From a virus (taxonomy: Duplodnaviria; Caudoviricetes), in IMG/VR virus record IMGVR_UViG_638276472_000001, positions 1 through 64,000 of that record: a DNA stretch of 64,000 bases, one strand, 5' to 3'. Shown here piece by piece: positions 1-64,000 of this stretch (the first letter of the stretch is position 1; each line of letters begins with the position of its first letter). Made by a program: the position numbers and the translations under genes. The notes under the pieces were generated by a model. The model saw nothing but the letters and a program-made list of their open reading frames with translations, was not told where the DNA came from and did not search any database.

Positions 1-10
1 CCACTGCAAC
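1..10. other. probable left genome terminus / cos sequence (CCACTGCAAC)
   Basis: Window starts in noncoding DNA downstream of a leftward operon; matches my recollection of the Wildcat 3' overhang (ACCACTGCAAC); terminase plus HNH is consistent with cos packaging. Confidence 0.55.
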
Positions 11-57
11 AGCGCTTCATCCCCCTAGGTAGTTTTGGGGGTTGCGAAGATTTTCAT

Positions 58-273
58 TTATTGCGTTTGACCTGCGTAAATAATCCGCTGGGCATGTTCG
101 ATCCAGCGTTCACCTGATTGCATGGGGTAGGTCTTGTAGTAGCCGATGAATTCGCCGCGTGCGATCTTCATGAGCATGTCACGCCCGACTTGTGACACAA
201 CATATGGGGTTTCGATTTCCAGCCATTCCACGATTTCTTCGGCGGTCGGGGTTTTGTGCTGGTCAGCAGGCAT
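58..273 (-). CDS. hypothetical protein
   Basis: 71 aa ORF at end of tightly packed leftward operon. Confidence 0.7.
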   Translation of the reverse strand: MPADQHKTPTAEEIVEWLEIETPYVVSQVGRDMLMKIARGEFIGYYKTYPMQSGERWIEHAQRIIYAGQTQ

Positions 274-274
274 G

Positions 275-484
275 TCACACCTCGATTACTTGGGGGATTC
301 CGCGCCACCGCATGCACTGGCAACGCTCTCCGCTGTTCTTGTGTCTGAAATGGCACCGCCACCCAACCCCTTTGTCGGGTGAGTGGCAGCTTCGTCCGTG
401 TCCGCAGTTCTCGCAGAGGGGCCATTTGAGCCTACTGCCGTCTGGGATCTCTATTCGTTTGTTGCCGACGCGGATGGTGATCAT
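275..484 (-). CDS. small Cys/His-rich putative zinc-binding protein
   Basis: CENCGH...CH...CHF...CQC; ATGA overlap with upstream gene. Confidence 0.7.
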   Translation of the reverse strand: MITIRVGNKRIEIPDGSRLKWPLCENCGHGRSCHSPDKGVGWRCHFRHKNSGERCQCMRWRGIPQVIEV

Positions 485-693
485 AGGTGGCCTGGGTATC
501 TTGTGGTGCCGACTAGATTGCCGTCGTCGTCATAGTGGTAGTAGGTCGTCGGGCACAAGCTGAAGTCATAGTCCCAGCGTCCGTACCAGCCGATACGACG
601 ACAGAATCCGATTGGCTGCCACTCGACTATCCCCAGCGTTCTTCGATTGTCGGACAAGCGGTGTTTGCCGTGGTAGCGTTTGCAGAGCCACAT
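481..693 (-). CDS. hypothetical protein
   Basis: 70 aa ORF with AGGA SD and 4-bp overlap. Confidence 0.65.
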   Translation of the reverse strand: MWLCKRYHGKHRLSDNRRTLGIVEWQPIGFCRRIGWYGRWDYDFSLCPTTYYHYDDDGNLVGTTRYPGHL

Positions 694-744
694 TTTTGTG
701 TTGTCCTGTCACCAATAGTCGGGTTTGGGGATTCTTGAACGGAT

Positions 745-861
745 TCATGCGAGTGTCCCAATCAGTGCGATGGCCAGTAGTAGGACGACGAACAGTGCGA
801 GGGTCTTGGTGGCGAACCAGACGATCTCCATGAAGCATCTCATGATCTTCTCGCGGCTCAT
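745..861 (-). CDS. small single-TM membrane peptide (38 aa, below ORF-track cutoff)
   Basis: MSREKIMRCFMEIVWFATKTLALFVVLLLAIALIGTLA; ATGA overlap with upstream gene. Confidence 0.6.
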   Translation of the reverse strand: MSREKIMRCFMEIVWFATKTLALFVVLLLAIALIGTLA

Positions 862-1058
862 GCGAGTTTCCCGTCCTTGTTGGTTACCGCGTCTGGCACC
901 TCCCGCATCGTTGCCTGGTCCCATAGAACTCTGGCTTCACGGATGAGTTCGACTGTGCGGCATGGCCAGGGTTTCCCGCATTCCCGGCAGGTGAAGGGAA
1001 CGGAGAACGACCTGCTGTGGATTATGCGCATTTGGTGGAGTACCGGGTTGTAGGTCAT
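858..1058 (-). CDS. hypothetical protein with CxxC...WPC motif
   Basis: MTYNPVLH...CRECGKPWPC; start chosen at ATGA overlap. Confidence 0.7.
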   Translation of the reverse strand: MTYNPVLHQMRIIHSRSFSVPFTCRECGKPWPCRTVELIREARVLWDQATMREVPDAVTNKDGKLA

Positions 1059-1255
1059 GCGTACTCGATTCCTCTTCTGGTGGCGGCGTGGAGGTGGCCC
1101 CAATGCCATCTGGTCTTGTCGTAGAGGCATCGGTAGACGCTGGCGTGGCCCGAGTGGCGGGGGTGGACTCGGCTGGCTGATAGACGCGCCTCTTTGCGGC
1201 TTTCGTAGGATCGTTTGCCGCAGTAGGGGCATGTGGTGTAGGGGATTGGTTTCAT
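1055..1255 (-). CDS. small zinc-finger-like protein
   Basis: CPYCGKRSY...YRC...WHWGH motif common in actinophages. Confidence 0.75.
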   Translation of the reverse strand: MKPIPYTTCPYCGKRSYESRKEARLSASRVHPRHSGHASVYRCLYDKTRWHWGHLHAATRRGIEYA

Positions 1256-1271
1256 GCGATCACCAACTCGC

Positions 1272-1547
1272 TCACATCCTGTCCATCACTGGCCCGTGGG
1301 CGATCTCGCAGTAGACACAGGCGCAGTCTGGAGAGTGGGCAGGGTTGAGCTGTTTGTTGCACTCGTCAATAGTCTTGAGCGCAGATTCCATTGTCTTGGA
1401 CAGGTTTTGATCGTTAGCCCTGGCGACCAACGCCTTCTGCTCTTGTGCCAGTTGGTATTTCGCGCGGGCCTTGTTAAAGAGGTAGGCACCCTCCCACCCG
1501 GCGAGAAAGGCCGCGAGCACCACGAAGATGGCGACGAGTTCGAACAC
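1272..1547 (-). CDS. membrane-anchored coiled-coil protein
   Basis: N-terminal hydrophobic helix, helical middle, HxxxCxCxxC tail; start uncertain (1547 or 1574). Confidence 0.65.
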   Translation of the reverse strand: MFELVAIFVVLAAFLAGWEGAYLFNKARAKYQLAQEQKALVARANDQNLSKTMESALKTIDECNKQLNPAHSPDCACVYCEIAHGPVMDRM

Positions 1548-2752
1548 TAGAGTGCCCTCCACTCTTTCAGCCATTCAAGCTCTTCTCCCTTGCCGAAGAA
1601 CCGCCCCTCGCGGAAGATGCGTTCCTGAATCTGCTTGAGGCAGACGCCAACTTCCCGACCCTCTGCGATGCCCAGGGCCGCGATTACGTCCTCACCGGAC
1701 GACTGGGGGACGTAACGATGCCACGCAGCAGAGGCCCCGCCCACGCTTTCCGCGAGCCAGTATCGCCGCGCCCCGGTTGTGTGGTAGGCCAGGTGCTCGA
1801 CGGCGAGTAAGTCATCCTTGGCTTCTACTTTGAAGCGCCGAACCTTGCTGGGTGACCAGGTGTCTTGAATCTCGTGAGCGTGGAAGATTTCCAGCAGCCT
1901 GAGCAGTCGGGGGACGCGGGTGAAGGTGCGCTTGTCAACCTTGAGCCGCTTCAGCGCCTTCTCTGCCTGTCGCCATGGGGTTGTGAAAAGCCATACAGCC
2001 CAACGGATGTCGAGGTCAGCATCCACGGTGTTCAGGATTGGCGTTGCTGCCGATTCCGGCAGGAGGATCTGCGCAATCCCCGTAGATTCCAGCAGGATCG
2101 CGCCCTTGAACGGCTGGGGTGCCAGCAGCATCTTCTCCAGCTCTGCGACGATGCGCTCCGATGCGACGTTGCGAATATGCGGCGCGCAGGATTCCATGCC
2201 TTCCCACGTCTCTGTGGCCACCGAGAAATCGGGTAGCTGAGCTTGGAAACGCGCCGCGCGGATCAGGCGAAGGGGATCGTCCGTGAACGACTTGATCGGA
2301 TTGATGGGGGTGCGGAGGATTCTCCGGTTGATGTCGGAGAACGCCTGGGCGCGACCCGTCCACGTCACGTGTCCATCGGGGTCGATATGCTGCGCGATGG
2401 CATTGATGGTGAAATCCCTACGCAGCAGATCGTTTTCGATATGACTGCCCCACTGGACTTTCGGGTGCCGGTCACCCTGTGTGTAGTCCTCCGCTGCACG
2501 GAAGGTGGTCACCTGCACCTCCATGTCGCCCTTCTTGGCGCACACGGTGCCGAAGCGAACACCAGGGTCCCAGAATTCTTCCCCCCACTTGCGGAGGATG
2601 TCCGACGAGACTTCCGGTGGTGCGTCGGTGGCGATGTCGATGTCCTGGGATTCCCTGCCCAGCAACATATCTCGCACGGTGCCGCCCACCAGGTAGATCT
2701 TGTGCGGCGCGAAAAGCTTTGCCAATTCACACAATTCGAAGTAGTGGTTCAC
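1547..2752 (-). CDS. cca: CCA-adding tRNA nucleotidyltransferase (class II)
   Basis: VGGTVRD, DIDIAT, RRDFTINA, DDPLRLIRAARF motifs of the PolyA_pol/CCA family. Confidence 0.93.
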   Translation of the reverse strand: MNHYFELCELAKLFAPHKIYLVGGTVRDMLLGRESQDIDIATDAPPEVSSDILRKWGEEFWDPGVRFGTVCAKKGDMEVQVTTFRAAEDYTQGDRHPKVQWGSHIENDLLRRDFTINAIAQHIDPDGHVTWTGRAQAFSDINRRILRTPINPIKSFTDDPLRLIRAARFQAQLPDFSVATETWEGMESCAPHIRNVASERIVAELEKMLLAPQPFKGAILLESTGIAQILLPESAATPILNTVDADLDIRWAVWLFTTPWRQAEKALKRLKVDKRTFTRVPRLLRLLEIFHAHEIQDTWSPSKVRRFKVEAKDDLLAVEHLAYHTTGARRYWLAESVGGASAAWHRYVPQSSGEDVIAALGIAEGREVGVCLKQIQERIFREGRFFGKGEELEWLKEWRAL

Positions 2753-3252
2753 TGGGGGCCTCCGACCTTGTACATAACCTCAGGGTTATAATGTTGTGAC
2801 TTGTATTCGGCGATCTGCTTGTTCGCCCACCCGGCGATGGGTGCAGTGATGTTGTCGCGGAAGGTTTCCAGCCGACGTACCTTGCCGCGATACGCGTACA
2901 GCTCGCGGTAGTAGTGCCCGTCGATGACGATCAGATCCTTGGATGTCACCGACTTGGCTGTGACCATCGCGTCGTTGTCAAACCAGCGCACTCGCAGGTG
3001 GGGGTGCTTTTCGTCACCTCTTGGTTCGATGGAGATTTCGAACCTAGTACCAGGCGGGGGTGTGGGTAGCGCGTCGTACATGGCTTTCACCACGGGGACG
3101 GGGTGGTCGAACCTCTCCCCCTCGTTCACGTTGAGCGCCCTGTATTCTCTGTAGTCTCGGTACTTCACCCGCAGTGCGATGCCCACGAGGGAGATAATCG
3201 AAAAGGCGATGAGACCAACCAAGATCCAGACGAAGATCTCTTCCCCGCTCAT
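2749..3252 (-). CDS. membrane-anchored hypothetical protein
   Basis: N-terminal TM helix; 4-bp overlap. Confidence 0.75.
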   Translation of the reverse strand: MSGEEIFVWILVGLIAFSIISLVGIALRVKYRDYREYRALNVNEGERFDHPVPVVKAMYDALPTPPPGTRFEISIEPRGDEKHPHLRVRWFDNDAMVTAKSVTSKDLIVIDGHYYRELYAYRGKVRRLETFRDNITAPIAGWANKQIAEYKSQHYNPEVMYKVGGPQ

Positions 3253-3486
3253 CTAGAACCTCAATTCGTATGTGCCACGGTCGGTTTCGATTTCACACCA
3301 GTATTCGCCCAAGAGGCTGGGCTGGCGGAATTCCGCGTCAATCCCTATGTGCCGCAACTCAGCACACTTGTTCACGGACTTGTTTGCGTCGATGATTGTC
3401 AGGACGAGTGCGCCACCGGCGAACATGGTCAAGAGGCCCAGGATGAACGCCACGACCCCGATGATGTCTTTTGCGCGTTGGCTCAT
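3253..3486 (-). CDS. small membrane protein
   Basis: MSQRAKDIIGVVAFILGLL...; ATGA overlap with methyltransferase stop. Confidence 0.7.
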   Translation of the reverse strand: MSQRAKDIIGVVAFILGLLTMFAGGALVLTIIDANKSVNKCAELRHIGIDAEFRQPSLLGEYWCEIETDRGTYELRF

Positions 3487-4130
3487 GATTTCTTCCCGAT
3501 GAAGCAGATGCCCGGGTAGAAGTGGACAAATGCGATGTCCGTGTAAAGCGGCTGGAACCGGTCGTATCCGTGGATGTTCCAATTCACGTCGTCTGCAAGC
3601 CTTTTCAGGAAGGCCATGGTGGTCTTGGGTCGGCTGGCACCGAGACCCGACAGGTAGCAGTCCCGTTCCGGTTCCGCAGCGCTGGCCATGCCGTAGTAGT
3701 CCACGTCGTACGAGCAGTGGGTGTCTTCCACGACGTACAGCCCACCCGGCATCACCAGCGGCCACCAAATGTCGAACGACGCGATGGTCTTCTGACTGAT
3801 GTGAGAGGCGTCATCAATGATCACGTCCATGTACGGGTACCACTGAACCGCTTCAGGGTCGGCCTGGTCCCACTCGCTGAAATAGAATCTAGGGTCACAC
3901 GCCAGTGTGGGGTCCATGCGGCTGAAGTCGATGTCAATCCCGAAGATTTGGGCTTCGCGGTGACGGAAGTACTTGAGCCACATCTTTATTGACTCTCCCT
4001 TGTACACCCCCAGCTCCAAGAGATTCACGGGATGATCAGGTCCCGGCAGGTAGCGCTCATACCACAGCATGAAACCCTGGTGTGCGCCCTTGTCTGTGCC
4101 GCACATGTCGGCAAGTTCAGGCAGGTTCAT
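3483..4130 (-). CDS. class I SAM-dependent O-methyltransferase
   Basis: LLELGVYKGES, GIDID, DVIIDDASH, PGGLYVVED motifs (Methyltransf_24 / MycE-like sugar O-methyltransferases). Confidence 0.88.
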   Translation of the reverse strand: MNLPELADMCGTDKGAHQGFMLWYERYLPGPDHPVNLLELGVYKGESIKMWLKYFRHREAQIFGIDIDFSRMDPTLACDPRFYFSEWDQADPEAVQWYPYMDVIIDDASHISQKTIASFDIWWPLVMPGGLYVVEDTHCSYDVDYYGMASAAEPERDCYLSGLGASRPKTTMAFLKRLADDVNWNIHGYDRFQPLYTDIAFVHFYPGICFIGKKS

Positions 4131-4363
4131 GATCCCTCCCATGCTTGTGCTCGCGCCTTGGCCCCATCCAGGGTGAGGGTCCGGTTGTTTTTGACCATCT
4201 CCCCATTGGCGTTGAACTGCTTCACAGCCCACCATCCGTCACTGAAAGTGATTGCGTAGCTTGATGACTCGCCATCCGCAAGGTAATCGTACCTAGATTC
4301 GGGAATAAGTGCCTGCGTGGTCAAGTCACCAAGATACATCCGTCTAGCCCAAGTCAGTTTCAC
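4127..4363 (-). CDS. hypothetical protein
   Basis: 78 aa, 4-bp overlaps both sides. Confidence 0.7.
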   Translation of the reverse strand: MKLTWARRMYLGDLTTQALIPESRYDYLADGESSSYAITFSDGWWAVKQFNANGEMVKNNRTLTLDGAKARAQAWEGS

Positions 4364-4593
4364 AGCGTCACCCTTACTGATCGCGCAATCCCCGGCGTAA
4401 AGGTGATGCGCCCCAACGCTTTCAGCTTGTCAAGGTGGTGCTTGGTGGTGGCCGGTGAGTTCAGCCCCACACCCTTGGTGATGTCCCGCACGGAAGGTGC
4501 GAAACCGTTTGAGGCCCAGTACTTCTCGATAAATACCAGGATGTCGGTGTGGCGGGCTTCCGACAACATATCCACTGAGCTTTTGGCGCTCAT
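4360..4593 (-). CDS. LexA-type DNA-binding domain protein (no peptidase domain)
   Basis: ILVFIEKYWASNGFAPSVRDI..GVGLNSPATTKHHLDKL..LGRI...PGIARS matches the LexA winged-helix N-domain. Confidence 0.88.
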   Translation of the reverse strand: MSAKSSVDMLSEARHTDILVFIEKYWASNGFAPSVRDITKGVGLNSPATTKHHLDKLKALGRITFTPGIARSVRVTL

Positions 4594-4805
4594 ATGTCAA
4601 CACTCCATCTCTTGGTCCGTTCGGACTCGTCGTGCTTACTGGTCGCCAGGGAGATTACCCTGTGCGCCTTGCGTAGGTGGTCGTGCAGCTCCCGGTGCTC
4701 CCGGTCGGGGATTTCGCCCTTCAACTGGTCAAGGAGCATGAGGCAGTGTTCGATCTGATGCTCAAGCCTGCGGAGACCAAACCAGGCGGAACGTCGCCGT
4801 CGCAT
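4590..4805 (-). CDS. hypothetical protein
   Basis: 71 aa, GGAGG SD, overlap with LexA-like start. Confidence 0.65.
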   Translation of the reverse strand: MRRRRSAWFGLRRLEHQIEHCLMLLDQLKGEIPDREHRELHDHLRKAHRVISLATSKHDESERTKRWSVDI

Positions 4806-5035
4806 ACATCCTCCCCCCAGTAGTCGGGAACATCGGCGGGGGATTCGTCCCAGTTATGGAGGTACCGCTCACCACCGATGGTGGCTTCGCCCCAGCCGGT
4901 AGGGGTCCAGCGCGCCCCATCAACGGTGACCACCAGATCATCCTTGAGTTCGAAGAACGGATTGGAGTAGCAGCCGCGCTCCTGAATGGTGAGCTGCGTG
5001 TCGATGTGTTGATCCACCCAGTCCCAGTCAGTCAT
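4721..5035 (-). CDS. hypothetical protein
   Basis: 104 aa acidic/Trp-rich; 85-bp overlap with next gene. Confidence 0.6.
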   Translation of the reverse strand: MTDWDWVDQHIDTQLTIQERGCYSNPFFELKDDLVVTVDGARWTPTGWGEATIGGERYLHNWDESPADVPDYWGEDVCDGDVPPGLVSAGLSIRSNTASCSLTS

Positions 5036-5177
5036 CGAGAAGTCCTAGCATGTCGAGGATTTGGGCCACTTCTTCCTTGGGGACGTTGAGCGCCACCGCA
5101 TTTCGAGCTTTGCGCACCGTCTCCGTGTCAGGGGCCTGAGTCATGGGGATCTTAGTGAGAAGACGATCAGCGCTCAT
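5028..5177 (-). CDS. hypothetical protein (49 aa)
   Basis: MSADRLLTKIPMTQAPD...ILDMLGLLDD fills the gap with overlaps on both sides. Confidence 0.6.
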   Translation of the reverse strand: MSADRLLTKIPMTQAPDTETVRKARNAVALNVPKEEVAQILDMLGLLDD

Positions 5178-5506
5178 GCGCCCACCTTCTTGGCATACTC
5201 GGCGCAGAAGAAGTCAATGGAGGCCGCGACGAACGAATCCACTTCGTACGGCGTCCATGTGGGGTTCTGGGACTGGAGTGCCATGTAGAGGTCGAGTTCA
5301 CCGAATCCGAGGTCCAGCGAGTTGCACACCCAGATGCCATAGCTCGACAAAGTCTGTTCTGCCCGTGGGTCATCCGAGATGGTGAAGCCGTAGGACTCCA
5401 GGGTGTCGAGAAAGGTTCCGTAGGCCCGCGCTTCGGGAATGGCCCAGAAGAGACCGAACATGATGGCGGATGACACAGTGAATGCGATGAGGCATTTTTT
5501 GATCAT
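5174..5506 (-). CDS. secreted DUF732-like protein
   Basis: Signal peptide ending ARA; FLDTL..G..VC..L..G...FVAASIDFFC; start defined by leaderless promoter. Confidence 0.8.
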   Translation of the reverse strand: MIKKCLIAFTVSSAIMFGLFWAIPEARAYGTFLDTLESYGFTISDDPRAEQTLSSYGIWVCNSLDLGFGELDLYMALQSQNPTWTPYEVDSFVAASIDFFCAEYAKKVGA

Positions 5507-5534
5507 GTAGCCATCGTACATCTGTTCAGTTTTC
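5507..5534 (-). promoter_or_regulatory. GAAAA-box promoter (GAAAACTGAA-N6-TACGAT-N6-ATG)
   Basis: Repeated motif with fixed spacing. Confidence 0.75.
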
Positions 5535-5537
5535 GGC

Positions 5538-5840
5538 TTATCGTCGCAGGTCAGGCGGCGTGTCGCCAGGCAGGAACGGTGCCCTTGTGACCAGGTACAG
5601 CGTGGGCGATTCAGGGAAGCTCGGAGCCAGCGATGTCCAGCACTGACGGAACATTTCCATGCCATGCGGAACACCAGGGTCCTGGAGGATGATCACATGC
5701 GGATCAATGATGAGACCGCGTGCGCCACCTTGCCGAATCGACCGAGGTGAGGTGACGTACCAAAACCTCAACCTTAATTCAGCTTTAAGTTGGTCGCCGA
5801 ATTGTAGTGTGGGAGAAAGGATTAGGCCTGGGCAACTCAT
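5538..5840 (-). CDS. hypothetical protein
   Basis: 100 aa ORF in leftward operon. Confidence 0.55.
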   Translation of the reverse strand: MSCPGLILSPTLQFGDQLKAELRLRFWYVTSPRSIRQGGARGLIIDPHVIILQDPGVPHGMEMFRQCWTSLAPSFPESPTLYLVTRAPFLPGDTPPDLRR

Positions 5841-5895
5841 TTTACACGGTGTCCTGGTTGTATGATAGACTGTAGTTGTAACTTGTATCTGGCAT

Positions 5896-6051
5896 TCAGC
5901 TCACCATGCCAGACCGACTGAGATCCATTGCCAGAAGCTCGATTTCAGCAATCTTCAGATCTTGCCAGTCATAGAAGGCTCCGACCGATCGGTAGAGCCT
6001 CATCCACTTGACTCGGTAGTACGCTTCTCGCCTCCGTTGCTCGTGGCTCAC
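5896..6051 (-). CDS. hypothetical protein (51 aa)
   Basis: GTG start overlapping upstream TGA; fills gap. Confidence 0.55.
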   Translation of the reverse strand: MSHEQRRREAYYRVKWMRLYRSVGAFYDWQDLKIAEIELLAMDLSRSGMVS

Positions 6052-6302
6052 AGCCACGGCTCCATCCGCTCAGCCTTCGCCTTCGCGGCTTCCACCGTTT
6101 CATAAGGCCCGCCAACGATTTTCAGCGGAGCGTCGCCCACCTTGCGCGCGACCATCCAGTGCGGCTTGTCACCCAGCGGACGCTTCCCCCTCCCCAGCTC
6201 TTTCACCGTAAGCTGGTGCAGCACATACGAGGCGTGCTCGCCGACGCCAAGGTGATTGCCGGTGTGAAGGTCGAACCTCCAGCGAATCTTGGTAGGGGTC
6301 AT
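6048..6302 (-). CDS. hypothetical protein
   Basis: MTPTKIRW...GGPYETVEAAKAKAE; ATGA overlap. Confidence 0.7.
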   Translation of the reverse strand: MTPTKIRWRFDLHTGNHLGVGEHASYVLHQLTVKELGRGKRPLGDKPHWMVARKVGDAPLKIVGGPYETVEAAKAKAERMEPWL

Positions 6303-6562
6303 AGCAAATCCTTCACCCATCCCTTGGCTTCCAGGTAGGTCTCCAAATGCGCGAGCAGACCGTAAGCGCGGTGAACAACCCCCCGCTTCCATCCCGCTGC
6401 GGTGGCGGCGTAGGAATCCTGACGGTACTCCGAGACGAAAAGCGTGTTTGCCGACCCGTGGTGGATGATGGCGATCAACGTCCTGTCAGGCTGTACGGAG
6501 ATTTCCCATCGATACCCCTCAGGGAGCTTGGGAAGCTCTGTTGGTACCCATGATCCGTTCAT
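6299..6562 (-). CDS. hypothetical protein
   Basis: LPKLPEGYRWEI; 4-bp overlaps. Confidence 0.7.
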   Translation of the reverse strand: MNGSWVPTELPKLPEGYRWEISVQPDRTLIAIIHHGSANTLFVSEYRQDSYAATAAGWKRGVVHRAYGLLAHLETYLEAKGWVKDLL

Positions 6563-6933
6563 CGCAGCCCCACCATCGACTGGTACTCGGCAAGCCGCTG
6601 AGAACGGCTCTGGGTGACCGGCTGAGACGCGATTGGGTTCCGAATGACCGTTTCACCCCGCGAAAGTTTCCGTGGAGGCTCAGCGACCGGCACAGAAGGC
6701 GATACGGTCTCCAGCTCCACTTGATTGCGTTGAAGATCCACCAGGTTCTCGTCCACGACGGGAGCGTTCTTCAGCTCTTCTTCGATCCACTCGAATGCCT
6801 CGTCCAGGCTGTCGAAGTAGACATCCTCAGGGGCCTCGTACTGCGTCCACGACAGCGGGGGAACGGGGTACCAGACCTTGATGATCGGGTCCCAGTCCAG
6901 TTGCCAGTGGTTGACAGGATCGCTTGTAGCCAT
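6559..6933 (-). CDS. hypothetical protein
   Basis: AAGGAAGG SD before MATSDPV. Confidence 0.7.
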   Translation of the reverse strand: MATSDPVNHWQLDWDPIIKVWYPVPPLSWTQYEAPEDVYFDSLDEAFEWIEEELKNAPVVDENLVDLQRNQVELETVSPSVPVAEPPRKLSRGETVIRNPIASQPVTQSRSQRLAEYQSMVGLR

Positions 6934-6982
6934 CAGATACCTTCCTTGTTGAGCTGATTGACAACGAGCGGTCGCTGGAGTG

Positions 6983-7330
6983 TCATCGGATCTCCTTGGT
7001 GAGTTGGTCTGAAAGTTGCTTGCGATCAACGACAATCGCCGCGCGCAAGTCTTCGCCGACCAGTTCGATGATGGCCTGACTCGGGTTCAGGAATCCCATG
7101 TTGTCGAATTCCCTTGAGACGCGCAGGGTTGCGCCCTTGACCTCTTGTCCGTTGATGGCCATCTCGATGTTGAGTTCCGGTGTGGCGTCAATGGCCTTCA
7201 TTGCGTACTCCACCTTCTCGGTGGGGATGCCGTACTCGTCTGCCAGCGCAGCTGTGTGGGGGTCCACCTTGTAGGTCTTCGGTGCCTTGATCTCTGGCTT
7301 CATGCGAATCACTGTACTGCCCATCAGCAC
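6983..7330 (-). CDS. hypothetical protein, first gene of leftward operon
   Basis: 115 aa; TATAAT -10 element immediately upstream. Confidence 0.7.
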   Translation of the reverse strand: MLMGSTVIRMKPEIKAPKTYKVDPHTAALADEYGIPTEKVEYAMKAIDATPELNIEMAINGQEVKGATLRVSREFDNMGFLNPSQAIIELVGEDLRAAIVVDRKQLSDQLTKEIR

Positions 7331-7335
7331 TCGGG

Positions 7336-7370
7336 ATTATAAGCCACGCTATGTAATTCGCTGATACAAT
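7336..7370. promoter_or_regulatory. back-to-back divergent promoters (leftward TATAAT 7336-7341; rightward TGn-TACAAT 7362-7370)
   Basis: SigA-like -10 hexamers at the strand switch. Confidence 0.6.
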
Positions 7371-7389
7371 TGGGGCAGGGAGGTGGGAT

Positions 7390-7710
7390 ATGTGGGGCAA
7401 GGCGATTGTTCAGCTTCCAGATGGGAGCTATGTCCCCAAGCACAATTTCGCTGAATTAATTGACGCGGATGAATGCAGGGATTTGATCAAGTCGTCGGTC
7501 GCCAACCTCGAATTGGAGCACAAGGCCCTAGAGGAAGCGAAGCTCAATCCCCAGCCCTTGGACGAGGCCACTCGGAAGCTTTTCAATTTTGGCAAGAGTC
7601 CCGTGTTCACCACGGAAGATCTAGCCCGCGCCCGAGTGGTGTATTTCGAGCGGGCACAAGATCGACTATGGCAGTGGTACAGGGAGAAGACCAGTGGAAC
7701 GTCCCGATAA
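7390..7710 (+). CDS. hypothetical protein
   Basis: GGAGGT SD; first gene of structural operon. Confidence 0.75.
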   Translation: MWGKAIVQLPDGSYVPKHNFAELIDADECRDLIKSSVANLELEHKALEEAKLNPQPLDEATRKLFNFGKSPVFTTEDLARARVVYFERAQDRLWQWYREKTSGTSR

Positions 7711-8083
7711 GCTGGGAGAAAAGGGTGCAGCCCTCTGGGACCGCGTGACCGAAGAGTTCGAGTTCGACGCGGCTGGCTACGCCATTCTTGAAGATATTTG
7801 CCGCACCACTGACACGGTGTGGCGTTTGCAGAAGAAGCTTAATTCTCCGCACTGTGAATGGGTGCGGATGACTGAAGACAATGGCTACAAGGGCGAGGGT
7901 GTGAAGATCCTCGTGGTGGTCGATGGAGCGTTGGCGGAAATCCGTCAGCAGAGGCTCGCGCTGCGACAGATGTGGCAGCATTTGGGTCTCGGCAAGGTAA
8001 TCCCGAAGAATGCCGATGAAGGCGAAGTTGACGACCTGTGGTCGCAATTGGCCAAGGTTGAGGGTTTGCCTCAGAATAAGTAA
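7694..8083 (+). CDS. terminase small subunit
   Basis: P..LG.KG..LW..V...L..IC.T.D...ALAEIRQQRLAL; position before TerL. Confidence 0.8.
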   Translation: MERPDKLGEKGAALWDRVTEEFEFDAAGYAILEDICRTTDTVWRLQKKLNSPHCEWVRMTEDNGYKGEGVKILVVVDGALAEIRQQRLALRQMWQHLGLGKVIPKNADEGEVDDLWSQLAKVEGLPQNK

Positions 8084-8103
8084 CTACGAAACTGGGAGTT
8101 TTC

Positions 8104-9717
8104 ATGCCGAGGGGTCAATCCCCCCGCGAAGGCTTCAGTCTCGGTAACGACGATGGCGTCAATGTCGTTGTCGGAGAGAGGTATGGGTATCAGCGTCCCC
8201 CCGAGGGGCACTGTTTCATTCCTCCGTACACAACCAGCCTTGGCGACAAGGCGATGTGGTTCCTACACCAGGTGGGCTTTGAGCTGGACCCCTGGCAGGA
8301 ATTTGTGCTCCGCAACATGCTTAACCTTGATGCGCAAGGCCATTGGGCCGCGTCGGAGGCACTTCTGTTGGTGCCCAGGCAGAATGGAAAGACTGCCATT
8401 ATCGAGGCTCGTGAGCTTGTGGGGTTGTACGTCGTCTGCGACAAGCTGTGTATCCACACTGCCGTGTTGTTCAATGCCGCCCGAGAGTCGTTCTACCGAT
8501 TGAAGGCTCGCATCGAGAACAATGAAACCCTCAATAAGATCACCCGATTCAGGTCGGGTAACGACAACATGTCGATTGAGGTCAAGCCGAAGAAGGAATC
8601 CAGGCACCCGAATGCTGGTGGCCGCGTTATCTACATGGCCCGTGGTACTGCGGTGGCCCGTGGTTTCTCGGCGGATGTGATTGTGCTTGACGAGGCCTTC
8701 GCCCTTGACGAAGCGTCCATCGCCGCAATCGATTACGCCACGTCGGCCCGCGCGAACCCGTTCATCATCTACGCATCTTCGACCGGCTTGGAGGACTCCA
8801 CTGAGCTGGAGAAGCTGCACGACCGTGGTATGCGCCAAGACCCTGATATGCTGTTCATGGAATGGTGCGCGACTACGCGTGACCTGGACGATGAAGAGAA
8901 CTACTATCGTTCGAACCCTGCTCTGGGATACCGTATTTCGATTGAACGTATCCGCAAGGAGCGAAACCGACACTCCGACAAGACCTTTGGTCGTGAGCGT
9001 CTTGGCCTCTGGAATGACAATGCGTTCAACGCCGTCATCCCGGCAGACCAGTGGAAGAGTTTGTGCTTGTGTCACGGCACCGTTCACGACGAACACCGCG
9101 TGGAGGGAGCTGAGGCAGGATGGTCGCGGATTGTCACCCCTACCGTCGTCGCTATCGACTCTGCACCTGACAGTAGCCTGACCACCATCTCGTGGGCGGG
9201 CAAGAATCAGGATGGTCAGGTACAGATCGAAATCCTTCAGGAAGCCAGCGGCGTTGGCTGGGCTGTGGAGTTTGTGGCCATGTTGTATGACCCTCAGCGG
9301 GTCGAGACCCCACCACCTCTGGCCGTCGTTGTCCAGGCTGGTGCTACTGCCGGTCAGTTGATCCCGGAGCTGGAAGCGCTTGGCATTGAGGTGATCCCGT
9401 TCGGATTGCGAGACGCCTGTGATGCATGCAAGTATTTCTACGACCGTGCGAATGACCGTCGTCTGGCTCATCTTGGGGATGTCAGTTTGGCGTCGGCACT
9501 CGGTGGCGCTACGAGGATTTACACAGGCCGCGCGGGTGGCACTAAGGAAGAGCCAGAGTACCGAACCTGGTACTGGGGACGACGAGACACCACCGTCAAC
9601 ATCACGGGGCTTGTCTCCTGCACCTATGCCGCTTGGGGTTTGAACAAGTTTGAAGCCAAGGTGTTGGCCACTCAGGAACCGTGGCAGCGCACCGAACAGG
9701 GAAGTTGGATCTGGTGA
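8104..9717 (+). CDS. terminase large subunit
   Basis: LDPWQ, Walker A VPRQNGKT, Walker B VIVLDEA, SNPALG. Confidence 0.95.
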   Translation: MPRGQSPREGFSLGNDDGVNVVVGERYGYQRPPEGHCFIPPYTTSLGDKAMWFLHQVGFELDPWQEFVLRNMLNLDAQGHWAASEALLLVPRQNGKTAIIEARELVGLYVVCDKLCIHTAVLFNAARESFYRLKARIENNETLNKITRFRSGNDNMSIEVKPKKESRHPNAGGRVIYMARGTAVARGFSADVIVLDEAFALDEASIAAIDYATSARANPFIIYASSTGLEDSTELEKLHDRGMRQDPDMLFMEWCATTRDLDDEENYYRSNPALGYRISIERIRKERNRHSDKTFGRERLGLWNDNAFNAVIPADQWKSLCLCHGTVHDEHRVEGAEAGWSRIVTPTVVAIDSAPDSSLTTISWAGKNQDGQVQIEILQEASGVGWAVEFVAMLYDPQRVETPPPLAVVVQAGATAGQLIPELEALGIEVIPFGLRDACDACKYFYDRANDRRLAHLGDVSLASALGGATRIYTGRAGGTKEEPEYRTWYWGRRDTTVNITGLVSCTYAAWGLNKFEAKVLATQEPWQRTEQGSWIW

Positions 9718-11153
9718 TTGATCTACCGGACGAAGACCTTTCGAGTGAGGGTCTTGCAAAGTACTTGGAAACCAAGGTGTTTCCAAAGATGAACACTGAG
9801 TGCGAGCGTCTTGACGACTTCGAGGCTTGGACGAAGAACGGTCAGGAAGTTCCCGATCTTGCTACCCGCCACAAGAACAAGGAACGTGAAGTCCTACAGC
9901 AGCTTTCGCGTAAGCCGTGGATGGGCTTGATGGTGAATTCCTTTGCGCAGCAGTTGATTGTGGACGGCTACCGCAAGACCGGCACCAATGAGAACGCAAA
10001 GGGTTGGGACACTTGGCGTTTGAACCAGATGGACAAGCAGCAGTTCTGGTTGAACCGCGCCGTCCTGACGTTCGGCTACGCCTTCATCAAGGTCACCTCA
10101 GGCATCTCGCCTCTCGACGGCACCACCGTGGCGCGTATCAAGTGCATCGATCCGCGTGACGCCTTCGCCATCTGGGAGGACCCCTACTGGGACGAGTGGC
10201 CGAAGTATCTTCTTGAGCGCCAGCCCAATGGGCAGTACTGGTGGTGGACCGAAGAGGATTACTCCATCTTCGAATTCAAGCAGGGCAAGTTCATCTACAG
10301 GGAAACCGTGTCACACGACTACGGTCATATTCCGTTTGTGCGCTACGTAAATGTCATGGACCTGCGCGGCGTGTGCTATGGTGATGTTGAGCCACTTGTG
10401 ACTGTTGCGAAGGCGATTGACAAGACCGGCTTGGATATTCTTTTGGTGCAGCATCACCAGTCGTTCCAGATCCGTTGGGCCACTGGTCTTATGCTGCCCG
10501 AGGGTGCGAACGCTGATCAGGAAAAGATGCGCTTCGCCCAGGAGTCCATGCTGATCTCGCAGAATGAGAAGGCCAGCTTCGGCGCGATTCCCGCTGCGCC
10601 CCTTGATGGTTTGCTCAACGCCTACAAGGAATCCCTACTGGAGTTCCTGGCCCTGGCCCAGTTGCCACCGCACATCGCAGGGCAGATCGTCAACGTCGCT
10701 GCCGACGCACTCGCTGCCGGTACACGACAGACCATGCAGAAGCTATTCGAGAAGCAGGCCACGTGGAAGGCTTCTCACAACCAGACCATGCGTCTGGTGA
10801 ACAAGATCGAAGGCCGTACGGAAGAGGCCACCGACCTCGACTTCACGATCACTTGGCAGGATGTCACTATCCAGTCGTTGGCACAGTTCGCTGATGCTTG
10901 GGCCAAGATGGTTGAGTCGCTGAAGATTCCGGCTGAGGGTGTCTGGGACATGATCCCGAACCTTGACCAGTCCACCGTGAACGGGTGGAAGGAAATCTAC
11001 GACCGTGAAGGCGATTTCGGAAAGTACATGCGCAAGTTGCAGAATGGTCCCGACCCCGCCGAACAGCGCGGCGGTCCTAACGGGGCCACCAACATGCAGC
11101 AGGCTAATAACAAGACTGGTGAACCCGCTTCGTTGAACAAGAGTGGGGCATAG
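9714..11153 (+). CDS. portal protein (SPP1 gp6-like)
   Basis: Follows TerL with GTGA overlap; 479 aa; HDYGHIPFVRYVN, QIRWATG motifs. Confidence 0.9.
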   Translation: MIDLPDEDLSSEGLAKYLETKVFPKMNTECERLDDFEAWTKNGQEVPDLATRHKNKEREVLQQLSRKPWMGLMVNSFAQQLIVDGYRKTGTNENAKGWDTWRLNQMDKQQFWLNRAVLTFGYAFIKVTSGISPLDGTTVARIKCIDPRDAFAIWEDPYWDEWPKYLLERQPNGQYWWWTEEDYSIFEFKQGKFIYRETVSHDYGHIPFVRYVNVMDLRGVCYGDVEPLVTVAKAIDKTGLDILLVQHHQSFQIRWATGLMLPEGANADQEKMRFAQESMLISQNEKASFGAIPAAPLDGLLNAYKESLLEFLALAQLPPHIAGQIVNVAADALAAGTRQTMQKLFEKQATWKASHNQTMRLVNKIEGRTEEATDLDFTITWQDVTIQSLAQFADAWAKMVESLKIPAEGVWDMIPNLDQSTVNGWKEIYDREGDFGKYMRKLQNGPDPAEQRGGPNGATNMQQANNKTGEPASLNKSGA

Positions 11154-11157
11154 GTGA

Positions 11158-12192
11158 ATGGCAAGGCTGAAGAGTCTCGATGATGTTGTCGATGAGCTGA
11201 ATCGTCAGCACAGTGCGGACCAGGAAACGATTGCGAACAACCTGGCGTTGGCACTGTGGCCTTTGTGGCGCATCCTCGACTTCGAGGACTTGGATCGTTC
11301 CTCGATCCTCTGGCTGGACGCAAGTCTGCCCAGGATTCAGACCGCCTACTATCAGAGCCAGCGTGTCGCGGCAGCGCACGCGGCGAACGTCCGATTTGCG
11401 ACTCTGCCTACGGCAGAACCCCTTCCGTTGATCGTTCCTAGCGTAGAGATTCCAAATGGGGTGCGAGAGGATCACTTTGAGCTTCCATCGTTCGGCAACT
11501 TCGATCCGGAGGATGCTCTCACCTTTGACCCGCCCAAGTTGGACGACATTGCCACCTCTTTGATGATTGAAGGCCCTTGGTCCATCAAGAAGCAAATGCC
11601 GGTGACGGATGAGAAGGCCGTGATGGACGCGGCGCTCGTTCGCACGAGCGGAGCGGCTATTCGCCAGAGCCTAAAGGGTGCAAGGAATGTCACCCACAAC
11701 GTCATCAAGATGGATCGAAAGGTTCTGGGCTATGCTAGGTACACCGACTCTAACCCATGTCATTTCTGCGCTATCCTCGCGTCACGTGGGGCGGTATACT
11801 CCCGCGATTCGTTTGTGGATTCACACCCAAATTTTCGCGCTAACCCTCAGGCCGCAGATGTCCCTAGCGACTTCGTAACGATCTCGCGCGTACACAACAA
11901 CTGTAGGTGTACGTTGAGGCCGGTGTATTCGAAGTCCCAGGAAATGGACGACGACGCAAGGGATTACCGCGCGCAGTGGAAGGCCATCGTGGAGGACAAT
12001 CCTGGTGCGTCTGCGGATGAGCTGATGAAGAAGTGGCGTGAGCACTATGTACCTCATGACCGCACTGAAGCGAATGTGCTTGAGCTGCAAAATCAGTTGC
12101 GCGAACGTGAAGATGCGTTGCTGGACACTGGGTTTGACCTTTTGTCCCCTCAGGTGACGTGGGCGCGTCGTACGCAAACTCTACTGGCATAA
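11158..12192 (+). CDS. capsid maturation / MuF-like minor head protein
   Basis: YARY...PCHFCAILASRGAVY...HNNCRC. Confidence 0.85.
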   Translation: MARLKSLDDVVDELNRQHSADQETIANNLALALWPLWRILDFEDLDRSSILWLDASLPRIQTAYYQSQRVAAAHAANVRFATLPTAEPLPLIVPSVEIPNGVREDHFELPSFGNFDPEDALTFDPPKLDDIATSLMIEGPWSIKKQMPVTDEKAVMDAALVRTSGAAIRQSLKGARNVTHNVIKMDRKVLGYARYTDSNPCHFCAILASRGAVYSRDSFVDSHPNFRANPQAADVPSDFVTISRVHNNCRCTLRPVYSKSQEMDDDARDYRAQWKAIVEDNPGASADELMKKWREHYVPHDRTEANVLELQNQLREREDALLDTGFDLLSPQVTWARRTQTLLA

Positions 12193-12246
12193 GGCCAGGG
12201 CCGGTTTACGAGCAGCCGTGTAATTGCTCGGATATGGAGTAGAACA

Positions 12247-12903
12247 ATGGACGACCTCGATTTCGGCACCGAAGATGGTGGCGCAGAGGAAAATACGACC
12301 GGCACCGATTCCGGTCAGGATTCCGGCGACGATAATGCTGATGGCCCTGTGACCTTCGAGTCGAAGGCCGATCTTGTCAAGTACGTCAACGGGATTGTGA
12401 AGACTCGCGTTGCACGCGAGAGCAGGAAGTACGCTCCTGTTGTGCAAGAGCGTGATACACTGAAGTCGGAACTAGAGAAGCTTCGTGCTCAGTCTCCAGA
12501 GTCCAAGGATTCCACCACTCAGCCCGACCCTCGCGTCGATGAGTTGCAGAAGCAGTTGAATGAACTGCTGGAATACCGCAAGACCACTGAGCGCAATGAA
12601 CTTGTTAGGCGCGTAGCCAAGGACAAGGGTCTCCCCGAGGAATTCATTCCTCACGTGAACATCGTGGGAGACGACGAGGATGACATCGCTTCTAGCATCG
12701 AAGATTTCGTCTCGCTACTGCCGAAGAATGAGCAGAAGCAGCAGAACTTGAAGACCAAGCCTGACACTAAGGACGAAGGCAAGGGCGACAAGGGCCGTGG
12801 CGGCAACACAAAGCCGGATGACGACAACGACATTGATCCGAAGGCGTTGGCCCATAAGATCGGTCGTTACGGTCAGAATCTTCCATTCGTCGTAAGCAAC
12901 TGA
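12247..12903 (+). CDS. scaffolding protein
   Basis: Acidic N-terminus, coiled coil, position before capsid. Confidence 0.85.
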   Translation: MDDLDFGTEDGGAEENTTGTDSGQDSGDDNADGPVTFESKADLVKYVNGIVKTRVARESRKYAPVVQERDTLKSELEKLRAQSPESKDSTTQPDPRVDELQKQLNELLEYRKTTERNELVRRVAKDKGLPEEFIPHVNIVGDDEDDIASSIEDFVSLLPKNEQKQQNLKTKPDTKDEGKGDKGRGGNTKPDDDNDIDPKALAHKIGRYGQNLPFVVSN

Positions 12904-12953
12904 TCCTCCGGATTTCCTTTCTGTAACCCCCCTTTCCATATAAGGACTTCGAA

Positions 12954-14132
12954 ATGGCAAATGCCTTTAGCAAGCCCACTGCGGTGGTAGATACCGCCAT
13001 CCAGATGCTTCAGAATGAGTTGATTCTGACTAATCTGGTGTGGCTGAACGGTATCGGCGATTTCGCTCACAAGTTCAACGACACGATCACTGTGCGTGTG
13101 CCTGCGCCTTCGCGTGGCCACACTCGCAAGCTGCGTGGCGCTGGCGCTGAGCGCAACCTGACTGTCTCGGACTTCACCGAGGACAGCTTCCCGGTCACTC
13201 TGACCGACGTGGCATACCACCTTGGCGTGCTGACCGATGAAGAGTTGACTTTCGACCTTGAGTCGTTCGCAACTCAGATTCTTCCGCGTCAGGTCCGTGG
13301 CGTGGCCGACATCCTCGAAGAGGGTGTTCGTGACATGATCGTTGGCGCGCCTTACGAGGCTGCTGGCGCGGTTCACGAGGTCGCTCCGGATGAGTTCTTC
13401 AAGGGCGTCAACGGCGCTCGCCGTGCTCTGAACGAGCTGTACATCCCGCAGGGCCGCGTCCTGGTTGTGGGTACCGCCGTGACTGAGCAGATCTTGAACG
13501 ACGACCGCTTCATCAAGTATGAGAGCCAGGGCCAGTCGGCTGTGAGCGCTCTACAGGAAGCACGTCTTGGCCGCATCTACGGCTACGAGATTGTCGAGTC
13601 CACCTTGATCCCTCATGGTGACGCTTACCTGTATCACCCAACCGCTTTCATCATGGCAACTCGCGCACCGGCACCGCCTATGGGTGCTGTCCGTTCGACT
13701 GCCATCAGTGGCGACCAGCGTATCGCCATGCGTTGGCTGGTGGACTACGACTCGACTATCACGTCGAACCGTAGCCTGATCGACACCTACTTCGGTCTGA
13801 AGGTTGTGGAAGATCCTAACGGTGTCGGCTTCGTCCGTGCCCGCAAGATCCACCTGATCCCTGGCAGCATCGAGGTTGCCCCTGAGGCTGGCGCGAACGC
13901 TACGATCACCGCCGCTGCTGGCGAGGATCACACTGTGCAGTTGAAGGTTACTGACGCCAATGGCGACGATGTGACCGCTCTGTGCGATTTCGAGTCGAGT
14001 GCGACCGACAAGGCCACTGTTGCGGCTGGCGGTCTTGTAACTGGTGTTGCGGCTGGCACTTCGACTGTCACTGCAACCTTGGTTACCCCTTCGGGCGACC
14101 GCGAAGACACCATCGTCATCACCGTTGTGTGA
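12954..14132 (+). CDS. major capsid protein with C-terminal Ig-like domain
   Basis: DTITVRVP, LGRIYGYEIVES; C-terminal FESS...ATV..GLVTGVAAGT.TVT (Big_2). Confidence 0.93.
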   Translation: MANAFSKPTAVVDTAIQMLQNELILTNLVWLNGIGDFAHKFNDTITVRVPAPSRGHTRKLRGAGAERNLTVSDFTEDSFPVTLTDVAYHLGVLTDEELTFDLESFATQILPRQVRGVADILEEGVRDMIVGAPYEAAGAVHEVAPDEFFKGVNGARRALNELYIPQGRVLVVGTAVTEQILNDDRFIKYESQGQSAVSALQEARLGRIYGYEIVESTLIPHGDAYLYHPTAFIMATRAPAPPMGAVRSTAISGDQRIAMRWLVDYDSTITSNRSLIDTYFGLKVVEDPNGVGFVRARKIHLIPGSIEVAPEAGANATITAAAGEDHTVQLKVTDANGDDVTALCDFESSATDKATVAAGGLVTGVAAGTSTVTATLVTPSGDREDTIVITVV

Positions 14133-14144
14133 TAGGAGGATTCC

Positions 14145-14621
14145 ATGGCCGCTCTAGTGTCGGTCGAGGAATTCACCACGTTTCTCAGGGTTCCTCTTCC
14201 AGAAGAGGGTTCTGAGAAGTATACACAGATGGAGTTTCTACTCACCTTGGCAAGTGACTGGGCGCGTGAGTTGTCGTGCAAGCCTTGGCTTCTCCCGGCT
14301 GACGCCCCGGTCACTGCAAGGGGTATCATTCTGGCGGCTAGCCGTCGTGAGTGGAACAACCCCAAGCGTGTGAGCTATGTGGTCAAGGGACCGCAGTCCG
14401 CAACGTTTATGCAGTCTGCTTATCCGCCTGGGTTTTTCACCGATGCGGAAGAGGCAAAGCTTCGTTCGTATGGCCGCTCCACGGGCAACTGGGGAGTGAT
14501 CGAGACGTATAGGGATGACGAAGAGCAGCTTAACGGCTACTTGGAGGTCTACCCGCATGGTGGTCTGATGCCGGTGTATCACCCCGATGACATCGGCTAC
14601 GGAGGTTCGATTCACCCATGA
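14145..14621 (+). CDS. head-to-tail adaptor
   Basis: Position; AS..AR...W.NP....GP...FT..E..KL motif. Confidence 0.8.
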   Translation: MAALVSVEEFTTFLRVPLPEEGSEKYTQMEFLLTLASDWARELSCKPWLLPADAPVTARGIILAASRREWNNPKRVSYVVKGPQSATFMQSAYPPGFFTDAEEAKLRSYGRSTGNWGVIETYRDDEEQLNGYLEVYPHGGLMPVYHPDDIGYGGSIHP

Positions 14622-14959
14622 GTGTAGCGAAGGTTTATCGACGCCAGTTGGATTGGCGCGGAGACCCGCTCGAAACTGAGTACCTTGGCGACATTCATGA
14701 CGTGATCATTGGTGGCGCTGTGCCACAGGAGCTTTCGCGATTCCCGGGACTTGTGAGTACCGAAGGCCAGGTTGGCATTCCGTTCGAGCAGGACTCGGGA
14801 ATTCTTGTGCAGAAGGCAGATGTCCTAGTAATCAACAACGTTGCGTACACGGTGGTTGGTCCTCGTCAGTGGGATGAAGACCATACTTTTGCCGGTACTG
14901 ACGTGGTGGATGAGCTATACTGGGTACAGGTGGAGGCAAGTCATGGCCGACCTCAATAG
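14618..14959 (+). CDS. head-to-tail stopper
   Basis: Position; D..GDP, D...I....Y.V.G. Confidence 0.75.
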   Translation: MSVAKVYRRQLDWRGDPLETEYLGDIHDVIIGGAVPQELSRFPGLVSTEGQVGIPFEQDSGILVQKADVLVINNVAYTVVGPRQWDEDHTFAGTDVVDELYWVQVEASHGRPQ

Positions 14960-15338
14960 CGGCTACGCCTACATCGAAGATTTGAAGCTGTATGGCCCGC
15001 CGAATAAGGTTCTGGCCCAGATCCTTGTCGGTAATCAGATGTACAACCTCGTGGCTGAGTACGTGCTGAAGGTGGCGATTCATTTCACCACCAAGGAAGC
15101 TCGCTCGCCGTACCGTGACAGGACTCGTCAGTATCGTCGCGGTGGCCATACCCCCGGTCAGCAGGTCCGCAACATGGACTATGACGTGGCAATGGGGAAT
15201 GACCGTTGGATTGGCCAGATTACGCTTAGGGAAGATTACTCGGGCGCTGACCAGTACGGTCGTAAGAAGTACGCAAGGTATCGCGGTAGCCAGTCTCTTC
15301 GTGAGTCGCTGCACGCGGTGCTTCCTCACCAGCCTTAA
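14943..15338 (+). CDS. neck / tail completion protein
   Basis: GGAGG SD; position in head-tail module. Confidence 0.7.
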   Translation: MADLNSGYAYIEDLKLYGPPNKVLAQILVGNQMYNLVAEYVLKVAIHFTTKEARSPYRDRTRQYRRGGHTPGQQVRNMDYDVAMGNDRWIGQITLREDYSGADQYGRKKYARYRGSQSLRESLHAVLPHQP

Positions 15339-15347
15339 GGATTCGAG

Positions 15348-15860
15348 ATGGCAGACTTTCTACCCGATTGGTGGGAGGGACCTGAATATCTCGACGTGGA
15401 AGATCTGTTCGCGCAGCACTTCCAGAAGCTTCTGCCGAATGTCCGTGTGTGCCACTGGATTCAGCCAGATTGGTACATTCCAACGGGATTCGTGGATGCA
15501 ACCCCAACTTACGGTACGGAGCCGACTCTCCGGTTGTGGCGTCAGCCTGGGCAGCGTGACGATGAATCCACTACTGATGCACCGCTTTTGCAGTTCGCAG
15601 CAGTAACCCGCTCGCATGGGGACTCGATCCAGTTGATTGAGTTTGTGCATACGGTGATGAGGGCGCTCAACAACGGGCACAAGATCAAGTACAACGGACA
15701 ATTGGTCGGCATCAAGAATGTCGGTTTGTGGCTTGGCCCGCAGACGATTCCAGAGGGTCCTATTGATGAGTTCTTCGTTCCGGTGACGTACAAGTTCACG
15801 GTCGCCGGTAAGAAGCTCCAGCCCAACTACCGCAAGATTTTGGATTCCCTTAACGATTAA
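15348..15860 (+). CDS. tail terminator
   Basis: Directly before major tail; LPDWW....LDVE motif. Confidence 0.75.
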   Translation: MADFLPDWWEGPEYLDVEDLFAQHFQKLLPNVRVCHWIQPDWYIPTGFVDATPTYGTEPTLRLWRQPGQRDDESTTDAPLLQFAAVTRSHGDSIQLIEFVHTVMRALNNGHKIKYNGQLVGIKNVGLWLGPQTIPEGPIDEFFVPVTYKFTVAGKKLQPNYRKILDSLND

Positions 15861-15869
15861 GGATTTTCG

Positions 15870-16781
15870 ATGGCAGACTTCGAAAACGTACGCGCAGCAC
15901 AGCAGGACTTGGTTCTGTCGAAGCTGTCGCTTGCCGTGTTGTTCGCCAAGATGGACACTCCTCTGTTGACCACGATTGAGGACCCTGCCACTGGTGACCT
16001 GGTCGAGCTGGACGACTATCGTTCCGCTGGCATTATCCAGAAGGACGCTGGTCTTTCGATCACTTCGGACATCGAGTCGAGTGACATCGAGGGCTACGGT
16101 GAGGTCGAGCCTGTTCGTACCATCATCACCAAGCGTACTACCCGCTTCAACGCTTCGTTCATCGAGACTAACCGCGAGGTGATCGAGAAGTATTGGGGCA
16201 TCGAGCTTGACGCTACCAACCTGACTGTTTCGGCTCAGGGTGGCGTGACCGTGAAGGCTCCACCTCGTCCGAAGAACATCTTCTACCGCTGCATCCTGCT
16301 TGGTCAGGACGAGGTCAACGGTGAGGACCTGTTCCCGTACTGGATTCTTCCGAAGGTCAAGCTGACCGAGGTTGACAACATGGACTTCCGTGACGACGCG
16401 GAAATCCAGTACCGTATGACCTTCCAGGCGTTCCGTGACCCTGAGGGCAAGTTCTCGGTTATCCAGGGTTGGTGTGGTCCTGGTTGGCGTCTGCTGGTTG
16501 ACAAGACCGGCTTCGTGGCTCCACCTGAGGCTATCGTGGTCAGCCCTGATCCGATCACTATTAGTGTTTCGGATACTGAGCAGCTTGAGGTGTTGGCCGA
16601 CAACGGCATCAACCGCACTCCGAACGCTAAGTTCGAGTCGAGCGATCCTGCGATGGCCAGCGTTTCGGCTACTGGTTTGGTGACTGGTGTGGCTGCCGGT
16701 TCGGCTACTATCACTGTGACGTACGATCCGCCTACTGGCGCACCGTTGACCGATAGTGTGAGCGTCACTGTCACTGCCTAA
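15870..16781 (+). CDS. major tail protein with C-terminal Ig-like domain
   Basis: EGYGEVEPVRTIIT, WCGPGW; C-terminal SSDP.MASVS.TGLVTGVAAGSATITVT. Confidence 0.92.
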   Translation: MADFENVRAAQQDLVLSKLSLAVLFAKMDTPLLTTIEDPATGDLVELDDYRSAGIIQKDAGLSITSDIESSDIEGYGEVEPVRTIITKRTTRFNASFIETNREVIEKYWGIELDATNLTVSAQGGVTVKAPPRPKNIFYRCILLGQDEVNGEDLFPYWILPKVKLTEVDNMDFRDDAEIQYRMTFQAFRDPEGKFSVIQGWCGPGWRLLVDKTGFVAPPEAIVVSPDPITISVSDTEQLEVLADNGINRTPNAKFESSDPAMASVSATGLVTGVAAGSATITVTYDPPTGAPLTDSVSVTVTA

Positions 16782-16933
16782 GGTCGGAAGCCTTAGCATC
16801 TGGGGCGGTCAACCGGGGTAACACTCCGTATATGCCTACCCCCGCACTTATAGGAACCCTCAGTGGGACTTGGAGATAGCATCTCCTTTTCCTGCTGGGG
16901 GTTTCCTCGTTTCACAACAAAGGAGCAATTATC

Positions 16934-17278
16934 ATGGCTGGCAAGGCAACTGTGAAGGTTCAGGAAGACGCCGTCGATACTTTGGTCGATGAGACCTTGG
17001 GCGACGAGGACCGTTGGAATGACTACGTCACCGAAAACCCATGCCCCCCACTGGTTGTCAAGGGCATCCGCTTGACGCAGCCTTCGACTGAGGCTGTTGA
17101 GGAATGGACTCGCCGTCTGAATGAGCCGGATTCGGATGCTATTCTGATGGGGGAAGAGAACTACAAGAAGCTGAAGGCAGCTTTTGCGAAGGCCCCGTTC
17201 GGCGCGTGGCGTAACTTCCAGCGCGACTACATGACTCACATGTTCGGCTCGGATGATATGGCGACACTGGGAAAGTAA
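16934..17278 (+). CDS. tail assembly chaperone (gpG-like)
   Basis: AAGGAG SD; ends with slippery GGGAAAG before TAA. Confidence 0.88.
   Translation: MAGKATVKVQEDAVDTLVDETLGDEDRWNDYVTENPCPPLVVKGIRLTQPSTEAVEEWTRRLNEPDSDAILMGEENYKKLKAAFAKAPFGAWRNFQRDYMTHMFGSDDMATLGK
17269..17275 (+). other. programmed -1 frameshift site G GGA AAG
   Basis: X XXY YYZ heptamer; -1 frame is open into 17287-17700. Confidence 0.88.
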
Positions 17279-17286
17279 TTCAGGTC

Positions 17287-17700
17287 GTGAATCGCCACTG
17301 GGATGCGATCTCATGGGATTTCGATGAGATTCTTCACTTCTCGGCCTTCGAATACTTCCAGTGGACCCCTGCGCCGACGCGTTCGGGGTGGATGCGTAAG
17401 CGCCCGTGGCACGACTTTCTGTCGAAGGTGCAGCGTCTCGCTGAGATGGATGGTACCGCTACTCAAGAGTCCATTTTGCATGACCCTGAGGTTGTGGAGT
17501 GGATGGCCACTCACAAGCCGGGTAAGGCTGAGCCTCGTATCTGGGGCCAGACTCGCATCGTGAATCTGTTGATGTCGCAGATCGAGGTGGCGACCGGCAA
17601 GCCTATGAAGCGCGCGGTCATCCCTGGCGAGAAGCTAAGGGAGAAGCGCAATGTGAACCGTTTGAAGAACACCCTGTCCCGGATTGGGGTGCATAACTAG
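17287..17700 (+). CDS. tail assembly chaperone frameshift extension (gpT-like)
   Basis: -1 frame relative to upstream gene; precedes tape measure. Confidence 0.85.
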   Translation: MNRHWDAISWDFDEILHFSAFEYFQWTPAPTRSGWMRKRPWHDFLSKVQRLAEMDGTATQESILHDPEVVEWMATHKPGKAEPRIWGQTRIVNLLMSQIEVATGKPMKRAVIPGEKLREKRNVNRLKNTLSRIGVHN

Positions 17701-17707
17701 GAGAGCC

Positions 17708-20700
17708 ATGGCAGTACAGTATGCGGGTGAAGCCGCTATCCGTATTGTTCCTAGCCTCAGGAACTTTCGCTCGCGCGTGCAGAATGAGTTGTCGCGCAAG
17801 CCTCTTCGCTTCGATATTGACATTCGTCCGAATGTTGACACCACGAAGGCTGAGGCTGAGCTAGAAAGGTTCCGCGCCAAGGAATCTGCGGATGCGATCA
17901 ACCTCCGCGCCAAGGTCGATATTCGTGAGGCGCGTCAGGCCTTCTCGCAGGTCCAGCACATTTTCAAGCGCTCGGCTATTGCGAAGGCTTTGCGTGTCAA
18001 CCTTGTCGTGCTTGGCGGGGACGCCGTATACGCTGCCGTTGGCGCTCTTGGTTCTCTTGCCACTGCCGCTGACGTGGCGGGTAAGTCGCTGTTCGCGCTG
18101 CCTGCTGCGTTCGCGTCGGCTGGTGCTGCCGCTGGTGTGTTCGCTGCGTCGTTGATGGGCATCAAGGAAGCGTTCAAGGCGCTGTCGGATGACCAGGAAG
18201 ATGCCGCCCAGAATGCGCGTGAGTTGTCGAATGCTCAGCGCGATGCGGAGAAGGCCCATAGGGATGTTCGCCGTGCCATCAAGGATGTTGGTACGGCTTA
18301 TCGTGATGCCCGCCGCGAGGTTGAGGACTTGCATCGTGAGGTGCGTCGTGGGTCGTTGACTGAGGCTGAGGCGTTGCTGGATCTTCAGGACGCGGTTGAC
18401 AACCTGAAGAATGGTTCGTTCAAGAGCCTGAACGAGTTCCGCCGCGCACAGTTGAATGTGCTGAAGTCGTATGACTCGTTGCAGGAAACTCAGCTCCGTA
18501 ACACCCGCAACCAGGAAGACTTGAATCAGGCTCAGTCCGAAGGCATTGCGAACAACCAGCGTGTTGTGCAGGCTTTGGATGCGATGTCGGATGCCCAGCA
18601 GCGTGTGGCCGATTCGGCTGACCGCATGGCGAAGGCTACCGAGTCGAAGGGTGATGCGGCCCTTGCGAAGTTGGCTCCGGAGGCTCAGGAATTCGTACTC
18701 GCTTTGAAGGGTGCGGAGTCGGAGTTCATGAACTTCGTGCGCCTTATCCAGGGCGACGTGTTCCGTGGCCAGGCGAACAATGTCATTGACACTCTTCGCA
18801 CTTCGATCAAGAATCTTGGCCCTGATATTCGTGGTGTGGCTGGCGAGGTCAACGGGGTTCTTCAGGACCTTGGCGCTTCGCTGCGTTCGCCGGAGAATCA
18901 GAACCTGTTGAAGGGTGTGCTTGGTAACACCAAGTCGGGTCTGAACACTTTGCGCGATGGCATTGACCCTCTTGTTAATTCGCTTCTGCGCCTGTCGAAC
19001 ACTTCCGGATTCACTTCCCTTGCAGGGTGGTTGGTGACTCTGATTGACCGCTGGGATGCGTTCATTGAGCGTATCGACGCGTCGGGCGAGCTGGACGAGT
19101 GGATTCAGAACGGTATTCAGGGTCTCGACAATCTTCTGAACACGATCATTAACCTTGGGTCGTTCATCGCTAATGTGGCTGACGCGTGGCGCGCCGCTGG
19201 TGGTGACGCTCAGGGCGTCTTGGGTTCTGCCGAAAAGCTGACTGACCGTCTTGCGAAGTGGTCGGAGTCGGCTCAGGGCAAGAACTCGATGATCAATTAC
19301 TTCCGTGATGTTCGCGGGTTCATTGACGAAATCAAGGACGCATTCGGTGACATGCGTCCACTTCTTGCTTCCATCACTCAGTTCGTGCGTGACTGGTCCA
19401 CCGTCATGCTGAATCTTCTTGGTACTGCTGCCAAGTTGACTGAGTGGGTGGATGAGCACACCGGCTTGGTGAAGGTTCTTCTGTGGACTTGGTTGTCGTT
19501 CCGCACCATCGCTCCTATCTGGGGGATGCTTCAGACTGGTGCCAAGAATTATCTGAAGGTTGTCAAGGGTCTAGGTGAGGCCCAGGTGCCGGTGTTCCGA
19601 AACATGAACAACGGCTTGACCACCGCTAAGGACAACTGGAAGCAGATGACCGGCTATCAGGCCGGTGCCCATAGCACTTTCCAGCGCAGCAACATCCTGT
19701 TGACTGGTCAGGCTGCCGCTTTGCGTGACAACTTCGACGCCCAGAAGAAGATGCTGTCGCAGTTGCAGAAGACCAGCCCGCAGATCGTGGCGATGGGTAA
19801 TGCCGCTAAGGATGCAACCGGCAAGGTTGGTGGCGGTCCTGCTGGCGTGCAGGCTGGTTTGCGTGGTGCCCTTGGTGGTATCGCTGCGTTCATTGGTCCG
19901 TTGGCTGCCTCGATTGTGGCCACTGGCGGAATTATGTGGGCCATCGACAAGTTGGGCGAGGCTCACCGTAACGCCGCACGTGATGCCGATGACCAGCGTG
20001 CCGCTTTGGAGAACTTGAAGCAGACGCTTGACTCGACTACTGGTGCGTTCACTCAGCAGACTGCGCTTGAGTCGGCTAAGCAGGCCCAGTCGTACAGCAT
20101 CCCGAACTTCCCTGGCGGCGGCAACCGTAATGTGTTGTCGGACTTCGCCCGTACTGGCTTGGGCACTCCGCAGGATCTGATCAATGCGGGTAACCCAACT
20201 CAGCAGGCTCTCCGTAACGACGTTCTGGGCAAGCTGGACAACCAGACTCGTATCCGTGTTGAGCAGTCGCCTGAGTGGGCGCGTGGCCGTAAGTTCTGGG
20301 AAGAGCACGGCGTCACGTCGCTGGTGATGGCTCAGGCCATGAACGGTGACCCTTCGGCGGTTGCGAAGGTTCAGGCGGCTGAGCGTCAGGCGTTCGACCC
20401 CAAGGGAACTGGCAACCTGGGTGATAGGACTTACCAGTCGGCTCAGCGTCATCGTCATGGTATCGAAGACCTTTCGGCGATGATCTCCGCTACTGGCACG
20501 TATGACTTCGCGTCGTCGGCCATCTTCATCCGTGACCGTGCCGGGGCTTTGACTCAGGGCGGGCAGGCAATTCAGGAAGCCAACACGGCTGCTAATGGTC
20601 CTGTTGCGCTGAAGCCTGGCTCCACTCTGGGTGGTCCTGGTGCTCGCGTATACCGTGAGGGCGACACGTACAAGGTGGAGACTTCCGGTTCGGTTCCTCC

Positions 20701-23659
20701 TGGCTGGGAACAGGGTGTGCCTTCGGAAATTGGTCAGGCTATTCGTCTTCCGGATGGCCGTGGCCAGATTTTGTTGACTCCTGAGGCTGTGAAGAACAAC
20801 ATCGCCGGGTATGCCACTGGTGGTTTGATTCGCGGTGTTGGTTCTGGCACTAGCGATTCCAATATTGTCCGCGCGTCGATGGGTGAGTTCATCGTCCGCA
20901 AGGCCGCTGTGGACAAGTATGGCGTGCAAACGCTGAACAGCATCAACCAGGGCGAGATGCCAAGGTTTGATGGCGGCGGTATTTTCGCTGGCCCGTATGA
21001 CAATCCACCTCCTAACCCTTGGGCTGGCGTGTCGGCCAAGGGTACTACTGGCGTGTGGACCCCACCTCAGCAGCCGGGTGGTTCGGCGCTGTTGCGTGAG
21101 GCTGGCAAGACTGCGTCGCGTCTTCTGTTGGGTAGTGATCCTTACCCTGATTGGAAGCCGACTGTTCAGCTTGGGCCTCCGACGCCTCAGCCGGATAGCG
21201 GTGTGGATGACTGGATTGCCAAGCAGGGTCTTCCACAGCCTAAGCCTGCGCCGATCCCTACTCCTACGGCTCCGCAGAACAAGACGCCTGCGGCTCAGCC
21301 GACCGGCACTCCGGTAAAGGCCCCTAATACGAGTGGGCAGAAGACGGGTACCACCCCGACCGCTACTCCGACCACGCATGGTTCGGGTACTGCGGGACCG
21401 GGGAATACTGTCACGCCTCCGAACGGCATCCCTCACGGCCAGGGGGCCGCTACAAACCTTGGGGGTACTGGTTATACCGTACCTACCACGTTTGGCGCTT
21501 CTGTGCCCGCTGGGGCCGCTGCAATCCCCGGTTCTTCGTACGGTCTGCCCGCTGGTAGCGCCATCAGCTACGGAGCTGAGGGATTCCCCGATTGGGTGTA
21601 CACCCTTGGTTCTCAGTATGGTGTGGAAGCTTCGACCTACGCGGGGCACCAGGAACGCTCGGGTCAGAATCGTGGCCTTGACTGGCGTCCAAAGGGTATT
21701 GACGTACACACCCCTGAGGGTGCGGCGATCATGGACCGCTTCGCCCAGGCAATGATCAACACGCCTGGCGTGGAACAGGTCATTTGGAAGAATCCGTTCA
21801 CTGGCCAGATGTTCGGCAAGGACCCTGGCGACCGTGGCGCGAATCAGTCGATTGAGGACTACTACCGCGACGACTGGGCGGGCCACACCGATCACGTTCA
21901 TATTCGCACCTCGCAGGCTCTCGGTTTCCCTGAGGGTTTGAATCCTCAGGTGTTGGCGCAGTACCAGGCCCAGGGCCTACTTCCCAACCTGCCGGGCGTT
22001 GGCAACCTTGGTGCGCAGCAGAAGCAGCAGCCAAAGAGCTTGCTGGACTTGATTGTTGACAAGTACCGCAAGGCATACGAGCCTGAGCAGATCATGCAGT
22101 TCCTGGGCGACCAGGCTGCGAATGTCGGTAGGTCGTTGCAGGGCATCGGTCTTCAGGCATTGCAGGGCTTCACCGGCTTGGACCTGAGCGGCGTGTTCGG
22201 TAACGCAAGCAGCATCGGCTCCCACTTCCTGGGCGGCGGTGGGGATGGTGAAACCGGCTCGCTTGAAGAGGGGTCGGCCCTGGACCAGGCGATCACCGGC
22301 AACATGGACCAGTTCATGGCTGGCAACGGTGCGCTCGGTGTGGACATCGCTTCGCTGTTCGGTGGCCAGAAGCCCGCAACCAAGTCGCAGGGTGAAGGTG
22401 TAGACCAGTGGGACGACACCATTTTCGGTGTCTTGATGCAGCTTGCCCAGATGGGTCTCATCAACCCTTCGGAGATCCCTGACTGGATGGACGCGGTGAA
22501 GCGTCAGATGAAGATCGAGTCGGGCGGTAACCCCGGCGCGGTCAATAACTGGGATAGCAACGCGGCCAAGGGAACTCCATCCAAGGGTCTGATGCAGATG
22601 GTGGAGGGCACCTTCAACCAGCACAAGGTGCCTGGCATTGGTAGTGGTCAGTGGCTTGACCCGGTGTCGCAGATCGCGGCTTCGGTGATGTACGCCAAGT
22701 CCAAGGGTGGGCCGTCGTACATGACCGGCAAGCAGGGTTATGCCACTGGTGGTATGACTCCTAGCGACCTGATTCGTGTGTCGCGCGGCGAGTTCCGTAT
22801 GCAGCCCAAGGCTGTGTCGAAGTTCGGTTTGGGCTTCATGAACGCGCTGAACGCTGGCCAGCTTCCTGGCTTCTCTGAGGGTGGCGCTCCATTCCTGCCG
22901 TTCATGCCTACACCCGCCACGCCGCCACCTCCTAGCGGTCCTACCACACCTCCCGCACCGGGCGCTCAGCCCCATGGTCCCGCACCTCAGGCACCGGGTG
23001 TTCCTGCTCCGACGCCTGGTCCTGGGGTGCCCCCACCGGGTGGTCCGCTTCCTGGTCCCGCACCGGCTGAATTGGTTGGCCCTAATGGGGAATTGGACCC
23101 TCAGCAGCAGGCTCTTGCTGAGCAGCTAACTCGCGGTTTGGGCGCTGTTGGCGCTTCGCAGGGTAACATGGGTACTGGGTATCTGAACCCTGGCATCACT
23201 GGTGCCATTGAGGGTGGCTTCAACGCTCTCGGTTCGGCGGCGGGTACCGCTGCTGCTCTTGGTATCTCGGCTGGCACTATGGGTGCTGGTGCAGGTCCTG
23301 CCGCTGGTGCTGCCTCGCAGGCCATCTCGGCTGGTTTCCAGATCGCCGGTAAGGTCGCTTCGGGCGCTGCTAACATTCTGGGCGCTGCTGGTGTGGGTTC
23401 GATCAAGGATATCGGTTCTCAGGCAACCCCTTCGGGTGCGCCGTTGCTTCCTGTGCAGACTCCGGAGACTTTCGGTGCGCTGCCTTCGCAGCAGCAGATG
23501 CAGCAGGCCCAGAACCCTCAGCCCGCTCAGGCCGGTCCAATGATCGTGAACAACTACATGGGCGGCATCCACACCACCAACCTTGACGACTTCCAGCGTC
23601 GCCAGCAGAGGTTGATGGATCAGCAGGGCCAGCCCATCATCAGCAAGTACGCCATCTAA
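17708..23659 (+). CDS. tape measure protein with muralytic domains
   Basis: ~1983 aa, Ala/Gly-rich; ESGGNP..VNNWDSNA..GTPSKGLMQ (lytic transglycosylase-like); GHQE..GLD...HTDHVH. Confidence 0.95.
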   Translation: MAVQYAGEAAIRIVPSLRNFRSRVQNELSRKPLRFDIDIRPNVDTTKAEAELERFRAKESADAINLRAKVDIREARQAFSQVQHIFKRSAIAKALRVNLVVLGGDAVYAAVGALGSLATAADVAGKSLFALPAAFASAGAAAGVFAASLMGIKEAFKALSDDQEDAAQNARELSNAQRDAEKAHRDVRRAIKDVGTAYRDARREVEDLHREVRRGSLTEAEALLDLQDAVDNLKNGSFKSLNEFRRAQLNVLKSYDSLQETQLRNTRNQEDLNQAQSEGIANNQRVVQALDAMSDAQQRVADSADRMAKATESKGDAALAKLAPEAQEFVLALKGAESEFMNFVRLIQGDVFRGQANNVIDTLRTSIKNLGPDIRGVAGEVNGVLQDLGASLRSPENQNLLKGVLGNTKSGLNTLRDGIDPLVNSLLRLSNTSGFTSLAGWLVTLIDRWDAFIERIDASGELDEWIQNGIQGLDNLLNTIINLGSFIANVADAWRAAGGDAQGVLGSAEKLTDRLAKWSESAQGKNSMINYFRDVRGFIDEIKDAFGDMRPLLASITQFVRDWSTVMLNLLGTAAKLTEWVDEHTGLVKVLLWTWLSFRTIAPIWGMLQTGAKNYLKVVKGLGEAQVPVFRNMNNGLTTAKDNWKQMTGYQAGAHSTFQRSNILLTGQAAALRDNFDAQKKMLSQLQKTSPQIVAMGNAAKDATGKVGGGPAGVQAGLRGALGGIAAFIGPLAASIVATGGIMWAIDKLGEAHRNAARDADDQRAALENLKQTLDSTTGAFTQQTALESAKQAQSYSIPNFPGGGNRNVLSDFARTGLGTPQDLINAGNPTQQALRNDVLGKLDNQTRIRVEQSPEWARGRKFWEEHGVTSLVMAQAMNGDPSAVAKVQAAERQAFDPKGTGNLGDRTYQSAQRHRHGIEDLSAMISATGTYDFASSAIFIRDRAGALTQGGQAIQEANTAANGPVALKPGSTLGGPGARVYREGDTYKVETSGSVPPGWEQGVPSEIGQAIRLPDGRGQILLTPEAVKNNIAGYATGGLIRGVGSGTSDSNIVRASMGEFIVRKAAVDKYGVQTLNSINQGEMPRFDGGGIFAGPYDNPPPNPWAGVSAKGTTGVWTPPQQPGGSALLREAGKTASRLLLGSDPYPDWKPTVQLGPPTPQPDSGVDDWIAKQGLPQPKPAPIPTPTAPQNKTPAAQPTGTPVKAPNTSGQKTGTTPTATPTTHGSGTAGPGNTVTPPNGIPHGQGAATNLGGTGYTVPTTFGASVPAGAAAIPGSSYGLPAGSAISYGAEGFPDWVYTLGSQYGVEASTYAGHQERSGQNRGLDWRPKGIDVHTPEGAAIMDRFAQAMINTPGVEQVIWKNPFTGQMFGKDPGDRGANQSIEDYYRDDWAGHTDHVHIRTSQALGFPEGLNPQVLAQYQAQGLLPNLPGVGNLGAQQKQQPKSLLDLIVDKYRKAYEPEQIMQFLGDQAANVGRSLQGIGLQALQGFTGLDLSGVFGNASSIGSHFLGGGGDGETGSLEEGSALDQAITGNMDQFMAGNGALGVDIASLFGGQKPATKSQGEGVDQWDDTIFGVLMQLAQMGLINPSEIPDWMDAVKRQMKIESGGNPGAVNNWDSNAAKGTPSKGLMQMVEGTFNQHKVPGIGSGQWLDPVSQIAASVMYAKSKGGPSYMTGKQGYATGGMTPSDLIRVSRGEFRMQPKAVSKFGLGFMNALNAGQLPGFSEGGAPFLPFMPTPATPPPPSGPTTPPAPGAQPHGPAPQAPGVPAPTPGPGVPPPGGPLPGPAPAELVGPNGELDPQQQALAEQLTRGLGAVGASQGNMGTGYLNPGITGAIEGGFNALGSAAGTAAALGISAGTMGAGAGPAAGAASQAISAGFQIAGKVASGAANILGAAGVGSIKDIGSQATPSGAPLLPVQTPETFGALPSQQQMQQAQNPQPAQAGPMIVNNYMGGIHTTNLDDFQRRQQRLMDQQGQPIISKYAI

Positions 23660-23667
23660 GGTGAGAC

Positions 23668-25263
23668 ATGTTCGAGGACGTAGACGAGTACCCGGCGAAG
23701 ATTGAGATCTTCGGCTGGCAGAACACCGATTTGGATGTGAACCATCCTCACTACTTCTGCATCTCCGGTGACGGTAAGGGTGAGGAAGGCGCTATCTTGC
23801 GCCCAAATCTCAAGGGGGCCATTGACGCTCCGGTGAAGTCGTTGTGGCTTCCTGGTGCGTTCGGTCAGGTGTTCGTTGACTTCCGTTGGCAGCGTAGGGA
23901 TGTCGTCTTCACCGTGTTCCTGTTTGACCCTGGTGACGATACGGCTTCCGGTTTCCACACTATCGACGCCCGTTGGCGTGCGTGCTGGGACTACGTCCGT
24001 GAGTCCACTATCCGCTGGACTTACCAGGACGAGACGATGGACGAGCCTGATGTGCGAATCATCAAGGCCCGCATGCTGGAAGAGCCGAAGTCGTATTCGA
24101 CTGACCCGTGGGAGGGTAAGGACCCTCACCTGTATCACTGCGCGAACATCGTGATGACCACGGCGTGCGAGCTTCCTTTCTATCAGGCCCCGAACAAGGT
24201 GTACACCTGGGTTCCCGAGGTGGGTGAGTTCGCCGCCGAGGTTGACTTCTCGACTATCGAGGACACTGAGATCCCCGTCGGGTTCGAATTGAAGTCCACG
24301 CTCGGCTCGGGTGGTGGCATGCAGGTCGTTGACGGCAAGTGGGTATGGGTGTCGTCGGGTTCTGTTGCGGCGGAACAGACTTACTTGTACACCGCTGGGG
24401 AGCCTGAGACCGACTTCTTCGAGGTGGCGATGAAGGTCTCGGCGCTTCCGGAGTTGGGCTTCAATCCCGGTGACACATGGTTGATCGGTCGCTCGGATGA
24501 CGACATGGACAACTTTGTGTTCTGCAAGATTGAGTACCAGATCGCAAACTTGGTGGCACTGGTGACCTTTGGGTACGTGAAGGACGGCGGTAACCCTGTC
24601 CCGCTTTCGATCCTCCCCACTGTCGTCACTGGTGTTTCACCAGGCGACACATGGTATTTCGCTGGGACGGGTAATACCACATTCCGCTTGAAGCTGAATG
24701 ATCGCGTGGTCGCTCGCGGCAAGGATACTGGTGGGAACTCCCGCGTGGGTGCGGACTACCGTGGCGTTGGCTTCAAGTTCGCCGCCGCACCGACCTACCT
24801 GTTTGGTCAGCATGAGCCTGCGCCCGTGTCTTTGGTGGCGTTCCGTGATGTTCCTACGGCTGATGAACAGGAACTCACCTTCGAGGTGACCAATGATGGC
24901 GATGTGCCATGCTTCCCACGTTGGACCCTGACTGGGAATGCGGACTGGACTCTGCCCGATTATTCGTTCGGGAATGAAGAGTATGGTCGCCCAATCGAGG
25001 ATGCGGATCGTGAAGTTCCATTGCCGCACTTGCCGATTGATGTTGGGTGTGTGGCGGATGCCGACCCCCGTCGCAGGACTTTGATGGCTGACGACAGGTC
25101 GCACCTTCAGGGCCGCTGGAAGGGTCAGGATCTTCTATATCCGATTCCGCATGGCACACATACGATTACGGTTCGCGTAGCCAACGCTGAGGATGGGTTC
25201 GCCATGAGGCTTGAACTCCCACAGTGGTTTACGCGTCCATGGGGAAGGGTTGATGAGCTGTGA
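23668..25263 (+). CDS. minor tail protein (distal tail-like)
   Basis: Follows TMP; NDGDVPCFPRWTL..WTLPDYS, PQWFTRPWG motifs. Confidence 0.88.
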   Translation: MFEDVDEYPAKIEIFGWQNTDLDVNHPHYFCISGDGKGEEGAILRPNLKGAIDAPVKSLWLPGAFGQVFVDFRWQRRDVVFTVFLFDPGDDTASGFHTIDARWRACWDYVRESTIRWTYQDETMDEPDVRIIKARMLEEPKSYSTDPWEGKDPHLYHCANIVMTTACELPFYQAPNKVYTWVPEVGEFAAEVDFSTIEDTEIPVGFELKSTLGSGGGMQVVDGKWVWVSSGSVAAEQTYLYTAGEPETDFFEVAMKVSALPELGFNPGDTWLIGRSDDDMDNFVFCKIEYQIANLVALVTFGYVKDGGNPVPLSILPTVVTGVSPGDTWYFAGTGNTTFRLKLNDRVVARGKDTGGNSRVGADYRGVGFKFAAAPTYLFGQHEPAPVSLVAFRDVPTADEQELTFEVTNDGDVPCFPRWTLTGNADWTLPDYSFGNEEYGRPIEDADREVPLPHLPIDVGCVADADPRRRTLMADDRSHLQGRWKGQDLLYPIPHGTHTITVRVANAEDGFAMRLELPQWFTRPWGRVDEL

Positions 25264-27644
25264 GTGTACCTGCACCCACTTCGCATTTCGACTGGCACGA
25301 GGGAAGCGGTTCGACTACCACCTCCCTGGTTGGGGGCTACACCCTAACCGTTAGCAACTGGGCCTCAAGGCAGTCTGTGGGTTCTATCGGACCTAGCGTG
25401 TTGTCGGACAATTGGACCCTTTTTGCGCGTGTGACTTTGACTCAGTTGTCGGGGTCGAGTGGTTCGATCTTCAACACCAATAGTGGGAACAATGAGGCTT
25501 CGTGGATCAATATCGACAGCGAACGTCGCATCGGTGTGTGGCCCGACTTCAATGGTGATCCCCTTCCTGAGGTGGGTGTTCCGTTCGACTTGGCGATTGT
25601 CGGAAATGACGACAATGTGCGGTTCTTCGTGGACGGTGTGCAGGTCGCCTCCGATGACACCTTCCTGGCGTTTAACCCCGGTTCGGGTGGCTTTAGGGTC
25701 ATGCGTGATGTTGGTCTTGAGTACGACATCGAAGAATTGCGTTTCTGGAATTCTACCCTGACCGATGCACAGGTGATGGAGTTGTCTACCCCGCCACAGG
25801 ATGTCGCCCTATCGAGCGTAGACAGCGGCGAAGTCTTTGGCACACCTAGTGTTTTGCAGACCGATCCAGAGCCTGACGATGCCTTGACGGAGGCGAACGA
25901 GAAGCTGGACGCTATCTCGCAGAACGTAGAGGACTATCGCTACGAGCTGGACGTGATGCGCCGCGCAAAGCCCCAGATCACCTTCTACCGCAACAAGGCT
26001 GGCAATGGACCTCTTGGCCCTGCCGATGGCGGTGGACCCGGCTTGGAGTACTACGGGCGTGTGGTGCAGCAGGATACGATCCGTGCGTCGTTCCCATTCA
26101 AGAAGAACGTCTCGGCGCAGGGTGTGCTTGAGCTGCGCTTCGATCACTACATCGCGGAGTGGTTGCGCACCATCCCGAATGATCCTGAGCAGTGTAAGAA
26201 CGTCGTGATCCGCGTGGATATGTTCGGCGGCAAGTTGCGCTGGACCGGATTGCTTCATCACTGGGAAGTTAAGGAAGACGCTGAAGGCATCGTCTACATG
26301 GAGTGTGTATTCCATGACGATCTTCAGTTCCTCCAGTTCCTGCTTGGGCCTCCGAACCCCGCGCTGCCGATCCCGATCTTCCAGTTCCCAAGGGTGCTAC
26401 CGATTTTCGGGCCTGCCAAGTGGGCTTGCTCAATCATGGTGCTTATCAACCTACTTCGCAACCAGGCACCGATCTATCACCTTCCGGACGACCCGTTCGA
26501 CTTCGATCAGTGGATCGACATCCTGCCTTCGGAGTGGAAGGATTGGCAGTGCCACGTCAAGTGCAACCCTCTGCCGCTTGATGATTCGTCGCTGTGGACT
26601 GTTCTCGGCACGCGTATGAACCCGATTGACTCCGTGCTCTCGGAGGCGTTGGAGGATGCGCAGTTGACCATCCGCTACCGTCGCGTGTTCACCGATGAGG
26701 GTGAGACCGAGAACGGTGTGCTGTTTGTGGAGCCAGACCAGTTCGCCAATGGCGCTTTGGTTTTCGAGTTCGTTGACGACTCGGGTTACTACGATTTGCT
26801 TCGTGGTACGTTCCTGTCGGGCACTATCGCCTCGGGCATGGTTCGCTCGGTGGTGCAGTGGGTTGGGGGTTTCATTGAGGACACCATCGTCACCATCGCT
26901 GACGACGAGACCATGTATCCGGACGAATACTGGGGGCCAGGTTTCCTGGGGACGCTTGCTTCAGCGCCCTGGTTGGTCATCAGGGACTCCGCTTACACCC
27001 CAGTCGGTTCGAGGGGTTTGTCGTGGGCACCGGCCACTGCGGTTAGCGCAGTTGTGGGTGGCGGCAACCCAATTGCGGATGCCATCGCCCGTCTGATCAT
27101 TGAGACCACGGGAAATATCTTGGGATACTTCCTACTTGGTGGTTTCTCGTCGGCGGGTACCATCGCTGCCGACTTGATCATGCCGTTCCTTGAGGGCACC
27201 ATCGCGGCGTGGCTGGAGTGGAAGAACATTGGCCGCGCGAACCAGTTGGGCTGGTGTCATCTCTTTGAGCTGTACCAGCAGGGTGCAGAGTCAAATGCAT
27301 GGAGCCTCAGCGCAATTGCCGCCCTTCGTGGTGCGTTCCTGGCGTCGCGTTCGGAGACCTCGCATACTGTCAACCTTCGTGGCACCAACTGGGTCATTCC
27401 TGGGGTAGACTTCACGGTGGGAAGCCGAGTTGGCCACACCATGCGTGGCTTTGAGGGCTTCATCTTTGTCAACCAGTGCGAGGCGATCAACGTTCAGTGG
27501 GACAATACTGGCGAAGATCCCTTCGCTTTCGAGTGTACGTTTGGTCAGAACAAGGCCGCGATGTCGTCGGGCGAGCGCACTATGCGCGTCGTGAAGAGGC
27601 TTGCGGATATCGTCCATAACATTGGCGTGCATCTCGTCTCCTGA
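25260..27644 (+). CDS. minor tail protein with N-terminal LamG/ConA-like domain
   Basis: FFVDGVQV..IEELRFWNSTLT; PNPALP..FQFPR..GPAKW motif of mycobacteriophage minor tails. Confidence 0.88.
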   Translation: MSVPAPTSHFDWHEGSGSTTTSLVGGYTLTVSNWASRQSVGSIGPSVLSDNWTLFARVTLTQLSGSSGSIFNTNSGNNEASWINIDSERRIGVWPDFNGDPLPEVGVPFDLAIVGNDDNVRFFVDGVQVASDDTFLAFNPGSGGFRVMRDVGLEYDIEELRFWNSTLTDAQVMELSTPPQDVALSSVDSGEVFGTPSVLQTDPEPDDALTEANEKLDAISQNVEDYRYELDVMRRAKPQITFYRNKAGNGPLGPADGGGPGLEYYGRVVQQDTIRASFPFKKNVSAQGVLELRFDHYIAEWLRTIPNDPEQCKNVVIRVDMFGGKLRWTGLLHHWEVKEDAEGIVYMECVFHDDLQFLQFLLGPPNPALPIPIFQFPRVLPIFGPAKWACSIMVLINLLRNQAPIYHLPDDPFDFDQWIDILPSEWKDWQCHVKCNPLPLDDSSLWTVLGTRMNPIDSVLSEALEDAQLTIRYRRVFTDEGETENGVLFVEPDQFANGALVFEFVDDSGYYDLLRGTFLSGTIASGMVRSVVQWVGGFIEDTIVTIADDETMYPDEYWGPGFLGTLASAPWLVIRDSAYTPVGSRGLSWAPATAVSAVVGGGNPIADAIARLIIETTGNILGYFLLGGFSSAGTIAADLIMPFLEGTIAAWLEWKNIGRANQLGWCHLFELYQQGAESNAWSLSAIAALRGAFLASRSETSHTVNLRGTNWVIPGVDFTVGSRVGHTMRGFEGFIFVNQCEAINVQWDNTGEDPFAFECTFGQNKAAMSSGERTMRVVKRLADIVHNIGVHLVS

Positions 27645-27659
27645 TTCAAGGGAATCATC

Positions 27660-27872
27660 ATGATTGAGGTTATTTTTCGCGCTTCCAACGACATTGAGGG
27701 TGTGTCTGCGAAGGCTATCCACGAGGCGATGGAAGACCTGGGGTTGGATCTGATCACCTCACCTGCCGGATACGTTGTACACGTTCACAATCTGGACTGC
27801 ATTGAGGATTATCCTGAGGACTATTCCAATTGTCCACACCTTGGCCTGAGGCGCGACGACGAAGAGGTGTGA
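27660..27872 (+). CDS. hypothetical protein
   Basis: 70 aa with SD in tail operon. Confidence 0.7.
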   Translation: MIEVIFRASNDIEGVSAKAIHEAMEDLGLDLITSPAGYVVHVHNLDCIEDYPEDYSNCPHLGLRRDDEEV

Positions 27873-27873
27873 C

Positions 27874-28341
27874 ATGTACGTGCCAGGTATTCACCCACCG
27901 GACCCGAATGATCCGAAGGGTATGGCATGGGTGTTCGCGGCTGGATTCGCCGACCCTCGTCCCGGTTATCCGAATCAGGCTCTTGTGCTTAAGCAGTCGT
28001 GGGAGCCTACGTCACAGATGTGGTGGGACTTGGGGCTTCGTTGGCATCCTGAGCTTCAGACGAAGTGGATCAAGGGTGGTGGCCAGTTCGGTGCTGGTGA
28101 GATTGTCGATGCCCCACCGGAAGAGAAGTCGCTTCAGGAACTCGCCGAAGAAATGGCGGCTGAGCAGTTCGCTCAGATGAAGGCCGAGGTGGACCGTGTT
28201 CGTGAGCACGGCTCCGAATGGGAAAAGGAACGTTTGCGTCAGCGATTCAAGATGGCTGGCGAGCAGGCTAAGCAGATGGCCGAAATGCTGGATCAGGCAG
28301 CAGATTCCGAGTTGAAGAGGATTGAAAAGGAAGAGCACTAA
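27874..28341 (+). CDS. minor tail-associated protein (DUF2744-like)
   Basis: DP..P....W......S..WWDLG.R.HPELQT. Confidence 0.75.
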   Translation: MYVPGIHPPDPNDPKGMAWVFAAGFADPRPGYPNQALVLKQSWEPTSQMWWDLGLRWHPELQTKWIKGGGQFGAGEIVDAPPEEKSLQELAEEMAAEQFAQMKAEVDRVREHGSEWEKERLRQRFKMAGEQAKQMAEMLDQAADSELKRIEKEEH

Positions 28342-30909
28342 ATGGGTGGCGTACCAGGTGATGGCGTAGACGGCGGAATTAATCCGAACGACTTCAGCAT
28401 CGTTGGACCTATGCTCAGTGGCCTTGAGGGGCGTACTGAGTCGAACATCCGTGCCTCCCTTAATGAGCAGGTCAAGAACAACGGCACCCTGACTTCGTTC
28501 TCGCAGAAGGTTTTTGCTGGCATCAATCCAACTTTGGGTATGGTGGCTGGCATTATCGACGCTATTGTGCGTCAGATCATTCAGGGTGTGGGTGAGGTCG
28601 GTGAGAATGCTGAGGAATGGATCGAGCATCTGCTCTCCAATCTGAACACCTTCTACCACAACCTGGGCGAGTTCCTTGGCTCCATCAACTTCCTGTCGCC
28701 AGACTTCAATCCTGCTGCTGCCGCACAGGAGTTCGTTGAGCTGATGCTGTTGCCCTTGAACCTTCTTCTGGGGCCGAATTCGCCTTTGAACTTGGCGAAT
28801 GCGTTCGGCAACTTGACCCGCGTGAACATCGGTGCCATTTCGCGTGAGCGTCCGAACCTGGTTCAGGCTGGCACGTTCCCTTTGGGCTCCATTGCTACCA
28901 ATAGCGATTGGGAACTTGTTGGGACTGGTCGTACCGACGATGGCACCGGCTCCGTAAAGGTGACCGCTGATGGGTATCATAAGGCGCTGCGTACGGGTAG
29001 GAACGCAACTGACACGATTCTGGTCGGTGAGGGGCAGACTTTCGACTGGGCTTTCCATGTGAGCTGGACTGGCTACTCGGGCGCGGGGGAGGTGCTTCAC
29101 CTCCAGGTGGTGCCGTACATCGAAGGCGTTCCCCAGGTCCCCGTTAACGTGGCTGCGCTTGATCCTGAGGAATCAGAATCGGAGTGGCCGGGTGTTGAGG
29201 TGGCCGGAAGTTGGACGGTGCCTGAGAATGTCACTGGCGTGCAGATGCGTATTCTTCTCACGTCCGATGCCTTGGCGGGGACCTTCTTTATTGACGATGT
29301 GTCGGGTCGCCAGGATTCGACGTTCCGCCTTGAGTGGATTGATGGCCTGCCTGAGGCTATCCAGGACATGATTGCACGCTGGCAGTCTACCTTGAACACC
29401 ATCTTCACTGCCGTGACGGGTGTTCCAAATGCGTTGGCAGAATTGGCCGATATCGCAGAGGCGTTGGCCAGCATTCCATTCAAGAATATTCAGGGCGTGT
29501 TGGGTCCCGGAAACATCGGCGGTTCGCTGATTGAGGCTATTAATGCCCTGGTGGGTGGCCTGGTGGGGCAGCCTGGCGAGGGCGCTTCGATTGCGGACCT
29601 GTTCAACATCGGCAAGCTGGTTTCTTCCATGGCCTCTCAGGGACGCTTGGCGTGGGAAAAGTGGGGTCAGCGCAACAATAAGCCGGTGGCTGGTGGACTC
29701 CTACCTTCGTCGTCGGCGAACTACGAGATCACCTCTATCAATACGAGTCTCGAAGCTAGGCAGGATAAGTCGCTGATTGGTGTCATCCGTGTCACGCAGG
29801 ACATGCCGCTGGGCCTCATCTCGTGGCTGGGCTACGGCTCGGCGAACTTGGACGCGTTCTACGTCAACATCTGGTACATCGATCCCACTGACGGCACAAG
29901 GGATTTGATCCACCACTCGCCAAACCTGGTGGGGGACTTGGTTGCTGGAACAAACGTGGGATGGCACTTCTACTCCCTTGCGGAGGGTAACATCCCAGGC
30001 TTGCTCGCGGGTGAGGATTACGCTATCGAGTTCGTGCCGGTTGGTACTGGCACGCACTACATTCGCGGCATGTCGAGGGATGACGACATTCCGGACCATC
30101 CTTATGCGCAGGTCGTTGGCCTTGCCGCTACCCGTGACAACACCACCAGTCCAGACAGCCCACCGGCCACTATCGCCAAGGCTTCGTGGGTCTCGTCGGG
30201 TGAGATCCCGTGGTTCTGTATCGCCGTCGATACGGGAAATGATGTGGACTATCATGACCCTTTGTCGGTGCCGTTCAACGACGATGGCCAGATCGCGGTT
30301 CCCCGCTGGGCCAAGTATGTTGATGTGATCGGCGTTGGCGGTGGTGGCGGCTCACGTCAGGGCGGTACTGTCGGCTTCTATGGTGAGCCTGGCGAGCCTG
30401 GCAAGTGGAATGCGACTACTTGGGTTCGTGGAATTGACTTCTCGGGTGACACTGTTTTTGTCAACCTCGATATCGGTAATGGCGGTTACGGTGGCCAGGG
30501 CCTCGGCTCGGCGGGTGCGGATACTATCATCACCCTAAATGAGCACACCCTTACCTGCGAAGGTGGCGACGGCGGTACCTCGCTTCGCCCAATCGTCATC
30601 GGCGGCAACCCGTATGGCCTTGGCGCTGGTGAGTTTACTTACAACGACGTGCTTTACAAGGGCGGCTTGAATCAGCAGTCCTATTCGGGGGCTGGGTCGG
30701 CACCTGGTGGCGCTGCCATGGGCGGTAACTGGATTCTGTTCTCCCCCGGCGCATATGGCGGCAAGGGAGCCGCATGGGTTGTGTTCCGCTCGGCAGCACC
30801 GGGTGAGGCCACTCCCGAAGAGCCAGATCCGGTTGAGCCACCCGAAGCTCCGACTGTGACTGTCGTTTCAACTAGCTACCATTCGATCAAGATTGCAATT
30901 GAGGCATAA
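28342..30909 (+). CDS. minor tail protein, Gly-rich C-terminus
   Basis: 855 aa; jelly-roll-like segment; GGGGG repeats. Confidence 0.85.
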   Translation: MGGVPGDGVDGGINPNDFSIVGPMLSGLEGRTESNIRASLNEQVKNNGTLTSFSQKVFAGINPTLGMVAGIIDAIVRQIIQGVGEVGENAEEWIEHLLSNLNTFYHNLGEFLGSINFLSPDFNPAAAAQEFVELMLLPLNLLLGPNSPLNLANAFGNLTRVNIGAISRERPNLVQAGTFPLGSIATNSDWELVGTGRTDDGTGSVKVTADGYHKALRTGRNATDTILVGEGQTFDWAFHVSWTGYSGAGEVLHLQVVPYIEGVPQVPVNVAALDPEESESEWPGVEVAGSWTVPENVTGVQMRILLTSDALAGTFFIDDVSGRQDSTFRLEWIDGLPEAIQDMIARWQSTLNTIFTAVTGVPNALAELADIAEALASIPFKNIQGVLGPGNIGGSLIEAINALVGGLVGQPGEGASIADLFNIGKLVSSMASQGRLAWEKWGQRNNKPVAGGLLPSSSANYEITSINTSLEARQDKSLIGVIRVTQDMPLGLISWLGYGSANLDAFYVNIWYIDPTDGTRDLIHHSPNLVGDLVAGTNVGWHFYSLAEGNIPGLLAGEDYAIEFVPVGTGTHYIRGMSRDDDIPDHPYAQVVGLAATRDNTTSPDSPPATIAKASWVSSGEIPWFCIAVDTGNDVDYHDPLSVPFNDDGQIAVPRWAKYVDVIGVGGGGGSRQGGTVGFYGEPGEPGKWNATTWVRGIDFSGDTVFVNLDIGNGGYGGQGLGSAGADTIITLNEHTLTCEGGDGGTSLRPIVIGGNPYGLGAGEFTYNDVLYKGGLNQQSYSGAGSAPGGAAMGGNWILFSPGAYGGKGAAWVVFRSAAPGEATPEEPDPVEPPEAPTVTVVSTSYHSIKIAIEA

Positions 30910-32885
30910 TGGCTACCATCGGTTTCAACGTCTACCTGAACGGCGAGAAGGTGAACGCCGCTCCGGTTCCTCGCACGGGTCCTGTCACTGAGCACCTATT
31001 CGATGAGCTGGACGAGAATACGGAATACCACATTGAAGTCTCGGCAGTGAACAGCGCGGGGATGGAAGGTCCAAAGTTCGACCTGGGGTTGATCCCCACC
31101 GACCTGTATGTTCCATCCGGCGACGAAATGCATCCTGACGATGCCGCCAAGATTGATGCTGTGATGGAGAGGTGCCTGGGCGAGTGGAAGATGGGTCCCG
31201 GCATGATGGTGTACACCACGGGGCCTAAGGGTTCCTACATGAAGGCCTACGGCTGGGCTGACAAGGAAAAGACCAAGCCGATGACCACGGATATGTATTT
31301 CCGCGTCGGCTCGCACACGAAGACGTTTACGTGCATGGCCATTCTGATGGCTGTGGACAAGGGCCTCATCTCGCTTGAGGACACCATCGACCAGTTCGAT
31401 AGTGACCGTTGGACTTTGAGCGACCTTCCGAATTCCGACAAGATCACTATCCGCCATCTGCTTATGATGCGCGCCGGGTTGTTCAATGAGCAGAAGGACC
31501 TTGGCGTGCTGCTGATGTTCTATTTGAACAAGCAGTACCCGTGGTCGGACGATGCCACTTTGCGCGTGCTGAAGAGCCATTCCCCTGATGCTGATCCTGG
31601 CACCGTGTTTTCGTATGTGTCGGGTAACTATGCCGTTATGGGCGCGATCCTTGAAGCCGTGGATGGTCGTCCCGCACGTCAGATCATTCAGGAAGACATC
31701 TGGGACGAGCTGGGTATGAGTGACACCTCCTGGGGCACACCGTATCTGCCACAGCCTTCGCCCCGTGGCTACGGCGGCATGGGTAGCCTTGATGCAGACA
31801 CGACCAACTTCAATCCCGAGTTGGCGGGTCTCGCAGGCGCGATGGTATCCACCATGGCAGATGTGAATAAGTGGTTGGTCGCGTGCTACGAGAATCACTT
31901 CCTGTCGGATGAGTTGAACAATCTGTGGCACAGCACTGGTTGCTGGATGAGGTCTGGTGTCGCACCGGACGTTCGAGACGGTGTGCCCAAGTATTTCGCT
32001 TACGGGTTGGCGAATTACCTCATGGGCGACTGGCGCGGCCACGCTGGCTCGTGGGTTGGATTTGAGTGCTGCCCGATGTTCAATATCGTTGACGGTACTA
32101 CGTGCGTCATCGTTGAAAACTCGCAGTCTCCAGATTATTTGGGTGGCGGGGCGGCACCTATCCTGCGTGCGCTCCCTGCGCTTTGCGAGGCGGTGTGGCC
32201 TGATTCTTTGTACGAGACCCCAGAGGAACTGCGCAACACTTGCACGATCCCAAGCGATCCGTTCGTGTACAGCACGGCTCCAGCGAATGTGAACTATTCG
32301 GGAATCTCGCCTGCTTTCAAGGGCCTTGGCTCCGCAAGCGTCACTTGGAATCCCGCTGTCGATACTGACGTGTTTGCAATGGTATGCTGGGATAGGAACG
32401 GTGGTGTTACTCCTGTCGCCGAGTTCGGCGGCGAGGAAATGGAACTGGTAGGCCTCACCTACAATGACAACAACACCGGGAAGGGCGCTACCGCAATCTT
32501 CAGGGCACCGAAGACTGGCACTGGTGAGCCAAAGCTATTGAAGATCACGGCTTCTGGCTGGATTACCGGCTTTGGTTTGGCTTTGTCCAATGTGGCGTCC
32601 GTAGACGAGCCGGTCTATGCGACCGGGTATGGCAACGTTGCTGAGGCTGACATTGTCAATGAGGACGACGGCAAGACGCTGATCTGCCTTGGCGCTGGCA
32701 ACGGTGGTGGCCCCCACTACGAGTGGGGTTGGATCAACCTTGGTGTGCGTACACGCGGCAGGGAGCATAGTACGAATCCTCCGCTGCTGGTTGCGACTTC
32801 GCATATTTCGTCGCACATCTCGTCTACCGCCAAGGGTAAGAACTACTGGGGTCTTGTGACTGTTCATGTGAACTTCGAGGAATAA
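30909..32885 (+). CDS. minor tail protein with serine beta-lactamase / D-Ala-D-Ala carboxypeptidase domain
   Basis: FRVGSHTK (SxxK), FSYVSGNY, GHAG; N-terminal partial FN3. Confidence 0.9.
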   Translation: MATIGFNVYLNGEKVNAAPVPRTGPVTEHLFDELDENTEYHIEVSAVNSAGMEGPKFDLGLIPTDLYVPSGDEMHPDDAAKIDAVMERCLGEWKMGPGMMVYTTGPKGSYMKAYGWADKEKTKPMTTDMYFRVGSHTKTFTCMAILMAVDKGLISLEDTIDQFDSDRWTLSDLPNSDKITIRHLLMMRAGLFNEQKDLGVLLMFYLNKQYPWSDDATLRVLKSHSPDADPGTVFSYVSGNYAVMGAILEAVDGRPARQIIQEDIWDELGMSDTSWGTPYLPQPSPRGYGGMGSLDADTTNFNPELAGLAGAMVSTMADVNKWLVACYENHFLSDELNNLWHSTGCWMRSGVAPDVRDGVPKYFAYGLANYLMGDWRGHAGSWVGFECCPMFNIVDGTTCVIVENSQSPDYLGGGAAPILRALPALCEAVWPDSLYETPEELRNTCTIPSDPFVYSTAPANVNYSGISPAFKGLGSASVTWNPAVDTDVFAMVCWDRNGGVTPVAEFGGEEMELVGLTYNDNNTGKGATAIFRAPKTGTGEPKLLKITASGWITGFGLALSNVASVDEPVYATGYGNVAEADIVNEDDGKTLICLGAGNGGGPHYEWGWINLGVRTRGREHSTNPPLLVATSHISSHISSTAKGKNYWGLVTVHVNFEE

Positions 32886-35008
32886 TGGCTGACGAAACCT
32901 TTTGGTGGGCTGAGACTTTCGTCCACCTTGAGACTGGCATTGGATCGGCTGAGGTATTTGGGTTGCCTCAGTTGACGTTTGGTGCTGTTGAGGTCAGCCC
33001 ACTTGGCATTGCTACTGGTGAAGCGTTCGGCGCGACCGTGGTCATCGGTCCTCCGCAGTTCGTACACCCGGCTGGTATCGAATCCGCCGAGGCGTTCGGT
33101 CAGCACGCAACTGGGTCTGCGGTTATCCCCGTAGGTATCGAATCGGCTGAGGCTGTTGGCGTTCCAATGTTGGGACCCACCATTCACGCTCTTGGCATCG
33201 AGTCGGGAGAAGCGTTCGGCGCGACGTTGTTCATCAACCCAGGGAAGCCAGAGTTGGTGGATTTCGCTATCGCAGATGGCAATTCACTTACCATGCCAGA
33301 CCATCAGCCGGGAGACCTGCTGCTGTTCTTCGGCTACTTCGATGGCGTGAACCACCCTCACCCGCCGACGCCTTCTGGCTCCAACCCCGCATACTGGGAG
33401 CTGTTTGACCAGAATAACAACCAGAACTCCATTACCGTGGCCGCTGCAATCGCAGAGAGCAATTCCCACACGTCGGGAACGTGGTCTAACACCGATGCTC
33501 TCGCCTGCGCCGTGCTGAGGGGTGCTGACCCGCTGTACCCTATTGGATATACTTCCGTTGGGTTCGGGTCGGGGTCGAATCAGTCTGTGGCACCAGAATT
33601 GTCGAACTTGTTTGATAAGTCAGGTAAGTCGAACCTGCTCTACGGTCATGGCCACAAGACTGTAACCTCGTGGGGTGCAGCACCCTCCGGATTTACACGC
33701 TTGGGGCAGACCAACGCCAACTTTGCGGTGAACGTCAAGGATGACACCACCACTGACGGTGCAGCCACCCAAACCGCGACCACCTCTTCGTCGTCTGGCT
33801 ATGGCGGAACGATCATCGAGGTCAAGCAGGCCCCGGTTCCTGGCGTGACATGGACCCGTACCTGGGCTGGTAACGGTACGGTGGATGGCAGCCAGACGCA
33901 GTGGTATGCCGAAGGCGACCGCATTATCCTTTTCATGGTTCAGGACCGTGCCGTGTCTTTCACCGCTACCGTGGACGGCACTCCGCTGAAGCGCGTGGCC
34001 CTGGTTCAGTTCACCGGCATTGGTGGCGTGGCGATGCTGGCGACTTACATCTCGGAGCCTTTGAGCGAAGGCAACCACACGCTGGAGTGGGATGTGGGTG
34101 CGTGGACTGCCATCTCCGCTCTTCAGGTCACCAATGCCCATGGGGTGTGCGGAATTCCGAAGACCCTGGTGGATACCGGCAATGGATATCATCCCGTTGA
34201 TGCTCCAAAGTGCGCTGGTGGGCGTATCTTCCATGCGTTCGGATGTGGCAACAACCCCGGATTCGGCAACCCGACTGGCGGTAACTGGCGTTGGGTCACG
34301 AACAGCAACTCGTCTATCGCCGTCTCGGACTGGGATGATGCCACCGTGTTTGCTGTGACGAAGAGTTCGTCGTCGCCACAGTGGGCTGGCTTGTCGATTG
34401 ACTTTGGCCCACTGGAATCCATGGATGAGAACGCGATTGGGCCGCGATGGGAGAACCCTCCGCAGGTGGTGGACTTCGGCTCTGGTGGAAGCCTTGAGGG
34501 AACTGCTGAGGCTATCGAGGGCGACACTTTGGTGTTCGACTTTATCATCGACCGTGGAACCACAACTCCGCCAACTATTTTGATGAACGGCACGCCAATG
34601 CCGGTGGCCCACTACGTCAACTTCACTGGGGCCTCGTCAAACGCCATGATGGTTCGTTACATCGTCGAGAACGTTCCCGGTGGCACGCTTGAGTTCGCCT
34701 CCAGCGGTGGCAATTTCACGTTCGGCAACTGGACCGCTCAGGCGTCGTTTGTGAGGTGCAACGAAGTTGGTGCTACCACTTCGGTGTTCGGTGCCGGGGC
34801 ACCGTCGCAGGACGTGACGCTTGATCCCGGCGAGTTCGCCCTTCAGGCGTTTGGAGGCGTGAACAACCTCAACAGGTGCCGTGGTGGCTTGCAGATCAAC
34901 TACACCAATGACGGTGCCTGCATTACCACACAGGTGGCAGATGAGTCCACGACGTTCACGTGCCCAGCGTCGCAGTACCATGCGGGCATGGTAACCAAGT
35001 TCAACTAA
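32885..35008 (+). CDS. minor tail protein
   Basis: N-terminal GIESAEAFG-like repeats, beta-rich modules. Confidence 0.85.
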   Translation: MADETFWWAETFVHLETGIGSAEVFGLPQLTFGAVEVSPLGIATGEAFGATVVIGPPQFVHPAGIESAEAFGQHATGSAVIPVGIESAEAVGVPMLGPTIHALGIESGEAFGATLFINPGKPELVDFAIADGNSLTMPDHQPGDLLLFFGYFDGVNHPHPPTPSGSNPAYWELFDQNNNQNSITVAAAIAESNSHTSGTWSNTDALACAVLRGADPLYPIGYTSVGFGSGSNQSVAPELSNLFDKSGKSNLLYGHGHKTVTSWGAAPSGFTRLGQTNANFAVNVKDDTTTDGAATQTATTSSSSGYGGTIIEVKQAPVPGVTWTRTWAGNGTVDGSQTQWYAEGDRIILFMVQDRAVSFTATVDGTPLKRVALVQFTGIGGVAMLATYISEPLSEGNHTLEWDVGAWTAISALQVTNAHGVCGIPKTLVDTGNGYHPVDAPKCAGGRIFHAFGCGNNPGFGNPTGGNWRWVTNSNSSIAVSDWDDATVFAVTKSSSSPQWAGLSIDFGPLESMDENAIGPRWENPPQVVDFGSGGSLEGTAEAIEGDTLVFDFIIDRGTTTPPTILMNGTPMPVAHYVNFTGASSNAMMVRYIVENVPGGTLEFASSGGNFTFGNWTAQASFVRCNEVGATTSVFGAGAPSQDVTLDPGEFALQAFGGVNNLNRCRGGLQINYTNDGACITTQVADESTTFTCPASQYHAGMVTKFN

Positions 35009-35017
35009 GGGGAAGAA

Positions 35018-35425
35018 ATGGCAAACGCATTGTACGACAAGGGACGTGAGAAGTTCCTTACTGGTGACATCGACTGGCTGAACGATAACATCAAGGCCTA
35101 TCTCATTGACGTTGCGGACTACACCGTAGACCTCGCAAATGATGAGTTCCTTGACGACATCCCCAGCGGGGCAATTGTCGCTACCTCCATCAACCTCACG
35201 TCGAAGACCGCGACCAGCGGCGTGGCCGACGCGGAGAATGTGGTGTTCACTCTCGTGGAGGGTGACCAGTCGGAGGCTGTTGTCTTGGCCAAGGATACGG
35301 GCACTGCTGGCACGTCTCCGCTGATTGCCTACATCGACAACGCAACCGGACTTCCGGTGACCCCTAACGGTGGTGACATCACTGTCGTGTGGGACAACGG
35401 GGGCAATAAGATTTTCAAGTTGTAA
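35018..35425 (+). CDS. minor tail/structural protein
   Basis: LIAYID..TGLPVTPNGGDITVVW....IFKL motif of phage tail proteins. Confidence 0.8.
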   Translation: MANALYDKGREKFLTGDIDWLNDNIKAYLIDVADYTVDLANDEFLDDIPSGAIVATSINLTSKTATSGVADAENVVFTLVEGDQSEAVVLAKDTGTAGTSPLIAYIDNATGLPVTPNGGDITVVWDNGGNKIFKL

Positions 35426-35434
35426 GGGGTTGCT

Positions 35435-35920
35435 ATGAGCTGGGCGAAGATTCTCACTTCACCCCAGCCAATCGAGGGGGCCGCACTTATCATCCCGGCG
35501 CGACACCCGCTACAGATGTGGTTGACTGGTGCGTTGGTGATTTTGGGTGTGATGCAGACGATTTACGGTCCTCCACGCTCGTCGGTCCTGAATGAGCTTC
35601 TGATGTCCACCTTCTTGCTGCACATCGCCATGCCGATCCTGGGCGCGGTGTTGTGTCTGCTGAGTTCGGCGGTGTCGAATAGGAAGCCTTTCGACGCAAT
35701 GATTCTCAGTTGCGGTGGCGCGTTCTTCCTCGCGGCTGTGTTCTTGTTTTATGCCGCAACGTATTTCGTGTATCTACCGTATTGGTATGCGTCGTTTGCG
35801 TTTTGGCTGAGCGCTGGTATCGGCATGGGGTTCTTCCACAGGTGGTGCCAGTTGGTCGTGCAGTTCATCACCGTGAAGCGTAAGGGGTTGGTTGATCCGC
35901 TGCGAGGGTTGGAGCCATAA
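35435..35920 (+). CDS. four-TM membrane protein
   Basis: Four hydrophobic segments; upstream of lysin A. Confidence 0.8.
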   Translation: MSWAKILTSPQPIEGAALIIPARHPLQMWLTGALVILGVMQTIYGPPRSSVLNELLMSTFLLHIAMPILGAVLCLLSSAVSNRKPFDAMILSCGGAFFLAAVFLFYAATYFVYLPYWYASFAFWLSAGIGMGFFHRWCQLVVQFITVKRKGLVDPLRGLEP

Positions 35921-36285
35921 TGGACTGGTGGCAGACGACTCTTCTGAGCGTCCTGACCGCTGGTGTCGGCATCATGCTAACTATGCTCCTCAACCGCAAC
36001 AAGGACGCCAATGCTTTGGCGCACAAGGCAATCAACTCTACCCGTGCCCAGTTCGAGGTGATCGAAACCTTGAAGACCATCTCGTGGTTGCAGGCTGTTC
36101 GCCTGGACGAGTGGGAGAATTGGGGTAGGGAGGCCACTCAGGTGTTTAATGAGACGGCACGGATTCATGAGGAATGTGGATGCAACACTTCGCATCTCCC
36201 GCGAATGCCATCTCCACCCGAGGGGCATCTTGATCTACGACGTTACTGGCGACAGATTGAAGAGGCTGTCGCAGACAAGGAGTAG
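35920..36285 (+). CDS. single-TM membrane protein
   Basis: N-terminal TM helix; TAATG coupling. Confidence 0.75.
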   Translation: MDWWQTTLLSVLTAGVGIMLTMLLNRNKDANALAHKAINSTRAQFEVIETLKTISWLQAVRLDEWENWGREATQVFNETARIHEECGCNTSHLPRMPSPPEGHLDLRRYWRQIEEAVADKE

Positions 36286-36287
36286 TA

Positions 36288-37796
36288 ATGGATGTAGGGA
36301 CTTTGCGTCGTGTCATGTCTCCTACTGATGTTTCTGACGCGAAGCTGGCTGAGTATCTTCCGCATTTCGTGGAGGCGATGAACGCTGCCCAGATCAATAA
36401 TCAGCGTCGCTTTGCTGCGTGGTGTTCTCAGATTGGGCACGAGTCGGGTGGCCTCAAGTATATGGCTGAGATCAAGACATCCGATCCTAACTGGAGTTGG
36501 GACCGTACTCGTTACCGTGGCCGTGGACCTATTCAGTTGACGTGGCAGAGCAATTACCGCAAGTTCGGTGTGTGGTGCAAGAAGATGGGCTACGTGTCGG
36601 ACAGTGAGCTGTTTGTGAATCAGCCCGAGCTTGTGGAGCAGCCTCGTTGGGGTTTCCTTGCGGCGGCGTGGTATTGGATGGAGGGTGGCCCAAAGCCGGG
36701 GCAGATCAACGGATTCGCGGACGCTGGGAATATTCTGGCTGTGTCGCGTTGTGTGAATGGTTGGGTGGAGTCGCAGCTTCCGAATGGCTGGACGGATCGT
36801 CAGGCTCGATGGAATCGCGTGCTGGCCATCCCGTTTGATGGGTCCTACACTCCTGCCACTACTCCTGAGCCTGGGTTCACTGGTGACCCGTGGTGGCTGG
36901 CTGATGTGTTGCGCGCGGAGGGTCTTCGCGTGTTCGAGGTGGATGGTTGGCAGAACCGTGGCCAGGGCGACCAGGGAACTTTCTGGGGGGTCATGTTCCA
37001 CCACACTGGTTCTCCGAACGAGACTCCGGAGGGCATTGCCTTCCACCCGACTTTGGGTTTGGCTGCCCACATTCTGATCAAGCCGAACGGCGACGTGTGG
37101 GTGTGTGGTATCGGTAAGGCGAACCACGCTGGTCGTGGCGATTATCCTGGCCTGCCTACAAACAACGCGAACCCGGTGATGATCGGCGTCGAGGTGGCGA
37201 TCCTGCCTCGCAAGGATGCTCCGCACCGTGAGGGCTGGCCAGATGTGCAGTACGACGCAACTGTGAAGGTGCATGCGGCTATTCTCCGCAAGCTGGGGTT
37301 GCGTGCCGATAGGTGTATCTCGCACCGTGAGTGGGGCGAGCGCGCGCAGGGCAAGTGGGACCCTGGCGCTATTGACATGAACATTCATCGTCGGGACGTG
37401 CAGGCCCGTATCGATTCGTTTAATCCCGTTGGGGGAGATGGAGGTTGGCTGATGGCTCTCTCGGATGCAGAGCAGCGTGAGCTTCTGGACAAGGTTCGTC
37501 AGCTATGGGGCGCGTCGTTTAATCCCGTTGGGGACACTGCGATCTTCGGTAATCCTGACCCGAACCACAAGATCCCGAACAAGGATCGCTTGACCTACAC
37601 CGATGGCAATGTGTGGGATTCGCACGTGGCGGATCTGGCGAAGGCTGGTGTGGATTGGGCCATCGAGATTGTGGTTCGCACCGCAGCGGGTCGTGGGCCT
37701 CTTGGTGATGTGGATTGGGTGAAGGCATACGCCGTGAGCGTGCTGGAGTCGATCCCGAATAAGGAAGAGGTGCTGGGGAATTGGGACCCATCGTGA
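36288..37796 (+). CDS. lysA: lysin A (GH19 glycoside hydrolase + amidase_2)
   Basis: QIGHESGG, YRGRGPIQLT (GH19); HHTG, ANHAG, IGVE, HREW, KWDPG (amidase). Confidence 0.95.
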   Translation: MDVGTLRRVMSPTDVSDAKLAEYLPHFVEAMNAAQINNQRRFAAWCSQIGHESGGLKYMAEIKTSDPNWSWDRTRYRGRGPIQLTWQSNYRKFGVWCKKMGYVSDSELFVNQPELVEQPRWGFLAAAWYWMEGGPKPGQINGFADAGNILAVSRCVNGWVESQLPNGWTDRQARWNRVLAIPFDGSYTPATTPEPGFTGDPWWLADVLRAEGLRVFEVDGWQNRGQGDQGTFWGVMFHHTGSPNETPEGIAFHPTLGLAAHILIKPNGDVWVCGIGKANHAGRGDYPGLPTNNANPVMIGVEVAILPRKDAPHREGWPDVQYDATVKVHAAILRKLGLRADRCISHREWGERAQGKWDPGAIDMNIHRRDVQARIDSFNPVGGDGGWLMALSDAEQRELLDKVRQLWGASFNPVGDTAIFGNPDPNHKIPNKDRLTYTDGNVWDSHVADLAKAGVDWAIEIVVRTAAGRGPLGDVDWVKAYAVSVLESIPNKEEVLGNWDPS

Positions 37797-37948
37797 GCGA
37801 TTGGCTCTATGACGCTGGTGCGTGGACGGGACGGAATCTAGTAGCCCCGTTCCTTGACGGGCTTTTGGACGAGGTGGGACCTGTTGTCTCCAAGCATGTT
37901 TCGGAGCGTGTCTCGCCAAAGAATTGGTTGAAGGGATTGTTCTCGTGA
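37793..37948 (+). CDS. hypothetical protein (51 aa) in lysis cassette
   Basis: MSDWLYDAG...NWLKGLFS; GTGA overlaps at both ends. Confidence 0.7.
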   Translation: MSDWLYDAGAWTGRNLVAPFLDGLLDEVGPVVSKHVSERVSPKNWLKGLFS

Positions 37949-38376
37949 GTGAGAAGATCAAGGAATATGCGAAGGCTATCACTGCCTTCATCACCACTGC
38001 CGCTGTACTTGCGGGTGCGGTTCTAGCCGTGCCGGGGATCACCCTGTTGCTTCCGGCTACGTGGATCACCGTCCTGGGCATCGTGGCGGCTGCCGGTGTC
38101 GTGGGTGGTGTTGTTGCCGGTTCGCCAGCGAACAAGATCCCACCGGACAAGCTCAAGGATGCTGTGGTGAATGAGGTTGTTGAGGTGGCCAAGGGCGCTA
38201 CGTCGTCGGTGCAGAAGGCGATCCGTGAGTACATGGACAACGCCTCGCAGCAGTTCCCGATGCCAGCAAAGACGCAGGTTACGGAGATTGGCAACCAGCT
38301 TCCACGTGTTGTACGTGACACCGTGGATTCTGTTGTGAACCAGGTTATTCAGGAATACCAGTCGAAGGTTAAGTAA
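37945..38376 (+). CDS. holin
   Basis: EYAKAITA, two TM helices, PAN; between lysA and lysB. Confidence 0.8.
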   Translation: MSEKIKEYAKAITAFITTAAVLAGAVLAVPGITLLLPATWITVLGIVAAAGVVGGVVAGSPANKIPPDKLKDAVVNEVVEVAKGATSSVQKAIREYMDNASQQFPMPAKTQVTEIGNQLPRVVRDTVDSVVNQVIQEYQSKVK

Positions 38377-39341
38377 TGCGTGTAGCAGGTCAGTGGGTTG
38401 GCTGGGGCCTTGGGGATATCGATCCCAAGGTTCAGGATATGAAGCGCTTCCTCAAGCGCAAGTTCTCGTATGCCCGTGAGTCCCTTGATGATTCAGAGGT
38501 GTACGACGAGACCATGATGCGTGTCGTCATGCAGATGCAGGCCAACTATGGCGACCTAGACATCACGGGTGTGATGAACTACGCCACCCAGGTTCGCAGT
38601 GGTTACCTGAAGGTTGAGAAGCCGCCGCTTCCAACGCTTTACACCGTGCATGGCACTGGCGTGTCGATGTGGGACGGTCCCCCTGCGGACTGTGCTCGTC
38701 GCCTGCTGGACAAGTACCGCTGGCAGCCGGTGGGTAACTATCCCGCGTCCGCGTTCCCGATGTGGCCTTCCATTCAGGCTGGCTGCCTCGAATTGAATCG
38801 CCTGATCGAATCCACCCCAGGGAAGTTCACGCTTGCCGGGTACTCGCAGGGTGCCATGGTGACCAGCATCGTCTACAAGTACGACCTGCTGGACCCTATG
38901 GGCCGTCTGCATCATCGCCTCCCAGATTTCATGGGTGGTGTCACGTGGGGCAATCCGATGCGCGAGATGGGCAAGGCGTGGACCGATGGTGTCGGCGCGG
39001 TGGCAGGACAGAACAATGGCGGTATTGCGGAGGACCGCCTTGTCGGAACCCCTTGGAATTGGCGCGATTACGCACACAAGGGCGACCTGTACACTGACTG
39101 CGAGTTCGATGACGAGGGTGAGTACAAGCGCTCCGTGTGCAAGATTGTCATGGGGCATAACGTATTTGGTGGACCTGATTCGATTCTGCGTCAGGTGATC
39201 GAGCTGGGGCTTGACCCGTTCGGTGAGGCCATCCCGATGATCAAGGCTATCTCGGATGCGGGCATGTTCTTCATCAACCGCACCACGCCTCACATCAACT
39301 ACAACGTGGGTCCCGCAGTCGATTTTCTCGCAGGACTGTAG
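38376..39341 (+). CDS. lysB: lysin B (cutinase-like esterase)
   Basis: GYSQG, WGNPMR, GDLY motifs. Confidence 0.95.
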   Translation: MRVAGQWVGWGLGDIDPKVQDMKRFLKRKFSYARESLDDSEVYDETMMRVVMQMQANYGDLDITGVMNYATQVRSGYLKVEKPPLPTLYTVHGTGVSMWDGPPADCARRLLDKYRWQPVGNYPASAFPMWPSIQAGCLELNRLIESTPGKFTLAGYSQGAMVTSIVYKYDLLDPMGRLHHRLPDFMGGVTWGNPMREMGKAWTDGVGAVAGQNNGGIAEDRLVGTPWNWRDYAHKGDLYTDCEFDDEGEYKRSVCKIVMGHNVFGGPDSILRQVIELGLDPFGEAIPMIKAISDAGMFFINRTTPHINYNVGPAVDFLAGL

Positions 39342-39355
39342 GGTATGATTGTCGT

Positions 39356-39604
39356 ATGGACGTAACGATTTTCAGCAATCCCGGCTGCCGTCTCTGTGTA
39401 GCCACAAAGAACAAGTTCGAAACCAAGGGCATCCCCGTGCATGAGGTCGTCATTGACGAGCTTCCTGAGGAATATCAGGAACGGGTGAAGGGGATCGGCT
39501 ACACCGCTCTCCCCATCGTGATGGTGTACACCTCTGATGAAGATGAGGTTCCGGAAGTGTGGTCGGGTTACCGTCCTGAGATCATCCGAGAATTGGTAGC
39601 GTAG
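39356..39604 (+). CDS. nrdH: NrdH-like glutaredoxin
   Basis: CRLC, ALPIV, WSGYRPE; TATGAT 6 nt before ATG (leaderless). Confidence 0.9.
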   Translation: MDVTIFSNPGCRLCVATKNKFETKGIPVHEVVIDELPEEYQERVKGIGYTALPIVMVYTSDEDEVPEVWSGYRPEIIRELVA

Positions 39605-39631
39605 CGCCCTCTATTTGCCCCATAGACAGAA

Positions 39632-39673
39632 GAAACCCCCACCGGACGTGTGATCCGATGGGGGTAACTTTTT
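39632..39673. terminator. intrinsic terminator between convergent operons
   Basis: CCCCCA.CGGA/TCCG.TGGGGG hairpin with A-rich 5' and T-rich 3' flanks. Confidence 0.7.
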
Positions 39674-39679
39674 GGGAGC

Positions 39680-39985
39680 TTACAGCGTGATATCGGGGGG
39701 CATCTGGAACTTCGGGGGGATGCCCTCAGCCGCGCGAACCGCAGCGTCGCAGCCTTCCAGTGCCGCCACAATGGCGTCAGGGTTACCGTCCGCCGCGAGC
39801 AGAAGAGCCTTGTCCGCTTCCCAGCCGCCGACGACGAGGGCCAGTGCGGTGCCCATCGCGCGGAGCACATCCTGAAGCTCGGTGCCGATGCCCGTTGCCT
39901 GGGATGCGTGGTACATCTGGTTGATCCGAATGGCCAACTTGGACGCTTCGTCTACGATGCCCTTGTAGTCGTTCGCGGGGATCAT
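39680..39985 (-). CDS. helical hypothetical protein (paralog 3)
   Basis: 101 aa; ATGA overlap. Confidence 0.75.
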   Translation of the reverse strand: MIPANDYKGIVDEASKLAIRINQMYHASQATGIGTELQDVLRAMGTALALVVGGWEADKALLLAADGNPDAIVAALEGCDAAVRAAEGIPPKFQMPPDITL

Positions 39986-40254
39986 GAGCGTTCCGCCTTT
40001 CGCGCGACGGCTGCCGCCTCCACAATGCCGACGATCTTCTCCATGTCGTTCTCGGAGAGAAGCTGGAAGGCCTCAGTGGCGGTCTTGCCTGCGAGCACGA
40101 GGCTCAGCACGATGGTGGTGGCGTCCAGCGTCTTCAGCTTCGCGTGGCTGACTGGCGAATCGTCAACCGCCTCAATGGCTTCCGCAGCTTCAGTGTAGAC
40201 ACGAACGACCTGAGCAATCTGGCTCTGAAGGTTTTCGTACTTGGAATCACTCAT
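39982..40254 (-). CDS. helical hypothetical protein (paralog 2)
   Basis: 90 aa. Confidence 0.75.
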   Translation of the reverse strand: MSDSKYENLQSQIAQVVRVYTEAAEAIEAVDDSPVSHAKLKTLDATTIVLSLVLAGKTATEAFQLLSENDMEKIVGIVEAAAVARKAERS

Positions 40255-40546
40255 CGTTCAACAACTTTCGTAGTTCGTCGTCCAGGCCCGACGCTTCCCG
40301 TTGGGCCAACTTCTCTGCGCCGCGCTGAAGAATCGCCATACACGCTTCATGCCCAGCCTCCACGGCTTCGATTGCCTCGATGACATTCGCCCCGGCGACA
40401 ATCAGGTTGAGCACCCGCGCCGTACCGAAGAGAACTCCCGCCACCTTTTGGTCTCCCATGTGTGCAGCCACTCGTGCTGCCTCATAGGTTCCGAGGGCGA
40501 AGTCGGCAATCTCCGATTCGAGATCGGGGTTGATCAGCTCATTCAC
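40247..40546 (-). CDS. helical hypothetical protein (paralog 1)
   Basis: GTG start at GTGA overlap. Confidence 0.75.
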   Translation of the reverse strand: MNELINPDLESEIADFALGTYEAARVAAHMGDQKVAGVLFGTARVLNLIVAGANVIEAIEAVEAGHEACMAILQRGAEKLAQREASGLDDELRKLLNDE

Positions 40547-40776
40547 TGTTCGTACACCAGCAGCGCGGGGAATGCGTCGTCCCGCAGGTCGTCCACGGGG
40601 TGGATTTCGAACGGCGCTCCGACGAAGTACCACTGCCCGCTGATGTTCTGCAACGCCATGTCGGCGCGCATGTCGCTGTCGGGGATGGTGGTGTTGACCC
40701 CGATGATGACGACGGAGCCTACGGGCAGCGCCTCCAGCTCAGCGGCGCTTGCGATTTCACGATTCAACGCACCCAT
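40543..40776 (-). CDS. hypothetical protein
   Basis: ELEALPVGSVV motif common in actinophages. Confidence 0.75.
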   Translation of the reverse strand: MGALNREIASAAELEALPVGSVVIIGVNTTIPDSDMRADMALQNISGQWYFVGAPFEIHPVDDLRDDAFPALLVYEQ

Positions 40777-41513
40777 GATTTCGCCTTCCAGAAGTCCAAG
40801 TACATGTCAGTCACCAGGTCGGTGACCTCTTCCTCGCTCACCCTATCAGGCACGTCGGTCTCGAAAACTGCTTTATCTAGCATGTCTAACGATAGATCGA
40901 CGTAAGTCTCGACGGCGTCGAGAGCTACCCTCCCGCAACGGATGTCGAGCAGCAGGTCACGCATGGTCTGCGTCATGGGGAGGTAGAGTTCCCCACATGT
41001 GAGAAGTTCAGTAGCCTGAACCCCAATGCGCACAGCGTGATACGCGGCCTTGGGGTCGTATTCCCTTTCCAGCCGCTTCTTCTGCGAGAAGAGATACCCG
41101 GTGGCCGAGACGGCAAGTTGCTTGGTGATGAACATCTTTCGATATCCCCGAAGCCGGGTGCCCAGATAGTCGATGATGTGTACCTTGTCCATGGGCGTCC
41201 ACAGCATGGTGATGGCTCCGAAGTCACCCTTGCACGCCAGCCTGGCCCAGCTTCTCAGCGTGTAGATGGTGCCCTCTGTCGATCCCGGTGGGGTCTTTGC
41301 GTATTCGGGGATGGGATTGCCCGATGGGCCAGTGCGGAAACGGTAACTCTGAAAGTTCTTGTGGGGACTGAACACAACCGATGGGGATTCGATACACACA
41401 CCCTTGAGGTCCACGTCCGAGGTGGGGAGATCGGTCCCCATTACGGTAGAGCCGGTTTCGGCGAGGTAGATCAAGCCTTCGCAGGCGATCTGAGAACTCG
41501 TGGGATCACTCAT
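40764..41513 (-). CDS. pol-beta superfamily nucleotidyltransferase (RlaP / Nuc-transf-like)
   Basis: GSTVMGT..PTSDVDLKGV, GYL.SQ, YDPK.AYHAVR, LLDIR.G. Confidence 0.85.
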   Translation of the reverse strand: MSDPTSSQIACEGLIYLAETGSTVMGTDLPTSDVDLKGVCIESPSVVFSPHKNFQSYRFRTGPSGNPIPEYAKTPPGSTEGTIYTLRSWARLACKGDFGAITMLWTPMDKVHIIDYLGTRLRGYRKMFITKQLAVSATGYLFSQKKRLEREYDPKAAYHAVRIGVQATELLTCGELYLPMTQTMRDLLLDIRCGRVALDAVETYVDLSLDMLDKAVFETDVPDRVSEEEVTDLVTDMYLDFWKAKSWVR

Positions 41514-41772
41514 CTTCCAGCTCCCTGATCGCGGCTGACAACATGTCACGGATGCCCCGCAACTCTTCCAGATCCAGCCTTCCGCACACCCATCCCTGAG
41601 TGCCAGAACTGTTGGTGCGCTTGAACTCCACAATCTTTCCGTACTGCCGAGCGTCAAAGGAGTTTTCGGGAAGCTTGATGATCTGCCAGTGCTCTTCCCC
41701 AACCCACTCGTTGTTGTTGTGGATGTAGAGAGCGACAACGTTCTCTCCAAACTGATTCTGGTACTGGCTCAT
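41506..41772 (-). CDS. hypothetical protein
   Basis: 88 aa, leaderless from GAAAA-box promoter. Confidence 0.75.
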   Translation of the reverse strand: MSQYQNQFGENVVALYIHNNNEWVGEEHWQIIKLPENSFDARQYGKIVEFKRTNSSGTQGWVCGRLDLEELRGIRDMLSAAIRELEDE

Positions 41773-41801
41773 GGGTGGGAGGTTACCTCGTTTCGTTTTT
41801 C
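41773..41801 (-). promoter_or_regulatory. GAAAA-box promoter (GAAAAACGAA-N6-TAACCT-N7-ATG)
   Basis: Repeated motif with fixed spacing. Confidence 0.75.
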
Positions 41802-42090
41802 GCGCCCGCGCCTAGTAGCGTTCCCCTGTTTCGTAACGACGGCAACGTGATCAACCGGAAGCTTGCGTACCCGTCTTCTGTCATTCCCTCATCCCTAGCT
41901 CGAAGAAGGTAAGTAGCTACGTCACTTGACCTTGGCTGCTCTCCCGCGCCGCGCGGCGCAAGCTCACACTCGCTTCGCTCGGCTCGGGTCGTGCTTCGCA
42001 CTCATCCTCTACGCGAGTATCTAAGACGAACGACCGTTCGATAGGAATGATTTCCCAGCTCAAGCCACGTAGTGACCGTTGTCTCAAGGT

Positions 42091-42119
42091 GAATGCTGAG
42101 CCGCCCTAGCATATGAGAC
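42091..42119 (+). promoter_or_regulatory. degenerate GAAAA-box promoter (GAATGCTGAG-N6-TAGCAT-N7-ATG)
   Basis: Same spacing; first gene of rightward operon. Confidence 0.6.
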
Positions 42120-42419
42120 ATGTTGAACTTTGCAGGACAGCAGATCGCAAGGAACGACTTCATCGGACAGGTGGCCCGCACCAACCAGGGCCTACGCCGC
42201 CGCATTGGAGTTGTCTTGGGCGACACCATGGGTGAGTACAAGGGTCAGCCGCAACCTCAGCTCCGTGTCATCTGGGCCGAGTACGATCAGACCACCAAGC
42301 GCTGGGACATCTCGAATGGTGTTGTGGCACCGGAGAATGTGTTCAAGCTGGAGCCAAGCACGCTGCCCCCGACGACGGTTCGCGGTCTCAAGATCGCAGC
42401 CGCTCGGGGATACGCGTGA
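42120..42419 (+). CDS. SH3/KOW-like hypothetical protein
   Basis: 99 aa; similar to 54088-54378. Confidence 0.75.
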   Translation: MLNFAGQQIARNDFIGQVARTNQGLRRRIGVVLGDTMGEYKGQPQPQLRVIWAEYDQTTKRWDISNGVVAPENVFKLEPSTLPPTTVRGLKIAAARGYA

Positions 42420-42661
42420 ACCCTGAACGACGCATCACGGAAATCATCGAGGCCCACCAGCCTGACGAGCATGCCGGTCACCTAGCCAACGAACGTTGGT
42501 GTAAAGGCTGCCCGCGCAACTCATTTCGCGTTTGGCCCTGGTCTGAGTTCCCCGCTCACCAGGCAGAGATGATCATGAACGAACTAGGCATTCACCGTGT
42601 GCGTCACAGCTTTTGGTCCTGGGGACGCAGGAAAACACGACACTATTGGAGACTCCGATGA
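42416..42661 (+). CDS. hypothetical protein
   Basis: I..H....C.GC......H.A motif; 4-bp overlaps. Confidence 0.7.
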   Translation: MNPERRITEIIEAHQPDEHAGHLANERWCKGCPRNSFRVWPWSEFPAHQAEMIMNELGIHRVRHSFWSWGRRKTRHYWRLR

Positions 42662-43023
42662 GCGACGAACCGATCTACTATGAGTGGGAGCGCCGCACCG
42701 ATGGCCCGCCCTGGTCTGTCAGGGATTGGCAGGGACGGTGGCATGACTTCGACACCGAGGAAGATCAACTCGCCTTCATTGAGCGCGACAAGCGAATGCT
42801 CGCAGCGGCTTCCGCAGATGCTCGTGCCGATGTGGTGGTGCAGATGACCCAGGCGTTCGAAAACCAACCGGATGTAGACTCTGGGCATGCCGAACAAGCA
42901 GTTGACCACACGGGCCAAGCTGAAGCGCAAAGAGCGGGAGCTGGGCGTCAAGGCAACCGACAATCCCGACGACGTTCGCGCCGTCTTGCAAACAGCAAGA
43001 AGGCTTCTGGCAGACGGCGATGA
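42658..43023 (+). CDS. hypothetical protein
   Basis: GGAG SD; 3' 137 bp overlaps next gene. Confidence 0.6.
   Translation: MSDEPIYYEWERRTDGPPWSVRDWQGRWHDFDTEEDQLAFIERDKRMLAAASADARADVVVQMTQAFENQPDVDSGHAEQAVDHTGQAEAQRAGAGRQGNRQSRRRSRRLANSKKASGRRR
42859..42886 (+). promoter_or_regulatory. GAAAA-box promoter (GAAAACCAAC-N6-TAGACT-N6-ATG)
   Basis: Same spacing, embedded in upstream ORF. Confidence 0.65.
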
Positions 43024-43324
43024 GCTTCTGAAAGACGGGTGGCAGGAAGTCCGTTCACGTGGCAAGCCGACCGTCTACTCTGTCGATGGCGCGGTGCGTA
43101 AGGCTCTCGACCTGGCCCACCCGCACAACCGGGACAAGACCTGGTGGGCTGTGAAGTATGCGCTGGAAAACGCGATTCACGAACACTTCCCCGACCGGAG
43201 TGGGATACTCCACTTCAACAGCCACCCTGATACGACCCTTGCCGAGGCTATCACTGTCTTCGACAGCGCCATTAAGGCAATGGGCCGCATCCAGGTGGCC
43301 GTGAGCAAAGCGAAAGGACGATGA
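42887..43324 (+). CDS. hypothetical protein
   Basis: VL..AR.LL...GW......GAV......FN.HP.TT..E.I..FD.AI. Confidence 0.8.
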   Translation: MPNKQLTTRAKLKRKERELGVKATDNPDDVRAVLQTARRLLADGDELLKDGWQEVRSRGKPTVYSVDGAVRKALDLAHPHNRDKTWWAVKYALENAIHEHFPDRSGILHFNSHPDTTLAEAITVFDSAIKAMGRIQVAVSKAKGR

Positions 43325-43956
43325 TGCGTTCAAGTGACAACTGTGCAGACCTTCTCACCGCATTGGCGAAGGCGCGCACAGAGATTGGTCCCGTCGAGAA
43401 GAGCGCTCAGAACCCGTTCTTCAACTCGTCGTACATGACGCTGGACGACATCATGGACGCGGTTCAGCCGGTGTTGGCGAAGAACGGTCTGTCAGTGTCA
43501 CAGTGGCCGGATCAGTCGGTGAACGGTGAGCCTGCGCTGACAACCCTTCTCTTCCATGAGCCTTCGGGTCAGTACGTTCAGGCGACGGCAACGCTGGTGC
43601 TGGGCAAGAAGGACCCCCAGGCTGAGGGTTCGGCGATCACCTACCTTCGTCGCTACGCCTATGTGTCGATTCTGGGCATCAAGGGTGTGGAGCCTGACGA
43701 CGACGGCAACTATGCGTCCCAGTCGGACAAGAAGGTGACCCGCACCGGCAAGGTGGCTGACGAGTCGAATGCGTCGGCTGAGGTGACCCGTCTCCGTAAG
43801 GAATTGGAGGTCGCCGCGAAGGCTGCCGGGTTGACGAGCGCAGCTCTGGCCAAGGGTTACCATGATCGGTACGGCGCGGATTACAAGCGGGACAACGATG
43901 AGACGCATCTTGCCGCTGCCCTGACTGAGATGCAGTTGAGGGTTAAGAGTGAGTGA
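43321..43956 (+). CDS. erf: ERF-family single-strand annealing recombinase
   Basis: NPFFNSSY.TLDDI, DPQAEGSAITYLRRY, DDDG. Confidence 0.92.
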   Translation: MMRSSDNCADLLTALAKARTEIGPVEKSAQNPFFNSSYMTLDDIMDAVQPVLAKNGLSVSQWPDQSVNGEPALTTLLFHEPSGQYVQATATLVLGKKDPQAEGSAITYLRRYAYVSILGIKGVEPDDDGNYASQSDKKVTRTGKVADESNASAEVTRLRKELEVAAKAAGLTSAALAKGYHDRYGADYKRDNDETHLAAALTEMQLRVKSE

Positions 43957-44293
43957 CATGCCTGTCGATAAGATGCCGTCCTGGCTCCCAGATCGCATCG
44001 CTGAGTATTTGAATAACTTTCTGGAGGAGCACCATCCGGTTTACGCCCCGACGTTGGGAAAGTTGGATGATGAAGGTTACTTCGAGGTCGTCGCCGAACA
44101 GGACGAGGGCACGTCGCGGTGGTCGCGGTACTACACGCTGGTCATCATGGGTCCGTATGGTTCACTGTGGGGCGTGGACTGCGAGGAGGGCCTGACGGAG
44201 TATCAGGACGTGGAAGAATGGAAGCTTTCTGATCCGTATCCCGTTGTGGCAGTTCCGGTTACGACCGTGACATACAAGAAAAAGGAAGCCTGA
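43949..44293 (+). CDS. hypothetical protein
   Basis: SRWS, GLTEYQ motif. Confidence 0.75.
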   Translation: MSDMPVDKMPSWLPDRIAEYLNNFLEEHHPVYAPTLGKLDDEGYFEVVAEQDEGTSRWSRYYTLVIMGPYGSLWGVDCEEGLTEYQDVEEWKLSDPYPVVAVPVTTVTYKKKEA

Positions 44294-44496
44294 TGCTCTA
44301 CCTTCTAGGGCTGCTGGGGTTGCACCGCGTGAAGATCGTCTACAAGTCGGGCCACGTCGAGAAGTTCTTTGCGCACGAGTTCGAGTGGAAGCGTAATGGG
44401 TCTAACGTCTCTGCTACGTGGAAGTCTGTCGCATTGTGCAAGCGTCCCATGGATCTTCATCTTGATGAGATCGAGTCCGTCTGGCAGCTTTGGTGA
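44293..44496 (+). CDS. hypothetical protein
   Basis: TGATG coupling; 67 aa. Confidence 0.7.
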   Translation: MLYLLGLLGLHRVKIVYKSGHVEKFFAHEFEWKRNGSNVSATWKSVALCKRPMDLHLDEIESVWQLW

Positions 44497-44522
44497 AAAA
44501 CGATGCGTGTTAGGGTATTTCC
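44495..44522 (+). promoter_or_regulatory. GAAAA-box promoter (GAAAAACGAT-N6-TAGGGT-N6-ATG)
   Basis: Repeated motif with fixed spacing. Confidence 0.75.
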
Positions 44523-45428
44523 ATGACCGACTACAACATCCCGCGCGAGGACAACAAATGGCGTCGTCCTCTGCTGTATCCCCCGAACGGGGATAAGCGG
44601 GTTGCGTATTCGCGTCCATCCACACTGGCCAAGGACATTGATTCCAAGGATGGTCTAATCCCTTGGGAGCAAACGATGGTCGCCATGGGCTTGGCGAAGT
44701 CGAAGTATCTCTACAATCGAGTGCAGGGCATCTTGGCGCGTGGTGGCAGTTGGGATACCGACAAGGCCGAGTTCAAGTCCATCATGGATGACGCGAAGAA
44801 CGCGGCACAGTGGAAGGCCCAGGCGGATCGTGGCACGTCAATTCACGACCTGACCGACGCTGCGGAGCGAGGCATCCTCGACTGGCGTTACGTGGATGAT
44901 GATCTGAAGCCGGTGATCGAATCCTACATGGAGGACATCGTTCCGCACTTCACTTATCTGGCTACGGAATGCTTTGTGGCTATTGACAAGCCGATTGAAA
45001 TCCCGGGTAAGCGCAAGTCGGTTCTTCGCGCGGCGGGTTCGGTGGACAGGGTGTGTGAGTTCGATGGCAAGCGATACATTGTCGATGTCAAGTCCGGTCG
45101 GGACGATATGTTCCGGACTTCTGTCTGTGGTCAGCTCTACCTCTATTCGCGTGGCTGGCTTTACCGTGACGATCTCGTTCACGCGAATTCCGAAATCACC
45201 TGGGCGGACTGGAGATACGATGGGGTCAACCCGTCGGCGCGCGCGGAACTTGGCGTTGAGCAGGATCGAGCTATCATGCTTCAGGCACCCAAGGTGCCCG
45301 ACCGCGATGGCACTTGGCGCTGGAAGACCTTTTGGATTCCGCTTGATCGTGGCGAACAGGTGATCATGGCGGGCCAGTACATGCGGAAGGCGCGCTACAT
45401 CCCCGAGTTCAAGCGAGTGGAGTTCTGA
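44523..45428 (+). CDS. PD-(D/E)XK exonuclease (RecE/Cas4-like)
   Basis: RGTSIH, AGSVDR, IVDVKSG, QL.LY. Confidence 0.85.
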   Translation: MTDYNIPREDNKWRRPLLYPPNGDKRVAYSRPSTLAKDIDSKDGLIPWEQTMVAMGLAKSKYLYNRVQGILARGGSWDTDKAEFKSIMDDAKNAAQWKAQADRGTSIHDLTDAAERGILDWRYVDDDLKPVIESYMEDIVPHFTYLATECFVAIDKPIEIPGKRKSVLRAAGSVDRVCEFDGKRYIVDVKSGRDDMFRTSVCGQLYLYSRGWLYRDDLVHANSEITWADWRYDGVNPSARAELGVEQDRAIMLQAPKVPDRDGTWRWKTFWIPLDRGEQVIMAGQYMRKARYIPEFKRVEF

Positions 45429-45985
45429 TGCCTCAGGGTGGCGTGTACGGTGATGACTACCGGCCTACTTACCAACTTATCGTCTCCGGTGAGTTGAACG
45501 CAGAGAGCGTGGACTTTTATCTCGCAACGCTTTTCGAGTGGGACCAGGAAGACCCCGAAGCGACATGGAAGATCCTCATCAACTGTCCCGGTGGTGAAAC
45601 TGAGTCTGGCACAGCGCTTTACGAGGAGCTGTGTGCCTACTCCCGACGCGGGGGCGGAACCCACGAGATCGTGACGGTGGCTGCCGGTCAGTGCGCATCC
45701 ATGGCGACGTTGCTGATGCAGGCTGGCGACTGGCGGGTCTCTGGTGAGGCTACCACCTGGCTTTTCCATATGCCCGAGACGGGCGTGGGGGAGACGATGC
45801 AGACCATGGCAGACGCTGCGGCTGATCTGGATCATCTGAAGAAGTGGATGAAGATCACCGACGCAATGCTGTTGGAGCGTACCAATTTGACCCCCGACTG
45901 CTATTACAAGCAGATCACGGGAGGTATGTGGCTTTTGACCGGCCATGCTGCCAAGACATACGGCTTCGTGGACGAGGTGCGATGA
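45428..45985 (+). CDS. clpP: ClpP-like protease subunit
   Basis: INCPGG, CASMA (Ser), LFH (His), YGFVDEV. Confidence 0.88.
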   Translation: MPQGGVYGDDYRPTYQLIVSGELNAESVDFYLATLFEWDQEDPEATWKILINCPGGETESGTALYEELCAYSRRGGGTHEIVTVAAGQCASMATLLMQAGDWRVSGEATTWLFHMPETGVGETMQTMADAAADLDHLKKWMKITDAMLLERTNLTPDCYYKQITGGMWLLTGHAAKTYGFVDEVR

Positions 45986-46055
45986 TGAAAGTCGTTGTGA
46001 CATAACGATGTTCCGAAGAAGTATGAATCAAAGAAAGCGAACGAAAGGTGCAATC

Positions 46056-46298
46056 ATGGCTGAGATCGATTACACGGACGACAACTTGAACATCTACCTC
46101 GCGGATACCGAGTACGTCCAGAACACTGAGCAGTTGATGGAAGCTCTCACGGGTTCGGCGGTCGGTATCGTGCTCTCCCACATCGCGGAGAAGCTGGGTG
46201 TGGATGTGGCTCTGAACCTGTACGGCAGCATCCCGCACGACCGGATTGTGAACCGTGCCCACCAGGCGGCTGAGGCGCAGCGCGTCCGCTTCTCGTGA
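46056..46298 (+). CDS. hypothetical protein
   Basis: GAAAGG SD. Confidence 0.7.
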   Translation: MAEIDYTDDNLNIYLADTEYVQNTEQLMEALTGSAVGIVLSHIAEKLGVDVALNLYGSIPHDRIVNRAHQAAEAQRVRFS

Positions 46299-46588
46299 TG
46301 GAATACGAGTTTCCCAAGCAGTACCGCGTCAGGTCGATTCCTATCGCGGCGATGCAGTGGCGGGGTACCAACCTCACGTCTCTTCGGGCGTGGGGTGCCC
46401 CTGTCATTATGGATGGGGATACCGGCAAGCTGTCGCTGTTCGACCAGACGGGCGAGTGGGTTGAGCTTTCGCTGAGGGATTACGTCATCAAGACGAATTC
46501 CGGTTGGGCCAAGCTGAATTGGCTCACATTTGAAGAAACGTACCAAGAGGTCACTGATGCCGATTTTGACACCCCAGAACATCGTTGA
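46295..46588 (+). CDS. hypothetical protein (PGDYG-like)
   Basis: I.AMQW.G.N ... DYVIK ... FEETY. Confidence 0.75.
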   Translation: MMEYEFPKQYRVRSIPIAAMQWRGTNLTSLRAWGAPVIMDGDTGKLSLFDQTGEWVELSLRDYVIKTNSGWAKLNWLTFEETYQEVTDADFDTPEHR

Positions 46589-46940
46589 CGCCCTACACAA
46601 GGCGGACAAGGAACTGGATGAGCTTGTGACGCAGTTCGTTTGGTTCAAGGCCCAGAAGGAATGGTGGGAAGGCCAGCTTGAGTACAAGCTCGCCCGATCT
46701 AAGGTGCTGGACACTGGCGCTGCCACCAAGTCCAAGGAGGCCGCGATCAAGTGGGTGCGCGAGAACGAGATCGTCAAGGTGTCGTGGCTCGGTGACATGC
46801 TCATGTCTCTGCATGACTTCGTGCAGTACTGTTCGACCAGTTTCGACCTGATTGCCAAGAAGTACAACGCTTTAGAGACGCACATCATGATCTTGACGGT
46901 CGTGAACAAGAATGTGATGCAGGACTACACGAGGAGCTGA
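46557..46940 (+). CDS. coiled-coil hypothetical protein
   Basis: GAGG SD; helical. Confidence 0.7.
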   Translation: MPILTPQNIVDALHKADKELDELVTQFVWFKAQKEWWEGQLEYKLARSKVLDTGAATKSKEAAIKWVRENEIVKVSWLGDMLMSLHDFVQYCSTSFDLIAKKYNALETHIMILTVVNKNVMQDYTRS

Positions 46941-46946
46941 TGGCTA

Positions 46947-47348
46947 ATGAGCCTGTGGAGTAAGTTCCATGACTTCATGGAGCATGGTCGCCCCGTTCCC
47001 CCACCTGCCGCGCCACCTCCCGGTCCTGGATTTGTCCCGCAACAATTCTCGCTGTATGTGCCGTTCTGGCTGCAAGAGAATGTGCGGATCACGATGCGGA
47101 TGCTTGGCCAGAACAGCCAGGTCTCACCGGAGATGCGCGAGTACGTCAACGCGTGGCTGGATGAGTATGACGCCCAGCTCATGGAATGGCTCAAGGAGTC
47201 GTACGGAGAAGGCGTTGGGGCACTTGCTGATACGATCACCAGGGATGTGTTCGAGCAGCAGAAGAAGGCTGCCGACGAGGGGATGCAGGCGCATGTGGAC
47301 GAGGCCATTCAGAACCTCGAAGAGCAGTTCAGGGACGACGATGAATGA
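46947..47348 (+). CDS. hypothetical protein
   Basis: AGGAG SD; 133 aa. Confidence 0.75.
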   Translation: MSLWSKFHDFMEHGRPVPPPAAPPPGPGFVPQQFSLYVPFWLQENVRITMRMLGQNSQVSPEMREYVNAWLDEYDAQLMEWLKESYGEGVGALADTITRDVFEQQKKAADEGMQAHVDEAIQNLEEQFRDDDE

Positions 47349-47793
47349 CCCGCTGATTCCGCTCTCGATTTCCGAGATTGTTTACGTCGCACTGTCTGTA
47401 GCGCAACAGTCCTCAAACTTGGACGACCGTACCAAAGAGAACATTGGGCTGATCCTGACCTCATACCGCACGAAGCGGGACACCTATCTGACATCTCGGG
47501 GCATTTCCGCCGAGGATATTTCCGAAATCACTGCCGCCGCTGCGGAAGCCATGGCGAACTGGTTGGATGACCGTGCGCTCAAGGCCGATCTGGCTGAGGG
47601 CATCATGGACGAATTCGAAAGGGACTTCAGTGAATCCCAAGCGCAAGATCGTAATCAAGGTGCCACGTCACGTCGGCGAGAAGAGGTCGAAGGTGACGAC
47701 GGCGATTGGGGACCTGACGACATCGCCCCCCCAGGTGGTGGATGGGACCCTGGTGGCGGGGCGGCTGATCCTGGTGGCCAGGGGAATTCCTGA
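47341..47793 (+). CDS. hypothetical protein
   Basis: MNDPLIPLS; 3' part overlaps next ORF by 164 bp. Confidence 0.65.
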   Translation: MNDPLIPLSISEIVYVALSVAQQSSNLDDRTKENIGLILTSYRTKRDTYLTSRGISAEDISEITAAAAEAMANWLDDRALKADLAEGIMDEFERDFSESQAQDRNQGATSRRREEVEGDDGDWGPDDIAPPGGGWDPGGGAADPGGQGNS

Positions 47794-48016
47794 TCGAGAG
47801 GTCAGGGAGTTCAGGGGGACTAAGGCGTACAAGGAAGACGGGAAGCTGCATGTCTACTACGAAAACGAATGGGTCACTTATGAACTCATTCCGAACCCGG
47901 TTGTCTGGTCGGACGGGCCTCCCCATCCTGACCATCTTCAGCTTGCTCGCAGGCTGGATTGCAGTGTGGGCGTACAGGAACCGCGAGAACCTGATGATCT
48001 ACCTGGTGTCGAGTAG
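47630..48016 (+). CDS. hypothetical protein
   Basis: GTG with AAGGGA SD. Confidence 0.6.
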   Translation: MNPKRKIVIKVPRHVGEKRSKVTTAIGDLTTSPPQVVDGTLVAGRLILVARGIPDREVREFRGTKAYKEDGKLHVYYENEWVTYELIPNPVVWSDGPPHPDHLQLARRLDCSVGVQEPREPDDLPGVE

Positions 48017-48407
48017 GTGCCGGGGATGCGACTTCGAAACCATCGCAGAACATCGCCACGCCAACGTCCTGGGCAGATTCTTGTACGTGTGGCGCTACAA
48101 CCTGTGGGACCGCGTGTTCCCCGACAAGCGTCCTGTCCCGACGCCTGACCCCGGTTGGTGGATCGAGTATGAGAATGCTTGGGTTAATCAGTTTTCTAGG
48201 GAAGACAAGGCGCACATGGGGTCGTGGGTCCGCGCCAAGCAGGGGTACTGGGTTTGGGTTACGGATACCCCGCAGTTTGACCGAGACTTCTTTGACGCAC
48301 ACGGATTCAAGTTCCCGCCGAAGTGGATCACCCAAGCAATGAGGGACTTCTACTATATCGGTGCTGATGATCTGTCAGTCATCGTCAATTTTGAACCGGG
48401 AGGATAG
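47994..48407 (+). CDS. hypothetical protein
   Basis: Trp-rich; start uncertain. Confidence 0.6.
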   Translation: MIYLVSSRCRGCDFETIAEHRHANVLGRFLYVWRYNLWDRVFPDKRPVPTPDPGWWIEYENAWVNQFSREDKAHMGSWVRAKQGYWVWVTDTPQFDRDFFDAHGFKFPPKWITQAMRDFYYIGADDLSVIVNFEPGG

Positions 48408-48410
48408 ATC

Positions 48411-48647
48411 ATGGCACTGGAAGATGAAGCCAAGTTCATGGACGACAGCTTCGCTGTATGTGGTCGAATGACTGGACCATTCGGGGATGAGATCGTTCGG
48501 ATCACGCTGGAGTGGGAGAAGGACCCGCGCAACGCGGTGACCTGCCTGGCCAGGGTTGCTGAAAACTCGCAGATATTGGCCGCATTATTCAGCGAGTCAA
48601 CGGAATTGGCGAAGGAATATGAAGCGGGGCAAGAAGAGCGCGAATGA
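48411..48647 (+). CDS. hypothetical protein
   Basis: GGAGG SD. Confidence 0.7.
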   Translation: MALEDEAKFMDDSFAVCGRMTGPFGDEIVRITLEWEKDPRNAVTCLARVAENSQILAALFSESTELAKEYEAGQEERE

Positions 48648-48984
48648 ACGTGCAGCCCGAAACCGCTGCATCCCCGTTGTTTACGCGCGTTCACGAGGTA
48701 TCTGTGAGCGATGTGGACGACGAGAAGGGGAGTCCTACCACCATCGTGTCAATCGATCCCAGGGCGGCTGGTGGACTGTCGACAACATTGTTCATCTCTG
48801 CGGAGACGGGGTGCGTGGTTGTCACGGGTGGGTCACCGAGCATCCGAGTGCCGCCGCTGACGAGGGGTTCCACGTAAAGCGTTGGGAGGACCCGGCTTCC
48901 GTCCCGATCCTCCTACACGGTGCCCAGAGGGTGCTACTGAGAAATGACGGGACTTATCATTACATGGAAGAGATTGAGGAGTAG
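48619..48984 (+). CDS. HNH endonuclease
   Basis: CERC, HHR..RSQGG, N...LCG.G..GCH. Confidence 0.85.
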
Positions 48985-48986
48985 CA

Positions 48987-49376
48987 ATGCCTGCACCGAG
49001 TGTAACTGTCGTCGGTAATCTGACCGCCGACCCCGAGCTGCGATTCACCCCGAGTGGCGCGGCTGTCGCAAACTTCACGGTCGTGTCCAATGACCGTTTC
49101 CTCAAGGATGGGGAGTGGCAGGATAAGGACCCCGTGTTCCTCCGCTGCAACGTGTGGCGTGAGTACGCTGAGAACGTCGCTGAGTCGCTGACACGCGGCA
49201 CCACCGTGATCGTCACCGGCAAGCTCTCGCAGCGGAACTTCGAGGACCGCGAGGGGAACAAGCGCACCGTCGTGGAGCTGGAGGTCGATGAGATCGGACC
49301 CGCTCTGCGTTTCGCCACGGCGAAGGTGAGCAAGGCCGGTAAGCGAGAGGCAGCCGCTTCCAGCAGCGGTTGGTGA
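48987..49376 (+). CDS. ssb: single-stranded DNA-binding protein
   Basis: [25 protein letters not shown], strongly actinobacterial SSB-like. Confidence 0.95.
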
Positions 49377-49388
49377 GTAGGAGGATAG

Positions 49389-49880
49389 ATGGGAATCACA
49401 GCCCAGCGCAATAAGTTTCGTGCCGCGTTCGATGCCTTCTGGGCGGAGTATCCGAAGCACAGCAAGATTGACGAGGCTGAGGTTGCCTTCTATCGGGTCT
49501 GCGAAAAGGGAACTGACCCAGCGGAATTGGTGCTGAAGGCACGGGCGTACGCCAAGACGGTTGATCCGGAAGACCTACGCTACGTGCCCGCACCGTCCGC
49601 TTGGCTCCGAGATGGGGCCTATGCCAATGCGGACCTGTTCACCACCGACGCGGAAGAAGAGCGCGCCTGGTTCAAGAAGCAGTGGGAGACAGCCAATGTC
49701 ACCGCTGTGGAGAATCGCTACCAGGTCACTTTCCCCAAGGCTTATCCCCCCGACGACATCACTTCGGAAGCCCAGTTCAATTTCTGGTTCCGTGAGAAGT
49801 GCCGGGAGTGGATTGCAGAAGTTTACAGGAGCAAGGTCGAGTGCCAGCCTACGACGAGCGAGCAGAGCAGTCTGTTCTAG
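49389..49880 (+). CDS. replication initiator/loader-like protein
   Basis: FDAFWAEYPK...A...F....Y.P.PS.WL motif; precedes DnaB. Confidence 0.65.
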   Translation: MGITAQRNKFRAAFDAFWAEYPKHSKIDEAEVAFYRVCEKGTDPAELVLKARAYAKTVDPEDLRYVPAPSAWLRDGAYANADLFTTDAEEERAWFKKQWETANVTAVENRYQVTFPKAYPPDDITSEAQFNFWFREKCREWIAEVYRSKVECQPTTSEQSSLF

Positions 49881-51166
49881 GATCAATTCTTATCAACCCC
49901 AAGTGCTTTGGCGAGATTGAAGGTCTCAGGTCGGAGCACTTTTTCATTCCCACTCATGGGTACATCTTCGATCTGATGCAGCGGATGCATGCTGAGGACA
50001 CGGAGCTGGACGCCATCACCATCTTTGCCGAACTGGACAAGGAAGGGAAGCTCGCCAAGGTCGGCGGCGCGGGGTATCTGCACGACCTGCTGGAGGCTCC
50101 GAAGTCACCCGCCAACATCGGCTACTACGCCAAGGTGGTGATGGAGAAGTGGAAGCTCCGCACCGTCAACGACATCGGCACCAGACTCGCCTCTTTGCAG
50201 ACGGACGACATTGAGGACATCCCCATCCTGTTGGAGCGTGCGCATACGTTCCTGGATGAGATTGACGCTGAGGATGATTCGGAGTCCGCTGATCTTCGTG
50301 AGCTGTATGACGGCTGGCTGGAGTGGCAGGCGGATGATCGCCCGTTCATTGAGACCCCGTTCCTCGCGGTCAACGACCTGCTGAATGGCGGTATGGTTCG
50401 TCAGCGGATGCTTGTGGTGGGTGCCCGACCCGGTTGCGGCAAGACGGTTTTCGTTTCTCAGCTTGGTTTCTATGCTGCGCTGCAACACCTTTCGGTGCTG
50501 ATGTTCTCGATGGAGCTATCGAAGAACGACCTGATGTCTCGCATCATCGCCATGGCCGCGCGAGTTCCCTACAAGGAATTGAACTCTCGTCGGCTCGCTG
50601 CCGAGACCAGGGGTAAGGTCTCCCAGTGGATCAGCGCCGCGCAGAATCTCAAGTTTGAGGTGGACGACCGCGCTGACCTCACCATCGAAGAGATCATGCA
50701 GAAGTGTCGCATCCACAAGCAGCGTCACGGACTCGATGTGGTGGTCATTGACTACATTCAGGAAGTCGAAGAGTCCAAGGGCAATTCGCGTGAGCAGGCC
50801 ATCGCCTATATCGCCAAGCGTGCCCGTCAGATCGCCAAGAAGCTGGACGTGGTGGTGATCGTCGCCGCGCAGCTCAACCGAAACCTCGAAGACCCGAAGG
50901 GTAAGCCGCGTCTCCCGGTCAAGTCTGACTTCCGTGAGTCTGGTGGCATTGAGAACGTGGCTGACGTGGCCATGATTTTGTCTAGGACGGTAGACAAGGA
51001 TGGGAATGAGTCGAAGATCCCGAAGATGAACCTGACCTTCGTGAAGAACCGTCAGGGTGAAGAGCGCACGATCCAACTGCTGGAGCGGTTCGATCAGCAG
51101 CGCTTCGACAACATCTTTGGTTCGACCACGGACGACATGAGGCATAATGATGAAGCTGTGGCATAA
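49841..51166 (+). CDS. dnaB: replicative DNA helicase
   Basis: AEQSVLG, GARPGCGKT, FSMEL, IDYIQ, AQLNR, RESGGIE, KNRQG. Confidence 0.95.
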   Translation: MPAYDERAEQSVLGSILINPKCFGEIEGLRSEHFFIPTHGYIFDLMQRMHAEDTELDAITIFAELDKEGKLAKVGGAGYLHDLLEAPKSPANIGYYAKVVMEKWKLRTVNDIGTRLASLQTDDIEDIPILLERAHTFLDEIDAEDDSESADLRELYDGWLEWQADDRPFIETPFLAVNDLLNGGMVRQRMLVVGARPGCGKTVFVSQLGFYAALQHLSVLMFSMELSKNDLMSRIIAMAARVPYKELNSRRLAAETRGKVSQWISAAQNLKFEVDDRADLTIEEIMQKCRIHKQRHGLDVVVIDYIQEVEESKGNSREQAIAYIAKRARQIAKKLDVVVIVAAQLNRNLEDPKGKPRLPVKSDFRESGGIENVADVAMILSRTVDKDGNESKIPKMNLTFVKNRQGEERTIQLLERFDQQRFDNIFGSTTDDMRHNDEAVA

Positions 51167-51488
51167 GCATGACGAGTGGACGCAGCACGCCTCGTGTTGG
51201 GGGTCTGAGGACCACACACTGCCCCCAGAACGTGTCCCCACGTGCAATCACCTTGACGAAGAATTGCACCTCCCTGTGGCCGATGTGGAGCGCGTTACGG
51301 AGATTTGTGGTCGCTGCCGGGTGAGGCCTGAGTGCATCAAGTGGGCCACCAACCCCGATGCCCCAGCGTCGTCGGTTTGGGTTGCGGGACGGTGGATTCC
51401 AGACAAGAAGCGTGCAGCCCGAAGGGTCCGTGAGGAATTGGTTCTCACCCTTCCGCATGAGCTAGAATCCCGTGGGGAGGATGTCTGA
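51147..51488 (+). CDS. WhiB-like protein
   Basis: W..HASC...ICGRC.VR.EC..WA....VW.AG. Confidence 0.75.
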   Translation: MMKLWHKHDEWTQHASCWGSEDHTLPPERVPTCNHLDEELHLPVADVERVTEICGRCRVRPECIKWATNPDAPASSVWVAGRWIPDKKRAARRVREELVLTLPHELESRGEDV

Positions 51489-51748
51489 TGGAGATTTACG
51501 TGGTGGTGGGGTTCCGCGAGGATGGCTCTCTGGTGACTCATCTGGTGGCTGACTACTATGCCCAGCGCCGCAACATCCCTGAGGTGCGCTCGTACACAAA
51601 CCTGTCCGTTGCCAAGAGTTTTCGTACTCGCGCTGTGAACCTTCGGGACAAAGGTGACTATGCCGGTCGCCGCGCCAACCAGGAAGCTGTGGACATTCGT
51701 ATTGCCAAGATTTCCTTTGGCGCAACCGATCTGGAGTGGGTGGAATGA
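51488..51748 (+). CDS. hypothetical protein
   Basis: GGAGG SD, TGATG coupling. Confidence 0.7.
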   Translation: MEIYVVVGFREDGSLVTHLVADYYAQRRNIPEVRSYTNLSVAKSFRTRAVNLRDKGDYAGRRANQEAVDIRIAKISFGATDLEWVE

Positions 51749-51981
51749 TGGATACTTACACCGTTGTTCAAGTTCAGCCGAATGCCACTGTCAGCACTGC
51801 TAGCCGGTGGCTACAGATTCGTCCACATGTGTACGCGACACCGGGCCAGGCTCGTGCTTTCCGGACGAATGCCGCCAAGGCCAACAATCGCCGTGCGGGC
51901 TTCCGGATCGATGCGTATCGGATTCTGCACACGCACATTGACCTCATGACGTATGAGGTCACGACGGATTGGATTGACTGA
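51745..51981 (+). CDS. hypothetical protein
   Basis: Similar to upstream gene; ATGA overlap. Confidence 0.7.
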   Translation: MMDTYTVVQVQPNATVSTASRWLQIRPHVYATPGQARAFRTNAAKANNRRAGFRIDAYRILHTHIDLMTYEVTTDWID

Positions 51982-52241
51982 TGATTGAACTGGCGAAGAT
52001 CAGGTACGGCAAGGAAAGTGAACACATGGCTGTCATTGACCTGGACCCGCACCGGGGCAACTTGTCAGTGTGGGATGCCGAGTACATGTCACCGGATGAG
52101 TTCAAGGAACTCGCCCAGGCGATGATCCGCGCCGCGCAGGCAGCACCCGGTGTGGCCGAGGCTTGGCGGAAGCAGCAGGCTGACATCGCAGCGGCACGAG
52201 ACAGGTTCGAGTCGGAGGCGGCGAAGTTCGGTGTCGCGTAG
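51981..52241 (+). CDS. hypothetical protein
   Basis: 86 aa; TGATG coupling. Confidence 0.7.
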   Translation: MIELAKIRYGKESEHMAVIDLDPHRGNLSVWDAEYMSPDEFKELAQAMIRAAQAAPGVAEAWRKQQADIAAARDRFESEAAKFGVA

Positions 52242-52635
52242 TCGTGCCTCAGCTCGCCAGGCGGGCAGTGCATTTGAGACGCAGACATGCAAGACGTTCT
52301 CAGATGCGTTCCCCGAGTTGGAGATTCATCGAAGTCCACGCTGGGGAGCTAAAGATAAGGGGGACTTGACAGGTGTCAAGACCTCCCGAGTGACGCCCGT
52401 CACAATCACGTTGACGTTGCTCCCTGTGCAAGCAAGACTCGCCGTCGAGTGCAAAAACGTCCATGACCTGTCACTTCCCTCAGCACTCAAGGAAGCCAGG
52501 ATAGAGGCCGAGAATGCGGGAGCGGAAGTGGGCATTGTAGTGCATAAACGCTTCGGCACGACCGACCCACTCAAGCAGATCGTCAGCATGGAAATGGGCG
52601 ATTTCCTGCGCTTGCTAGGTCGCCCCCAGTCGTAA
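52231..52635 (+). CDS. Holliday junction resolvase (Hjc-like PD-(D/E)XK)
   Basis: G.AFE, D.GDL.G, VECKN, EA..EA.NA, VVHKR. Confidence 0.85.
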   Translation: MSRSRASARQAGSAFETQTCKTFSDAFPELEIHRSPRWGAKDKGDLTGVKTSRVTPVTITLTLLPVQARLAVECKNVHDLSLPSALKEARIEAENAGAEVGIVVHKRFGTTDPLKQIVSMEMGDFLRLLGRPQS

Positions 52636-52643
52636 GGACCTGT

Positions 52644-53201
52644 GTGAACCCCTCTCTTGATCAAGTAGCTCTGTGTGGCCCTGTGACCAAGGATTACGAT
52701 CCCTGGTTCGAAGAGGATGATCTTGAACTTCAGATTGAAGCGCGCTCGATCTGTATGCGTTGCCCCATCCGCGTCGATTGCCTATTCCATGCTGTCGTAA
52801 ACGATTTGGAGTACGGCATCTTCGGTGGGCTGAGTCCGGAAGAGCGGAAGCCGGTGCGGGACAAGCTGACTCAGCTTCCTCGAAATGAGTTGCAGCGCTT
52901 GGTATCCAAATACGAGCTTCCCAAACTTCCTGAACCCCCAGTGCCAGAAGAACTTACAGGACACGAGGCCTCCGTGGTCACCAAGATGAGCCTGCGCAAC
53001 ACTCGCGCTCAGCAGGCATACGAGAAGCTGCGCAACATGTCCGTCAACGACGTGACACACTACGAGGTGTACATGGATTGCGTCCGTGGCGTTATCGACA
53101 ACCCCATGAAGAACGGAGAAGAGATCGCAAAAACGTTGGGGCGCAGTACCGCCATGTTCAATCAGAGGTTGCGGGAATGCTTCAACTTCTGTGGCGTGTA
53201 A
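52644..53201 (+). CDS. whiB: WhiB-family transcription factor with C-terminal HTH-like extension
   Basis: ALC...WF...ICMRCPIR.DC...YGIFGGLSPEER. Confidence 0.9.
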   Translation: MNPSLDQVALCGPVTKDYDPWFEEDDLELQIEARSICMRCPIRVDCLFHAVVNDLEYGIFGGLSPEERKPVRDKLTQLPRNELQRLVSKYELPKLPEPPVPEELTGHEASVVTKMSLRNTRAQQAYEKLRNMSVNDVTHYEVYMDCVRGVIDNPMKNGEEIAKTLGRSTAMFNQRLRECFNFCGV

Positions 53202-53231
53202 TCAGTGTTAGAATCAGGGTGGAGGTAGAGC

Positions 53232-53711
53232 GTGGCTCCCTCTGGCCCTGCTGATCATCTGGCTTTGCATTCTCCGCAAGCGTCAGCGGGGCCTCTTCTA
53301 TGTTCAGCCTGCAATGAGCGACCTGTCCGATATAAAAATCGGGGGTTGTGTCACCCCTGCTATGTGAGGCCACCATCTGAACGAGGCAAACCCCGCAAGA
53401 AAATCCGCCGAATGTTAAGCCCCACTTGCTCTTACGACACGGCGCACACAAGATGTAAGAATCTGTGGGGCTCGGCTTCCCTGTATCCCTGTATTCAATG
53501 CAGCGAGCCTGCACGTGAATGGGCTTATGATGGAACCGACCCTACAGAGATGATGGGGTTTTCGGGAGCCCCTGGTACGAAACGGCAGGAGCGGCGCGGT
53601 GGAACTGAGATGGCGTATTCCGCGTGGCCAGAGTTTTACATGCCTATGTGCAGCACTTGCCATTCCGCGTTTGACCACCCGGGCGACGTTGGTACGAACC
53701 CTGATTGGTGA
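53232..53711 (+). CDS. HNH homing endonuclease
   Basis: CSAC..LC..CY; AH.R....G.AS...C..C...A.EWAY...Y.PMC..CH..FD. Confidence 0.8.
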   Translation: MAPSGPADHLALHSPQASAGPLLCSACNERPVRYKNRGLCHPCYVRPPSERGKPRKKIRRMLSPTCSYDTAHTRCKNLWGSASLYPCIQCSEPAREWAYDGTDPTEMMGFSGAPGTKRQERRGGTEMAYSAWPEFYMPMCSTCHSAFDHPGDVGTNPDW

Positions 53712-53738
53712 AAACTGATCTGGGTTATGGTGGTGTAC
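53710..53738 (+). promoter_or_regulatory. GAAAA-box promoter (GAAAACTGAT-N6-TATGGT-N7-ATG)
   Basis: Consensus match. Confidence 0.8.
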
Positions 53739-54095
53739 ATGAAAACTTACATTGCGGGGCCGATGTCGGGTATCCCCGAATACAATCATCCGGCCTTCAA
53801 CGCGATGGCGAAACGCTTGCGGGACGTTGGTATTGACGTTCTGAACCCGGCTGAGATTGATGCCGCTGACCCGCATGATATGCCCGTGCAGCCGTGGGAG
53901 TTTTATCTGCGCCGGGACCTGGAATTGGTTGCGCGGGAGGTGGATCGGATGGTGATGCTTCCCGGCTGGAGAGAATCCAAGGGTGCGCGTTTGGAGCATC
54001 ACGTGGGGAAGGCTTTGAAGATGGAGATCGTCTACCCTTCCCGGTTCGAAGAGTGGTTCGAGGAGCAGCAGAAGAAGGCGTATCAGTATGCCTGA
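53739..54095 (+). CDS. DUF4406 / nucleoside 2-deoxyribosyltransferase-like protein
   Basis: YIAGPMSG.P.YN.PAF, LNPAE, LPGW.ESKGA.LE. Confidence 0.85.
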   Translation: MKTYIAGPMSGIPEYNHPAFNAMAKRLRDVGIDVLNPAEIDAADPHDMPVQPWEFYLRRDLELVAREVDRMVMLPGWRESKGARLEHHVGKALKMEIVYPSRFEEWFEEQQKKAYQYA

Positions 54096-54378
54096 GAACA
54101 GGATTGGCCAGCGGATCGAGGTTGGCGACGTGATCACCCACACCACCGCATCCCAGCATGCCTCCCTCTCACTCGGTTTCGTGCGTGGATTCACGGAGAC
54201 GAAGTGGCGCGGCACACAGGTCAAGGTCACGTGGGTGTGGAGTGGTGGCTACTCCCGCAAGGGTCGCATTGTGAAGACCATGGTTGGCCTCAGAACTGTC
54301 ACCAAGATTGATCCCTCCACTATCGACCCTGAGCTTCAGGTGCTACTCAACGATGAGATGATGGAGGAAGGGCTGTGA
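54088..54378 (+). CDS. SH3/KOW-like hypothetical protein
   Basis: GQ.I.VGD.I; paralog of 42120-42419. Confidence 0.75.
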   Translation: MPENRIGQRIEVGDVITHTTASQHASLSLGFVRGFTETKWRGTQVKVTWVWSGGYSRKGRIVKTMVGLRTVTKIDPSTIDPELQVLLNDEMMEEGL

Positions 54379-55052
54379 CCGAAGTTCGCAAGACCTCAAA
54401 GACTGGAGGCCAGAAGGGCAGCAAGCCTCAGCAGCCAGCTCTCATCCCATCTGACGTTCTCTTGGAGCTTTCCGAGGTGTATGCCATCGGTGCCGAGAAG
54501 TACGATGACCACAACTGGCGTAAGGGCTACGAGTGGCAGCTTTCCATCAACGCGGCGATGCGTCACCTCATGCTGTTCAATGCCGGTGAGGATTACGACA
54601 TCTGCAAATGTGAGAAGCAGAACGATCCGCCCGCGTATCCGTGCAAGGGTTGTGGTGCGACCGGCAAGAAGCACATCCTCATGTGTGCATGGCACTGCAT
54701 ATCCCTGGCTTGGTATATGAACAACAAGCCCGAGTTCGATGACAGGGCAGCCCGTTTCGATGAGAAGCAGGCCATCGTGAAGACTCCGAAGTTCGATGAT
54801 CCCGTTCTGATGACGACGTGGGAAGACCTCTATGTTGAAGGGTCTTGCGAGGATCAGTACGAGTTGAACCAGGAATGGCATCGGGACCACATGTGGAAGT
54901 CGTTGACCCACGGCCTGATCTACAGGTACAACCGTGACGATGCCAACTGGGCATCGTGGGATGCGGGCGATCAGTGTTGGGTCGATAGCATCTTCGAATA
55001 TCCCATCAGGGAGATGGGGCCATTCCGCGTGTTCACTGGAGAGTTGCCGTGA
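54375..55052 (+). CDS. DUF5664 dATP/dGTP diphosphohydrolase-like protein
   Basis: GGQKG.K...LIP...V...GAEKY..HNWRKG..W....AA.RHL..F..GED. Confidence 0.85.
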   Translation: MTEVRKTSKTGGQKGSKPQQPALIPSDVLLELSEVYAIGAEKYDDHNWRKGYEWQLSINAAMRHLMLFNAGEDYDICKCEKQNDPPAYPCKGCGATGKKHILMCAWHCISLAWYMNNKPEFDDRAARFDEKQAIVKTPKFDDPVLMTTWEDLYVEGSCEDQYELNQEWHRDHMWKSLTHGLIYRYNRDDANWASWDAGDQCWVDSIFEYPIREMGPFRVFTGELP

Positions 55053-55300
55053 CATTGGGCGCGAAAGTCACCATAGGCCTCTGGGGCGCGGCCATCTTCT
55101 GGGACCTGATTTGCCCTGAGGGGCAGACGGTTTCGGAAGCGGTCGAACGAGGCCTGAACAACCCGCGTACGGAACCCTTTGTGCTACTTGCACTTACCAC
55201 CACAGCGCTGCATTTGATGCGGTCGGTGGACCCGAAGTACGACCTGTATTCGATTGGGTTCAACGTGGTTGACAAACTGCGAAAGAAGAATCATGAGTGA
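55049..55300 (+). CDS. small membrane protein
   Basis: Hydrophobic segments; T.SE, HL....DP. Confidence 0.7.
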   Translation: MTLGAKVTIGLWGAAIFWDLICPEGQTVSEAVERGLNNPRTEPFVLLALTTTALHLMRSVDPKYDLYSIGFNVVDKLRKKNHE

Positions 55301-56153
55301 ACCAAGGGTAGTGACGCTGGACATTGAGCGTCAGAGCGCCATCGTTGGCGGTGTCTGGCAACTCAAGCAGCACGGCTACATCCCGCCGAGGAACATCATC
55401 ATTCCCGCTCGTACCATCTGTTTCGCGTGGAAGTGGTGGGGAGAAGACGAGATCCACTTCTCTTCGGAGTGGGACCCGTACGACGACGGCACAATCTGTA
55501 AGCCGTTGCCTTACAGGAACACTGGACTTCTTGAGGTGTACCCCGGTCACGAAGATATGATTCGCCGCGCGCGAGATGTCATGTCGCAGGCCGACTTTGT
55601 GGTGGGGTGGAATTCCAAGCAGTTCGACATGGGCAACCTGCGTTCGCACATGGCCGAGTATAACATGAATCCCCCTGCGCCGCACCACGATCTGGACCTC
55701 ATCAAGGTGTCCCGGTCCCAGTTCGGTTTCATGTCACACACTCTCGAAGAGGCGGCGGCGCACTTTGGTCTCGACGGCAAGATGCCCCATTCCGGCGAGC
55801 TGTGGAACGACCTGCGTTGGCTACCGTACTTCGACCCCGATGGGGAGAAGCTACAGACCTCCCGCTCCCTCATGAAGCAATACAACCAGCGCGACGTGGA
55901 ACTCACCGAGCAGGTCTTCATGAAGATGATCCCGTGGATTCCGCGTCTCAACCTGTACGGCAACCCCGAACTCGCAGACGAGTTGGATGCCGATATCCGT
56001 TGCCGTCGTTGCAATTCCGACGACCTCGATTGGACTGCCGCTGGCCCGCGTCGCTTCTCGTCCTACTGGTACAGGCGTTTCCACTGCCGGACCTGTGGCG
56101 GATGGGGACATGGTAATAAGAGCTACTATCGCCAAGAGACCAGCTCAGATTGA
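55293..56153 (+). CDS. DnaQ/RNase H-like 3'-5' exonuclease with Zn ribbon
   Basis: LDIE, GWNSKQFD, DL, YN..DVELT; CRRC...CRTC. Confidence 0.85.
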   Translation: MSEPRVVTLDIERQSAIVGGVWQLKQHGYIPPRNIIIPARTICFAWKWWGEDEIHFSSEWDPYDDGTICKPLPYRNTGLLEVYPGHEDMIRRARDVMSQADFVVGWNSKQFDMGNLRSHMAEYNMNPPAPHHDLDLIKVSRSQFGFMSHTLEEAAAHFGLDGKMPHSGELWNDLRWLPYFDPDGEKLQTSRSLMKQYNQRDVELTEQVFMKMIPWIPRLNLYGNPELADELDADIRCRRCNSDDLDWTAAGPRRFSSYWYRRFHCRTCGGWGHGNKSYYRQETSSD

Positions 56154-56518
56154 AACGCTGCCTGAGGTGCGACCGGCTGAAGCCGCATGGTCAGTTCAGT
56201 CGATGGAAGCACGGAGACGGATACCAGACCTGGTGCAATCATTGCTTCCGGATTTGGCGATATCGCCTTACCCCGCAACAGTTTTCAGCCATGTACGAGA
56301 CCCAGGCTGGCCGCTGCGCCATTTGCATTGAGCCTATCGAGATTGAAACTTGTTGTATCGACCATGATCACAAGTGTTGCCCCGGTAATAGATCGTGCGG
56401 CAGGTGCGTGCGTGGCCTGCTCTGCAAGAGCTGCAATCATGGATTGGGGGACTTCAGGGAAGATGAGTTGATCATGAACCGGGCCATCGCCTATGTGGCG
56501 AAAACTGATCGGCTATAA
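56150..56518 (+). CDS. endonuclease VII-like protein
   Basis: Q.G.CAIC, IDHDH, VRGLLC..CN.GLG. Confidence 0.88.
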   Translation: MKRCLRCDRLKPHGQFSRWKHGDGYQTWCNHCFRIWRYRLTPQQFSAMYETQAGRCAICIEPIEIETCCIDHDHKCCPGNRSCGRCVRGLLCKSCNHGLGDFREDELIMNRAIAYVAKTDRL

Positions 56519-56527
56519 GATCATCAC
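56500..56527 (+). promoter_or_regulatory. GAAAA-box promoter (GAAAACTGAT-N6-TAAGAT-N6-ATG)
   Basis: Consensus match. Confidence 0.8.
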
Positions 56528-56656
56528 ATGGGTTATTTCAGCACCTCCCACAAGTACGCTCCCGGTCTCGGTGGCGCTATGGAGGGGGAAATGAAGAAGA
56601 TTCTCCGACAGTGGCGCAGGGCCGGTATCGGAGTCGTACGTGAGAGGAAGAAGTAA
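56528..56656 (+). CDS. small basic protein (42 aa, leaderless)
   Basis: MGYFSTSHKYAPGLGG...RERKK; ATG at predicted TSS; stop 1 nt before next ATG. Confidence 0.65.
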   Translation: MGYFSTSHKYAPGLGGAMEGEMKKILRQWRRAGIGVVRERKK

Positions 56657-56657
56657 C

Positions 56658-56981
56658 ATGGCTGCACGTCGTAACAAGCTGCGCGAGGTCAAGACCAGCG
56701 TCGAACTGGCTGAGCTGAAGCCGTTCTCGGTGATCCTGTTGGGCAATTCGGAGCGCCCCGACCTGGGTGGTATCGCGGTCCAGCGTGCCGACGAGCCTGA
56801 CGCCTGGTACCCGGTGCGTCTCGGTTACAGCCTGACGACTGGCGACATCGCCAGGTTTCTGCACGAGGGCAAGGGTGACCTGAACACCGCGTTCGTCGTG
56901 TACGAGGGTGTCGAGCAGGAAGAACTCGACGGCTGGGACGAAGTGCTGCACCCCGAAGAGAGGGCGGATGAGGGTGAGTGA
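56658..56981 (+). CDS. hypothetical protein
   Basis: GAGGA SD. Confidence 0.7.
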   Translation: MAARRNKLREVKTSVELAELKPFSVILLGNSERPDLGGIAVQRADEPDAWYPVRLGYSLTTGDIARFLHEGKGDLNTAFVVYEGVEQEELDGWDEVLHPEERADEGE

Positions 56982-57471
56982 CCCAACCGCAATCACCATG
57001 AACAGCAACGGAAACCGGATTATCGGTGTCACTGCTCATGGTGGTATCGGGTTCGATGCCCCGCTGGTCTCGCAGATCAAGGGTAACCTATACCAGGGCG
57101 GCAACGACTTCCGCGTCCAGCTCGATCCCCGCTTCCAGCACATGATTTCGCTGTACCCGTGGGGGCGGTACCCGTTGGCGCATCCGCTGGAGACCGAGGT
57201 GTACATCACCATGTACGACTCCACCGACGAGGCCGCGCCCCAGTTGGACATCTTGGCCAACCTGGTGAATGTGTGCCGCGCTGATGGCCCCACCCTGGTC
57301 CATTGCCAAGCGGGATTAAATCGTTCGTCTCTTGTCGTGGCCCGTGCCCTGTTCCTGGGCGGGGATTTCAATGACGGCAATGAGATTGTGGACTTCATCC
57401 GTCAGCGGCGTTCCCCGGCATGCCTGTGCAATCCGCTCTTCGAAGAGAAGGTGCGCTCGTGGCAGCGTTGA
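56974..57471 (+). CDS. dual-specificity / protein-tyrosine phosphatase
   Basis: NLYQG, LVHCQAGLNRS (CX5R), NP.F. Confidence 0.9.
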   Translation: MSDPTAITMNSNGNRIIGVTAHGGIGFDAPLVSQIKGNLYQGGNDFRVQLDPRFQHMISLYPWGRYPLAHPLETEVYITMYDSTDEAAPQLDILANLVNVCRADGPTLVHCQAGLNRSSLVVARALFLGGDFNDGNEIVDFIRQRRSPACLCNPLFEEKVRSWQR

Positions 57472-57476
57472 GCCGC

Positions 57477-57707
57477 ATGGGCAAGGTGTGGGTCATCGTT
57501 GTTGGCTCTGTCGATGACTACGAGAGTTGGCATATCGACGGTGAGCATATGTACTACAGCGAGGCGCAGGCGCGTCGCCACGCACCCTTTCATGCTTTCG
57601 GCGCAAGTGGGGTGCGTCGTCCGTGGATTCACTTGCTAGAGTTGGATTTTACTGGCGGCAACATCGAATGGGCTTGGCGCGATGATATACTTGAGGGAGA
57701 CAAATGA
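57477..57707 (+). CDS. hypothetical protein
   Basis: KVWVIV....DY......Y.SE..A. Confidence 0.65.
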   Translation: MGKVWVIVVGSVDDYESWHIDGEHMYYSEAQARRHAPFHAFGASGVRRPWIHLLELDFTGGNIEWAWRDDILEGDK

Positions 57708-57862
57708 TTCCGGATGGCACCAAGCGTAAGTGCGCTGGCGGGGATCACGACATCAAGTTCTCCCGAGTGTTGGGTTGGCATCACACGTCCAAGCAGGACT
57801 GGATTGACCAGCCGCACAAGGCATCTCCCAGGAAGTACAAGCGTGTGCGACCTGAGTCATGA
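57704..57862 (+). CDS. hypothetical protein (52 aa)
   Basis: GGGAG SD, ATGA overlap; MIPDGTKRKCAGG...GWHH. Confidence 0.6.
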   Translation: MIPDGTKRKCAGGDHDIKFSRVLGWHHTSKQDWIDQPHKASPRKYKRVRPES

Positions 57863-57954
57863 GCCGATAGGCATCATTGGCGGGATCAAAGTGGTTGTGT
57901 GCAAAGACATCCCGCCCAGTGGCTTCTCCGGAATTGTAGTACCGGAGGGGTTCT

Positions 57955-58119
57955 GTGGCACGACGTGGGAAGAAGCGCAAGGGAACTCGCAAGTCGCTGA
58001 AGAAGCCACGGCTGTACGACAAGCTGCGCCGTAAGGGGTACTCCAAGGAAAAGGCAGCAAGGATTTCCAACGCGGTCGCCAACGGAACGATTGACCGCCG
58101 TAGGCGTAAGCGCCGCTAG
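57955..58119 (+). CDS. small highly basic protein (54 aa)
   Basis: GGAGGGG SD; MARRGKKRKG..SLKKPRLYDKLRRKGYSKEKAARISNA..RRRRKRR. Confidence 0.75.
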   Translation: MARRGKKRKGTRKSLKKPRLYDKLRRKGYSKEKAARISNAVANGTIDRRRRKRR

Positions 58120-58128
58120 GAGATTCCA

Positions 58129-58446
58129 ATGCCGACGAGTAGTGCCAATGGGCCACGCTCCCTTGGTCGTACAGGATCTCGCTACCTTTCAGCGCGACGA
58201 CAAGTGTTGGAAGCCAACCCGATCTGTCACCTGTGCGGGGAACTCATTGACCTGGACTTGAAGTGGCCCGATCCCATGTATGGGACGGCTGACCACATCA
58301 TTCCGGTCAAGGATCTTGCACGTGACGATCCCAGGCTCTATGACCCGAAGAACCTTAGGCCAGCACATCTTTCGTGCAATGCGCGCCGAGGTTCGACTAA
58401 GCACAAGGTGGACCACCCCAATAGTCTTGTTTTGCGCATGGGCTGA
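58129..58446 (+). CDS. HNH endonuclease (cos-packaging type)
   Basis: CHLCG, DHIIP, NLRPAH.SCN..RG. Confidence 0.88.
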   Translation: MPTSSANGPRSLGRTGSRYLSARRQVLEANPICHLCGELIDLDLKWPDPMYGTADHIIPVKDLARDDPRLYDPKNLRPAHLSCNARRGSTKHKVDHPNSLVLRMG

Positions 58447-58452
58447 TACAAT
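58442..58452 (+). promoter_or_regulatory. extended -10 promoter GCTGATACAAT
   Basis: Identical 11-mer at 7360-7370. Confidence 0.55.
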
Positions 58453-58485
58453 CAAGGTGGAAAGCTTTCCCTTTTAGGAGATATC

Positions 58486-58710
58486 ATGGCAGACGTAGAA
58501 TACCCAGAACCGGGTAAGGGACCTTTCGGTGTGACCGCACCTTCGAAGGCTCAGAAGGCTGAAGACCTGGCGAAGGTTACTGCACCAGAAGTGACTTCGG
58601 TGAATCCGGAGCCGTACACCGAGGAAGAGTTGAACCATCGCTTCAACCATGTTCCTGGCGACAGCTTCGCGGGTGACCCGGCGATCACCATTCAGGGCAT
58701 CAACGACTAA
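58486..58710 (+). CDS. hypothetical protein
   Basis: AGGAG SD; 74 aa. Confidence 0.75.
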   Translation: MADVEYPEPGKGPFGVTAPSKAQKAEDLAKVTAPEVTSVNPEPYTEEELNHRFNHVPGDSFAGDPAITIQGIND

Positions 58711-58715
58711 CAGCC

Positions 58716-58737
58716 GAAAACTGATACCGGATATGAT
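58716..58737 (+). promoter_or_regulatory. GAAAA-box promoter of the RNA operon (GAAAACTGAT-N6-TATGAT)
   Basis: Consensus match directly upstream of ncRNA/tRNA array. Confidence 0.8.
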
Positions 58738-58743
58738 GAGTAG

Positions 58744-58807
58744 GACCGAGAGACAGGGTTCACTCTCTTCCGGCTAGCAGGTCCCAGCTAGTGGTCGAAA
58801 TGGGACC
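58744..58807 (+). ncRNA. candidate three-way-junction pseudoknot RNA
   Basis: P1 GACC/GGTC, P2 GAGAG/CTCTC, P3 GCTAGC/GCTAGT, pseudoknot GGTCCCA/TGGGACC. Confidence 0.55.
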
Positions 58808-58811
58808 ATAT

Positions 58812-58882
58812 GCGCTGATAGTGTAGTGGTAACACGGCAAGCTCCAACCTTGCTATCTGGGGTTCAAGTCCTCATCAGCGTG
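58812..58882 (+). tRNA. tRNA-Trp(CCA)
   Basis: Cloverleaf; GCAAG-CTCCAAC-CTTGC; no encoded CCA. Confidence 0.92.
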
Positions 58883-58917
58883 CTTGTGCTTTTGATAACT
58901 ACATAGTGAATCTTTAT

Positions 58918-59332
58918 GGGGCTGACAGGTTTTCGATTACGTGACTAGAGAATTCGAGAAGCGTGCCAGTATGTGTTCCACTGTGATGGGCACGAACCAA
59001 TAAACGCAGTCGATACTGACGTTGACTTTGCGATGTGGGAGGCCGAACTGGCTTCCGACCTCGTTGCTGCCTGAGGGTAGCAAGTCCGTTCCGCCACAAG
59101 CCAACTGAGGGCGTGTGGATTTGGGGCGTGGTAAAACTCAGAACCACAGGGGATTAACAGCCTTTATCTGCGACCTGTTCAAAACGCACAGAGGGCAACC
59201 CGGTCGGCGGGTAACCCGTTCTAGTCCGTGGCTGATTGTGATGCTAAGCGAGGGATGAAGATTCAGCTCACTACGCACGTAGAAGGCGTATTTGATAGAC
59301 GTAAGACCCGGGTTCGATTCCCGGCAGCTCCA
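58918..59332 (+). ncRNA. ssrA: tmRNA; tag ORF 59006-59074 (A)AVDTDVDFAMWEAELASDLVAA
   Basis: GGGGCTG/CAGCTCC acceptor with G3:U70, T-arm CCGGGTTCGATTCCCGG, resume context ATAAAC-GCA, tag ending AA-stop. Confidence 0.93.
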
Positions 59333-59495
59333 CAGAGCGGAAGGTCTGGGCTCGAAAGCCCAGTCAAGAGGTGTTAGGCGTTGGAAGCGTAAACCCTTTT
59401 GGTGGTGTAAAGTCAGCACGCCCGCGTTATTCTTGCCAGGCCCGTGCTGGCGTCCAGTGAGAGAGCCCGAATGAGCGACGGGCAATGCGGGAAAT

Positions 59496-59566
59496 CAGGG
59501 TGTGGTGTAGTGGTCGCATGGCTGCCTTGGAAGCAGGCGGACGCAGTTCAATTCTGCGCACCCTGA
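59496..59566 (+). tRNA. tRNA-Pro(TGG)
   Basis: CAGGGTG/CACCCTG; loop CTTGGAA. Confidence 0.9.
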
Positions 59567-59586
59567 CGATGCGGGCTAGTTCCCGC

Positions 59587-59608
59587 GAAAACTGATGGGA
59601 GATAAGGT
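59587..59608 (+). promoter_or_regulatory. GAAAA-box promoter inside RNA operon (GAAAACTGAT-N6-TAAGGT)
   Basis: Consensus match. Confidence 0.65.
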
Positions 59609-59610
59609 CA

Positions 59611-59784
59611 ATGGCGGATACGCGTTATTACGGCACTGCTGAGTTGAGCAAGGCCGCACAGGAAAAGTTGGAAGCGAAGAAGAATCCGAAGCCGAAGGTG
59701 GCTCCACGTCCCGAACCGAAGCCGGTTGCGCCGAAGGTTGAGGCCGCGAAGCTTCCGGAGAAGCGGGACGAAAAGAAGGACTAG
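59611..59784 (+). CDS. Lys/Pro/Glu-rich small protein (57 aa)
   Basis: GGAG SD; MADTRYYGTAELSK...KPKVAPRPEPKPVAPK. Confidence 0.6.
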   Translation: MADTRYYGTAELSKAAQEKLEAKKNPKPKVAPRPEPKPVAPKVEAAKLPEKRDEKKD

Positions 59785-59890
59785 CAGTTTTCCAGTTCCC
59801 CTGCAACTCAATGGAACTGGTGGTGGAAATCAGACGGCAACTCCGTTTGGCCCTGGGCGCGCCTACCCGTCCGCAACCCGGTAGGCGACT

Positions 59891-59963
59891 CGGTCGTTAG
59901 TGAAGATGGAGATCACGCGGGCCTGAAAAACCCGAGACGCAGGTTCGATTCCTGCACGACCGG
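59891..59963 (+). tRNA. tRNA-Phe(GAA)
   Basis: CGGTCGT/ACGACCG; loop CTGAAAA. Confidence 0.9.
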
Positions 59964-59968
59964 CCTTT

Positions 59969-60045
59969 TGCGGTGTAGTGGAGTTCGGTACCATGCGAGG
60001 CTCATAACCTCTGCGACACGGGTTCAAATCCCGTCGCCGCGACCA
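59969..60045 (+). tRNA. tRNA-Met(CAT), initiator-like
   Basis: Loop CTCATAA, weak 1:72 pair, TTCAAAT T-loop, encoded CCA. Confidence 0.9.
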
Positions 60046-60061
60046 AGAATTGGGGCAAATC

Positions 60062-60148
60062 ATGCGTAAGGAATACAACGACCGTTGGACTGCTGAGCTT
60101 CGTGAGCCTTATGCCTCTGAGCAGCAGGACGACGACGAGGAAGATTGA
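60062..60148 (+). CDS. possible 28-aa acidic peptide
   Basis: MRKEYNDRWTAELREPYASEQQDDDEED fills the Met-Tyr spacer. Confidence 0.45.
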   Translation: MRKEYNDRWTAELREPYASEQQDDDEED

Positions 60149-60156
60149 AAAACTTT

Positions 60157-60238
60157 GCGTCAGACGCACATTGGGTAGTGCAGCGGTCTGTAAAACCGTC
60201 GCCTTCGGGCATTGGGGGTTCAAGTCCCTCCTGACGCA
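60157..60238 (+). tRNA. tRNA-Tyr(GTA)
   Basis: GCGTCAG/CTGACGC; loop CTGTAAA; long variable arm. Confidence 0.92.
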
Positions 60239-60311
60239 CTTTAAGGGGTTGGTACCAAACCCCTTCGGCTTAAGAGTATTTGTGCCGACTGAAACAATGG
60301 CTCCCCAAAAT

Positions 60312-60382
60312 GGGGGTATCGTATAATGGTATTACGCCTGCCCTGCAAGCAGGTCATTGGGGTTCAATTCCCCATACCTCCA
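60312..60382 (+). tRNA. tRNA-Ala(TGC)
   Basis: G3:U70; CCTGC-CCTGCAA-GCAGG (C33). Confidence 0.88.
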
Positions 60383-60437
60383 CGGGGATTCAGGTTCTCG
60401 TTCGATTCGAGATGCGACCCGTCGCTGAATCCACAAT

Positions 60438-60508
60438 GCCCGCTTAGCTCAATGGGAGAGCCACCGGCCTACACCCGGTAGACGAGAGTTCAATTCTTTC
60501 AGCGGGTA
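60438..60508 (+). tRNA. tRNA-Val(TAC)
   Basis: ACCGG-CCTACAC-CCGGT (C33). Confidence 0.88.
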
Positions 60509-60578
60509 CTAGAAAGGGAAACCTGAGCCGAGACAGGTGAAACTATCGGTAAGCCGCCCGGGGCTGGACCGGGACGAT

Positions 60579-60652
60579 GGCTCGTTATGCAAACCGGCAA
60601 AGCAGCCTGCCTTAGAAGCAGGTGTTTCAGGGTTCGACTCCCTGGCGAGCTA
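60579..60652 (+). tRNA. tRNA-Leu(TAG)
   Basis: CCTGC-CTTAGAA-GCAGG; short variable region. Confidence 0.9.
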
Positions 60653-60710
60653 CGTAGGAAGCGGTGAGAGCCCGTTCCCTTAGACCCCAGAAGGGGAGCA
60701 GAGGGTTGAT

Positions 60711-60783
60711 GGTCGTGTAGGCAAATGGCAAAGCCGCCAAGCTCAAACCTTGGTGTTTGTGGGTTCAACTCCCACCGCGACTA
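60711..60783 (+). tRNA. tRNA-Leu(CAA)
   Basis: CCAAG-CTCAAAC-CTTGG; short variable region. Confidence 0.9.
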
Positions 60784-60879
60784 CGTTTAGCCCCTAACGG
60801 GTCCGAGTCTTGGGAGTTGTCGTTCCCCAAGTCCGAGTGCTAAGCAAAAACCCCAAAGGCCAAGGGGTAACGACATTTT

Positions 60880-60952
60880 GAGGGTGAAGTGTTAACGGTA
60901 TGCACGGCTGTCTTCCAAACAGCAAGAGCGAGTTCGATTCTCGTCACCCTCA
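60880..60952 (+). tRNA. tRNA-Gly(TCC)
   Basis: GCTGT-CTTCCAA-ACAGC. Confidence 0.92.
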
Positions 60953-61028
60953 CGCGTGTTGGTCGTGATTCGTGAAACGCGACTAGGGTTGTAACCTGTT
61001 GCCGTGCACAGCAACTGAAGAACAGTAT

Positions 61029-61099
61029 GTGGACGTGATGTAATGGTAGCCTCCCCGCTTGCCAAGCAGGGTGTGCGGGTTCAATTCCCGTCGTCCGCA
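61029..61099 (+). tRNA. tRNA-Gly(GCC)
   Basis: Loop TTGCCAA; weak D stem. Confidence 0.88.
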
Positions 61100-61150
61100 C
61101 TTGCGACCTTAGGTGGGTTTGGAGGTCTGTAAACATGAGACCCACCAGCT

Positions 61151-61223
61151 GCCCCCATACCGGCGCGGTCCCCTACACCGTGAGCCGTAATGGACGATGC
61201 AGGTTCGAATCCTGTTGGGGGCG
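61151..61223 (+). tRNA. non-canonical D-armless tRNA-like RNA (nominal anticodon CCT, Arg)
   Basis: Acceptor GCCCCCA/TGGGGGC and T-arm intact; no canonical D arm. Confidence 0.6.
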
Positions 61224-61287
61224 CAAGGACCGACAGTGTTCTGATGTGGCAGAGGATAACCACAGCGCGCGCTTAACCTCTCATAAT

Positions 61288-61359
61288 TGCCCTATGGTGT
61301 AATTGACAGCACAGGTGGCTCTGAACCATCTAGTCGAGGTTTGAATCCTTGTGGGGCAG
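61288..61359 (+). tRNA. tRNA-Gln(CTG)
   Basis: T1:A72; GGTGG-CTCTGAA-CCATC. Confidence 0.9.
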
Positions 61360-61577
61360 CGCAGAGTAGGCGTGACTGCCTACTTACCGTCTCGTCAACG
61401 GCAGGCCGGTGGGAAGCCCTGAAAAGAAATATCAGCCACACAGACTTTGATTGCGCACCTCGTGAGTCTACCTTCGGCGGAAGGCAAGTCACGGGGGAGG
61501 GCGGGTCAAAAAACCCCGCGTACACTGGGGCCGGATTGGGGTCGCGCTCATGAAAGTCCTGGCGGTTGCGGGTCAAT
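61360..61577 (+). ncRNA. candidate ~215-nt multi-domain structured RNA
   Basis: Several hairpins and long-range GACTTT/AAAGTC helix between two tRNAs. Confidence 0.45.
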
Positions 61578-61649
61578 CCCGTCATAGTGTAGTGGTTAAC
61601 ACGCCAGCTTGTCACGCTGGTAGCGAGGGTTCAATTCCCTCTGGCGGGG
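61578..61649 (+). tRNA. tRNA-Asp(GTC)
   Basis: CCAGC-TTGTCAC-GCTGG. Confidence 0.92.
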
Positions 61650-61656
61650 CGTCAAT

Positions 61657-61730
61657 GGCTTTGTAGCTCAACGGTTTTAGAGCAGCTGTCTAGTAAACAG
61701 CCGACCAGGGTTCGACTCCCTGCTTAGCCT
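61657..61730 (+). tRNA. tRNA-Thr(AGT)
   Basis: GCTGT-CTAGTAA-ACAGC; two T:T mismatches in acceptor. Confidence 0.8.
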
Positions 61731-61802
61731 CGCAGAAGGTTCGCTACCTTCAAACGTCGAAACCAGGCGGGGATAACGACGTTAAACCAGGCCCCGCCCA
61801 AT

Positions 61803-61874
61803 GGGGGCGTAGTATAACGGCAATTACTGTTGGCTCTTACCCTTCAGATGGGAGTTCGACTCTCCCCGCCCTCA
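61803..61874 (+). tRNA. tRNA-Lys(CTT)
   Basis: Loop CTCTTAC; two T:T mismatches in anticodon stem. Confidence 0.85.
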
Positions 61875-61881
61875 CTTCAAT

Positions 61882-61957
61882 GCCGGTGTGACAGAACGAT
61901 TTATGTGGCAGTCTGCAAAACTGACCTAAGCGGGTTTGACTCCCGCCACCGGTTCCA
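61882..61957 (+). tRNA. tRNA-Cys(GCA)
   Basis: Loop CTGCAAA; U73; encoded CCA. Confidence 0.9.
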
Positions 61958-61959
61958 AT

Positions 61960-62031
61960 TGGCCCGTAGTTCAACGGTAAGAACGGATCGCTGATAACGA
62001 TCAGACAAGAGTTCAACTCTCTTCGGGCCAA
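61960..62031 (+). tRNA. tRNA-Ile(GAT)
   Basis: GATCG-CTGATAA-CGATC. Confidence 0.92.
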
Positions 62032-62138
62032 CGTTTAAGGTCGAAGCCGCAAAAGGCTAGTGATGCCAGGTAACTGGGTTAAGCACCGATGTGGGGTGTC
62101 CGTAACGAATCGACCTGGGGCAGTTACCCCACTTCAAT

Positions 62139-62211
62139 GCCCGTGTAGCTCAGTGGATAGAGCCGTGGCCTACGAAGCCATGGGCCGGGGGTTCGAATCC
62201 CTCCACGGGTA
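62139..62211 (+). tRNA. tRNA-Arg(ACG)
   Basis: Loop CTACGAA; canonical cloverleaf. Confidence 0.93.
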
Positions 62212-62236
62212 CGTCAGGGCCTAGTAATGGCCCTTT

Positions 62237-62318
62237 GGAGAGTGATGCAACAGGGTGGTTGCACTCGCCTGCTAAGCGATGTGTCTGCAAGGATCACGTT
62301 CAACTCGTGCTCTCTCCG
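62237..62318 (+). tRNA. tRNA-Ser(GCT)
   Basis: Loop CTGCTAA; variable arm; G73. Confidence 0.85.
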
Positions 62319-62320
62319 CT

Positions 62321-62394
62321 GTGTCTGTAGCTCAATGGTAGAGCCTCCCGCTGTGACCGGGACGACGACGGGTCAGAACCGTCCAGACACCCCA
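62321..62394 (+). tRNA. tRNA-His(GTG)
   Basis: TCCCG-CTGTGAC-CGGGA; C73, encoded CCA; atypical T-loop; no encoded G-1. Confidence 0.85.
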
Positions 62395-62454
62395 CTTGGT
62401 TTCCTTAGACGCCAGAGGAACGTAAGCAGTCACAGGGGCGAGACTGGCCATAAT

Positions 62455-62539
62455 GGAGGGTAACGCCGGAAGGTACCGGCAGCGGTGTCGAATACCGTGT
62501 GGGTAGCCAATCCCAGGAGTTCAAGTCTTCTGCCCTTCG
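62455..62539 (+). tRNA. tRNA-Ser(CGA)
   Basis: GCGGT-GTCGAAT-ACCGT; long variable arm. Confidence 0.87.
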
Positions 62540-62609
62540 CGTGCGTGACCAAAAGACATGACGAAACCCGGCACCCCTCGACAATGCCGGATCTCGTTCT
62601 GTCACAGTG

Positions 62610-62927
62610 TTATTGAATGTAGCCTTCGTTGTAGGCGGCAAGTACCGAACGGGTGATACGAGGCAATGTTGCTCCGTAGCCCCACAATTCGGTGTCGTGG
62701 AAGTAGTGCATGGCCACTCGCTGAGCTGTTCGCTTGGTGTCGAATGGTCCCTCCACCACTTCCGCGTCCCGATGGCCATCACCGTCTTTTTCCCAGATGG
62801 TGAGTACCCATTCGGGGTATGTCGATTCTTTGCGGCGCATGGTCACAAAGATCTCTTCTTCGGTCTCCGCTTGGTAGACCCCGGTGTCAACGCGGACCCA
62901 CTTGAGGTCCTGATCTGCATCTGTCAT
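62610..62927 (-). CDS. hypothetical protein inserted antisense in tRNA array
   Basis: MTDADQDLKW...EGPFDTKRTAQ; TAACAT 7 nt before ATG. Confidence 0.7.
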   Translation of the reverse strand: MTDADQDLKWVRVDTGVYQAETEEEIFVTMRRKESTYPEWVLTIWEKDGDGHRDAEVVEGPFDTKRTAQRVAMHYFHDTELWGYGATLPRITRSVLAAYNEGYIQ

Positions 62928-63025
62928 ACCTGCAATGTTACTCCCAAACCTGGGAATTCCCTTGTGGAGCACTGTTGATCATCGTATTACATAAGATGCG
63001 ATTCACGTTTTTGCCATTAACTAAT

Positions 63026-63097
63026 GGTTCCGTGGTGTAACGGTTAGCACCTGGGTCTTTCAAGCCCAAGGTCAGGGTTCAACTCCCTGCGGAACTG
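63026..63097 (+). tRNA. tRNA-Glu(TTC)
   Basis: TGGGT-CTTTCAA-GCCCA. Confidence 0.92.
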
Positions 63098-63102
63098 CGC
63101 AT

Positions 63103-63173
63103 GGCCCACTGGTGTAATGGGAACACGCCACCCCCTCAAGGTGGAGTCAGGGGTTCAATTCCCCTGTGGGCTA
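63103..63173 (+). tRNA. tRNA-Glu(CTC)
   Basis: CCACC-CCCTCAA-GGTGG (C33). Confidence 0.9.
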
Positions 63174-63179
63174 CTCTAT

Positions 63180-63250
63180 TCCGGTATCGTTCAAAGGCAG
63201 GACACCAAGCTGTTAACTTGGCTATGTTGGTTCGATCCCAGCTACCGGAG
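63180..63250 (+). tRNA. tRNA-Asn(GTT)
   Basis: T1:A72; CCAAG-CTGTTAA-CTTGG. Confidence 0.92.
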
Positions 63251-63256
63251 CAACCA

Positions 63257-63286
63257 CCCCGTCTCCTCGTGAGGCGGGGTTTTTTT
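63257..63286 (+). terminator. intrinsic terminator ending tRNA operon
   Basis: CCCCGTCTC/GAGGCGGGG hairpin + T7. Confidence 0.9.
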
Positions 63287-63298
63287 ATGCCCAGGCCC

Positions 63299-63326
63299 CA
63301 GAAATGATGGGTGATAGGTTAGCTGC
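63299..63326 (+). promoter_or_regulatory. degenerate GAAAA-box promoter (CAGAAATGAT-N6-TAGGTT-N6-ATG)
   Basis: Same spacing, right after terminator. Confidence 0.65.
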
Positions 63327-63572
63327 ATGGCATTGAAAGACCGGCTCAAGATCATGCATGAGGAAAGAAATACGCAGGTCAGGTACCTGCGTATCACCCC
63401 TCTGCTGAGCGGCGGCTGCCGACTGGGTGTGACCGCCGAAGATCTGTACGAAGTCTTCGGGGGGTATGTGGGCAGCGGGTATGTCCTGAAGTCTGCCGAC
63501 AAGGGCGATGACGGGTCGTGGGAGTTTGCTCTGGAGATGACCGACTTCACGATGAAGCCCGTTGAACCCTGA
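63327..63572 (+). CDS. hypothetical protein
   Basis: 81 aa, leaderless. Confidence 0.7.
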   Translation: MALKDRLKIMHEERNTQVRYLRITPLLSGGCRLGVTAEDLYEVFGGYVGSGYVLKSADKGDDGSWEFALEMTDFTMKPVEP

Positions 63573-63664
63573 TTTTGACCTGCCGTTCAAACGGTGCCTG
63601 TTTCAGGGCATGCCTGATTGGACGGTGCGGTGTCCCCCGAAGTGTTGGCTGAAGAGAGAAGCTG

Positions 63665-63781
63665 ATGAGCAAGCATCTGACAAGTCAGACCAGGCGTCTG
63701 GCACGTAGCCTGTGGATCATCCCGTCGTTGGGCCTGGTGGCCACGGTGGTGGGTCTCGTGATCGTAGCGGTGGCGCTGTGA
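63665..63781 (+). CDS. small TM peptide (38 aa)
   Basis: MSKHLTSQTRRLARSLWIIPSLGLVATVVGLVIVAVAL. Confidence 0.5.
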   Translation: MSKHLTSQTRRLARSLWIIPSLGLVATVVGLVIVAVAL

Positions 63782-63846
63782 CTCGGCAGGTGATTGCTGT
63801 ATTCATGGTGATCGTGTTGGTGTTGGTTCTGGCAGGAATGGTGTGA
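63778..63846 (+). CDS. small TM peptide (22 aa)
   Basis: GTGA overlap; hydrophobic. Confidence 0.4.
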   Translation: MTRQVIAVFMVIVLVLVLAGMV

Positions 63847-63847
63847 C

Positions 63848-63943
63848 ATGAAATGTCCTAAGTGCGGCAAAGAAATTGGCTACTTCCCGGCGAAGGATGG
63901 CCGCGACAAGCCAGCAGAGCCTCCGAAATGCCCGCGCCGATAA
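63848..63943 (+). CDS. small CxxC peptide (31 aa)
   Basis: MKCPKCGKEIGYF; AGGA SD. Confidence 0.45.
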   Translation: MKCPKCGKEIGYFPAKDGRDKPAEPPKCPRR

Positions 63944-64000
63944 GGAATCTCAAGCTTCGCCTGGCTGAGCGGTGGATGAAAGCTTGCCTTGCCGAGCCAA

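Follow-up and report, generated by a model that had tools for sequence, protein, structure and literature searches.

Structured spacers in a mycobacteriophage tRNA/tmRNA array may reflect generic processing architecture and evolutionary debris

The 4.5-kb array described here lies in a cluster V (Wildcat-type) mycobacteriophage genome of 78,296 bp, of which a stretch of 64,000 nt (the window) was analysed. It holds 26 tRNA-type genes and one tmRNA, and the tRNA genes flanking the spacers are all co-oriented (Table 1). Exact copies of the 10-bp box of the promoter-like element occur five times in the window (48187-, 53710, 56500, 58716 and 59587); with one mismatch allowed there are nine matches against 3.1 expected, a number reached in 0 of 100 shuffles. 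From this element transcription is predicted to start near 58743-58745, so that the primary transcript would begin with module 1 as its 5' leader. No terminator-like site was found on the + strand inside the array, and the intrinsic terminator at its end is the only one at the array boundary. RNA evidence came from two RNA runs at the contig level, and in run X1 a single contig spans 59155-63400. Since the tRNAs are co-oriented without an internal terminator, carry RNase P-type leaders and are bridged by this contig, excision of the spacers by tRNA processing, as proposed in an earlier sequence-only reading, can fairly be inferred. The tRNA-Ser(cga) gene was missed by ARAGORN at default settings, and its start was read from the acceptor stem. 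The tRNA-like gene was detected by ARAGORN at a relaxed threshold only and is unannotated in three relatives; it scored 29.7 bits with the Rfam tRNA model (gathering score 29) and 29.7 bits (E = 2.4e-8) with a purpose-built tRNA covariance model.

Table 1. Features of the array and its spacers (window coordinates; modules numbered as in the sequence-only reading).
Feature	Position	Strand	Description
Promoter-like element	58716..58737	+	10-bp box GAAAACTGAT then TATGAT hexamer
Module 1, three-way junction	58744..58807	+	pseudoknot: P3 loop 58780-86 pairs with 58801-07; P1 58744-47/58793-96; P2 58748-52/58763-67; P3 58774-78/58787-91
Hairpin, 12 nt past tmRNA	59346..59363	+	kept in EniyanLRS
Val-Leu spacer, module 2	60510..60578	+	crossing-helix p = 0.26
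Leu-Gly spacer, module 3	60785..60879	+	MFE z = -1.71 (p = 0.06); crossing-helix p = 0.21
Gly-tRNAlike spacer	61101..61150	+	H-type pseudoknot candidate 61105-61146: 61105-10/61122-27 crossed with 61112-20/61138-46
tRNA-like gene	61151..61223	+	acceptor stem and T arm intact; D and anticodon region defective
tRNAlike-Gln spacer, module 5	61225..61287	+	5+5 bp pseudoknot proposed at 61245-61281; crossing-helix p = 0.013 (61245-61281), 0.15 (whole spacer)
Thr-Lys spacer	61732..61802	+	T-arm-like hairpin 61735-61751; H-type pseudoknot candidate 61753-61798: 61753-59/61777-83 crossed with 61766-72/61792-98
Ile-Arg spacer, module 7	62033..62138	+	nested fold: 7-bp closing stem, three hairpins; MFE z = -2.35; crossing-helix p = 0.028 (1500 shuffles)
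His-Ser(cga) spacer, module 8	62395..62454	+	4-bp 'kissing loops' proposed; MFE z = 0.08 and crossing-helix p = 0.18, neither significant
tRNA-Ser(cga)	62455..62540	+	annotated in Cosmo and EniyanLRS; ARAGORN match at -ps85
Intrinsic terminator, array end	63256..63285	+	10-pair stem then run of 7 T

The sequence-only reading had described eight spacer modules as pseudoknots lying just upstream of tRNAs. All eight complementary string pairs are present where it placed them, with a G-U pair required in two (GCCGA/TCGGT and GACCTT/GAGGTC), and the end of every module lies 4-10 nt upstream of a tRNA-type gene, counting the tRNA-like element (after 61146) and tRNA-Ser(cga) (after 62450). To score pseudoknots, the top-scoring combination of two perfect helices that cross each other was compared with dinucleotide shuffles. 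On the module coordinates, which had been chosen post hoc, p fell below 0.05 in four of eight; on whole, unbiased spacers it did so in 4 of 19, and the spacers holding the modules at 60521, 60787, 61245 and 62397 were not among these (Table 1). Only 61105-61146 (score reached in 3 of 6000 shuffles of 61101-61150, p = 0.0007) and 61753-61798 (5 of 6000 shuffles of 61732-61802, p = 0.001) clearly exceeded the shuffles on whole spacers; the Leu-Leu spacer gave p = 0.019 (6000 shuffles). Three of the eight pseudoknots are credible (58744-58807, on comparative grounds, and 61105-61146 and 61753-61798); as pseudoknots, the other five are indistinguishable from chance.

Taken together, the spacers exceed chance in structure: mean MFE z was -1.15 against -0.25 in 75 length-matched random segments of the window (p = 0.002), and mean crossing-helix z was -1.04 against -0.13 (p = 0.004). 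Strand asymmetry is absent (mean z -1.20 for + and -1.04 for -), so the complementarity is not assignable to the RNA level by sequence alone. Such equality would fit inverted repeats that are DNA signals, serving the HNH homing endonucleases that mobilise tRNA cassettes as sites of recognition or recombination. HNH genes do occur in two Cosmo spacers and just upstream of the array, the tracts swapped between relatives start and stop in or near spacers, and T4 SegB cleaves within its own tRNA cluster (PMC2330249). However, no motif common to the spacers was found, the repeat families all being tRNA-derived; the helices are tied to an RNA processing site at -5, a tie that a DNA site does not need; and compensatory changes keep pairing rather than sequence. 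We therefore regard DNA-level signals as highly improbable.

The processing site itself shows a regular layout. From ARAGORN starts, T occupies -1 in 25 of 26 genes, A occupies -2 in 18 and -3 in 13, and C occupies -4 in 13, giving a leader consensus CAAU with U at -1, a known preference of RNase P. In the 16 long spacers, -4 to -1 is mostly unpaired, and the probability of pairing at -10 to -5 is 0.65 versus 0.49 in shuffles (Wilcoxon p = 0.014); the first 8 nt of these spacers have no such effect (0.53 versus 0.49). The same positions are paired at 0.76-0.87 versus 0.52-0.54 (p = 2.6e-8) in 32 spacers of the Reindeer, Boopy and LuckySocke arrays, where mean MFE z ranges from -0.96 to -1.69. 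The layout of a helix followed by a free leader is therefore generic to actinophage tRNA arrays, and no description of it in phage arrays was found in the literature searched. The bacterial RNase P protein contacts the leader at about -4 to -8 as a single strand, so that a helix starting at -5 has no obvious advantage. As a separate observation, shuffling the spacers did not raise their pairing with the adjacent tRNAs above or to the native level beyond chance (summed pair probabilities 17.5 native versus 14.6 shuffled, p = 0.74, n = 12), so native spacers do not avoid these tRNAs, and a role of the spacers as insulators was rejected.

Among the modules, comparative support is limited to module 1. 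All of its 21 pairs form in three distinct sequences and none is broken; between two alleles, three pairs are altered on both sides and two on one side. When 11 random substitutions were simulated, all 12 crossing pairs survived in 1.35% of trials, and they were intact with at least three double changes in 0.23%. Shuffling gave p = 0.033 for 58744-58807 and 0.072 for the whole spacer. The leader thus shows covariation; its three-way junction with a pseudoknot is genuine and would most likely shield the 5' end of the primary transcript. The Gly-tRNAlike spacer is invariant across all four phages and therefore affords no covariation, and it has no Rfam match; Azrael100 and EniyanLRS have the Thr-Lys spacer unchanged, and in Cosmo an HNH gene takes its place. 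Of three substitutions in the Leu-Gly spacer, two lie in loops and one (60850) turns A-U into G-U; those in the tRNAlike-Gln spacer lie outside stems; and two one-sided changes in the His-Ser(cga) spacer reinforce nested hairpins. Over the unswapped spacers, 12 of 16 substitutions at paired positions retain the pair and two more fall in a re-registered hairpin; in EniyanLRS an insertion and three substitutions re-register the stem of the hairpin past the tmRNA.

Whole spacers show high turnover between sister phages. Six tracts of the array are swapped or interrupted among phages that are 96.5-98.9% identical; the tracts are leader/tRNA-Trp, Trp-tmRNA, Phe-Met, Ala-Val, Gly-Gly, Thr-Lys/tRNA-Lys and tRNA-Ile/Ile-Arg, taken separately where they differ by phage. 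Sister phages replace, delete or interrupt spacers, some with HNH genes, and the replacements are unrelated in sequence and fold to what they replace. Five of the eight modules are missing or replaced in sister phages growing on the same laboratory host. Some spacers also resemble tRNA genes. Segment 60548-60577 aligns to the 5' half of tRNA-His (local score 30, set-level p = 0.0013) and appears to be what remains of the 5' half of a tRNA-His-like gene. In the leader, 58751-58774 is similar to tRNA-Ile in its 3' half (set-level p = 0.004). Among 60 controls, one reached p <= 0.01; multiplied by 15 spacers, the values for the two segments become 0.02 (Val-Leu) and 0.06 (leader), which are moderate signals. 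In the Thr-Lys spacer, 61757-61772 matches the 3' end of the Cosmo tRNA-Lys allele in 15 of 17 aligned columns with one gap (pairwise p = 0.003, set-level p = 0.08). T-arm-like hairpins number four in 1.6 kb of spacer versus 0.58 expected. At least two or three spacers are thus recognisable, from these likenesses, as tRNA-gene debris.

It could be argued that the spacers are nothing but debris, left by decayed tRNA genes, homing-endonuclease traffic and deletions, with stems derived from tRNA arms and only the 4-nt leader under selection. The tRNA-fragment likenesses, the T-arm-like hairpins, the degenerate tRNA at 61151 and the wholesale replacement of spacers between sister phages all fit, as does divergence (spacers 1.04%, tRNAs 0.37%, ORFs 1.23%). 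Pure debris is nevertheless unlikely, as the helix at -10 to -5 recurs in four unrelated arrays, 12-14 of 16 paired-site substitutions retain pairing, the leader pseudoknot carries compensatory changes, and the tRNA covariance model found no relic in the spacers except 61151. Some spacers might instead be stable, tRNA-shaped RNAs that do not decode, comparable to those from the tRNA regions of T4 and T5. Candidates would be 61151-61223, which scores above the Rfam tRNA threshold, the Ile-Arg spacer, with its cloverleaf-like closing stem and hairpins, and the Ala-Val spacer, with an 8-bp closing stem and a T-arm-like hairpin (UCUCG-UUCGAUU-CGAGA); the T4 tRNA region has "RNA species I and II" (PMC2330249). 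Relaxed ARAGORN and the tRNA model, however, found no tRNA-like match in Ile-Arg or Ala-Val beyond a T arm (E = 1.9), and none at all for Ile-Arg with tRNA models; in EniyanLRS both spacers are replaced by unrelated sequence, at Ile-Arg by a 60-nt spacer with simple hairpins. We hold this explanation to be quite unlikely.

The sequence-only reading went further, taking the tRNAs to punctuate a panel of effector RNAs (antitoxin mimics, nuclease decoys or ribozymes) that would serve RNA-based counter-defence. Two or three of the pseudoknots are indeed credible on statistical or comparative grounds, 3' ends made of a helix plus 4 nt should favour RNA stability, and high turnover between sister phages could fit an arms-race accessory locus. 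A dedicated library is unsupported, however: the spacers have no tandem repeats, including those expected of ToxI-like mimics; an Rfam scan found no family in any of them (E <= 10 for the two best modules, E <= 1 for the whole array); no homologue was found outside cluster V; and modules are lost in sister phages. In addition, five of eight modules look like chance as pseudoknots, some are tRNA debris, and the structured layout is a general one and not specific to the modules. A weak hint against the panel comes from depth in run X1, where tmRNA unitigs reach about 10,000-25,000, compared with a mean of 783 for the single contig that holds the array. An effector panel is very unlikely in our judgement, and the counter-defence reading is unsupported.

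On balance, we consider it somewhat probable that the spacers combine evolutionary debris with a generic layout for RNase P processing and 3' capping. The 5' leader and the transcribed spacers would belong to one polycistronic tRNA/tmRNA operon, in which long spacers tend to finish in a helix that a second one may cross to give a pseudoknot. This helix would end 4-5 nt upstream of the next tRNA, leaving a single-stranded C-A-A-U leader, and RNase P would cleave after the U at -1. The ARAGORN calls end at position 74, with C in 23 of 26 genes and A in three, and CCA is encoded for Met, Cys and His only; because 23 genes have C74 but no CCA, an RNase Z-type cut past the discriminator is proposed to release the upstream tRNA. 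The two cuts would thus release each spacer as a by-product, with a 3'-terminal helix and a 4-nt tail that may resist 3' exonucleases as a cap, an idea close to the "exonuclease block" among the functions suggested earlier. The spacer sequences themselves would be disposable: near-identical phages have exchanged or lost them or have had HNH genes inserted into them, and the stems of former tRNA genes probably contribute part of their complementarity. The second crossing helix in two spacers (p <= 0.001) is left unexplained by the cap idea.

Several known systems resemble parts of this scheme. Flaviviral xrRNAs are exoribonuclease-resistant RNAs, and in module 1, as in them, the P3 loop of a three-way junction pairs with a strand further downstream; their second, 5'-end pseudoknot and conserved nucleotides are not part of the likeness, module 1 has no Rfam xrRNA match, and, unlike an xrRNA, it sits at the predicted transcription start, with no upstream RNA for exonuclease loading. 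ToxI is a small pseudoknotted RNA made as a tandem array of ~36-nt repeats cut by its own toxin, and phage copies, such as the pseudo-ToxI of phiTE, can reportedly counter an abortive-infection toxin. The phage spacers are likewise small pseudoknot candidates, but they lack tandem repeats, a repeated spacer family, an Rfam match and a known host counterpart. The 3' external transcribed spacer of glyW-cysT-leuZ, also a piece excised from a pre-tRNA with a function of its own, is said to act as an sRNA sponge by base-pairing to known sRNAs, whereas the phage spacers have no known or predicted target. In MALAT1 and MEN-beta, RNase P cleavage at the tRNA-like mascRNA makes the 3' end of the upstream RNA, which a compact upstream structure protects. 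The proposed scheme likewise places a structure directly upstream of an RNase P cut at a tRNA-like element, although MALAT1 and MEN-beta are eukaryotic and are capped by a triple helix of U-A-U type formed with an A-rich tract; the sole match to Rfam mascRNA-menRNA lay on tRNA-Glu itself, below threshold. The T4 tRNA region includes the homing endonuclease SegB along with RNA species I and II (PMC2330249), and its cluster holds non-tRNA stable RNAs and is inherited preferentially (PMC2330249; PMC13096335). Here too a tRNA cluster with a homing endonuclease gene is mosaic between relatives, but SegB is GIY-YIG and the genes here are HNH, and any stable RNAs from the spacers here are putative. 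Closest in processing are the E. coli valV-valW, valU and lysT polycistronic pre-tRNAs, which are separated by RNase P (PMC4176162). There, too, the tRNAs are co-transcribed and a cut at each 5' end leaves the spacer as the 3' trailer of the upstream tRNA; the phage spacers differ in their length of 50-217 nt, in being folded and rich in GC, and in the helix that starts at -5.

The array lies in a virus record of 78,296 bp, and the tract 58700-63300 is 96.5-98.9% identical to its counterparts in Mycobacterium phages EniyanLRS, Cosmo, and Azrael100 (genus Wildcatvirus, cluster V). Both the array and the tRNAs in it have been annotated and published (PMC1475703; PMC10586154; EniyanLRS preprint); the accessible portions of these sources make no mention of the spacers, and our literature search turned up no work on how spacers of phage tRNA arrays fold. 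Default ARAGORN called 23 tRNAs and the tmRNA, all on the + strand, and the total of tRNA-type genes comes to 26 when tRNA-Ser(cga), whose start we would place at 62455 as read from its acceptor stem, and the tRNA-like gene 61151-61223 are counted in. In the latter, the 7-bp acceptor stem is perfect and the T arm intact, but the D arm is reduced and the anticodon arm irregular; the gene is conserved across all four cluster V phages. It is a tRNA in decay or one of odd design, and since its anticodon arm is irregular, decoding by it is doubtful. The features that delimit the array or lie inside it are collected in the table below.

Features in and around the tRNA array (window coordinates)
Feature	Position	Strand	Remarks
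tRNA-Ser(cga)	62456-62540 (ARAGORN, relaxed threshold)	+	Also annotated in relatives
tRNA-like gene	61151-61223	+	Rfam tRNA 29.7 bits vs. gathering score 29; unannotated
10-bp box GAAAACTGAT	48187(-), 53710, 56500, 58716, 59587		Five exact copies in the window
Canonical terminator	63256	+	Only terminator-like + strand site at an array boundary
Small ORF (57 aa)	59611-59784		Inside array; annotated and conserved in all three relatives
Small ORF (28 aa)	60063-60148		Inside array; annotated and conserved in all three relatives

The 10-bp box is followed, at 58716 and 59587, by a TANNNT hexamer 6 nt after each copy, and probably serves as a promoter element of the phage. Right behind the copy at 59587 comes the start codon ATG of the 57-aa ORF, which looks leaderless. 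From the box at 58716 and the canonical terminator, we therefore take 58744-58807 (module 1) to be the 5' leader of an operon; the other candidate modules are internal spacers, and the spacers sit between co-oriented tRNA genes without a terminator of their own. Two small RNA-library runs of one study cover the stretch as contigs, from which ends, strand, and spacer levels are not readable. A single contig of one run, X1, spans 59155-63400, although DNA carry-over is possible and the contig cannot prove a single transcript. In the other run, X2, contigs are missing from some stretches of the array, a gap without evidential weight. The tmRNA core (58937-59122) was assembled in X1 as separate unitigs with a depth of about 10,000-25,000, vs. 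464-783 in the flanking contigs; phage tmRNA is therefore very abundant in that library.

The sequence-only reading had proposed that at least eight spacers form pseudoknotted modules, most of which stop shortly before the next tRNA. All eight complementary pairs that it named were found in place, two of them requiring a G-U pair, and all eight modules end 4-10 nt upstream of a tRNA-type gene. To rank crossing helices against dinucleotide shuffles, the best pair of crossing perfect helices was scored with ViennaRNA stacking energies; this score sums helix stacking without loop or knot penalties and is not a free energy. Within the module coordinates, which had been picked after the stems were seen, 4/8 reached p<0.05 for crossing helices. 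When whole spacers were used, p<0.05 was reached in 4/19 for crossing helices and 5/19 for nested MFE, with Fisher combined p values over the 19 of 7e-4 and 3e-5, respectively. Moreover, 15 spacers of 50-110 nt differed from 75 length-matched random segments of the window in both mean MFE z (-1.15 vs. -0.25; p=0.002) and mean crossing-helix z (-1.04 vs. -0.13; p=0.004), and the two best spacers surpassed all 75 control segments. Crossing helices whose loops can span them exceeded shuffled controls in 61101-61150 (p=0.0007, 6000 shuffles; candidate 61105-61146) and 61732-61802 (p=0.001, 6000 shuffles; candidate 61753-61798), and nominally in the Leu-Leu (p=0.019, 6000 shuffles) and Ile-Arg (p=0.028, 1500 shuffles) spacers, whereas the modules at 60521, 60787, 61245, and 62397 were, as pseudoknots, indistinguishable from chance when their whole spacers were compared with dinucleotide shuffles.

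Some of the structure may descend from tRNAs, fragment-level similarity to which was present in 2-3 spacers. In alignments, the segment 60548-60577 corresponds to tRNA-His in the D and anticodon half (set-level p=0.0013), and 58751-58774 to tRNA-Ile in the T arm and 3' acceptor strand (set-level p=0.004), compared with 1/60 control segments at p<=0.01. A third segment, 61757-61772, matches the 3' end of the Cosmo tRNA-Lys allele at 15/17 aligned columns (one gap; pairwise p=0.003, set-level p=0.08), and by this match one of the strands in the 7-bp helix GGCGGGG/CCCCGCC resembles an inherited acceptor strand. The 1.6 kb of spacer contain 4 hairpins with a loop of the TTCNNNN type, where the remainder of the window would lead one to expect 0.58. 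Whole decayed tRNAs were rejected as a source: relaxed ARAGORN and our own tRNA covariance model, built from 21 of this phage's tRNAs and run with filters off, recovered only 61151-61224, and the model matched no spacer better than E=0.96. Since the full tRNA model finds nothing besides 61151-61223, debris accounts for part of the structure, not all. The longest exact spacer-tRNA matches were at chance level, except that 13 nt at 62594-62606, downstream of Ser(cga) and near a minus-strand terminator, form an exact complement of the tRNA-Cys D-arm region, a length reached by 0/60 shuffles. These comparisons also caution against over-reading, many of the "pseudoknots" picked by eye in GC-rich spacers being due to chance or to inherited tRNA stems.

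A regular layout precedes the tRNAs. T is found at -1 in 25/26 tRNA-type genes (58811-63251), the exception being Ser(cga), where it is likewise T if the gene starts at 62455, and the leader consensus is C-A-A-T. At the other end of the genes, C follows the discriminator in 23/26, CCA being encoded only by Met, Cys, and His; C at this position is also the rule in the arrays of phages Reindeer, Boopy, and LuckySocke (70/78). When 16 long spacers were folded alone, the probability of pairing at -10 to -5 relative to the next tRNA was 0.65 vs. 0.49 in shuffles that preserved the last 4 nt (p=0.014), positions -4 to -1 were mostly unpaired, and the first 8 nt showed no pairing effect relative to shuffles. 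An RNase P-type context, i.e., a single-stranded leader with U at -1, is therefore present at the spacer 3' ends, where cleavage is predicted. In 32 spacers of Reindeer (Mycobacterium), Boopy (Gordonia), and LuckySocke (Streptomyces), pairing at -10 to -5 was 0.76-0.87 vs. 0.52-0.54 (Wilcoxon p=2.6e-8), a comparison limited to inter-tRNA spacers, as wider Reindeer figures partly reflect terminators. Mean MFE z in these three arrays was -0.96 to -1.69, and crossing-helix z fell below -2.5 in 5/32 spacers. The observation that folds halt shortly ahead of the following tRNA is accordingly correct and general to four actinophage arrays, and this generality points to a processing architecture rather than to module-specific functions.

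RNA-handling genes adjoin other actinophage tRNA arrays. Ro-like RNA-binding proteins are encoded next to the arrays of Boopy and LuckySocke, an RNA ligase next to that of LuckySocke, and a "tRNA splicing ligase" next to that of Reindeer (L006 11943-13556; L007 10965-12551 and 19655-20000; L005 10070-11287). The ligands of Ro proteins are Y RNAs, which are small and structured, and RNAs of this kind might therefore be encoded in some spacers of these arrays.

We consider the chances slightly favorable for a mechanism that combines promoter-box transcription, RNase P and RNase Z-type cuts, helix-capped spacers, and a shielding leader. Transcription of the operon would be driven by the box at 58716 and a second time by that at 59587, RNase P would cleave after U(-1) of each tRNA, and an RNase Z-type cut after the discriminator together with CCA addition, the established pathway for CCA-less tRNA genes, would complete the 23 tRNAs of that kind. 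Each long spacer would be released with a helix-capped 3' end, the helix being selected as cleavage context, as 3' cap, or both, while the remainder of the spacer would be free to drift, to be swapped via homing-endonuclease traffic, and to gather tRNA debris. The pseudoknotted leader, in turn, would protect the primary transcript at its 5' end. A variant with insulating spacers, in which self-folding avoids mispairing with neighboring tRNAs, was rejected (cross-pairing of 17.5 native vs. 14.6 shuffled, n=12). Strand asymmetry was sought as proof of selection at the RNA level and none was found, which leaves some room for the improbable alternative that spacer complementarity acts at the DNA level. 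If, as the processing mechanism supposes, the helix ending at -5 is selected, phage tRNA arrays hold, in addition to the tRNAs, a second information layer: a folding rule for long pre-tRNA spacers that would let RNase P and the 3' processing enzymes cope with 20-30 tRNAs per transcript. Such a rule would aid the annotation of phage tRNA arrays and the design of synthetic ones, and would provide a testable handle on the fate of the excised spacer pieces.

Covariation in relatives was found for module 1 (58774-58807) alone, the other candidates being invariant or absent there; among the four close genomes, no substitutions occur in the crossing helices of 61105-61146, 61245-61281, and 61753-61798. 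The leader exists as two alleles, one in the window and Cosmo and the other in Azrael100 and EniyanLRS; across the 36 columns spanning the crossing helices, they are separated by 11 substitutions plus an indel of 2 nt. In the proposed three-way junction and pseudoknot, 21/21 pairs form in every sequence (3 distinct sequences). Three pairs are changed on both sides (two in 58774-78/58787-91 and one in 58780-86/58801-07) and two more, in the latter helix, on one side, while stems P1 and P2 of the junction never vary. Sliding the partners by 1-3 columns as a control gave 0-1 such changed pairs, and when sets of 11 substitutions were simulated 200,000 times, all 12 crossing pairs remained intact in 1.35%, and three or more double changes accompanied the intact pairs in 0.23%. 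By the usual comparative standard, as applied to these two alleles, the predicted leader pseudoknot is real. Exact scans of viral contigs and of metagenome contigs gave 0 matches to the leader core. The Reindeer pre-Trp region was dismissed as a homologue of module 1, its strong structure being the 21-bp terminator hairpin of the upstream gene.

Spacers are also exchanged among sister phages. Six swapped or interrupted tracts occur in the array among phages that are 96.5-98.9% identical, with a seventh downstream of Ser(cga), and two such tracts carry HNH endonuclease genes in Cosmo. In the four-genome alignment, the 3' half of the leader and tRNA-Trp differ in Azrael100 and EniyanLRS; in Cosmo, an HNH gene is present in the Trp-tmRNA spacer, the Phe-Met tract is different, and an HNH gene stands in for the Thr-Lys spacer, alongside a tRNA-Lys that has diverged. 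The Ala-Val, Gly-Gly, and Ile-Arg spacers of EniyanLRS (88, 79, and 60 nt) are unrelated to those of the window (54, 75, and 106 nt). Replacement spacers have neither sequence nor fold in common with the window versions: the Ile-Arg replacement in EniyanLRS folds as two plain hairpins, and the Gly-Gly spacer is unstructured in the window (z=+0.55) vs. strongly structured in EniyanLRS (z=-2.75). The array is a mosaic hot spot (58762-62581 of the window; 823-1215 and 4026-4193 of L001). Since tRNAs in swapped tracts, e.g., tRNA-Lys, have diverged with the anticodon kept, there appear to be unsampled relatives of the same gene order, and this rapid cassette exchange is an example of homing endonucleases remodeling phage tRNA arrays. 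Outside the swapped tracts, divergence over aligned columns was 1.04% in spacers, 0.37% in tRNAs, and 1.23% in ORFs. Of 35 spacer substitution events, 19 fell at unpaired sites, 12 kept a pair (all one-sided), and 4 broke one, two of the latter belonging to hairpin 59346-59363, which is re-registered and retained in EniyanLRS. This hairpin lies 12 nt after the tmRNA, and EniyanLRS retains its stem via an insertion and three substitutions.

The sequence-only reading had interpreted the modules as a tRNA-punctuated panel of counter-defense RNAs, such as ToxI-type antitoxin mimics, decoys, or ribozymes. Tandem direct repeats of a 34-36-nt unit, the criterion used for ToxI, were not found: Tandem Repeats Finder (score >=30) reported 0 tandem arrays in 58400-63400. 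Rfam scans yielded no spacer family at E<=1 across the array, none at E<=10 for the two best modules, and no antitoxin RNA, all repeat families recovered were tRNA parts, and nothing connects the modules to toxins, nucleases, or ribozymes. Distant blastn of 61101-61577 and 61732-61802 against 50,697 phage records returned only cluster V and tRNA-Gln genes, and an IMG/VR search with the 120-aa ORF found no further relatives. A narrower version of the idea holds that the capped spacers, above all the 5' leader (58744-58811), 61101-61150, and 61732-61802, are deliberately stabilized by-products, a changing set of small exonuclease-resistant RNAs released by RNase P from one transcript and shuffled between phages by homing endonucleases. 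They would act by titrating or jamming RNases of the host or RNA-targeting defense nucleases. A helix with a 4-nt tail should indeed withstand 3' exonucleases, and one would expect an accessory anti-defense locus to vary and to be dispensable in the laboratory host; growth on M. smegmatis mc2155 is on record for all of these phages, and individual modules are therefore dispensable there. However, with no tandem repeats, no repeat family common to the spacers, no Rfam family, and no similar DNA beyond cluster V in the records searched, we regard the counter-defense panel as quite improbable, and this narrower version likewise. As for known exonuclease-resistant RNAs (xrRNAs), module 1 has no Rfam xrRNA match, but its pairing reproduces their three-way junction with an L3-to-downstream pseudoknot.
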